From NCBI RefSeq assembly GCF_964213995.1, contig NW_027590419.1, forward strand, positions 310,001-361,937: a stretch of DNA of 51,937 bases, written 5' to 3'. Origin of the DNA: Mustelus asterias (taxonomy: Eukaryota). Shown piece after piece: positions 1 through 51,937 of this stretch (positions are counted from its first letter, which is position 1; every line of letters begins with the position of its first letter). The notes below the pieces were generated by a model. The model did not search any database. It had not been told where the DNA came from and was given only the letters and a program-made list of their open reading frames with translations. The translations under genes and the position numbers were made by a program.

Positions 1-297
1 GGTGCAGACTAGATGGGCCGAATGGCCTCTTTCTGTATTGTACGGTTTCTATGATTTCTATGAGAAAGGCATCGAAAACGAAAAAAAAGGGGTGTTGAAG
101 TATCTCAGATCGATATTGCAAATGTAAGTTCCGATCATTAACTAATGTAACTGCAACTGGACCACACCAGTTGCTGTTTTTGAGTGTTGTCTTTTGTTGC
201 AATGTTAAGAATCTCTGTCACTCTCTCTGTGGAAACTGAATTACCCGCGTGTGTGCGCGCGCACCCTGCTGGGCACTAACTGGAACTGCCAGTGTGG

Positions 298-337
298 GGT
301 TTTTGTACGGCAATCGCTATATCTCTGCAGCAGTGTG
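298..337 (-). other. RSS of V-A1 (CACACTG, 24 bp spacer, ACAAAAACC)
   Basis: Heptamer 337-331 and nonamer 306-298 on the minus strand, counted directly. Confidence 0.9.
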
Positions 338-835
338 GGTTTCATGGCACAGAAGTACCCGGCGCTGTCGGAAATCAGTGTGTTACTGATCGTCAGCTCG
401 CTAGTCTTGTTCTTTTTATCAAATTTGGAAGAAAACCGATCATTGAGGTCGGGATTCTTTTGCACAATCTCTCCAATAAGCTGAAACATGTACACTGGAG
501 CTTTCCCGGGCTGCTGACTGTACCAGTACACATAAGGGTTGGAATCGCTTGTTTTCAAAGCGCAGGTTAGTGTGACATCATTTTCCTCTTTAACCTTTAT
601 TCCAGGATCCAATTGTTCCACTTCGTCTTGGTGGCTCCTTTCTAACAGAAACAACAGCAATATGACAATCAGAGTTAGCCTCAGATCAAACGATACAATT
701 ATCATTATCACTATTGTTTTATCAACAAGAATATCTGGGTTACAGCTGTCAGGAGGAGCTTGTAGTTTTACTGGGAAGAAAATACTTACTGAGAAGTGAG
801 AGAATGATGAGGATCGGAGTGAGATAGTTCACCAT
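338..835 (-). CDS. TCR alpha/delta-type V segment (V-A1): leader exon 835-790, V exon 641-338
   Basis: Leader MVNYLTPILIILSLL with GTAAGT donor and TTAG acceptor, phase 1. Ig V-set motifs LTC...WYSQ...RFS...DSAGYFC-AMK, followed by an RSS. TRA/TRD assignment is inferred from the framework and RSS type. Confidence 0.9.
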
Positions 836-1939
836 GATGCTTCCTGAGTCTGTAACTCTGCAATGAGAGAAATCCTGTCAGAGACAGAAAGACACTGTTC
901 CACTGCACTGCTGATCCAACCAATGAGAGGAATGGAGCAGCGGCAGCAATCCGTCCAATCACGAGAGCAGAAAACGGAAGTCGTGGGCGGGGATGCAGTA
1001 GACAAAATATTGAGTGAAGTGTGCGGCAACTTCAGCTGCACCCGGAACAGAAATAGCGAGACTTCCATCTCCGGAATCTGTCACCATTCTGAACCTGCTC
1101 ACTGTCCAAGTGACTGAGAAGAAATAGAGAGGGAGGGGCAAAACGGGGCCAGGGACATGAACAAAATAGAAACATCGCGTATCAATGCAGGAGATGTGGC
1201 CACTCGGCCCATGGTATCTTGGCCTAACAGATTTCAGAGTTGACAGATTTCTTCAATTCATCTTTCAAACCTCGAATCTCTCACAGTCACGGACATTTTT
1301 CTGCTTTCAACTTATCTCTCATTTCCTTCTAAAACTTACTATTATCTCTTCTTCCGCCATCTCTTTCAACACCGCAGGGCCGAGATAAGAGTCGGTGCAG
1401 ACTTGATGGGCCGAATGGCCTCCTTTTGCACTGTCGGGATCCGATGACCACCTTCCAAGTTTAACAAATCGGAGAGTAATCAATTAATCTAATCGTTCCA
1501 TTGCCCTCTCCCCTCCTGAAGTAGACGCTTGTGTTTTCCAAAGTTCTGCCGGCGGAAACACTTTCCCGGAGTTGACCTGAACATCACACCTTGGTTTTAA
1601 AGGAATAAACAATTTATGGGAAGCAGAAAAGGAAGCTTAACTGGCAGATAGATTCTACTGGGAGACCTGTATTAGCAAAACCTTCCTTATATTTGTTTCA
1701 AAACAGAGCTTTTTCTCATAAGCCTTGGCTGTGGATCCCGGTGTTGCTTGTACCACTGGCCCACATGAAGGCAGGACCTCCCTGCTTCTGATTAGATCTT
1801 AATTCCGCAACCTCAGGGCTGGATATTCACATCAGCTCCGGGAGAGATGTTTCAGATCAGCTGTTAATTCCCATCAACTCAGGGCTGAATATTCAGATCA
1901 GCTCCAGGAGAGATGTCTCTGACCCTCAGACCAGACCCA

Positions 1940-2470
1940 CTGATGTCACTCGCAGTTCACAGTGACGTCACATGGGCTACAGGGTGACGCCACACATTCT
2001 GACGCCACACATATCCGCATTCCGACGTCACAATACACGATGTTCTGACGTCTGACGTTGGGCGTCACGGTGCCACAGTGGTTAGCACAGCTGCCTCACA
2101 GCGCCCCCGGTTCGAGTCCAGCCTCGGGTCACTGTCTGTCTGGAGTTTGGATGTTCTCCCCGTGTCTGCGCGGGTTCCCTCCGGGTGCTCCGGTTTCCTC
2201 CCACAGTCCAAAGATGTGCGGGTTAGGTTGACTGGCCATGTTGAATTGCCCCCTCGTGTCAGGGGGATTCGCGGGGTAAAGATGTGAGGTTACGGGGAGA
2301 GGGTCTGGGTGGGGCTGTGGTCGGTGCGGGTTCAATGGGCCGAATGGTCTCCTTCTGCACTGTAGGCATTCTATGATTCTATGAGGTTCCAATGACGCGG
2401 ATGCTCTGACGTCACAATGCCGGATGTTCTGACGTCACAATACCGGATGCTCTGTCGCATGCGCACTCTC
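1940..2470. promoter_or_regulatory. Cluster of CRE (TGACGTCA) motifs split by a SINE, upstream of the orphan leader
   Basis: Several TGACGTCA/TGACGCCA motifs; 23-bp periodic copies at 2407 and 2430. Confidence 0.6.
2060..2390 (+). mobile_element. HE1-like tRNA-derived SINE
   Basis: A box (GTGGTTAGCAC), B box (GGTTCGAGTCC), body GTGTCTGCG..GGTTTCCTCCCACAGTCCAAAGATGTGCGGGTTAGG, and CR1-like tail GGGCCGAATGG..(ATTCTATG)n. Confidence 0.85.
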
Positions 2471-2665
2471 CTCCCCCGCACTATCAATGCTGAAGCTCCC
2501 TCACTGATTCACTTTGTGATCACAAGTCCCAGCGACCCGGCTCTCACCGACACTCTGTGACTGGTTTGGGGCTCGGTTTGATATCCAATAGCATTGCTTC
2601 CCCAGGAGCTTCTCTCAGCCTGGGATCTGCTGACAGCTGTTTCACACAAGCCGATAGGATCCAAC

Positions 2666-2723
2666 ATGTTTCTGAGCTTCACTTTGGTGATTATTTTCCT
2701 GGATTTCTTACTGTTCCCTCAGT
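2666..2723 (+). pseudogene. Orphan V leader exon (copy of the V-D leader; V exon missing)
   Basis: MFLSFTLVIIFLDFLLFPQ with GTAAGT donor, same peptide as the leader at 19990-19933. Homology stops in the intron at ~2792. Confidence 0.85.
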
Positions 2724-2830
2724 GTAAGTGTGGTCACTATTTCTGACAGCAATATTTCACACCTCAGCAATGTTAGGTTCTGTTAAATTGTGTTGTGTGT
2801 TAGGTTCTGTTAGGTTCTGTTAATTGTGTT

Positions 2831-3024
2831 GTGTGTGTGGACAACGCTTCAACAGATCGTGAAACTAGCAGAGTCACAAGGACACCCGCACCATGGAGAA
2901 ACGGTGGAAATGTGGGGACTGTGAGAAGGGATTCAATTGTCCATCAAAGCTGGAAACTCATCGATGCAGAAACACTGGGGAGAGGCCATTCACCTGCTCT
3001 CTTTGTGGGAAGGGATTTAGCCAG
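2831..3024 (+). pseudogene. C2H2 zinc-finger gene fragment
   Basis: [44 protein letters not shown] with TGERPF linker. Stops upstream; truncated by CR1 sequence. Confidence 0.8.
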
Positions 3025-3377
3025 ACGAGAGATGAAATCGCTGGGCCTCTTGACGCAAATCTTTGTCTCGTCACTGGACACAGGTGAGGTCCCAGAGGAT
3101 TGGAGGATAGCTAATGTGGTCCCGTTATTTAAGAAGGGTAGGAAGGATCACCCAGGAAATTATAGGCCGGTGAGCTTGACGTCCGTGGTAGGGAAGTTGT
3201 TGGAGAGGATTCTTAGAGATAGGATGTATGCGCATTTAGAAAGGAATAAACTCATTAACGATAGTCAGCATGGTTTTGTGAGAGGGAGGTCATGCCTCAC
3301 TAACCTGGTGGAGGTTTTTGAAGAAATGACTAGAATGGTTGATGAGGGAAGGGCCGTGGATGTCGTCTATATGGACT
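3025..3377 (+). mobile_element. CR1 LINE ORF2 (RT) internal fragment
   Basis: [57 protein letters not shown]. Confidence 0.9.
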
Positions 3378-4040
3378 CCTGGGCTTTGCCCCCCCCCTCC
3401 TGGGCTTTGCCCCCCCCCTCCTGGGCTTTGCCCCCCCCCCTCCTGGGCTTTCCCCCCCCCCCTCCTGGGCTTTGCCCCCCCCTTCTGGGCTTTGCCCCCC
3501 CCCTCCTGGGCTTTGCCCCCCCCCTCCTGGGCTTTGCCCCCCCCCTCCTGGGCTTTGCCCCCCCCTCCTGGGCTTTGCCCCCCCCTCCTGGGCTTTGCCC
3601 CCCCCACCCCTGGGCATTGCCCCCCCCACCCCTGGGCATTGCCCCCCCGCTTGCCCCCCCCCCCCGCTTGCCCCCCCCCCGCTTGCNNNNNNNNNNNNNN
3701 NNNNNNNNNNNNNNNNNNNNNNNNNNNNNNNNNNNNNNNNNNNNNNNNNNNNNNNNNNNNNNNNNNNNNNNNNNNNNNNNNNNNNNNNNNNNNNNNNNNN
3801 NNNNNNNNNNNNNNNNNNNNNNNNNNNNNNNNNNNNNNNNNNNNNNNNNNNNNNNNNNNNNNNNNNNNNNNNNNNNNNNNNNNNNNNNNNNNNNNNNNNN
3901 NNNNNNNNNNNNNNNNNNCCCGACTGCCCCCCCCCCCGACTGCCCCCCCCCCGACTGCCCCCCCCCCGACTGCCCCCCCCCGACTGCCCCCCCCCGACTG
4001 CCCCCCCCCCGACTGCCCGCCCCCCGACTGCCCGCCCCCC
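3378..4040. repeat. C-rich minisatellites flanking an N gap
   Basis: (CCTGGGCTTTGCn)n and (CGACTGCn)n arrays. Confidence 0.85.
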
Positions 4041-7000
4041 GCTTGTTCCCCTTCCCCCCCCCGAGCTGTCCCCCCCTCTCAGACCCGCCCTGACCAATTC
4101 CTCTGAGACCCTCCAGTCCCACCAGGATTTCACCCCCCCTCCCCCCAAATCCCAGCCCTATCCATAGGGGCCCCTCCCCAGCTCCTGAACTCCTGTCCCC
4201 AAACCCCACCCCCACCGACAGACCCAAACCCCACCCCCACCGACAGACCCAAACCCCACCCCCACCGACAGACCCAAACCCCACCCCCACCGACAGACCC
4301 AAACCCCACCCCCACCGACAGACCCAAACCCCACCCCCACCGACAGACCCAGTCCCCACCGACAGACCCGAACCCCACACCCACCCCCACCGACAGACCC
4401 GAACCCCACCCCCACCGACAGACCCGAACCCCACCCCCACCGACAGACCCGAACCCCACCCCCACCGACAGACCCGAACCCCACACCCACCGACAGACCC
4501 AACCCCCACTGAGCCTAATCCCCCCCGACTCCTGAACCCACTCCCAATCCTAAACCTGCCGCACTCAATCTCTCACCCCCAAATTCCCCTCTCCCCTCCA
4601 GGTTCCCCACCCCCCAAAACCCCCTTTAAATCCCCACTGCCCAAACCCACTCTCAGTCCCTCCACTTAAACCCCTCTGAACCTCCCCTCTGCCCAATCTC
4701 TCTCTGCCCCTCCTCCCGATCCTCTCTGCCCCTCCCCCTGATCCTCTCTGCCCAATCTTCTCCAATCCCACTCTAATCACCCCCCCACTCACTCTCTCTC
4801 AGGAACTCACCGCCAAAGCCCTCTGAGCCCCTCCCAATCCTTCTCAACCCCCCGCCCTCAATCTCCACTAATTCCCCCCCCAAAACTCCTCTTTCCCCCA
4901 CCTGATTCCCTGTCCCTCTGCCCCATCTCCTTTCATCCGACTCTGTAAGCACCCCCTCCCCCCGCTCAATCTCTCTGACACCCACTGCCAATCTGACTCT
5001 CAGCCCCCTGAATCCTCCAAGTTCCTGCCCCAATTCCTCAGCCCCCCCCAAAGGCTCCCTTTGCCCCCCCTGCCAAACTCAAGCCCCCCCTGACGCCTGC
5101 ACCCAATCCTTCCTCAGTCCTCCCCACCCCTGTATCCCTCTGAGTCACCCCCCCGCTCCGAATCGCTCGACACCCCCCCAATTCTAACCCTGATGCAAGG
5201 CCACACCCTAAATCCCTCTCTGAATTTCCCCCCTCCCAAATCCCTATGAATCCACCCCGCCCTCAATCCCTTTCCCTCCACCCCAAATCGCCCCTCCCGC
5301 TAACCCCCTCTCTGACTCCCTACCCCATCCAGACCCTCCCCAGATTCTAAGCCCCTGAGATTCCTCTAGAATCTCCCCTGAATGTCTCCCGAGATCGCAC
5401 CCACCCTCGCCACATTCCTCTGCCCCCGAATCCTGCTCCCTCTCCAATCCCACCCCTTCAATCTGTCTGAGCACCAAACCATGTCTTTTAATCCCCGTAA
5501 GCCCCCCAATCCCTCCTGTATCCCTCAGAACCCCAGAAATCCCCCTCTAAACCCCCCCTTCCCGAATCCCCCTCAGTTCCCCCTGATTCCCTCCCTCTCA
5601 GTCCCGCTAAATCCCAAAGTCCCCATGAGACCCTTAAATCCCCCTGAATCCCTCTAATTCCCGACCACAATCCCTGAGTCTCTCCCTACATCCCTCTACA
5701 CTCTCCTCCTTGAATCCCTGTCAATTCCCCCCCCCCCCCCCCCACTCCAGCCAAATCTGTTGTCCCTCCTCACAATCCCTCTAAATCTCCCGATCCTTCC
5801 CTCTGAGCCCCGTACCCCGCTCCCCCACTGCCCAAACCATCTTCAAAGCCCCCCGGCTGAATATCCCTCTAAGTTCCCCTCTTTCCCCCCACCCCTCTCA
5901 ACCTGGCAAATTCCCACTCCCTCCCTGTGAACAGCCTCTGGACTGACAGATCCCCCCCCTTCTAATTAGTAACCCCCCCCCACCACACATCTATCCCCGT
6001 CCACCACCCCCCTGTAAACAGCTCCTGGTGGAGTTGGATGTGGAAACTCTGCCCATTTTAAACATTAACGTTCAAACGACTAATTCCCCTGACACTGAGC
6101 AGCCTGTGTTATAACATCCCGCACCCCCATCCTGTACAACAGACCCCCTGTCTGATTCCCCCCCCCCCCCTCAATTGCCCCCTTTCTCTGATAACCCCTG
6201 ACTCTGGTCAGCCTGTGTTATAATATTCCCCCCTCTTGTACAACAGCCTCCCCCACCAGCCCCTTCCCTCTCTGTCTAATAGCCCCTGGCTCTGAACAAG
6301 CCCCTGTATTACACACTCCCCCCTTTCAGCAGTGCTGAATCCCTCTGAATTGCCCCCGATTCCCTCCCTCTGCGTTCCTGGGCCTTTGCTGCTTGTGAAC
6401 AGCAAACCCGTGATCTGGCCCGTCCCCCACGAGAGAGCAGAGAGGGAGATAAGAGGCAGAGAAGCAGAGAGATATAGAGATGGAGTTAGAGAGAATGCTA
6501 CTGTAATTCAGACAATGATTCACAGAGAGAGGGAAGCAGAGATCAGATACAGAGAGAGATAAGAGGCAGAGAGATATAGAGATGGAGATAGGATGCGACT
6601 GTAATTCAGACATTGATTCACAGAGAAGGGAGGGAGCAGAGATAAGAGACAGAGATATAGAGATGGAGTTAGTGAGGAATCTGCTGTGATTCAGACAATG
6701 ATTCACAGAGAGAGGGAAGCAGAGAACAGATAGAGATATAGAGACAGAGGATGCTACTTTAATTCAAACAGACTGAGTCAGGGGGAGGCAGAGATAGAGA
6801 GAGGGGGAAGCAGAGAGAGATAGAGAGAGTCAAGCAGATAGCTAGAGAGATAAGACAGAGAAGCAGAGTTAAAGTTCAAATTTTATTCGTCACAAGTAGG
6901 CTTACATTAACACTGCAATGAAGTTACTGTGAAAAGATGGAGATAGAGAGAATGCTGCTGTACTTCAGACAGAATGAGTCAGAGAGGGAGCAGAGATAAA

Positions 7001-9777
7001 GGGGAGCAGAGATAGATAGAGCGAGAGAGAGATGGAGAGGAGGCTGCTGTGATTGAGATAAAATGATCCACAGAGAGGGAGAGAGAGATGTGCAGAGAGG
7101 CTGAGATACAAAGTGAGATGTCGAGATAAATAGAAAGTGGGGCTTTGGCAAGACAGTGACAAAGTTTCAGAGAGAGAGTGAAAGATAGAGAGAATGAGAG
7201 AAAAGGGAGAAAGATGCTGCCATTTTGAGAGGCTGAGGTATAAAGGATGGGGAGAGACAGGGATTGGAAAGATGTGGAGAAACAGTTCTGAGGATGGGGG
7301 AGTTGCACAGACAGAGCTTCAGGGAGAGGGATTGAAATCTGGGATTACATTGGAGCAGGGATCACTGGGAATACCCCCTCCCCCTGACACACAGACCACT
7401 AACCCTCCGTGTAAAAGCCCCACCAGTCTATCTGTGAATAAAAATGAACGACCAAGACACGGGGACTTTTATTAATATTTTTCTCTCTGGTTATAGCTCT
7501 TGTCCGAGGATTCCTCACGGCAAAACTATTCGCTCTCTGCATCGCCAAAGTTTCCAAAGGAATTCTCCTTGGAAGAGAGAAAGAGAAAATAAAGTGAAAT
7601 TTGATTAAACACAAAACAAAAGCTGATTTAAAAACAATAAAAGGCACAGCAAGATCCCAGGACTTGCTGAAATTCACAATCTCACTGGGGGAGGTGGGGG
7701 AAACATTCATTTTCACCTCCTCATTATTAAACCCTGACAAAATGGGAACACGTTTCAAATGCAATGAACTTCCAACTGCCTCCTGACTGTCCCGATATTG
7801 AATTTATTAAACACATCAAAGCATTCTGGGGGCTTTACTCCAGAGACAGGCCAGTGAAAAAACACAGGAGGCCCCAATGAAGTTCCCACTTCTATCAGTC
7901 ACCTCTCTCCCCTCACTCTGTTTCTCCCTCTCCGTCTCTTACACACTTCCCCCCAGATCTCTATCTGTCCAATACCCCGTCTCTGCTCCTGTCTCTGGAT
8001 AACCTGTCCTGATCTCTGCTCTGTTTCTCTATCTCGAGGCGAATCTGGATTGAAATGCTCTCTCTAAGTTTCTGTCTGACCGTTTAAAATAAAACTCACA
8101 ATCAAAAGGGAAATGAGAAGGGGGCGGGAGCTGGAAAATCCACAATCCCACCCTGAAGCGGCTGCTTCACATTTTATTGAACCATTGAATTCAGCCACTT
8201 AAACCCTGTTGGGGAATTAAGCGAATGCAAAAGTGCTGCTGAGATTTAGGCTGTGAAGTGAGGCCTAGTCACAGAGGCTGCATTATTCCTCCGGTAGAAA
8301 GAACAAACCCCCCTCTCTCCCACCCCCCAGTTAAACAGAACAATCTTCTCCATCCACACCCACAAATCCCAGCGCCCTGTCTAAAAACACAAGCAGGACT
8401 CTGGGATTGAGAACAAGCCTTTCCCCCCAGGCTCAGGAATTTGAATTTCAGCTCCCTCTCCCTCCCGAGTGCTTCACAGTGAGAGAGAGAGAGAGACTGG
8501 GAATGCTGCAATCAGGATCCCACAGGGAGTCCCACACTGCAGGAGGACACCCCCCACCCCCAGAGACTCTGTCTCTATCCCCCTACCCCCCCTCCCCTGA
8601 GCCCCCCCACACTCCCCACCCATTCTCTATTCCTCTCTCTCTACCCCACCCTCCTTCCTCTCCATCTTTTCATGTTTAAAGTGTGGGGCGCTGTCACAGT
8701 GCAGGGAATATGGGGCGGGGAGGAGGGCACAGCAAGATCCCACACACACAGTCTGAGCAGGGCCAGATACAAAGTGATTTTTAAGTGAGGATTGGGCTAA
8801 AGTGAGTGGGCAATGAGGGAACCACACTTCTCCCTCTCTCTCCCTTGCTCCCCCCCTCCATCTCTTCCCCCACCCCAAATAAAAATAATGACAAGTCACT
8901 CCAGGATTGGGGCTGTTTGTACATTCAATATGAACAGGGAACCTTCCACTTCGAGCACAGTCACACCTCTCCCATTCCCTCTGTCTCTCGCTGTTTCTTT
9001 CTCTCTGCCTGTTTCTCTGCCTCTATCTCTGAACCTGTCCAGCCCCCTCTGTGTCTCTTTTGCTTTCCCCCCAGATCTATATATATCCAAACCCCATCTC
9101 TGCCCCGGTCTCTCCTACTCTGGATAATCTGTCCTGATCTCTGCTCTGTTTCTCCGTCTGGGGATGAATGGGGATTAAAATGCTCTCTCTGATAAGTTTC
9201 TGTCTGACCATTTCAAATAATGACGTGTTGTGGGCCACGCTTGCTATTTCTCAGTGATTTCCGTGGGGAAATGGGGAGGGAAGCTCCTCCTGCAAAGCCA
9301 GATCTCTCTCTCACTGCAATGTGGCAGCAGCCAGATTCCAATATCTTTATATTGGGAAAAAATCTTTTCAAACACAACAGCACAGATTCAGCCTCAGTCA
9401 CACAGCCGCTGGTTACAAATCCCACCTTCTGGGAGGGTGTGAGTGAGGGTCTTTTCCCCAGAGACTGGGGAGCTGGGCTGTGAGTGCAGAGCAGAGGACC
9501 CCCCCCGAACCCACCCCGCCCCTCCAGTGTGTCTCCTCTCCCTGCCCCTCTGCCTTTGATCTCCCTCTGTTACCCTCCCTTTCTCTCTCCCTCCCTGATA
9601 ACTCACAATCAAAGGAGAAAGATGGGAGAGAGAGATGCAGCAGGAAAACCCACAATCACATCCCCAATCCGATGGATTTAAGCGGCTGCTGCAGGTTTTA
9701 TTCGGCTGCCTTTCTCTCTCTCTCTCTCTGTCTTTCTCTCCTTCCCCCCCTCCCTGTCTCTCTCTTTCTCTCTCTCT
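3919..9777. repeat. Direct segmental duplication, copy 1 (partner ~31260-36690)
   Basis: Near-identical C-rich, GA-rich and unique segments, with the same short ORFs in both copies (e.g. 7194..7475 = 34049..34330). Copy 2 lacks ~4771-5722. Confidence 0.9.
4200..4505. repeat. 25-bp minisatellite (ACAGACCCAAACCCCACCCCCACCG)n
   Basis: Directly visible tandem array. Confidence 0.9.
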
Positions 9778-10119
9778 GAGTGGGATTATAAAAAGTCCAT
9801 TATCAAAGGAAATGAGCAAAATAAAATATAGAATCTAATTATTAAAATTCGGTCAGAAATGAAGAGAGATGAAAACAGAGATGGAGAAGAAGAAAGAAGG
9901 AAGATGTAAACTGCAATGAGTGAGAAGCAAATAGAAATAGAAAAGTTTAATCTTCATAGGAGAAGTGAACAGAAAATGAGGAAACTATGGAAAGAGAAAT
10001 GGACCAAAATGTGATCTTTCGAACTCACTGATCTGTATAATATGGTTTCATTTATATTAGCAGTTCACAACCCAGCTCACAGACCTGATTGAGTGAGAGG
10101 AGGTGAGAGTGCCTTTGCC

Positions 10120-10158
10120 GGTTTTTGTACGGGCTGACTGTGTCTCTGTAGCAGTGTG
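10120..10158 (-). other. 23-RSS of V-B1
   Basis: CACACTG (10158-10152), 23 bp, ACAAAAACC (10128-10120). Confidence 0.93.
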
Positions 10159-10596
10159 GGGCTCAGCGCACAGTGATACACGGCAGAGTCAGAGACATGG
10201 ACACCGGTGATATTTAATGGAGCTGTTTTCTTGTCTTTGTCCAAATTCGCAGAAAACCGGTCGGAGAAATCAGGAGATTTATCCCCCTTCCCGTTGCCGT
10301 AACTTTTCAATAAATATCTCGGAGCTTCTCCGGGACGTAGGATGTACCAGAAGAGAGTTTGATGAGCGTATTTTGCTTTGTAACTGCAGTTCAAACTTAC
10401 TGTCTGTCCTTCCTGAACCGTTAATTCGGGCGGCTCCTGGGAAACTGAAGTTTGGTCACTGGTTCCTGTAACAACATATAGAATGTGTGAGAAATCTGTG
10501 AGTGAATATAACCCATGAAACACACACTGAGGATTTGAGCTCAGACTAACCGGGCAGCATGACCATTATTATCAGTAAAGCACACAGGGAACACAT
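10159..10596 (-). CDS. TCR alpha/delta-type V segment (V-B1): leader 10596-10551, V exon 10465-10159
   Basis: Leader MCSLCALLIIMVMLP with GTTAGT donor. SVSQ..LNCSY..LFWY..RFSANLD..DSAVYHCALS, then RSS. Confidence 0.9.
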
Positions 10597-11289
10597 GGTT
10601 CCTGATTGGACAGTAAACAGCCACACTGTTTAAAATATGTTGCTGTTTCTCGTCTTATATCACAGAGTCAACTCAGATCAGAAGCAGCTTCAATTATTGG
10701 GAAGCTGCGGGGGTGGGGTCATTTTTCACTGCTGCGATTGGCAGTCTTCCTGAGATGACGTCAGCTGTGGACCAATCACTGTTCGTAGAGGAGTAAACTC
10801 AGTTTCAATCACTTTCCACCCCCGGCTGTGTGCATCTTTCTCACCCTCTTTCTCTCTCCATGGAAGTTTTATAACATTATCAGTTATACTGGCTCTTTGT
10901 CGGTTTAACTCTCTTCCTTTCGAACTCATTGTCCCTGTTTTTTGCATAGGTCTTTCTCTGTATCTGAATTTAAAAGTGTAATGAATAAGTTACATTCATT
11001 TATTCCGCGGGTATAAATAAGTGCATCCACGGCATGAACATAAATAGTAGTTGCTGTTTTAAATGTACCGGGGATATGTAGTCAGCCAACTCCAGTTTGT
11101 CGGTGCAGGCTTGAAGGGGCGAAGGGCCTATTTCTGTGGTGTAAATTTCTTTGTTCCACATTGAGATGCGGTTCCACCGGGGTTATTTGTTTCCCGGGAA
11201 AGCAATGATTTCAATCAGTCATTATTTCAATCCAGAAACTTCAAAATGTGACAACTCTGGGTGTGCCTTTGATGCTAAACCACATTTGG

Positions 11290-11750
11290 CTTATGAGGAG
11301 TGACTGAGTAGATTGGGTCTATACTCATTGGAATTCAGAAGAATGAGTGGAGATCTTATAGAAACATAAAGATTATGAAGGGAATAGATAAGAGGGAAGC
11401 AGGGAAGTTATTTCCATTGTCAGGTGAAACAAGAACAGCGCTGACTGTCATGGCCTCAAAATAAGGGGGATTTAGGACTGAGTTGAGGAGAAAATTCTTC
11501 ACTCAAAGGTTTTGAATCTGTGGAATTTCCTGCCCAGTGAAGCAGTTGAGGCTACCTCATTGATTATTTTTAAAGACAAGAATAGACATTTTTGAACAGT
11601 AAATAAATGAAGGGGTTATGGTGAGCGGGCGGCTAAGTGGAGCTGAGTCCACGAAAAGATCAGCCATGATCTTATTGAATGGCGGAGCAGACTCGAGGGG
11701 CCAGATGGCCTACTCCTGCTCCTAGTTCTTATGTTCCTATGTTATGTTCT
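11290..11750 (+). mobile_element. CR1 LINE 3' fragment
   Basis: Degenerate LGLYSLEFRRMRGDLIE-type C-terminus, 3' UTR and (TTATG)n tail. Confidence 0.8.
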
Positions 11751-12042
11751 TATTAAACAGATTTCCACTGACAGATAGGCATCTGATACAGAAAGATTAA
11801 AAGTAGAGATTGGTGGAGTTATTCGCCCGGGCGCTCTGCGGGTTTGTGTGATTGGGATGGGAAATTATTGGATTTGATCTGGGAGTAATCTGAGCGACAA
11901 ATATTACACTTACCAAGTGGAAATCATTGACCTCAGGGACGGAAAGCCACTCAGATGAAGCTGCACTGACGGATTCATTCTATGAACAGTTTCTCTGTAA
12001 TTCAACGTCATGTGTTTCCCTGACAACAGACTCTTGATTCTG

Positions 12043-12522
12043 GGTCTCATTGCACAGTAAGTCACGACTCTGTCAGCTTCAAACCTTTCTTGGACAAGAG
12101 AAAAGTGCTTTGTTTCAGGCTGAGATTCCCGCTGAAGTGTTCAAAGCCGAGAGCCTTATCGGTAAACCCATAACTACTGTTTCTGAGCAGATACTGAGGA
12201 GCTCGGTGTGGATACTGGCGATTCCAGAACAGGTAATTTTGTTGTGCAGCTGTACTCGATACAGAGTAACAGCAGGGAATTCGTGAATGGTCACCCTCTG
12301 CTGCTTGGATTACCGGTACTGACTGGGACACTGAGTCACCATTAGTCATCTCTGAAAATAACAACGGACACAAAGCGGGTTAGGTGGAATAACAACAACG
12401 GAATAAAATCGCCTAGAGATGGAAATGGGCAATGAATATGGTGATTGATGGATTTCAGAGGTTTAGAATGACCGACCTGTGATCAGGACAAGAACCAGAG
12501 TCAGATAGAGTTTCACCCCCAT
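12043..12522 (-). pseudogene. TCR V pseudogene: leader 12522-12477, V exon from 12351
   Basis: Leader MGVKLYLTLVLVLIT; DSVSQ..C..YLFWNRQYP. A frameshift in FR3 puts YCAMRP out of frame (TGA at 12062-12064). No recognisable RSS. Confidence 0.85.
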
Positions 12523-12599
12523 GGTTCCAGTCTGGACTCCAGAAACAGAGGCAGTGATCACTGACTATACCAGACCTGCAATTAGAGAAGTGGAAACAG

Positions 12600-12730
12600 C
12601 CAGGGGGATGCAGTGACGTCAATGCGATTCCCTGTCCCCGCCCATTTTCACATGTTCAACCAATCGCTTCCTCTCGAAGGGGATCGTGATGTTTCATAAG
12701 TGATGAGAGAGCGCCCTCCCGTGGACAGCA
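12600..12730 (-). promoter_or_regulatory. V promoter motifs: AGTGACGTCA CRE decamer, GC box, CCAAT
   Basis: TGACGTCA at 12614-12621, ~90 bp upstream of the ATG. It resembles the CRE decamer known from mammalian TCR V promoters. Confidence 0.55.
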
Positions 12731-13054
12731 CAGCCGCATATTGGAAACAGACACACACACAGCCACGTGCAAAGGCCAACACATAAAGACATATAAAACC
12801 GTCCAGATATATGCCCAGACACAGATATCAATTCCGACGTTCCTAATCATTAAGGCAGAAAGCAGGAGTGTTCTGGAGATATTTGACACATATTGGTCTG
12901 AGTTGCTGACGATGACGGTATGTCAATAACTCCACCTTTCGTGTTCGCGGCAGGCCTCGTATCCAGCACCGAATCAACACAAGCATCGACAGAAAGACAA
13001 ACAAAAACTGTGAAAGATTCCCAAACCGATCCACTCAAACATCGATACAGGACA

Positions 13055-13350
13055 GCATGGCGGCATAGTGGTGAGCGACGGTGCAACACAGCTCCAGGGA
13101 CCCGGGTTCAATTCCCGGCTTGCTCTGTGTGGAGTCTGCATATTCTCTCCGTGTCTGTATGGGTTTCATCCGGCGACACCGGTTTCCTCCCACAGACCGA
13201 AAGACTGCGCTGGTTAGGTGAATTCGCCGTGCTAAATTATCCCTCAGTGTACCCGAACAGGCGCCGGAGTGTGGCGAATAGGAGATTTTCACAGTCGCTT
13301 CATTGCAGTGTTAATGTTAGCTTACTTGTGCCAGAAATAAATAAACTTAA
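13055..13350 (+). mobile_element. tRNA-derived SINE (HE1-related)
   Basis: GGGACCCGGGTTCAATTCCCGGC B box and CATTGCAGTGTTAATG tail. Confidence 0.75.
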
Positions 13351-14104
13351 ACAGAGATCATCATTGAGGAAGAAAAGCAAAGAGATTAATTAATTGATTA
13401 ATTAATAGACAAAAGAGAAATGCAGTCTTTGACAATGTTAAAAACGTTGGACCTTCCAGAGTCTGCTTTGTGAAAAGGAATTCCCTGAGGTTATGTCAGT
13501 GCAGCAACACAAATACCAGACATGCGAGCAAATATAATACAAGACATTTACACGTGGTTCATTATATACAAACGCACACGTAAAGAACGGTGTGGCACAA
13601 CACCAGTATGAACTGAGAAACTGCAATGACACCCTATCTTTCTAGTGAGTGCAATGTGCTGTGTAATATTGATTACATTAGTCCTCTCTTTCAACCTCAC
13701 TCAGTTGACAGTTTGTTGAAACATCGCCCCTAATGTTTGAACCAACTATTTCGTACTTAAAAATCTTCAAAGGCGCTTTACAATCAACGAATCTGACATT
13801 AAGCACAGTGACACTGTAATGAAGGAATTATTATTTACACAGAGGGAGGCTGAAAGGTTTAATTATTTATCCGAAAGTTTTATCAAACTGGCATTATCAC
13901 GAATAAAGGAATGGAGGAATCGGGTATTTTCCAGATTATTTCAATTTGGATTAATAATGAGACGAACATCGGTTCACAAATTATCACCATATTATAACAC
14001 CTCCCTTTGACATGTCGAGCAGCAGTTCTAATTAAACTCAATATTAACCTTCTTCTTCGGAGTAGCCAGTTTCATTGGACCATGAAATGCAAACGTACAG
14101 TGGA

Positions 14105-14440
14105 GGACTTGGTGTAATTGTATTATCGAGAGACAATGAATCCAGAGGTTCAGCTAATCTCCTGGGGACCAGGGTTTGAATACCGCCACGGCAAGTGATG
14201 GAATCTGAATTCATTTTTTAAAATTCTGGAATTGGGACCCTACTGACGACCATGAAACTACTGTCGATTGTTTGTTTAAAAAAAAAAACACCTGGTTCAC
14301 TCAACCCTTTAGGGAAGGAAATCTGTGTCATTGCCTACACAGCAATGTGGTTGACTCACAACATTTCTCCAAGAGCAAATAGGGATGAGCAATAAATTCT
14401 GCCCAGCCGCTGATTCCCATGTCCCACGAATGAATACAAG
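14105..14440 (+). mobile_element. Older tRNA-derived SINE
   Basis: GGTGTAATTG A-box-like and GGGTTTGAATACC B-box-like motifs; body GGTTCACT..CCTTTAGGGAAGGAAATCTG. Confidence 0.6.
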
Positions 14441-15655
14441 AAGGTTCACTGTCTAAATCTCCTTTATCATAAAGCCTGCAATTTGGATGCAAGCTCCTCC
14501 TTTAAATGCTCTGTCGTATGAAGTGTTGTCTCCAGGCAACGATATTTCCTGCAATCCCAACTGTCACCTGTGGTACCAATAAACTGATGCTATCGGATAT
14601 TTTTGGCCACATCTAAAGTCCTGGAGCGCCATCCAGTGGAATCCAGTCGAAAGCCTCTTCCTTTCTATGCAAATATTGCGACATGATATTTTATAGAATG
14701 ATTATTAATGCTGGTTTATTATTACTGCTCTCTTCTTATCCTTTCTTCTCCCGTTTGGAACAGTTGCTTATTTGCATAACGTCTGCGATTAATGGTTTCA
14801 GGTTGCTGGTATTCAGTGTTATAATGCGTGTTTATTTTATTCATATAGGGCTCTGTATTGGGACCTCTGCTGTTTGTGATTTATATAAACGATCTGGAAG
14901 AAGGTGTAACTGGGGTGATCAGTAAGTTTGCGGACGACACGAGACAAGGTTAACGCTATTAATTAGAAACATTGCACTGATATTTTCCTACTGACTGCCC
15001 TGTGACCGTTCGCCATGAAATGCAATGGTTTACAAAGTTCACTCTCTAAGTCTCTTCTGCCATAACATTGACAATTCATCACAGGTGCTTGTCCTAAATA
15101 TACCACTGTTCACAGTGAAATGTCACTTCGCAACATTATTTCCTGTAATTTACAGCTGTCACCTGTGGGAGCGGTGAACTGTAGTTTTATGTAGTTTCGG
15201 TTAAACATAAATTCTTGGAGAGCCACCTGGTGGAATGATCTGTGTAAACACAAATATTCTCGAATATTGCGGTATGATGTTACTAAAATATTACTATGCC
15301 CGATTATTACGGATGTTATTGCTTTGATTTTATAATTCCTGCTGCTTATGCCTTTTTCATTGTTTTACTTTTGTTACGTTTACTATTTAATATTAATTCC
15401 GACATTAGTTTCCTCGTTTGCTGCCAACCAAAGTAACTAAAATTGAAACAGTACCATTTAATCTCGAACGAATGTGTGAACAGGGGGTCTATTTACATAA
15501 TTTGTATGTGTTGGTATTTTAAAGTCGTGATTTCATTGGGATCTTGGCGGATTCATATTGCTAAAACGAGCTTCTTGGTCCAGAATGGCTGAGTCATTAC
15601 AATAAATCGGCAGGGTTTAAAATAAAAGTGGAATTTTCTCTCATGTTCACTGCAT

Positions 15656-15835
15656 TCATAGAAATCATAGAAACCCTACAGTACAGAAAGAGGCCATTCG
15701 GCCCATCGAGTCTGCACCGACCACAATCCCACCCAGGCCCTACCCCCATATCCCTACATATTTACCCACTAATCCCTCTAACCTACGCATCTCAGGACAC
15801 TAAGGGCAATTTTTAGCATAGCCAATCAACCTAAT
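15656..15835 (-). mobile_element. HE1 SINE 3' fragment
   Basis: CATAGAAATCATAGAAACCCTACAGT..GGCCATTCGGCCCATCGAGTCTGCACC. Confidence 0.8.
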
Positions 15836-16271
15836 AATAACAATAATAGCAATAATAACAATATGTGCAAGAATAATGCGGCAAAATCATGTAACAACAT
15901 CTTTCAGGAACTTGAGAATTCGGTGAATTTCCAGGAATTAGCCTTAGATAGCCACTAGATGGAGCTGCCTCACCATGTTTGTGTGTTTACTGCTGCGGGT
16001 TACAGTTTCATAAATACATTTATTTGGTATAATGCGGGCAAACGAAGGTATTACACTTTAAAACTTTGTGAGGTCTCAGCAGAATATATTATATTGCATG
16101 AAAATATAAACATTAGCTGGGCAGCAGCTGCGCAAATTTTATTTTTTGCAATCAATACAATTAATGTTAGAAAAATCAAAGCAACTAATTGTTTCCCTGG
16201 AGCTTCACATGAAATATAAATCTTACCACACTCCAGTGTAATGCAGAAAGCACGTAGATTTTCTGATTGAA

Positions 16272-16341
16272 ATGCATATAGCACCAAAAGGTCTGCTGTT
16301 TGCCATTTACTATCCCGTCCTTGCAGCTATCGGGATTCCAG
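16272..16341 (+). pseudogene. Orphan exon 1 of a GPR139/GPR142-like class A GPCR
   Basis: MHIAPKGLLFAIYYPVLAAIGIP + G|GTAAGG. Same IYYPxLAAxG motif and phase-1 donor as exon 1 at 27715-27619. No exon 2 found downstream. Confidence 0.7.
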
Positions 16342-16829
16342 GTAAGGTCTGTTAGTTCGCTTTATCTCATTAATGACCCTCTCGTAATGTAATGCAGGCT
16401 AATAATAGGAATATTCTTTTTACGGTATAAGTGATACATTTGCTCATTGACCTATATGAATTCTAATGATTTACTGATGTAACTTCCACTCTTTTAGAGT
16501 TTCATGTTTCACTTTTTGGCATTACTTCCCGAATTTTTTCCTCCCTCCAACAGTGTCTTCCATTTATCTCTACACTCTCACATGTAAAGTGCACTCTTGG
16601 TGTTATTGGAAATACTGCCGTGGGAGTATTATTTTTAGGTTGTGGGTTGCAAAAATTGTCCATTTGGCATTACTGGTGTTGATGAATTCTCACTTGGATA
16701 TCACTGCATCCGTACAAATGGCTGGCGCTATGTTTGTGGGTGAATTCCGACATTTGCATCACTGTTAAATTATTGATCTTGTTTATCGCTGACATTGACA
16801 GTGACGAAGTAAATTGCATAACTGGTTCA

Positions 16830-17200
16830 AGGTTTGAGGGATTAGTAATAGAGGTTTATAAAATGATGAAGGGGATAGATAGAGTGAACGTTCAAAGACT
16901 ATTTCCTCGGGTGGATGGAGCTATTACAAGGGGGCATAACTATAGGGTTCATGGTGGAGATACAGGAAGGATGTCCGAGGAGGTTCTTTATTCAGAGAGT
17001 GGTTGGGGTGTGGAATGGACTGCCTGCAGTGATAGTGGAGTCAGACACTTGAGGAACATTTAAGCGGTTATTGGATAGGCACATGGAGCACACCAGGATG
17101 ATAGGGAGTGGGATAGCTTGATCTTGGTTTCAGATAAAGCTCGGCACAACATCGTGGGCCGAAGGGCCTGTACTGTGCTGCACTGTTCTATGTTCTATAC
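16830..17200 (+). mobile_element. CR1 LINE 3' fragment
   Basis: IEVYKMMKGIDRV..LFP..TRGH; tail GGGCCGAAGGGCCTGT..(GTTCTAT)n. Confidence 0.85.
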
Positions 17201-17485
17201 ACCCTGAATCCACTCAACATCAAAATCTGAGCGTGTAATTAAAAAGCATTTGCCGACAAGACGGCGCCAAATTCAAACCCCAGCGTCACAACTTAAACCT
17301 GTGTGGATGGTAGGCTCGTGAGGTCACGATGGACTCCTCCCCCCCGCTCCCCAACCCCCACCGCCCTCTCTCTCTCTCTCTCACACACACACACTCACTG
17401 CAATCAGCTGAACCAAGCCCGGGTTCTCTCCTTCTCAGTCTCTGACTCATTCCATTCCCATTCACTGAGGGGGATTCACTCAGAC

Positions 17486-17974
17486 ATGTTTCTGCTCATA
17501 CTGGCGGCGCTCTTGCACAGTAAGTACTGGAAAACGTTCACCAAGCCAGATAAACATATTGATGGCAACTTAATTAACCATCTGAAATATCCCTGTAATG
17601 CGTAGAATAGGTTCCTCAAACTATCGCAGATACAAGCACATTTACATTAACTCTTGACATTTAATTCCTCTATCTTCACAGGTGGACTGTGCGCAGATCC
17701 AGTAACTCAGTCACCGGTGACAAAAACCGCATCAGAAGGGGGTTCGGTGCAGTTGGATTGTAACTATACAGACAAGGGTATGTACAGCATGCAATGGTAT
17801 CAGCAGAAACCCGCACAACCACCGACATGGATTATTTCTAAAATATTAGCAACGAAGGATGATGAAGTTTCAGGACGATACCTGGCGGCTGCTGACAGGT
17901 CGAAGCAGAATGGTTACCTCAATATCAGCGCCCTCAGTGTGGAGGACAGGGCGGTCTATTACTGTGCAGTGAGG
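17486..17974 (+). CDS. TCR alpha/delta-type V segment (V-C): leader 17486-17519, V exon 17682-17974
   Basis: MFLLILAALLH|SGLCADPVTQSP..LDCNY..MQWYQQ..GRY..EDRAVYYCAVR, then RSS. Confidence 0.9.
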
Positions 17975-18013
17975 CACAGCGTTAGATTCCAGCTAAACCC
18001 CCGTACAAAAACC
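17975..18013 (+). other. 23-RSS of V-C
   Basis: CACAGCG, 23 bp, ACAAAAACC. Confidence 0.93.
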
Positions 18014-18434
18014 TCAGCGAGTATTTACAGCTCCACTAAGTTTCCTTCTGCGCGAATGCGGTCCGGTGTATTTACCGGGTATTTTGTCCTGATTGAGATC
18101 GGCAGTGGAGCGGTTTGGGAAAACTCGATGCTAATCCCAATGCCGCGATTTATGTAGTAAACAGAAACAATGAGTATCTCGCTACCAGCTCAAGGATGCA
18201 CTTAGAAGTGGAGTTAATATGGCAGAAAATTTGCAGGCTGTTCTTTCTGAATTGTTAGCTCCAATAAGCCCAAGGACATCTGTCACAAAATGCAGAACAG
18301 ACAAAAATCTACTGTCGTATTTAACAAATGAGATGTCGAATAGCCGCCACAGAGACTCACCCAGCAACACGACTATTATTACAACTCTGGGACACAGAAA
18401 CTCACCCAACAGCACGAAGATAGTCGAGTGTATT

Positions 18435-18810
18435 GTGTGGTGGTGAGCTGCCTTCCTGAAGCTCTGCGGTCCCTGAGGTGCAGGTACACCCACTGTGCTG
18501 TTAGTGAGGGAGTTCCAGGGTTTGACCCAGTGACGGTGAAGGAACAGCGATATATTTCCAAGAAAGGATGTGGAATAACTTGGAAGGGAATCTCTAGGTG
18601 GTGATGTTCCCATGTGCCCGCTGCCCTTGTCCTCCTAAATGGCAGTGGTCGTGTTTTTGGATTGTGCTGCCTGAAAAAAGTTTAGTGAGTTGCTGCAGTG
18701 CTTCAGTAGGTGTTGCACACGGCTGCCACTGTTCGTCGGTGGTGGCAGGAATGGATGTTTACGGAATGGTGAACAATCAAGCGGACTGCTTTGTCCTGTA
18801 TCATGCAATG
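18435..18810 (-). mobile_element. Probable LINE 3' region fragment
   Basis: Minus strand reads FTVTGSNPGTPSLTA / PWNSLTNSTVGVP, resembling LINE ORF2 C-termini. Family not certain. Confidence 0.55.
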
Positions 18811-19448
18811 GTTCAAAGAGATGCAAAAGGGCATCGTGGACAGGCCTCCATACACAAAGTGTGTTTATAATCTGTCCATCACTACCACAAGGGAAGCTAA
18901 ACAAAGAGATGATGCAGAAAGAAATGGATGGAAATTCTGAGAGATTGAGACGAAGTCAGGCGAATACGCTCTCGAGGATGTAAAACAGACAGATCAATTT
19001 TGTAGAAAGTTTATTTTTCTAAGGTCTGTACTCCAACTTTTTGTATGTGATACTAACCACTAATTGTCACATTTCAGTTCAGTTGATTATTTGCAGTTTT
19101 TTAACCGTGTGTTCCAGATCAGAGCGATGGAGATTCTGTTACTCAGCGGGAATCCTCACTCACACCGCCAGAGGGAAAATAGACAAGGATCCTTCGAATA
19201 TTGATTCACCGAATAGCACGATGATTTCAATCTGGAAGCACCGTGGAACACGTACTCCCCGGATGACATTTCCACGGAAAATAATCGAATTTAAATATAT
19301 TTTGTCCTTTCTCTTTTGATATTAAACAGTAAACCCAAATCAGGGACAGGTCTCGCTGATCGGGTGACTGTGGTGCGTATCCAAGGGAGAGAGTGATTAA
19401 AGTCCCAGCTCTCTACACAGGCTGTACACGTTCCGGGTGATCGCGGCA

Positions 19449-19487
19449 GGTTTTTGTACGGCCCTGTATGGTCTTTGCTAGACTGTG
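19449..19487 (-). other. 23-RSS of V-D
   Basis: CACAGTC, 23 bp, ACAAAAACC. Confidence 0.92.
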
Positions 19488-19990
19488 CCTCCATCGCACA
19501 GAAATAGGTGGCGGTGTCTGTCAGCCGAGCTTCACTAACATTCAGAACGCTGTGTTTCTCTGAGAAAGTATACCGAGCCGTGATCCTGCCCTGATCGCTG
19601 GTACCGCTCACCAGGTGCTGCACGGTTCTGTCTAGATTTTGTCTGTACCATTGAAGGATCTTTCCAGTTACTGTAGCTGAACAGTTCAACGATGCAGTGG
19701 CTCCCTCGGTAACAACCACTGACTCCGGAGACTGTGATAGCTCTTCACTGCCAGCGGCATCTGGGAAGAATATGTACATTTGCAGTAATAACATATCGTA
19801 CTATAATGTAGCACAATAAAGTACCATTGTATTCACAATTCGAGATAATACAATAAAGCTGAGTACAATTTAACAGAACATAACATTGCTGAGGTGTGAA
19901 ATATTGCTGTCAGAAATAGTGACCACACTTACACTGAGGGAACAGTAAGAAATCCAGGAAAATAATCACCAAAGTGAAGCTCAGGAACAT
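19488..19990 (-). CDS. TCR alpha/delta-type V segment (V-D): leader 19990-19933, V exon 19760-19488
   Basis: MFLSFTLVIIFLDFLLFPQ|YAAGSEELSQSP..LNCSA..LQWYRQ..GRI..TDTATYFCAME, then RSS. Confidence 0.9.
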
Positions 19991-20189
19991 GTTGGATCCT
20001 ATCGGCTTGTGTGAAACAGCTGTCAGCAGATCCCAGGCTGAGAGAAGCTCCTGGGAAAGCAATGCTATTGGATATCAAACCGAGCCCCAAACCAGTCACA
20101 GAGTGTCGGTGAGAGCCGGGTCGCTGGGACTTGTGATCACAAAGTGAATCAGTGAGGGAGCTTCAGCATTGATAGTGCGGGGGAGGAGA

Positions 20190-20300
20190 GTGCGCATGCG
20201 GCAGAGCATCCGGTATTGTGACGTCAGAACATCCGGCATTCTGACGTCAGAACATCCGGCATTCTGACGTCAGAACATCCGGCATTCTGACGTCAGAGCA
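20190..20300. promoter_or_regulatory. 23-bp CRE minisatellite (4 x TGACGTCA) plus NRF1-like TGCGCATGCG
   Basis: TGACGTCA at 20219, 20242, 20265 and 20288. Confidence 0.65.
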
Positions 20301-20317
20301 TCCGCAACATTGGAACC

Positions 20318-20645
20318 TCATAGAATCATAGAATGCCGACAGTGCAGAAAGAGACCATTCGGCCCGTTGAACCCGCACCGACCACAGCCCCACCCAGACC
20401 CTCTCCCCGTAACCTCACATCTTTACCCCGCGAATCCCCCTGACACGAGGGGGCAATTCAACATGGCCAGTCAACCTAACCCGCACATCTTTGGACTGTG
20501 GGAGGAAACCGGAGCACCCGGAGGAAACCCACGCAGACACGGGGAGAACATCCAAACTCCAGACAGACAGTGACCCGAGGCTGGAATCGAACCGGGGGCG
20601 CTGTGAGGCAGCTGTGCTAACCACTGTGGCACCGTGACGCCCAAC
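20318..20645 (-). mobile_element. HE1-like SINE (paralog of 2060-2390)
   Basis: Reverse complement of the SINE in the left arm. Confidence 0.85.
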
Positions 20646-21905
20646 GTCAGACGTCAGAACATCGTGTATTGTGACGTCGGAATGCGGATATGTGTGGCGT
20701 CAGAATGTGTGACGTCACCCTGTAGCCCATGTGACGTCACTGTGAACTGCGAGTGACGCCAGTGGGTCTGGATTGTGGGTCAGAGACATCTCTCCTGGAG
20801 CTGATCTGAATATTCAGCCCTGAGTTGATGGGAATTAACAGCTGATCTGAAACATCTCTCCCGGAGCTGATGTGAATATCCAGCTCTGAGGTTGCGGAAT
20901 TAAGATCTAATCAGAAGCAGGGAGGTCCTGCCTTCATGTGGGCCAGTGGTACAAGCAACACCGGGATCCACAGCCAAGGTTTATGAGAAAAAGCTCTGTT
21001 TTGAAACAAATATAAGGAAGGTTTTGCTAATACAGGTCTCCCAGTAGAATCTATCTACCAGTTAAGCTTCCTTTTCTGCTTCCCATGAATTGTTTATTCC
21101 TTTAAAACCAAGGTTTGATGTTCAGGTCAACTCCGGGAAAGTGTTTCCGCCGGCAGAACTTTGGAAAACACAAACGTCTACTTTAGGAGGGGAGAGTGCA
21201 ATGGAAAGATTAGATTAATTGATTACTCTCCGATTTGTTAAACTTGGAAGGTGGTCATCGGATCCCTACAGTGCAAAAGGAGGCCATTCGGCCCATCAAG
21301 TCTGCACCGACTATTATCTAGGCCCTATCCCTGCGGTGTTGAAAGAGATGGCGGAAGAAGAGATAATAGTAAGTTTCAGAAGGGATTGAGAGATAAATTG
21401 AAAGCAGAAAAGTGCAGTCACTGTGAGAGATGCGGGGTTTGAAAGCTGAATTGACGAATTCTGTAATTCTGAATTCTCACATCAATTCTGCATTCTGTCA
21501 GGCAAAGATACCATGGGCCGAGTGGCCTCATCTCCTGCATTGATACGCTATGTTTCTATTTTGTTCATGTCCCTGGCCCCGTTATGCCCCTCCCTCTCTA
21601 TTTCTTCTCAGTCACTTGGACAGTGAGCAGGTGCAGAATGGTGACAGATTCCGGAGATGGAAGTCTCGCTATTTCCGTTCCGGGTGCAGCTGAATCTGCC
21701 GCACACTTCACTCAATATTTTGTCTACTGCATCCCCGCCCACGACTTCCGTTTTCTGCTCTCACTCTGAACCTGTTGTGTGATTGGACGGATTGCTGCCG
21801 CTGCTCCATTCCTCTCATTGGTTGGATCAGCAGTGCAGTGGAACAGTGTCTTTCTGTCTCTGACAGGATTTCTCTCATTGCAGAGTTACAGACTCAGGAA
21901 GCATC

Positions 21906-22403
21906 ATGGTGAACTATCTCACTCCCATCCTCATCATTATCTCACTTCTCAGTAAGTATTTTCTTCCCAGTAAAACTACAAGCTCCTCCTGACTGCTGTA
22001 ACCCAGATATTCCTGTTGATAAAACAATAGTGATGATGATAATTGTATCGTTTAATCTGAGGCTAACTCTGATTGTCATATTGCTGTTGTTTCTGTTAGA
22101 ACGGAGCCACCAAGACGAAGTGGAACAATTGGATCCTGGAATAAAGGTTAAAGAGGAAAATGATGTCACACTAACCTGCGCTTTGAAAACAAGCGATTCC
22201 AACCCTTATGTGTACTGGTACAGTCAGCAGCCCGGGAAAGCTCCAGTGTACATGTTTCAGCTTATTGGAGAGATTGTGCAAAGGAACACCGACCTCAATG
22301 ATCGGTTTTCTTCCAAATTTGATAAAAAGAACAAGACTAGCGAGCTGACGATCAGTAACACACTGATTTCCGACAGCGCCGGGTACTTCTGTGCCATGGA
22401 GCC
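21906..22403 (+). CDS. TCR alpha/delta-type V segment (V-A2): leader 21906-21951, V exon 22100-22403
   Basis: Near-identical paralog of V-A1 (QRNT vs QKNP; CAME vs CAMK). Confidence 0.9.
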
Positions 22404-22443
22404 CACACTGCTGCAGAGATATAGCGATTGCCGTACAAAAACC
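22404..22443 (+). other. RSS of V-A2 (24 bp spacer)
   Basis: CACACTG 22404-22410; ACAAAAACC 22435-22443. Confidence 0.9.
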
Positions 22444-23309
22444 CCACACTGGCAGTTCCAGTTAGTGCCCAGCAGGGTGCGCGCGCACACACGCGGGTAA
22501 TTCAGTTTCCACAGAGAGAGTGACAGAGATTCTTAACATTGCAACAAAAGACAACACTCAAAAACAGCAACTGGTGTGGTCCAGTTGCAGTTACATTAGT
22601 TAATGGTCGGAGCTTACATTTGCAATATCGATCTGAGATACTTCAACACATTTTTTTTCGTTTTCGATGCCTTTCTCTGCCTATTTGTTCCAGACTGTCC
22701 ATGTCTGCTGATTTATGGAAATTGTGCACATTTCCTTTCCCAGTCTTTAACATAAACATTAAAGCTTTTTCTGTTCCCTTGTACATTAATTCAGGACCTC
22801 TCCAATCTGGCTGCTCAGCTATTGGGTCCCATTTTCAATCCACATCACTGATGAGGATTTCGCTTTGTACTGAATCACTTACTAACCCGATACTCCTGGT
22901 GCAAGAATGCTGGTCCGCAGTGTGGAATGGACATTCAGCTGCCTCTCATATAGAGAGGCAAAGTTACAGAATTTCCAATTTGACATTGTTATTGAGTTCA
23001 GCTCCTTGCAGATAAATCCTAGCTGTCACCACACTGCCTATGGTAGCCCCACCCACAGTTTTCCTGTGCTGTTCGCACTCTGACCCGTCTCTCCTGTGCT
23101 GTTTTCTTGGATATTTCATTGGAGATATTGATCTTTGCTGCTTTTCCCTGTTTGGCACTGATTGGATCAGCAGTCCAATGGGGAGACAAGCTATATTTCC
23201 ATTCTGAAAGAGGATTTGACAGACTGCAAAATTACAAATTGAGAGAACATCATATGGAAATATCTCAGACCATTCATTGTTCTGTCACTTCTTATGAGGT
23301 AGATGTTTT

Positions 23310-24125
23310 GACTAAGAGATGGAATGCATCCCAGGGTACTGAAAGAAGTGGCAGAAGTAATAGAGGATGCGTTGGTTGTAATTTATCAAATTTATCAAAA
23401 TACACTGGACTCTGGGGAAGTGCCGGCTGATTGGAAAACAGCTAATGTGACACCACTGTTGAAAAAAGGAGGTAGACAAAAGGCGGGTAACTACAGCCCG
23501 GGTTAGCTTAACGTCCGTAGTTGGGAAATTGCTGGAATTCATCATTAAAGAATAGCAGGACACCTGGAAAAAAATGGTTTGATCAAGCAGACGCAGCATG
23601 GATTCATGAAGGGAAAGTCGTGTTTGACGAATTTGCTGGATTTTTATGAAGATGTAACGAGTGCGGTTGACAGAGGGGAACCAGTGGATGTGGTGTTTTT
23701 GGATTTCAGAAGGCGTTCGATAAGGTGCCTCACAAAAGGTTGCTGCAGAAAATTAGGGTGCACGGAGTTGGGGGTAAAGTGTTAGCGTGGATTGAGAATT
23801 GGCTATCCAACAGCAAGCAGAGAGTTGGAATAAATGGGTGCTTTTCTGGTTGGCAGTTGGTGACTAGTGGCGTGCCGCAGGGATTGGTGCTGGGGCCTCA
23901 ACTATTTACCATATGCATAGACGATCTGGAGGAGGGGACCGAGTGTTGGGTAACAAAGTTTGCGGATGACACAAAGATGAGTGGGAAAGTGAATTGCGTG
24001 GAGGATGCGGTAAGTCTGCAGAGAGATTTGGATAGGCTAAGTGAGTGGGTGAGGATCTGGCAGATGGAGTATAGCGTTGGTAAGTGTGAGGTTATCCACT
24101 TTGGAAGGAATAATAGTAAAATGGA
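23310..24125 (+). mobile_element. CR1 LINE RT fragment (frameshifted)
   Basis: MHPRVLKEVA..DWKTANVTPL; QHGFMKGKSCLTNL; SGVPQGLVLGPQLF; KFADDTK. Confidence 0.92.
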
Positions 24126-24324
24126 AGCTGCAATGCTGCCCCCTGTTGTTCACTTCTCCCAGTCTCAGCATTGCAGAGTGTTTAAACAAGAATGGCACAT
24201 TCAGCACCATGGAATGAGAACATTCGGACTAACTGTTCGTTATACAATTGTTCTGTTTGTATTAACAGTTCACAATCCAGGTCACAGATCTGATTCAGTG
24301 AGAGGAGGTGAGAGTGCCTTTGTA

Positions 24325-24363
24325 GGTTTTTGTACGGGCTCACTGCGCCTCTGTAGCAGTGTG
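24325..24363 (-). other. 23-RSS of V-B2
   Basis: CACACTG, 23 bp, ACAAAAACC. Confidence 0.93.
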
Positions 24364-24801
24364 GGGCTCAGCGCACAGTGATACACGGCACAGTCAGAGA
24401 CATGGACCCCGGTGATTGTTAAAGGAACTGTTCTCTTGTCCTTGTCCAATTCAGCCGAAAACCGGTCAGGGAAATCTGGAGACTTTTCTCCGCCACCCGT
24501 GCCATATTTCTGCAGTAAATATCTCGGAGCTTCCCCGGGATACTGGATGTACCAGAAGAGATTTGGAAAAGCATCCTTTGTTGTGTAATTACAATTCACT
24601 GTTACGTTCAATCCTTCCTGAACCGTTAATTCAGCCGGGTCCTGGGAAACTGAATCTTGGCCATTGATTCCTGCAACAAAATGTAGAATGTGTGAGAAAT
24701 CTGTGAACAAATATAACCCATGAAACACACACTGAGGATTTGAACTCAGACTCACCGGGCAGCGTGGCCATTATTATCAGTAAAGCACACAGGGAACACA
24801 T
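24364..24801 (-). CDS. TCR alpha/delta-type V segment (V-B2): leader 24801-24756, V exon 24670-24364
   Basis: MCSLCALLIIMATLP|GINGQDSVSQ..VNCNY..LFWY..DCAVYHCALS, then RSS. Confidence 0.9.
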
Positions 24802-24969
24802 GGTTCCTGATAGGACAGTAAGCAGCGACAATGTTTACAATAAGTTGCTGCCTCTAGTCTTATATCACAGAGTGAACTCAGATCAGAGGCAGCTTCTATT
24901 ATTCGGAAACTGGGAGGCGTTTCTCAGTGCTGCGATTGGCTCATCTCCCTGAGCTGACGTCAGCTGCGA

Positions 24970-25295
24970 ATCATAAAATCCCTACAGTGCAGAAGGAGGC
25001 CATTCGCCCCATCGAGTCTGTACCGGTCACAATCCCACCCAGGCCCCACTCCCGCAACTCCGTGTATTTACCCTGCGTATCCCCTGAGACTCGGGTCAAT
25101 TTAGCATGGCCAATCAACCCAACCTGCACATCTTTGGACTGTGGGAGGAATCAGCAGCAGCCGAAGGGGACCCACGTAGACACGGGGAGAACATGCAAAC
25201 TTCATACAGAAAGTGATCCGAAGCCGGAATTGAACCCGGGTCCCTGACACTGTGAGACAGCAGCGCTAACCATTGTGGCATCATGCCGCCCCGTA
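24970..25295 (-). mobile_element. HE1-like SINE inserted just upstream of the V-B2 CRE
   Basis: Typical HE1 body and tail on the minus strand. Confidence 0.8.
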
Positions 25296-25540
25296 ACCAG
25301 TGAAGCAATCACTGTTAGTTAATGATTTAATATTGCTGGCACTTTCCAATCACATTCCTTCCCTGGCCGTAAACGTATTTCTAAGTTCCTTGTTCTGTCT
25401 CTGCTCTCTCCCACATAACCAGTTATTCTGTCTCATTAACTGGTGAACTCGCTTTCCTCAGAACTCAGTCCATCAATCTTTCTGAAGGCAGATCCTTTTT
25501 TTCTAATTCAGGTGAAAAGTGAAACTAATTTAATCATTTA

Positions 25541-25830
25541 TGGGCGACACGGTGGCGCAGTGGTTAGCATTGCTGCCTCACAGCCCCAGGGACACGGGTT
25601 CGATTCCAGCCTCGGGTCACTGTCTCTGTGGAGTTTGCACTTTCTCCCCGTGTCTGCGTGGGTTTCCTCAGGTGCTCCAGTTTCCTTCCACAGTCCTAAA
25701 CTGTGCAGGTTTGCTGGATTGGCCACGCAAGATTGCCTTTAGTGTCAGGGGATAGCAGGTTAAATATGTGGGTTACGGGGATAGGGCCTGGGTGGGATTG
25801 TTGTCGGGACAGGCTCGTTGAGCCTAATGG
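25541..25830 (+). mobile_element. HE1-like SINE
   Basis: GGGCGACACGGTGGCGCAGTGGTTAGCATTGCTGCCTCACAG..GGTTCGATTCC. Confidence 0.85.
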
Positions 25831-25919
25831 CCATGACTCAACATAATTAATAGTTAGTGCTGTAAGTGTACCGGGGATAAGTAGTCACTCAACTCTGCAC
25901 CAGGAAATATTTCACGGAC

Positions 25920-26390
25920 TCATAACATAGAAACGAGAAGCAGGAGCCTTCTCCGCCATTAATCGTAATCATAGCTGATCATGGAGTTCAATATCCTGAT
26001 CCCCCTTCCCCCTCGCCCATATCCCTCGACCCCTTTAGCCCCAAGAGCTATATCAAATTTCTTCTTGAAATCAGACAACGTTTTGGCCTCAACTACATTC
26101 GGTGGTCCTGAATTCCATGCATCCAACACTCTCTGGATGAAGGAATTTCCCTTCACCTCAGTTTATCCCTTATCTTCAAAAGATGACGCCTAGTTCTGGA
26201 TTCCACCATTGGGAACAGTCTTCTGAATCTACCCTGTCGAACCCTGTTAGAATTTTATAAGTTTCTATGAGATCCCCTCTCACTCTTCGAAACCCCAGTG
26301 AATATAATCCTAACGGATTTAATCTCTCCTCATATGACAGAGCTGCCATCCCAGGAATCAGCATGGTAAATCTTCACTGTACCCCTCTAT
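25920..26390 (-). mobile_element. CR1 LINE 3' fragment
   Basis: LSYEERLNPLGLYSLGFRRVRGDLIETYKIL. Confidence 0.85.
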
Positions 26391-26490
26391 TCCCCAAATA
26401 GTAAAGCTCTGATTTCAAGCAGTTATTATTTCTGCTCCACGGACTTGAAAATGGGACAATTCTGAGGCTGCATTTGACAATAGATCACTT

Positions 26491-27715
26491 TTAAAATGTG
26501 TTGCCGGGCAGATAGGCACCGAATCCAGAACAGAAATAGGGAGCATTGGAAAGCCAATAGCTATTCTCACACATAAAGTACCAGAAAGTGTTTTTTACAG
26601 TGAATAGCACCATCACTGTTCCTAGAACCACAGTTGCCGTTTCCTCAGTGCAGTATTTTATTTTCAGCTTCTGACAAGTAATGGCCACGAATCGATCAAA
26701 GGTAAAAGTGACAGTGAACCAGACAGAACAGTCAGTGACTGCGTAAAGCAGGACGGCATGGATATTGCACACTTTAACATGATACATGAAGACAAATTGA
26801 TCTCTGAAACTGATGGGAATTTGCCTCAATACGAGGTCGATGATGACGACGAGTAGATCCGCCGCTGACATGGAAATTAGGTAACGTGAGACACATTTGG
26901 AAAGTCCACACCTCCCTCGAGACAGGATAAGAATCGTCAATAAGTTCACTGCAGGGAAGAGAGAGACAATTAACTCATATTTCAGACTGAGAACAGGAGC
27001 AGTAATCTGGCAGGTTTCTGGGGAACAGCTGCAGGATTTTGTTTTACAGAATCCAGCCTCAGAAAAACATGGATGCCCCTGTTCTGCTGAGACTGGGTTC
27101 ACAGTAAGAAAGCATCGCACTGAGGTATCAAGAAACTAAATTTACCAACAGAGCAGATCTCCAATTCCCTGCCTTCTCTTTATTTGTATTTGGGAGACAC
27201 AATGGTACCAATGGGTTTGGACGGAATGTTCCTGGTCTGGGTCACTCTGCTGTGGCTGTGCTGCAGACTGTGCATCTGAAGATATTGCATCAGTTGATTT
27301 GGAATTGGCTGTAAATCACAAAACTGGAAATTATATATTTTATTTTACTGAGGCAGGACCCTGTAGATATTAAGGCAGGAATAGTGGAAGTGGCCGGTGA
27401 AGGTGTGGTGGGAGTGAGGAGAGGGGGTTGGTAGTGGGGAAGGGGAAGAGTGGGAAATAGAGAGCAACCACCAGGCAAGAGTAGGGAAAATGTCTGCTGG
27501 GAAGATAGAGAAATTTTCCAATTGCATTAGCACATATGCAACATGAAGTTTGCACATTATAAAATTATTAATTGGGTCTCATGGACAAGTTCAATCAACA
27601 GAGTGAAATTTAACTCACCAGCTACACCAACTGCAGCGAGGAGTGGGTAGTAAATCCTTTGGATATCGTGAAGTACCCAAGCAACACGAAGCTCAAGTGG
27701 AATAATCCAGAACAT
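26491..27715 (-). pseudogene. Truncated GPR139/GPR142-like class A GPCR: exon 1 27715-27619, exon 2 26948-26491
   Basis: Spliced product reads MFW..IYYPLLAAVGVA|VNLLTILILSRGRCGLSKCVSRYLISMSAADLL..DCSVWFTVTFTFDRFVAI..KYC..NAPYFC, then stop. TM1-TM4 only; TM5-7 absent. Confidence 0.85.
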
Positions 27716-29349
27716 GGTTTAGTGACTCTGAGATTCAATGATCACTGGTTGTACTGGAGACCACTCTCACTTTTAACACTGATGCGCACAATGAAAACAT
27801 TCTATATTTACCGAGTGAGGAAAGTCCCCTGGTGAAACAATTAAATGATGTGCGGAATGACATTAATCACGATCAATGAACAAACATGATGACTTCGGCT
27901 TTTATTGCAAAATATATGTTTATTGAAAGTCTTTTGCACTCATAGTATAGGAACTGACTGAAGGCAAACAGATTTGTCCAGCAGTTTGGTGAAAAAAGAT
28001 GAATATTGATTAACACTATGTACTGAACTGAAGTGAATTAAAGGAGTTACGAATATTTCTATCACATAATGTCAGTCTACAATTTCAGAATTTGAATGAA
28101 ATTGTAATCATGAAATTAGTGCAGATTCGGGATTCTTCTGTTCATGCAAGAGAGGTGCCAGAAGCAGGATGATTGGGAACATCGCACTGCTGCTATTCAG
28201 CAAGAAACAGTTTAAAATCAATAAGACAGACATTTACCCTCAAGTTGTTCACAGATAATATTTTATGGAGATTACTCCGAGAGAGGGGTAAATCACGTGT
28301 CCAAACTACTTTCGGAAACACATGTACAATTTCTGGTATCTTTGGAGATGAGTGAGGATGTGTCCTGTATCATTCATTCAAACTTTCATCTTCTTCCTTA
28401 TGCCATGTTCCTTGCAGTCTGTGTGGAAGCTATTCCCTCGATCTTGAACTGTTGCATTCTCGAAATGTCTTGGACTTTCAACTAACTTATCCTGGTAATA
28501 TTCAAAGCCTTCGATTACTTTTGATTGGTAGATTGAAAAAGAAAGTATCAGTCCAGAGTTTTTGTAAAACTGGCAATGAAATATTATTTAATCTGAAATA
28601 TACCCGATATAATTTTATAAGTACCCTTTCAGTTTGCAAACCTCTGGTGAAAAATAGAACAGTAGAAAATCGATGGTGCAGGCAGTGGTCATTCAGCTGA
28701 TCGTGTGGCGCTGGACAGAACAGCGACAAATGGAGCTAGTAGCTCCTTTTAATACCACACTCTAACAAGTGACCCGAGGCTTTGACGGTTGCAGCACTGT
28801 GGATGGAGAACCCATATTAGAAATAACGTGTATACTCCTGCGTCTCGTTATTTTATGGGAAATATAATTGCAGTCGAGGCGGTCCAGTTCAGATTTTCCA
28901 GATGATTTAACAGGAATCGGTGGGTTTCCTTTTGGAGATGGTTGGCCAGGTTCTCCCTGCACAACCACTAAACCTCCTCACGCCTGGACTAGTGCTGTAT
29001 GTACATTCAGCATCAGCAATTGAGCTCCAACTTCTATCAGTCACCTCTCCCCACTCCAACTCTGTAGAGAACTACAGAACCTTTGCCTCTCTTAATAAAC
29101 CGCCCCACATCAACATCGTCCTCATACTCCTATCTTTTCCGCCTCTCTCTCATTCTGTTTTTCATCGGCCAGATTGTGGAGAGCCAAAGGGAGAGAGAAA
29201 AATCCACACTCAGTCCTTCAATAAATTGCAATCAAAACGTTTCCTGCACATTCCACTCGTCCCATCAGTTGACTGCGAAGTCTAAAACTGCCAGCGTTGT
29301 CAGAGAATACAGATTGAAAGATGACCACTTTCATTTGGCGAGTGGTTAA

Positions 29350-29545
29350 CACTGAGGTTGAGTCTCTTTGACGACAAGAAGATATGGATGGAATGTTCAA
29401 ATGGGCCGGTAAGTTGCAGATGGAATTTAACCCTGAAAAGAGTGGTGATTAAATTTAGAAGGAGTAATTTGACAACGAAGTATTCAACGAATGGCATGAA
29501 ATTGGAAGTTCTGTAGAACAAAGGGGGCTTGTCGTGTTCCCCATG
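29350..29545 (+). mobile_element. Degenerate CR1 fragment
   Basis: ..CAGATGGAATTTAACCCTGAAAAG.. (QMEFNPEK motif). Confidence 0.6.
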
Positions 29546-30058
29546 TTGAAATTGATGAAATGCTGAGTAAATTGTGTTATAATTCTCTGGAGTCAGACGA
29601 AAGACATGAGATTGTTTCCCATTGTCTTTCCATCCCTTTATCTTTATTACTTAGCCTGAAAATTCCTGTGTTGCAGCGTTTGCTTCCCTCACGGGATCTC
29701 CATCTAAATCCTCAGTTGTTCAATCCGTGTACAGTTCTATTTACAATCGCAACCCGAGGAAATCTACCCGTCAGAACGAAAAGTTCAGCGTCAACAGGTC
29801 AAGCGCGTGGTAATAAGATTAAGGTTCTTGAGAAGTCGTCACAAACTGGTATAAAAATAAATAACATTTAACATGAGCGAGTTAATCCGATCAAATGAAA
29901 CCGCAGACATCTGAGGCCTCTGGGTTTGTACTTATAAACGTTAATAAGATTAAATATACTCTTTCACTATTATCGTTAATTTACTCTGACTAAAATGATT
30001 GAATTCTGACAGACGCACCGATAGATATCGTAATTAATACTATCCTGATGGCAAGGGA

Positions 30059-30123
30059 AACATGGTCTATTGCAATATGAAGACAGGCTCTGGTGTCATA
30101 TAAAGAGCTGATCTCCGGTTGGA
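30059..30123 (+). repeat. Left arm of perfect 65-bp inverted repeat
   Basis: Exact reverse complement of 31053-31117. Confidence 0.95.
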
Positions 30124-30434
30124 AGGAAAGAGAGTTAAACCGAGAAAGAGACAGAATGACTGAGAATGTGACAGAGAGCAAGAGGGTGAGAAAGACGCAC
30201 TCAGCCTGGGCTACAATTTGATTGGAGAAAGCCAGCCGCACTTCGTCGTCAACTAACAGTAATTGGTCCAAAGCTAACATCATCTCAGGCAGACTAACCA
30301 ATCGCAGCACTGAGAAACGCCCCCCAGTTTCCCAATAATTGCAGTTGCCTCTGATCTGAGTTGACTCTGTGATATAAACTAGAAGCAGCAACATCGTTTA
30401 AACAGTGTGGCTGTTTACTGTCCAATCAGGATCC

Positions 30435-30870
30435 ATGTGTTCCCTGTGTGCTTTACTGATAATAATGGTCATGCTGCCCGGTGAGTCTGAGCTCAAATCC
30501 TCAGTGTGTGTTTCATGGGTTATATTCACTCAGATTTCTCACACATTCTATATGTTGTTACAGGAACCAGTGGCCAAGATTCAGTTTCCCAGGACCTGCC
30601 CGAATTCACGGTCCAGGAAGGGCAGACGGTAATATTGAACTGCAACTACACAACAAAATACACTGGCGAGACTCTCTTCTGGTACATTCAACATCCCGGG
30701 GACGCTAGGAGATATTTACTGAAGAAATACGGCAAGGGACAGGGGGAAAAGTCTCCAGATTTCCCTGACCGGTTTTCGGCTGAATTGGACAAAGACAAGA
30801 GAACAGTTCCTTTAACAATCACCGGGGTCCATGTCTCTGACTCTGCCGTGTATCACTGTGCGCTGAGCCC
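30435..30870 (+). CDS. TCR alpha/delta-type V segment (V-B3): leader 30435-30480, V exon 30564-30870
   Basis: MCSLCALLIIMVMLP|GTSGQDSVSQ..LNCNY..LFWY..DSAVYHCALS, then RSS. Confidence 0.9.
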
Positions 30871-30909
30871 CACACTGCTACAGAGACACAGTCAGCCCGT
30901 ACAAAAACC
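30871..30909 (+). other. 23-RSS of V-B3
   Basis: CACACTG, 23 bp, ACAAAAACC. Confidence 0.93.
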
Positions 30910-31052
30910 GGCAAAGGCACTCTCACCTCCTCTCACTGAATCAGATCTGTGAGCTGGATTGTGGATTTGTAATATAACCCAAATCATATGAAGACCAGCT
31001 TGGCTGGTCTTTAAGTCCCCTTGAAACACAAGGGGAATCAATTATATTTGTA

Positions 31053-31117
31053 TCCAACCGGAGATCAGCTCTTTATATGACACCAGAGCCTGTCTTCATA
31101 TTGCAATAGACCATGTT
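31053..31117 (-). repeat. Right arm of 65-bp inverted repeat (runs into N gap)
   Basis: Exact reverse complement of 30059-30123. Confidence 0.95.
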
Positions 31118-31259
31118 NNNNNNNNNNNNNNNNNNNNNNNNNNNNNNNNNNNNNNNNNNNNNNNNNNNNNNNNNNNNNNNNNNNNNNNNNNNNNNNNNNN
31201 NNNNNNNNNNNNNNNNNNNNNNNNNNNNNNNNNNNNNNNNNNNNNNNNNNNNNNNNNNN

Positions 31260-34200
31260 CCGACTGCCCCCCCCCCGACTGCCCCCCCCCCCGACTGCCC
31301 CCCCCCCGACTGCCCGCCCCCCCCCCCGACTGCCCGCCCCCCCCCCGACTGCCCGCCCCCCCCCCAACTGCCCGCCCCCCCCCCGACTGCCCGCCNNNNN
31401 NNNNNNNNNNNNNNNNNNNNNNNNNNNNNNNNNNNNNNNNNNNNNNNNNNNNNNNNNNNNNNNNNNNNNNNNNNNNNNNNNNNNNNNNNNNNNNNNNNNN
31501 NNNNNNNNNNNNNNNNNNNNNNNNNNNNNNNNNNNNNCCCCCCCCCGCTTGTTCCCCCCCCCCCCGAGCTGTCCCCCCCTCTCAGACCCGCCCTGACCAA
31601 TTCCTCTGAGACCCTCCAGTCCCACCAGGATTTCACCCCCCCTCCCCCCAAATCCCAGCCCTATCCATAGGGGCCCCTCCCCAGCTCCTGAACTCCTGTC
31701 CCCAAACCCCACCCCCACCGACAGACCCAAACCCCACCCCCACCGACAGACCCAAACCCCACCCCCACCGACAGACCCAAACCCCACCCCCACCGACAGA
31801 CCCAAACCCCACCCCCACCGACAGACCCAAACCCCACCCCCACCGACAGACCCAAACCCCACCCCCACCGACAGACCCAGCCCCCACCGACAGACCCGAA
31901 CCCCACACCCACCCCCACCGACAGACCCAAACCCCACCCCCACCGACAGACCCAAACCCCACCCCCACCGACAGACCCAAACCCCACCCCCACCGACAGA
32001 CCCAAACCCCACCCCCACCGACAGACCCAAACCCCACCCCCACCGACAGACCCAGCCCCCACCGACAGACCCGAACCCCACACCCACCCCCACCGACAGA
32101 CCCGAACCCCACCCCCACCGACAGACCCGAACCCCACCCCCACCGACAGACCCGAACCCCACCCCCACCGACAGACCCGAACCCCACACCCACCGACAGA
32201 CCCAACCCCCACTGAGCCTAATCCCCCCCGACTCCTGAACCCACTCCCAATCCTAAACCTGCCGCACTCAATCTCTCACCCCCAAATTCCCCTCTCCCCT
32301 CCAGGTTCCCCACCCCCCAAAACCCCCTTTAAATCCCCACTGCCCAAACCCACTCTCAGTCCCTCCACTTAAACCCCTCTGAACCTCCCCTCTGCCCAAT
32401 CTCTCTCTGCCCCTCCTCCCGATCCTCTCTGCCCCTCCCCCTGATCCTCTCTGCCCAATCTTCTCCAATCCCAATTCCCCCCCCCCCCCCCCCCCCCACT
32501 CCAGCCAAATCTGTTGTCCCTCCTCACAATCCCTCTAAATCTCCCGATCCTTCCCTCTGAGCCCCGTACCCCGCTCCCCCACTGCCCAAACCATCTTCAA
32601 AGCCCCCCGGCTGAATATCCCTCTAAGTTCCCCTCTTTCCCCCCACCCCTCTCAACCTGGCAAATTCCCACTCCCTCCCTGTGAACAGCCTCTGGACTGA
32701 CAGATCCCCCCCCTTCTAATTAGTAACCCCCCCCCCCCCCCCCCCACCACACATCTATCCCCGTCCACCACCCCCCTGTAAACAGCTCCTGGTGGAGTTG
32801 GATGTGGAAACTCTGCCCATTTTAAACATTAACGTTCAAACGACTAATTCCCCTGACACTGAGCAGCCTGTGTTATAACATCCCGCACCCCCATCCTGTA
32901 CAACAGACCCCCTGTCTGATTCCCCCCCCCCCCCCTCAATTGCCCCCTTTCTCTGATAACCCCTGACTCTGGTCAGCCTGTGTTATAATATTCCCCCCTC
33001 TTGTACAACAGCCTCCCCCACCAGCCCCTTCCCTCTCTGTCTAATAGCCCCTGGCTCTGAACAAGCCCCTGTATTACACACTCCCCCCTTTCAGCAGTGC
33101 TGAATCCCTCTGAATTGCCCCCGATTCCCTCCCTCTGCGTTCCTGGGCCTTTGCTGCTTGTGAACAGCAAACCCGTGATCTGGCCCGTCCCCCACGAGAG
33201 AGCAGAGAGGGAGATAAGAGGCAGAGAAGCAGAGAGATATAGAGATGGAGTTAGAGAGAATGCTACTGTAATTCAGACAGAATGATTCACAGAGAGAGGG
33301 AAGCAGAGATCAGATCCAGAGAGAGATAAGAGGCAGAGAGATATAGAGATGGAGTTAGAGAGAATGCTACTGTAATTCAGACAGAATGATTCACAGAGAG
33401 AGGGAAGCAGAGATCAGATACAGAGAGAGATAAGAGGCAGAGAGATATAGAGATGGAGATAGGATGCGACTGTAATTCAGACATTGATTCACAGAGAAGG
33501 GAGGGAGCAGAGATAAGAGACAGAGATATAGAGATGGAGTTAGTGAGGAATCTGCTGTGATTCAGACAATGATTCACAGAGAGAGGGAAGCAGAGAACAG
33601 ATAGAGATATAGAGACAGAGGATGCTACTTTAATTCAAACAGACTGAGTCAGGGGGAGGCAGAGATAGAGAGAGGGGGAAGCAGAGAGAGATAGAGAGAG
33701 TCAAGCAGATAGCTAGAGAGATAAGACAGAGAAGCAGAGTTAAAGTTCAAATTTTATTCGTCACAAGTAGGCTTACATTAACACTGCAATGAAGTTACTG
33801 TGAAAAGATGGAGATAGAGAGAATGCTGCTGTACTTCAGACAGAATGAGTCAGAGAGGGAGCAGAGATAGATAGAGCGAGAGAGAGATGGAGAGGAGGCT
33901 GCTGTGATTGAGATAAAATGATCCACAGAGAGGGAGAGAGAGATGTGCAGAGAGGCTGAGATACAAAGTGAGATGTCGAGATAAATAGAAAGTGGGGCTT
34001 TGGCAAGACAGTGACAAAGTTTCAGAGAGAGAGTGAAAGATAGAGAGAATGAGAGAAAAGGGAGAAAGATGCTGCCATTTTGAGAGGCTGAGGTATAAAG
34101 GATGGGGAGAGACAGGGATTGGAAAGATGTGGAGAAACAGTTCTGAGGATGGGGGAGTTGCACAGACAGAGCTTCAGGGAGAGGGATTGAAATCTGGGAT

Positions 34201-36690
34201 TACATTGGAGCAGGGATCACTGGGAATACCCCCTCCCCCTGACACACAGACCACTAACCCTCCGTGTAAAAGCCCCACCAGTCTATCTGTGAATAAAAAT
34301 GAACGACCAAGACACGGGGACTTTTATTAATATTTTTCTCTCTGGTTATAGCTCTTGTCCGAGGATTCCTCACGGCAAAACTATTCGCTCTCTGCATCGC
34401 CAAAGTTTCCAAAGGAATTCTCCTTGGAAGAGAGAAAGAGAAAATAAAGTGAAATTTGATTAAACACAAAACAAAAGCTGATTATAAACAATAAAAGGCA
34501 CAGCAAGATCCCAGGACTTGCTGAAATTCACAATCTCACTGGGGGAGGTGGGGGAAACATTCATTTTCACCTCCTCATTATTAAACCCTGACAAAATGGG
34601 AACACGTTTCAAATGCAATGAACTTCCAACTGCCTCCTGACTGTCCCGATATTGAATTTATTAAACACATCAAAGCATTCTGGGGGCTTTACTCCAGAGA
34701 CAGGCCAGTGAAAAAACACAGGAGGCCCCAATGAAGTTCCCACTTCTATCAGTCACCTCTCTCCCCTCACTCTGTTTCTCCCTCTCCGTCTCTTACACAC
34801 TTCCCCCCAGATCTCTATCTGTCCAATACCCCGTCTCTGCTCCTGTCTCTGGATAACCTGTCCTGATCTCTGCTCTGTTTCTCTATCTCGAGGCGAATCT
34901 GGATTGAAATGCTCTCTCTAAGTTTCTGTCTGACCGTTTAAAATAAAACTCACAATCAAAAGGGAAATGAGAAGGGGGCGGGAGCAGGAAAATCCACAAT
35001 CCCACCCTGAAGCGGCTGCTTCACATTTTATTGAACCATTGAATTCAGCCACTTAAACCCTGTTGGGGAATTAAGCGAATGCAAAAGTGCTGCTGAGATT
35101 TAGGCCGTGAAGTGAGGCCTAGTCACAGAGGCTGCATTATTCCTCCGGTAGAAAGAACAAACCCCCCTCTCTCCCACCCCCCAGTTAAACAGAACAATCT
35201 TCTCCATCCACACCCACAAATCCCAGCGCCCTGTCTAAAAACACAAGCAGGACTCTGGGATTGAGAACAAGCCTTTCCCCCAGGCTCAGGAATTTGAATT
35301 TCAGCTCCCTCTCCCTCCCGAGTGCTTCACAGTGAGAGAGAGAGAGAGAGACTGGGAATGCTGCAATCAGGATCCCACAGGGAGTCCCACACTGCAGGAG
35401 GACACCCCCCCCACCCCCAGAGCCTCTGTCTCTATCCCCCTACCCCCCCTCCACTGAGCCCCCCCACACTCCCCACCCATTCTCTGTTCCTCTCTCTCTA
35501 CCCCACCCTCCTTCCTCTCCATCTTTTCATGTTTAAAGTGTGGGGCGCTGTCACAGTGCAGGGAATATGGGGCGGGGAGGAGGGCACAGCAAGATCCCAC
35601 ACACAGTCTGAGCAGGGCTAGATACAAAGTGATTTTTAAGTGAGGATTGGGCTAAAGTGAGTGGGCAATGAGGGAACCACACTTCTCCCTCTCTCTCCCT
35701 CGCTCCCCCCCTCCATCTCTTCCCCCACCCCAAATAAAAATAATGACAAGTCACTCCAGGATTGGGGCTGTTTGTACATTCAATATGAACAGGGAACCTT
35801 CCACTTCGAGCACAGTCACACCTCTCTCTCCCATTCCCTCTGTCTCTCGCTGTTTCTTTCTCTCTGCCTGTTTCTCTGCCTCTATCTCTGAACCTGTCCA
35901 GCCCCCTCTGTGTCTCTTTTGCTTTCCCCCCAGATCTATATATATCCAAACCCCATCTCTGCCCCGGTCTCTCCTACTCTGGATAATCTGTCCTGATCTC
36001 TGCTCTGTTTCCCCGTCTGGGGATGAATGGGGATTAAAATGCTCTCTCTGATAAGTTTCTGTCTGACCGTTTCAAATAATGACGTGTTGTGGGCCACGTT
36101 TGCTATTTCTCAGTGATTTCCATGGGGAAATGGGGAGGGAAGCTCCTCCTGCAAAGCCAGATCTCTCTCTCACTGCAATGTGGCAGCAGCCAGATTCCAA
36201 TATCTTTATATTGGGAAAAAATCTTTTCAAACACAACAGCACAGATTCAGCCTCAGTCACACAGCCGCTGGTTACAAATCCCACCTTCTGGGAGGGTGTG
36301 AGTGAGGGTCTTTTCCCCAGAGACTGGGGAGCTGGGCTGTGAGTGCAGAGCAGAGGACCCCCCCCCGAACCCACCCCGCCCCTCCAGTGTGTCTCCTCTC
36401 CCTGCCCCTCTGCCTTTGATCTCCCTCTGTTACCCTCCCTTTCTCTCTCCCTCCCTGATAACTCACAATCAAAGGAGAAAGATGGGAGAGAGAGATACAG
36501 CAGGAAAACCCACAATCACATCCCCAATCCGATGGATTTAAGCGGCTGCTGCAGGTTTTATTCGGCTGCCTTTCTCTCTCTCTCTCTCTGTCTTTCTCTC
36601 CTCCCCCCCCCTCCCTGTCTTTCTCTGTCTCTGTCTGTCTTTCCCTCCCTCCCTGTCTCTCTCTTTCTCTCTCTCTGTCTTTCCCTCCCT
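31260..36690. repeat. Direct segmental duplication, copy 2, including an expanded 25-bp minisatellite (31702-32210)
   Basis: Near-identical to 3919-9777. Confidence 0.9.
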
Positions 36691-39489
36691 GAAATTAAAT
36701 CAAAAAAATTAACATTGGTGTTTTCCTTCACATTTTATTGAAAGATGAAATATAGACAGGAATGTCTGGGGAGAGAGAGAGGGGAGGGGTGCAGAGATTG
36801 GGAAGAACGCTGGAGAGACAGAGACAGGGAAATTATGAACCCTCCATCCAAATAGAAATTCCTGGGAAAAGAGAGAGGAGAATCTGGAGTCACACAGCAC
36901 AGAAACAGGCCCTTCGGCCCACCAGGTCTATGCTGGCCGTCAAATCCCAATCTATACTCCCCCCATTCCCCAGCACTTGCTGCACAGCCTACGATGCCTC
37001 GGTGATTTAAGTGCTTTAATTTACCCGACCCCCGTTTCCACTTTCTTTCCTTTGAACCCACTTTGCGGTCCGTGAGCGAGATTTTGTTTAATAAAGTGTG
37101 GTCGCTGTTGCAGTGCGAGCAAAGGCCACAGGCCCAGTGTGTGCACAGCAAGATCCCACAACAGCAGCAGCAACAGCAACAATGTGAACCTGAATCAGAT
37201 GGGACACAGTCCTCCCCAACACACCCCCAACACTCTCGCCTGCTGTGAGCCCCCTTCCCCACTCAGTACCCTGTGTGTGTGTGTGTGTGTCTGTGTGTGT
37301 GTGCGCCTGTGTGTGTATCTGTCTGTGTGTGTCTCATCCCAAATTTTCAGAAAGGGTTGAACTCCCTCTTAAAACGAAGCCAAACCCTTTTTAAAACACA
37401 ATCTCTGTGGTGCTCTGGAAGATCCCAGAAGGTGCAGTTCGCTGTGTTGTGTGTTTTAATTTGGGAAATGTTTATACAGAGGGAGAGTGAGGCAGAGAGG
37501 GGCTGAGGCTGTGAAATCCACCCCCCCCCCCTCGCCCCGGGACCCTCAGAATTGAATCATAACGTGTAGGTCCACACGGGGGCACAGTGGTTGGCGCTGC
37601 TGCCTCACAGCTCCAGGGACCCGGGTTCAATTCCCGGCTCGGGTCACTGTGATCCTGTGTCTCTTCCCCCACCCCCTCACTGCACCCCCACAAACCTCAC
37701 CTCTTGCTTTCTTTTCCTGTTTTCCCCCTCACTCTCCCCCTCTCTCTCCCACTCCCTCCATCTTTCTCTCTCACTCCCTGTCTGCCTTTCTCTCTCCGTC
37801 CATCTTTCTCTCTCTCCCACTCCCTCCATCTTTCTCTCTCACTCCCTGTCTGCCTTTCTCTCTCTCTCCGTCCATCTTTCTCTCTCTCCCACTCCCTCCA
37901 TCTTTCTCTGTCTTTCTCTCTCTCTCCCTCGCACTGTTTCTCTCTCTCTTTCTCCCTGCCTGTCTCTCTCTCTGTCTTTCCCCCTCTTTCTCTTTCTCTC
38001 TCTCTCTGTCTTTCCCCCTCTTTCTCTTTCCCTCTCTCTCTTTCCCTCTCTCTCTTTCTCCCTCCCTCCCTGTCTTTCTCTTTCTCTCTCAGAGACTGGG
38101 AATGCTGCAATCAGGATCCCACAGGGAGTCCCACACTGCAGGAGGACACCCCCCCCACCCCCAGAGCCTCTGTCTCTGTCCCCCTACCCCCCTCCACTGA
38201 GCCCCCCCACACTCCCCACCCCTTCTCGGTTCCTCTCTCTACCCCACCCTCCTTCCCCTCCATCTTTTTATGTTTAAAATGTGGGGCGCTGTCACGGTGC
38301 GGGAAATATGAGGAGGGGAGACAGAGCATGAGGGCACAGCAAGATCCCACACACACAGTCTGAGCAGGGCCAGATAGATACAAAGTGATTTTTAAATGAG
38401 GATTGGGGTAAAGTGAGTGGGAAATGAGGGAACCACACTTCTCCCTCTCTCTCCCTCCACACGAGAGACCCCCAGATCCTGTGTCTCTTCCCCCACCCCC
38501 TCACTGCACCCCCCACAAACCTCACCTCTTGCTGCCCTTTCCTGCTCTCCCTCACTCTCCCCTCTCTGTCTCTCTCTCCCCCCCTCTCTGTCTCTTTCTC
38601 TCTGTCTCTCTGTAATATGGTTATGAAGCTGCATATATAAGGTTAAAGATGTGGTGTTTGAGAAATGTAAATATTGAAAAGAAATGCTGAGAAAACCAAA
38701 ACGAACCATCCAGCGTTGTGTCTTTAGAAAGCCACACCCACAGATCCCAGCGCCCTGTCTAAAAACACAAGCAGGACTCTGGGATTGAGAACAAGCCTTT
38801 CCCCCAGGCTCAGGAATTTGAATTTCAGCTCCCTCTCCCTCCCGAGTGCTTCACAGTGAGAGAGAGAGAGACTGGGAATGCTGCAATCAGGATCCCACAG
38901 GGAGTCCCACACTGCAGGAGGACACCCCCCCCCCCACCCCCAGAGCCTCTGTCTCTATCCCCCTACCCCCCTCCACTGAGCCCCCCCACACTCCCCACCC
39001 ATTCTCTGTTCCTCTCTCTACCCCACCCGCCTTCCTCTCCATCTTTTCATGTTTAAAGCATGGGGCTCTGTCATAGTGTGAGGAATATGGGGCAGGGGGG
39101 ACAGAGCATGAGTGCACAGCAAGATCCCACACACAGCTTGAACAGGGCCAGATACAAAGTGATTTTGAAGTGAGGATTGGGGTGAAGTGAGTGGGAAATG
39201 AGGGAACCACACGTCTCCCTCTCTCTCCCCTCCATCTCTCCCCCACCCCAAATGAAAATAATAAGTCACTCCAGCATTGGTGCTGTTAGTACATTTGATC
39301 TGAACAGGGAACCTTCCACTTCGAGCAGAGTCCCACCTCTCTCTGATTCCCTCTTTCTCTCGCTGTTTCTCTCCCTCTATCTCTGAACCTGTCCAGCCCC
39401 CTCTGTGTCTCTTTTGCTTTCCCCCCAGATCTATATATATCCAAACCCCATCTCTGCCCCGGTCTCTCTTGCTCTGGATAATCTGTCCT

Positions 39490-39900
39490 GAGGATTGATT
39501 GAATAAACTGGGATTGTTCTCCCTGGAAAGACGGAGGCTGAGGGACGACCAGCTGGAAGTTTATAAAATTATGAGGGGTGTGGCGAGGATAAACAGTTGG
39601 GAGCTTTTTGCCAGGACAGAAATGATAATTACAAGGGGGAACAAGTTCAAGATAAGGGGGGAAAGGTTGAGTGGAGATGTGCGGGGAAGGTTTTTACACA
39701 GAGGGTGGTGGGGGCCTGGAATGCGCTGCCAAGTGAGGTGGTTGGGGCAGATACATTAGTGACATTTAAGACTTATCTGGATAGACACATGAACAAACGG
39801 GGTAGAGAGGGATACAGGCCATTGGTCTCGATAGGTAAACATGATCGGCGCAGGCTTGGAGGGCCAAAGGACCTGTTCCTGTGCTGAGCTGTTCTTTGTA
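39490..39900 (+). mobile_element. CR1 LINE 3' fragment
   Basis: NKLGLFSLERRRLRDDQLEVYKIMRG; FTQRVVGAWNALP. Confidence 0.88.
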
Positions 39901-40399
39901 TTAAAGTGGCTGCTGCAGGTTTTATTCGACCGTCGAGTCCCATCGATTTAAACACAGGCACTGTTTGGAAAAGGAGCAAAATGCAAAAGCCTTCCTGAGG
40001 TTAGGCCTGGGATTGAGGCCTGGTCACAGAGGCTGCATTATACATCCTGGACAAAGAACAGGTTCCCCAGGCCCCGGCCAGTTCACCAGAACAATCCCCT
40101 CCAGCCCCGAAACCTCCCGGACAGGGCCTGGGAGGAGGGAGGGGGGGAAAGGGAACCTGTGCTGCCCCCACCCCCTGTCCCCTTCCACCCTCCCCTCACA
40201 CCGCACGCAGCCCCCATTACAGAATCACAGAATCCTACAGTACAGAAGGAAGCCATTCGGCCCATCAGGTCTACACCAACCACATTCCCATCCAGGCCCC
40301 ATCCTCATTACTCCATGTGACTCTCTCTCTCTCTCTCTCTCCCTGTCTCTCTCTCTCTTTGTGTGACTTTCTCTCTGTCTCTCCCGATCTCTCTCTCCC

Positions 40400-41426
40400 T
40401 GTCTAATATGGTTATGAAGTTGCGTATATCAGGTTAAAAATGTGGTGTTTGACAAATGTAAATATTGAAAAGAAATGCTGAGAAAACCAAAACGAACCAT
40501 CCAGCGTTGTGTCTTTAGAAAGCCTGTGTCTCTGTGCTGGGGATTTTAAACTGCAGAAAGCAGGCTGCAGAACACAACTTTACAACATTTGTGTCCAAAG
40601 CAGCAGCCAGAGTCCCAGCAGAGCAAAACAGGCTTTGAACTGGACCAATGATTTTAAAACAAGCTCTCAAACGCACACAACCAATTGCATTCAAATTGGG
40701 GCGTTGGTGACAGCCTCAAGCCACTCAAATTGCAGGAATACTGTGAGGAAATTCTGGGTATTTAAACCCGGGACAGGGGGAAATAACGGGGAGGGAGCGA
40801 CCTTGCTGCCTCTTTAGATTGAAGGGGGGAGAGTCTGATACTGAATCCTGCAGTAATATATACAGCTTCATCACATCACCATCTAAATAGAAGCAGAAAC
40901 CAACTCAGAAAGTATTCCAGACCCAAGCAGCAGAAGGAAGTTCACACTTCCAACAGACGCCTGGTGTTATATTATTTGAGGGTGACTCTATTCTGTAATG
41001 ATTTATTTCATTATTCCTGAGTGAGTCTTGTCCTTGGAACAGCATTCTACTGGGGAGTTTATTCAGTTTGTTCATTGTTTTAATAAGGTTGTCACCCAGT
41101 CTAAATTAAAGACCTGTTCGTTGTTCCTGATGGAGAGAGTGTCAGATCTTGCTTTAATTTACCAATTTCTCCCACAGTCCAAAGCTGTGCGGGTTCGGTG
41201 GATTGGCCGTGTTAAATTGACCCCAGTGTCAGGGGGATTAGCAGGTTAAAAGTGTGGGGTCATGGGAATAGGGCCTGGGTGGGATTGTGGTCGGTACAGA
41301 CTAGATGGGCCGAATGACCTCCTTCTGCACTGTAGGGATTGAATGTCTAAAACCAGTCGCTTCCTCCTGTCTCTCACACACTTATTTAAGATTACGAGGC
41401 GAGGTGTATCCCTTTAGGGGGTTACA
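40400..41426 (+). mobile_element. Probable solo LTR (TG...CA) with a nested HE1 fragment at ~41165-41345
   Basis: Starts TGT(C)TAATATGG (5' part also at 38611) and ends GGGGTTACA. Contains CCAAT boxes and GGGTATTTAAA. No TSD confirmed. Confidence 0.4.
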
Positions 41427-44399
41427 AAATAGCGCAGAGGGAAACATCACCTCAGAGTGGTAACAATATTTATAATCCCACAATCACACACCCACCCTCC
41501 CTTAGTCAATGAATGAATGATTCAAATGACAATGAAGGTAATTCTGCACAGCAAGATCCCACTGCCAGTCCCACAGTGGAGGAGGACACCCCCAGACTCT
41601 GTGTCTCTTTCCCCCTGCCCCTCCTGAGACCCTCTCACACCTCCCCCACCCCCTCTCTGTTTAGCTCTCCCTCCATTCTCTATCTCTCTCTCTGCCTCCT
41701 CCGCCTCCCCAACCCTTCTCCTTCCCCTCAATCTTTCCTGTTTAAAGTTCTGCTCACGGTCACAGTGCGAGGAATAGGGAGCCAGACCCACCTGTGTGCA
41801 CAGCAAGATCCCACACACACACAACCTGGTGAGGGCCAGATTAAATAAATGTTGTGGGTGAGGACTGCAGGAGAGTGTGTGGGAAATGGGATCCACTCCT
41901 CTCTCTCTCTCTCTCTTCCCAAATTAAATTGACAACAATTCACATTGGTGTTTTCTTAAACATTTTAATGAAAGATGAAATATAGACAGGAATGTCTGGG
42001 GAGAGAGAGAGGGGAGGGGAGGGGTGCTGGGATTGGTAAGAACACTGGAGAGACAGAGACAGGGAAATTCTATACCCCCCCCCCCCCCATCCAAATAGAA
42101 ATTCCTGGGAAAAGAGAGAGAAAAGAATCTGGAGTCACACAGCACAGAAACAGGCCCTTCGGCCCACCAGCTCCATGCTGGCCATCAAAACCCAATCTAT
42201 CCTCCTCCCATTCCCCAGCACTTGCTCGAGAGCCTACGATGCCTCGGTGATTAAAGTGCTTGAATTTACCCGACCCCTTTTCAAGCTTTTTCCTTGAACC
42301 CACTTTGCGGTCCCTAAGCCAGATTTTGTTTGAAAAGAAAACGTGTGGGCGCTGTTGCAGTGCAGGCAAAGGCCACAGGCCCAGTGTGTGCACAGCAAGA
42401 TCCCACAGCAGCAGCAGCAATGTGAACCTGAATCAGATGGGACACCGTCCTCCCCCCACCCCTCCCCCACTCTCTTGCCTGCTGTGAGCCCCCTTCCCCA
42501 CTCACTACCCTGTGTGTGTGTCTGCATCATCCCAAATCTCCAGAAAGGCCGGAACTCCCTCTTAAAAGTAACCCTTTTTAAAACTAAAATCCCTGTGGTG
42601 CACAGCAAGATCCCACAAAGTGCAGTCAGCTGTGTTGAGCGTTTTTTAAATTTGGGAATTGTTTATACAGAGTGAGGGAGCCAGAGAGGGGCTGAGACAG
42701 TGAAATCCCTCTCTCAGGACCCTCAGAATTAAACTGGAGACCCTGTCCCTCACTGAAACCCCCCCTCCCTCTAACAGCCTGTGTCTCTCCCCCTGCATCT
42801 AACCCACAACTCCAGCTGTTTCCATCCCTCCCTCTTCCTCTCTCTCCCTGCCTCTCTGTCTCCATCTGTTTCTGCTCGAGAAGAGACGGGGAGAGAGAGA
42901 GACGGGGAGAGACAGAGATAAAGCGAGAGAGACAGATATTTGATAATTAATTGTGTATGGTCGCATGATTGAGTGTGGTTTAATTTGGTGATTTTTTTTA
43001 TACAGAGAGGCAGAGAGAGAGGTGAAGACAGTGACATTCTCCCCCTGGCACCCTCGCAAGTTCAAAGACACAAAAGCTGCAGACACTCACACACACAAAC
43101 TGGGTTTGGTAAGTTTCCCAATCTCTGCAGCTTCCCATGTGGCCCAGGGTTTGAATTGAAATTTAAAAGCAGCTTGGAGAGACTGCAGGATTTTTGAGTT
43201 GAGTTTCTCCCCCCCCCCCTCACCCTGTAAATATAAAATAGAAATTCCTGGATTAAAATATTCCCTTGGACAGAGCAGAGGGAATGTGTGAGTGGTGTGT
43301 GTGTGTGTCTGAGACCTGGGCTGGATTTGGGAATATCTGCCTGCTGAAGAGGGTCAGTGAAACCATCCTGGCTGAATATCTCATCGCTAAAGAGTCACAG
43401 AGAGAGATATCTGATCAATAAATGTGTTACTGAACCCACTCTGGATGCTCCCTCTATCTCTGTCTTTCTCACTAACTTCATTGCAGTGTTAATGTAAGCC
43501 TTGTGACACTAAGAAATAAACTTTAAATCTTTCAACTTTAAAAACTCTCTCTTTCTGTCTCTCTCAGTAACTGCAGCGTTAATGTAAGCCTTACTTGTGA
43601 CACGAATAAACAAACTTTAAAACTTTAAATATCCTCTCTGTCTCTTTCTGTCTCTTTATCTATGTCTCTGTCTCTGTGTGTCTCTGTCTCTCTCAGTAAC
43701 TTCATTGCAGTGTTAATGTAAGCCTTACTTGTGACACTAATAATCAAACTTTAAAACTTTCAATTTTAAAACCTCTGTCTCTGTGTCTCTGTCTCAATTC
43801 AGACACTAGTTCAGTGCCAGGTTGAGAGGGGGTCAGTATTGAGCAGAGTGGGAGGCAGTTTGATACAAAGTTTGCAGAAACTGCAGCGAGTGTTTGTAAA
43901 CATGTTGGGGTTGTGGAAAGGTCAGTGTGTAACAAGCTGAGGGAAGGTGTTTCCACTTCACATGTGGCTACTTTTTGACAGAGTTACCTTTGCATCTACA
44001 GGGAGCTCTGAAGCCTCATGGCTTTCTGCCTGCCTCTGTTTGAACAGTTTAATATGTTTCAGCACTGAGACCTCTGGCCCTTGTTGGGAATATCAGTCTC
44101 CCAGAATACCAGTATACCTGACTGCCCACCTCCCCGCCCGCCAACCCCAGCCCCCAACCCTGTGTGTGTGTTGTCCCAAGTCTGGAGACTTCCCCGCAGT
44201 CCCCTGAAAGGTTTAAACTGCCTCTGAGAAAACACCCCTTTTTAAAACAAAATCCCCAGCAAGATCCCACAAGGTGCAGTCAGCTGTGTTGAGTGTTTTG
44301 TAATTTGGGAAAAGTTTATACAGAGAGAGAGAGAGAGAGTGAGGCAGAGAGGGGCTGAGACAGTGAAATCAAACCCCCCGGGACACCCAGAATGAAAAT

Positions 44400-47300
44400 T
44401 ACACAGCACAAAATCCCAGGATTGCCCCTTTCCAGGTTTTACTGAGAGATTGTCCAACTAAATATTAATTCCTGGGAAAAAGAGGGAGAGAGAGAGAATA
44501 AAGAGAGGCAGATAGAGGAAGGAAATGGAGAGAAAAGCAGAGAGAAATAGACAGAATGGGGGGAAAGCTGTGGAGAGGATGAAATGAAAATCTGAACATC
44601 TGTAAACTGAATTGTAAAGGCCTCTGTGAATTTTATTCAACAATTAGGTTCATTGCTCTGTCTCCGACCCCTGTTATTTTAGATTTAAAGCAAACTTATA
44701 GACAGTTTCATACATAATTTAGTCTTTGCCACCCACCAAAGGGTTAACGTGTTCGTGACTAATTACAAAGCCGGGATATTTTAACCCCAGGGTTTCAAAC
44801 TCCAGCCCCCCCTCCCCACAATCGAATCCGAGGAAGCAAGATTAAAATTAAACCTGGATCAGGATAATAAAGAGACAACAACTCACATGCGGCCTATAGA
44901 ACAGGCTTCAGTCCATCCATCCTCCTCTGGAGAAAAGCCCCTTGTCCAAGGATTCCGAGTCCCGTTGCAGTCTTCAAAATTCAAATTCCTGGGGAGAAGA
45001 GAGAAAATAGTTAATTAAAATACAAGAAAATATTTAAATTAAATAGCACAAGAGCCCAGGATTCCCCTTCTCAGATTTTACTGAGAGATTGTCTAACTAG
45101 ATATGAATTCTTGGGGAAAAGAGAGAGAAAATTAATTAAATACAAGAAACCATTGAAATTAAATCTCACCAAAACGCAGGATTCCCCCTTCTCAGTTACA
45201 CAATCTCTCAGAAACATCAGAATGGCATGAACAGAGAGAGAGAAGTCTACAAACAGAATCTCCTAAAACTGAATTCAAATATCCACAACCCCCCAGTCCA
45301 TCCCTGTCTCCCTCTCAGACTCCAGGAGCTGCTCATCTCCCTCTTTCAGTTTGGGAAGGGGCTGCTGATTCCTTCGGGACACTTTTTAAAATCGCCCTCC
45401 CGGGATTGGTTTCTACAACTCCCTCCATCTCCCTTTCACTATCTCCCTCTCTTTTCTCCCTCTGCTCCTGTCTCTCTTACTCAGTGTAAAGATGGATGTT
45501 CCTGTCTAGATCCTTGTCCCTGTCCCCTCTCTTTCTCACTCGTTGTCTCTGTCCACAGCTGTTTCTTTCCCTCTCTCTCATGTACTCTGCATTGAAATGA
45601 GCGATGCCATATTCCTGTCTCCCTGTTTACAATAACACAGTTTTTGTTGATTAAAGGTTTAAAGAGACACAAAGGAAGATGGAGCCAGAGAGAGAGAGCG
45701 ACATTCTGGAGAGTGATAGACAGATATGGAAGAATGCTCGAGAGAGAGACATTCTGGAGAGTGATGGACAGATATGGAAGAACGCTCGAGAGAGAGACAT
45801 TCTGGAGAGTGATAGACAGATATGGAAGAATGCTCGAGAGGGAGAGAGAGACATTCTGGTGAGTGATGGACAGATATGGAAGAATGCTCGAGAGGGAGAG
45901 AGAGACATTCTGGTGAGTGATGGACAGATATGGAAGAATGCTCGAGAGGGAGAGATGAATGGAAAGAAACAGGAAGGGAGAGAAAGCTGAAGATAGGGGA
46001 AAAATACTGGAGAGAGAGACAGAGAGAAATAGAATGGGGAAGAAAGCTGCAGAGGGGAAGATAAATGTAAAGGCTGAACTTCAGAAAATTGAATTGTAAT
46101 GTCCTCTGTGAATCTTATTTAACATTCGGGTAAATCACTCTCTCCCACCCCTGTTATTTTGGATTTGCATCAAACTTTTAGACAGTTTCATATTACAGAT
46201 ATTTAATTTACTCTTTGCCACCCAGCAAAGGGTTAACCTGTTTGCGACTAACTGCAATGCCAGGATATTTTAACCACAGGGTTTCAAACTCCACCCCCCC
46301 ACACCCCACAATCGAACCAGGACTGGTTCATCCGAGGAAGCGAGATTAAAATTAAACCTGGATCAGGGTAATAAAGAGACGACAACTCACATGCGGCCTA
46401 TAGAACAGGCCTCAGTCCATCCATCCTCCTCTGGAGAAAAGCCCCTTGTCCAAGGATTCTCAGTCCCATTGCAGTCTTCAAAATTCAAATTCCTGGGGAG
46501 AAGAGAAAATAATGAATTAAGGTACAAGAAAATGTTTAAATTAAATAGCACAAGAGCCCAGGATTCCCCCTTCTAAGATTTCACTGAGAGATTGTTTAAC
46601 TAAATATGAATTCCTTGGGAAGAGATAGAATATAATTAATTTAAATACAAGAAAATGTTGAAATTAAATAGCACAAGAGCCCAGGATTCCCCTTTCTCAG
46701 TTACACAATCTCTCAGTAAAATCTATATATTAGTTCTTGGGTAAAAGAGAGAGAAATATATTAAAATACCAGAAAATGTTTAAATTAAATAGCACAAGAG
46801 CCCCAGGATTCCCCCTTCTCAGATTTTACTGAGAGATTGTCCAAAAAAATATTATTTCCTGGGAAAAAGAGGGAGAGAGAGGGAATAAAAAAAAGAGACA
46901 GATAGAGGAAGGAAAGGGATGGAGAGAAAGAAAACAGAGAGGAAATAGAGAGAATGGGGGAAAAGCTGCAGAGAGGACGAAATGAAATTCTGAACTTCTG
47001 AAAACTGAATTGTAAAGGCCTCTGTGAATTTTATTCAACAATTAGGAACAGCAGTCTGTCTCCCATCCCTGTTACCTTGGATTTAAAACAAATTGAGACA
47101 GTTTCATATTACAGACATTTAATTTACTCTTTGCCACCCACCAAAGGGTTAACCTGTTTGTAACTAATTGCAAAGCCGGGATATTTTAACCCCAGGGTTT
47201 CAAACTCCAGCCCCCCCACCCCACAATCGAACCAGGACTGGTTCATCCGAGGAAGCGAGATTAAAATTAAACCTGGATCAGGGTAATAAAGAGACGACAA

Positions 47301-48550
47301 CTCACATGCGGCCTATAGAACAGGCCTCAGTCCATCCATCCTCCTCTGGAGAAAAGCCCCTTGTCCAAGGATTCCGAGTCATGTTGCAGTCTTCAAAATT
47401 CAAATTCCTGGGGAGAAGAGAAAATAATTAATTAAGGTACAAGAAAATGTTTAAATTAAATAGCACAAGAGCCCAGGATTCCCCCTTCTAAGATTTCACT
47501 GAGAGATTGTTTAACTAAATATGAATTCCTTGGGAAGAGATAGAATATAATTAATTTAAATACAAGAAAATGTTGAAATTAAATAGCACAAGAGCCCAGG
47601 ATTCCCCTTTCTCAGTTACACAATCTCTCAGTAAAAGCTAAATATTAATTCTTGGGTAAAAGAGAGAGAAATATATTAAAATACCAGAAAATGTTTAAAT
47701 TAAATAGCACAAGAGCCCAAGATTCCCCCTTCTCAGATTTTACTGACAGATTGTCCAACAAAATATGACTTCCTGGGAAAAAGAGGGAGAGAGAGGGAAT
47801 AGAAAAGAGAGACAGATAGAGGAAGGAAAGGGAGAGAAAGAGAGAAAGCGGAGAGAAATAGACAGAATGGCGGAAAAGCTGCAGAGAGGACACAATGAAA
47901 GTCTGAACATCTGAAAACTGAATTGTAAAGGCCTCTATGAATTTTATTCAACAATTAGGAACAGCGCTCTGTCTCCCATCCCCTGTTATCTTGGATTTAA
48001 AACTAACTTTCAGACTGCTTCATATTACAGATATTTAATTTACTCTTTGCCACCCAGCAAAGGGTTAACCTGTTTCTGACTAACTGCAAAGCCGGGATAT
48101 TTTAACCCCAGGGTTTCAAACTCCAGCTGCCCCCCCACACCCCACAATCGAACCAGAACTGGTTCATCCGAGGAAGCGAGATTAAAATTAAACCTGGATC
48201 AGGGTAACAAAGAGACAACTCACATGCGGCCTATAGAACAGGCTTCAGTCCATCCATCCTCCTCTGGAGAAAAGCCCCTTGTCCAAGGATTCCGAGTCCC
48301 ATTGCAGTCTTCAAAATTCAAATTCCTGGGGAGAAGAGAAAATAATTAATTAAAATACAAGAATTCTTTAAATTAAATAGCACAAGAGCCCAGGATTCCC
48401 CCTTCTCAGTTACACAATCTCTCAGTAAAATCTAAATATTAATTCTTGGGGAAAGAGAGAGAAAATAATTAAAATACAAGAAAATATTTAAATTAAATAG
48501 CACAGCAAAAAACCCAGGATCTCCTCTCAGTGACACAATCTCTCAGTAAC
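44400..48550. repeat. ~0.9 kb tandem array (4 units) with internal ~120-bp subrepeats
   Basis: Core ACTCACATGCGGCCTATAGAACAGG recurs at 44881, 46385, 47300 and 48218. Confidence 0.9.

Positions 48551-51937: not shown

Follow-up and report, generated by a model that had tools for sequence, protein, structure and literature searches.

The window, by which we mean the whole 51,937-nt stretch of Mustelus asterias DNA analysed here, contains two first exons of GPR139-like G-protein coupled receptor (GPCR) genes among TCR V genes. The first-pass annotation had recognised both (16272-16341 on the + strand and 27715-27619 on the - strand) as GPCR first exons, each with its partner exon absent or truncated after TM4 and each upstream of a same-strand V exon with a phase-1 acceptor (V-C at 17682, V-B2 at 24670), and all of this holds, the translations and phase-1 GT donors having been verified. 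Exon 1 of gene A (exon 1A, 70 nt) encodes the N-terminus and the first half of TM1 and ends at a donor at 16342; no exon 2 of gene A was found within the window. The 5' part of the gene-A intron follows (16342-16845, +), cut at a junction near 16846 (by sequence comparison, homology to the parent locus, L017, stops at 16850), where it is joined to the 5' end of a 3' fragment of a young interspersed repeat (16846-17198, +), which we take to be a CR1-type LINE. Copies of this repeat with 95-97% identity occur elsewhere at unrelated sites, and five of the six inspected extend further 5'. Exon 1 of gene B (exon 1B, 97 nt) is accompanied by a truncated exon 2 (26527-26948, -; Pfam 7tm_1, E 1e-7) that runs from the remainder of TM1 to just past TM4 and covers profile positions 1-141 of 299. 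This exon 2 has its own acceptor intact (AG at 26950-26949), placed between the exon 1B donor and V-B2, and ends at junction B, a 5-nt microhomology (26526-26530) joining the truncated gene to the V-B2 upstream flank.

The V genes are complete in themselves. V-C has a leader exon (MFLLILAALLH; 17486-17519, +) ending in a phase-1 GT donor, with a CRE-like TGAGGTCA 167 nt upstream of it, and an open V exon (17682-17974) followed by a 23-spacer RSS (17975-18013). V-B2 is organized likewise on the - strand, with a leader exon (MCSLCALLIIMATLP; 24801-24756) ending in a phase-1 GT donor, a CRE-like TGACGTCA 161 nt upstream of that leader, and an open exon (24670-24364) with its 23-spacer RSS (24363-24325). 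Both thus have the V-set domain, own leader, phase-1 intron and 23-spacer RSS of TCR-alpha/delta V segments. The best single-domain PDB matches of V-B2 are TCR-alpha chains, and its shark relatives in protein searches (full-length or named) came to 3 and 2 matches. A further V gene, V-B3 (leader, V exon and RSS; 30435-30909, +), is divergent from gene B, a pairing common to most intact B copies. The native leader exon of each V, and the gene B acceptor lying between the 1B donor and V-B2, are absent from the earlier reading. With phase-1 donors, shared strand and phase-1 V acceptors, the exon-1-to-V splices that it proposed would be in frame, and judged from their residues both receptor exons may be hydrophobic enough for a signal-sequence role, their best 8-residue hydropathy values being 2.3 and 2.6, where the native leaders reach 3.4 and 3.3 (a measure of hydropathy only).

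The receptors belong to a chondrichthyan multigene family annotated as 'probable GPR139' (Pfam 7tm_1; 1471 matches, the top ones all shark), with named members in Heptranchias, Heterodontus, Pristiophorus, Scyliorhinus and Mustelus (RefSeq/UniRef 'probable G-protein coupled receptor 139'). Among the best 120 of the 1471 matches, exon 2 is 47-71% identical to the shark models, and Atlas clusters of the same name matched at 0.96-0.97. Genes of the family have two coding exons, split within TM1 by a phase-1 intron. The shark models share an exon-1 motif with the window exons, and exon 1B matches the start of a Heptranchias member (P0003), but the window copies are broken, unlike the models. GPR139 itself has an aromatic amino acid ligand and is expressed in the brain. 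By sequence, the nearest solved structure is human GPR139 (PDB 7VUG, 9M42; E 4e-14 for P0003, the next receptor at 6e-6), which is the nearest characterised receptor, yet aligns only weakly. Strong conservation throughout the vertebrates is described for GPR139 (PMC12208981), unlike the shark family with its thousands of candidate loci; genome first-look searches gave 4835 and 5776 candidates, figures that do not stand for copy numbers. Between subfamilies A and B identity is only 46%. Given this divergence, the weak alignment to human GPR139 and the distance from a low-copy conserved gene, we do not class the family as GPR139. An assignment to olfactory receptors was also rejected, these being two-exon GPR139-like genes.

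GPR139-like GPCR genes are interleaved with Ig and TCR genes along a 20-Mb scaffold, so that the wider pattern is real. This scaffold (C71, 20.4 Mb) carries at least 54 GPR139-like exons, spanning 0.3-17.8 Mb in both orientations, alongside TRAV, TRAJ-TRAC and IgM-like genes. It bears IgM-like C exons as well as VH and TRAV, and a J array precedes a TRAC-like exon. This fits the elasmobranch antigen-receptor complex (AgRC), in whose description TCR-alpha/delta is linked to IgH clusters and TCR-type V exons lie between those clusters (PMC12227049). J arrays with TRAC-like exons were found on C71 and C546, and on C436 a TCR-TM exon lies 47 kb from a copy of exon 1A; none of the 21 TCR-TM matches is on the window contig, C387, of whose 362 kb 72 were examined. 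The Pfam profile PF09291 picked out a TCR-alpha constant exon in none of 17 candidates, whereas a teleost TM-exon query did detect such exons where the profile failed. The shark analogue of GPCR/TCR-V interdigitation suggested in the first-pass annotation is therefore upheld, GPR139-like genes being interleaved with TCR-alpha-type V segments across many contigs. The main text of the AgRC description names neither GPR139 nor GPCRs, and its two text supplements lack 'GPR139', 'receptor 139' and 'coupled receptor' (PMC12227049). Literature searches, with subscription journals outside their coverage, found nothing on GPCRs in a shark TCR locus or GPCR exons as V leaders and no account, by title, of a shark GPR139 expansion.

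In mammals, 2-3 olfactory receptor genes lie at the 5' edge of the V array around TRAV1-TRAV2, with conserved synteny (human OR10G2 and OR4E2; mouse Olfr1507-1509) (PMC4574546). The shark arrangement is alike in placing class A GPCR genes between TCR-alpha V segments; it differs in its two-exon family, with dozens of scattered copies in both orientations and with duplication and breakage ongoing.

Such residence might have a function. The resident subfamilies could be kept in the complex for a reason: the open locus might allow their expression in lymphocytes, or V(D)J joining might delete or invert them clone by clone. The relics would then be dead members. Contigs with close relatives of gene B bear V, C1-set or TCR-TM matches in 24 of 33 cases, whereas for less closely related genes the figure is 4 of 36 (best 150 matches per list; contigs not independent); no V matches were found in 200 kb of five other GPCR clusters (10 genes); and a Heptranchias relative of gene B is 71% identical and resembles it at the N-terminus, all of which would fit. 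Local duplication alone, however, would make close relatives neighbours, large V-free clusters of the family exist too, and the top subfamily A matches are on contigs with V, C1-set or TCR-TM matches in only 23 of 44 cases. Judged from genome sequence, we consider a functional neighbourhood unlikely.

The in-frame match of exon 1 to V carries little weight, since phase 1 is the default on both sides: it is found at the donor of 16 of 18 distinct GPCR exons 1, those of V-free clusters included, and at the acceptor of 85 of 103 distinct intact V exons (a heuristic pick). We accordingly reject phase matching as evidence of design. The 158 V matches are split nearly 50:50 between strands (75 +, 83 -), giving two co-orientations a probability near 0.25, and an in-frame co-oriented match is thus no better than chance. 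In one array (C232), 16 + and 15 - V segments, counted by hand, surround a single intact GPCR. Outside the window we have 41 exon-2-bearing GPCR genes, 16 of them with a V downstream within the 45 kb of fetched DNA; the next V is on the same strand for 6 and on the opposite strand for 10, a small and non-independent sample that reduces to about 2 same-strand and 5 opposite independent arrangements. In this sample co-oriented placement is not favoured. The proposal that exon 1 is reused as a V leader is poorly supported: the native leaders are intact, there is no bias to co-orientation, the gene B arrangement was seen in none of the 20 V-B2 copies fetched, and that of gene A goes back to one event. 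No fusion of a GPCR exon 1 to a V was present among the 153 V-containing proteins retrieved, a weak test.

Exon 1A has an intact parent on another contig (C173:695,660; a 326-aa frame), from which it differs at 1 of 70 nt, the exon 1 protein being identical. There are six orphan copies, the window and five others, all with the same breakpoint and V-C, so we reject their number as recurrence: a single event was copied six times. The six also hold V-D and repeats, and the amplified unit is thus a larger block. Each has an intact ATG and donor, and between exon 1A and V-C lies a single variant poly(A) hexamer with no competing exon 2. Together with the in-frame phases, the strong V acceptor and the hydrophobic peptide, this might suggest that V-C took over exon 1A and its promoter to serve as another first exon and signal peptide, and that the unit was retained and amplified on that account. 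Promoter and exon 1A do show 1 variable site in 502 bp vs 7.8 expected from the flanks (six copies; naive Poisson P 0.004), but the signal is weakened: the variation is clumped, and the SINE next to this stretch and a 500-bp interval past the RSS are equally quiet; exon 1A alone, with 0 variable sites seen vs 1.2 expected, is uninformative. Co-option is also countered by the intact native leader and CRE-like site of V-C, by the one origin of the arrangement, and by a copy (C591) with a stop in V-C and exon 1A unchanged. Exon 1A, the intron and the upstream sequence are each 1.4-2.7% from the parent, so the intactness of the exon needs no selection, and we reject intact ATG and donor as its sign in relics this young. 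All five older relatives of exon 1A that were fetched lack the donor and have a broken exon 2. Overall we hold co-option to be very unlikely. If exon 1A were spliced to V-C at all, this would amount to leaky read-through, and after signal cleavage the mature V domain would be unchanged.

Gene B is intact elsewhere, for instance at C232:340,187: of 14 copies, all 94-98% identical and possessing a full-length exon 2, 13 have an open 362-codon frame and one carries a stop; exon 1B is identical in 13 of these 14 close paralogues. V-B2 has 29 copies at ≥91%, and the 20 fetched have no GPCR exon in the 3-10 kb upstream; the match to the window ends exactly at 26530 in 19 of them, and another V occupies the upstream position in 15. 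Junction B thus recurs in none of the 14 gene-B and 20 V-B2 copies looked at, and the window is at the end of the 362-kb contig, in a highly repetitive region, as might be expected of an assembly chimera of two near-identical duplicated blocks, in which case relic B would not be in the animal. Contigs from four outside runs (at most three samples, one study) show both parental continuations at junction B, which would fit a chimera too. None of the contigs listed bridges it, but as these are the longest ones and drop rare variants, this is no evidence of absence. Against a chimera, junction B connects sequences that share no homology and does so cleanly, at 5 nt of microhomology, as is typical of real end-joining. 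Other private junctions are present in the region, and junction A recurs on six contigs. We judge a chimera improbable, and the verdict on leader reuse would stand either way.

Most probably, then, each exon is what remains of an intact two-exon GPR139-like gene residing among TCR V segments. Each gene would have been cut by a single rearrangement that put the relic upstream of a V already equipped with a leader, and chance is the likely reason for the in-frame co-orientation. As the V genes keep their own leader exons, the line-up is likely a by-product of recent rearrangement. Turnover may proceed by duplication of segments and their rejoining at microhomologies or repeats, through which V segments and resident GPCR genes would be copied, inverted and broken together, in a process of birth and death. 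The relics would retain ATG and donor because they are young, at 0-3% from their parents, and V-C and V-B2 are presumably transcribed from their own promoters. A bolder reading has the resident subfamilies expressed in lymphocytes and deleted or inverted clonally in V-J joining, while in the six-copy 1A/V-C unit the receptor promoter and exon 1 would have been recruited to give a TCR-alpha V gene an additional promoter and signal peptide; this seems to us highly improbable.

The relics themselves are probably ordinary debris, and the setting outweighs them: the shark Ig/TCR complex, regarded as the ancestral antigen-receptor region, also houses dozens of intact genes from a large family of orphan GPCRs. 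The published AgRC description is silent on these GPR139-like genes in its main text and two text supplements (PMC12227049). Their presence is also somewhat at odds with the small number of GPCRs ascribed to cartilaginous fishes (PMC8455134). If exon 1A did serve as a V leader, an antigen-receptor gene would have captured a receptor promoter in the recent past, with the mature chain likely unchanged. The parallel with the olfactory genes beside mammalian TRAV1 raises the question of whether GPCR/V linkage is old and functional, or recurs wherever tandem families turn over fast.

The window (C387:310001-361937) is the terminal part of a contig 362 kb long; the genome comprises 3.68 Gb in 5313 contigs. 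Within the window lie eight TCR-type V exons (three plus-strand and five minus-strand), of which seven have a 23-spacer RSS, in duplicated blocks that are 84-98% identical. Large inverted and direct duplications, 93-98% identical, pair 62-2791 with 19865-22677 and 4032-9775 with 31538-36636; one of the window's large duplications carries V-A1/V-A2, whose RSS has, by the pattern applied, a spacer of 24 or 22 nt. Also present are a frameshifted V pseudogene at 12045-12352 (-), with no recognisable RSS, and, amid the V genes, a C2H2 zinc-finger-like reading-frame fragment at 2869-3084 (+), identified by eye.

The two GPCR first exons of the window have the translations and phase-1 GT donors described in the first-pass annotation and, judged by sequence, are genuine. 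Exon 1A (16272-16341, +) corresponds to exon 1 of its parent, a gene on contig C173 that is intact and encodes 326 aa; exon 1B (27715-27619, -) aligns with the N-terminal start of a Heptranchias 'probable GPR139' protein (P0003). Their partner exons are indeed lost: exon 2 of gene A is absent from the window, and that of gene B ends at profile position 141 of 299. The homologues found by protein search are from sharks. Human GPR139, the nearest solved relative, is only weakly similar, so we call the family GPR139-like and reject its assignment to GPR139 proper. The family has thousands of candidate loci in the genome, and public data list 1471 clusters of its proteins; this size runs against the statement in PMC8455134 that cartilaginous fishes have few GPCRs.

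Interdigitation of GPCR genes with TCR V segments, as proposed earlier, is genuine and large in this genome. First-look searches returned 4835 and 5776 candidates for the GPCR exon-2 queries (150 and 130 were scored; these are not copy numbers) and 1865 for V-B2. On C71 (20.4 Mb), at least 54 distinct GPCR places, counted by hand from two lists, lie from 0.3 to 17.8 Mb, and 12 V, 19 C1-set and 4 TCR-type transmembrane exons are among the matches listed. A C1 exon that we checked there is IgM-like and follows a VH at a distance of 13 kb, and a TRAC-like exon at 18.43 Mb (18431794) is preceded by 10 J segments. On C232, 31 V segments (16 +, 15 -) surround one intact gene B. For the exon 1A parent, on C173, the upstream region contains a VH at 5 kb and an IgM-like exon at ~20 kb. 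Five other GPCR clusters, serving as a control, contained 10 GPCR genes and no V in 200 kb. C71 fits the elasmobranch antigen-receptor complex, in which TCR-type V exons lie between IgH clusters (PMC12227049); term searches of that paper's main text and two text supplements found no mention of GPCRs or GPR139, which its figures and other supplements may list. The mammalian parallel is the 2-3 olfactory genes around TRAV1 (PMC4574546). We found no account of GPCR/antigen-receptor interdigitation in a shark in the literature searched.

Some further features of the genome: (i) A cassette repeated on C71 (4.80-4.84, 6.91-6.95 and 14.63-14.69 Mb) places two convergent GPCR genes beside three or four V segments, several of which have stops or no RSS; one of its GPCRs has a 9-kb first intron (two copies with exon 1 fetched). 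(ii) Another TRAC-like exon, on C546 (241988), is preceded by 32 J segments in 60 kb; the TRAC-like transmembrane exons of C546 and C71 are similar but non-identical, each ending a separate J array, which points to a possible duplication of the TCR-alpha J-C unit. (iii) A further 19 TCR-type transmembrane exons are spread over 17 contigs, C71 having three of them. We read three of the 19, all of a second type, which we take to be probably delta or NAR-TCR, hinting at a multi-cluster TCR-delta-like gene.

Among the matches listed, V, C1 or TCR-type transmembrane matches occur on 24 of 33 contigs with close gene B relatives versus 4 of 36 with distant ones, and on 23 of 44 for subfamily A, the contigs being non-independent. 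Local duplication without function explains the enrichment of close gene B relatives; a functional GPCR neighbourhood in the antigen-receptor region seems improbable.

V-C and V-B2, the V exons downstream of exons 1A and 1B, each share the strand of their GPCR exon and have phase-1 acceptors, as annotated. This phase match is the default state for both exon types: 16 of 18 distinct GPCR exon-1 matches, V-free clusters included, have a phase-1 donor (two have none), and for V exons that are distinct and intact, the best acceptor, picked heuristically, is phase 1 in 85 of 103 (8 phase 2, 1 phase 0, 9 none). Both V exons have native leader exons that had been overlooked, at 17486-17519 (+) for V-C and 24801-24756 (-) for V-B2, with their own GT donors and introns of 162 and 85 nt. 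CRE-like sites, which are associated with TCR V promoters, lie 167 and 161 nt upstream of these leaders. V-C and V-B2 would use native V promoters, and the suggested reuse of GPCR exon 1 as a V leader appears unlikely.

Homology of relic A to its parent stops near 16846 (junction A), where the intron joins a 3' fragment of a young repeat, presumably CR1, that is 95-97% identical at unrelated sites. Exon 1A, junction A and V-C also occur on five other contigs at 97-99.6% identity; on sequence evidence, the orphan arrangement is one event, then copied. Relic A and parent differ at 7 positions in the upstream 400 nt, 1 in the exon and 4 in the first 150 intron nt, so few that decay would not be expected yet. 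Five older exon 1A relatives (81-86% identity) have lost the donor and have a broken exon 2, with no V within 10 kb. Co-option of exon 1A for V-C would find support in the promoter and exon, which have 1 variable site in 502 bp among the six copies versus 7.8 expected (naive P 0.004; the variation is clumped). A stretch past the RSS is equally quiet, exon 1A alone is uninformative, and the C591 copy has a stop codon in V-C; we regard co-option as very improbable. Because no competing exon 2 is present, a single variant poly(A) hexamer lies from donor to V-C, and the exon 1A peptide is hydrophobic, leaky 1A-to-V-C splicing would be possible if the 1A promoter fires. The V-C exon and leader intron (17520-17974) vary at 3.4 and 4.9 sites per 100 nt among the six copies and the flanks (compared: 16342-17199) at 0.2-2.5, which suggests that V has undergone gene conversion or is under diversifying selection.

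For the truncated gene B exon, we found 14 copies in the genome at 94-98% identity; the frame is open over 362 codons in 13 of them, and the remaining one contains a stop. Both exons are present in all 14 gene B copies, exon 1 being identical in 13. Between the exon 1B donor and V-B2, gene B's own acceptor is retained at 26949, along with six AATAAA/ATTAAA hexamers. We compared the upstream regions of 20 of the 29 V-B2 copies with at least 91% identity. None of the 20 has a GPCR exon within the 3-10 kb of sequence compared upstream, the match to the window ends exactly at 26530 in 19, and 15 have a different V at that place. Junction B (26526-26530) has 5-nt microhomology, and both parental continuations occur there in contigs of four outside runs (at most three samples, one study). 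Given the V-B2 copies, the microhomology and these parental forms, exon 1B with V-B2 would be a single recent joint private to this place. A chimera of the assembly is the other possibility, one that we consider improbable.

The orientation survey took in 171 stretches, 1.74 Mb in all with the window counted, a non-random sample chosen around known matches; 75 V matches were on the plus and 83 on the minus strand. Among 41 GPCR genes with exon 2 outside the window, 25 have no downstream V within 45 kb of fetched DNA; for the other 16, the next downstream V is same-strand in 6 and opposite in 10 (~2 and ~5 independent arrangements). The nearest upstream V lies on the opposite strand in 15 of 18 cases, most of which are copies of two cassettes. 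Interdigitation stands from the original interpretation; co-oriented placement as a recurring rule shows no sign in these non-random stretches of this genome. V orientation is ~50:50 in the window and in C232:292700-380250; about half of V-J joinings there would have to proceed by inversion.

The alternatives of co-option, functional neighbourhood and chimera overlap partly with the reading that we consider most likely, for which parent genes, joints, leaders and splice phases were observed directly. The antigen-receptor region of this shark would be an array with fast turnover: V segments and the GPCR genes residing among them, passively co-duplicated, would be duplicated, inverted and broken jointly.
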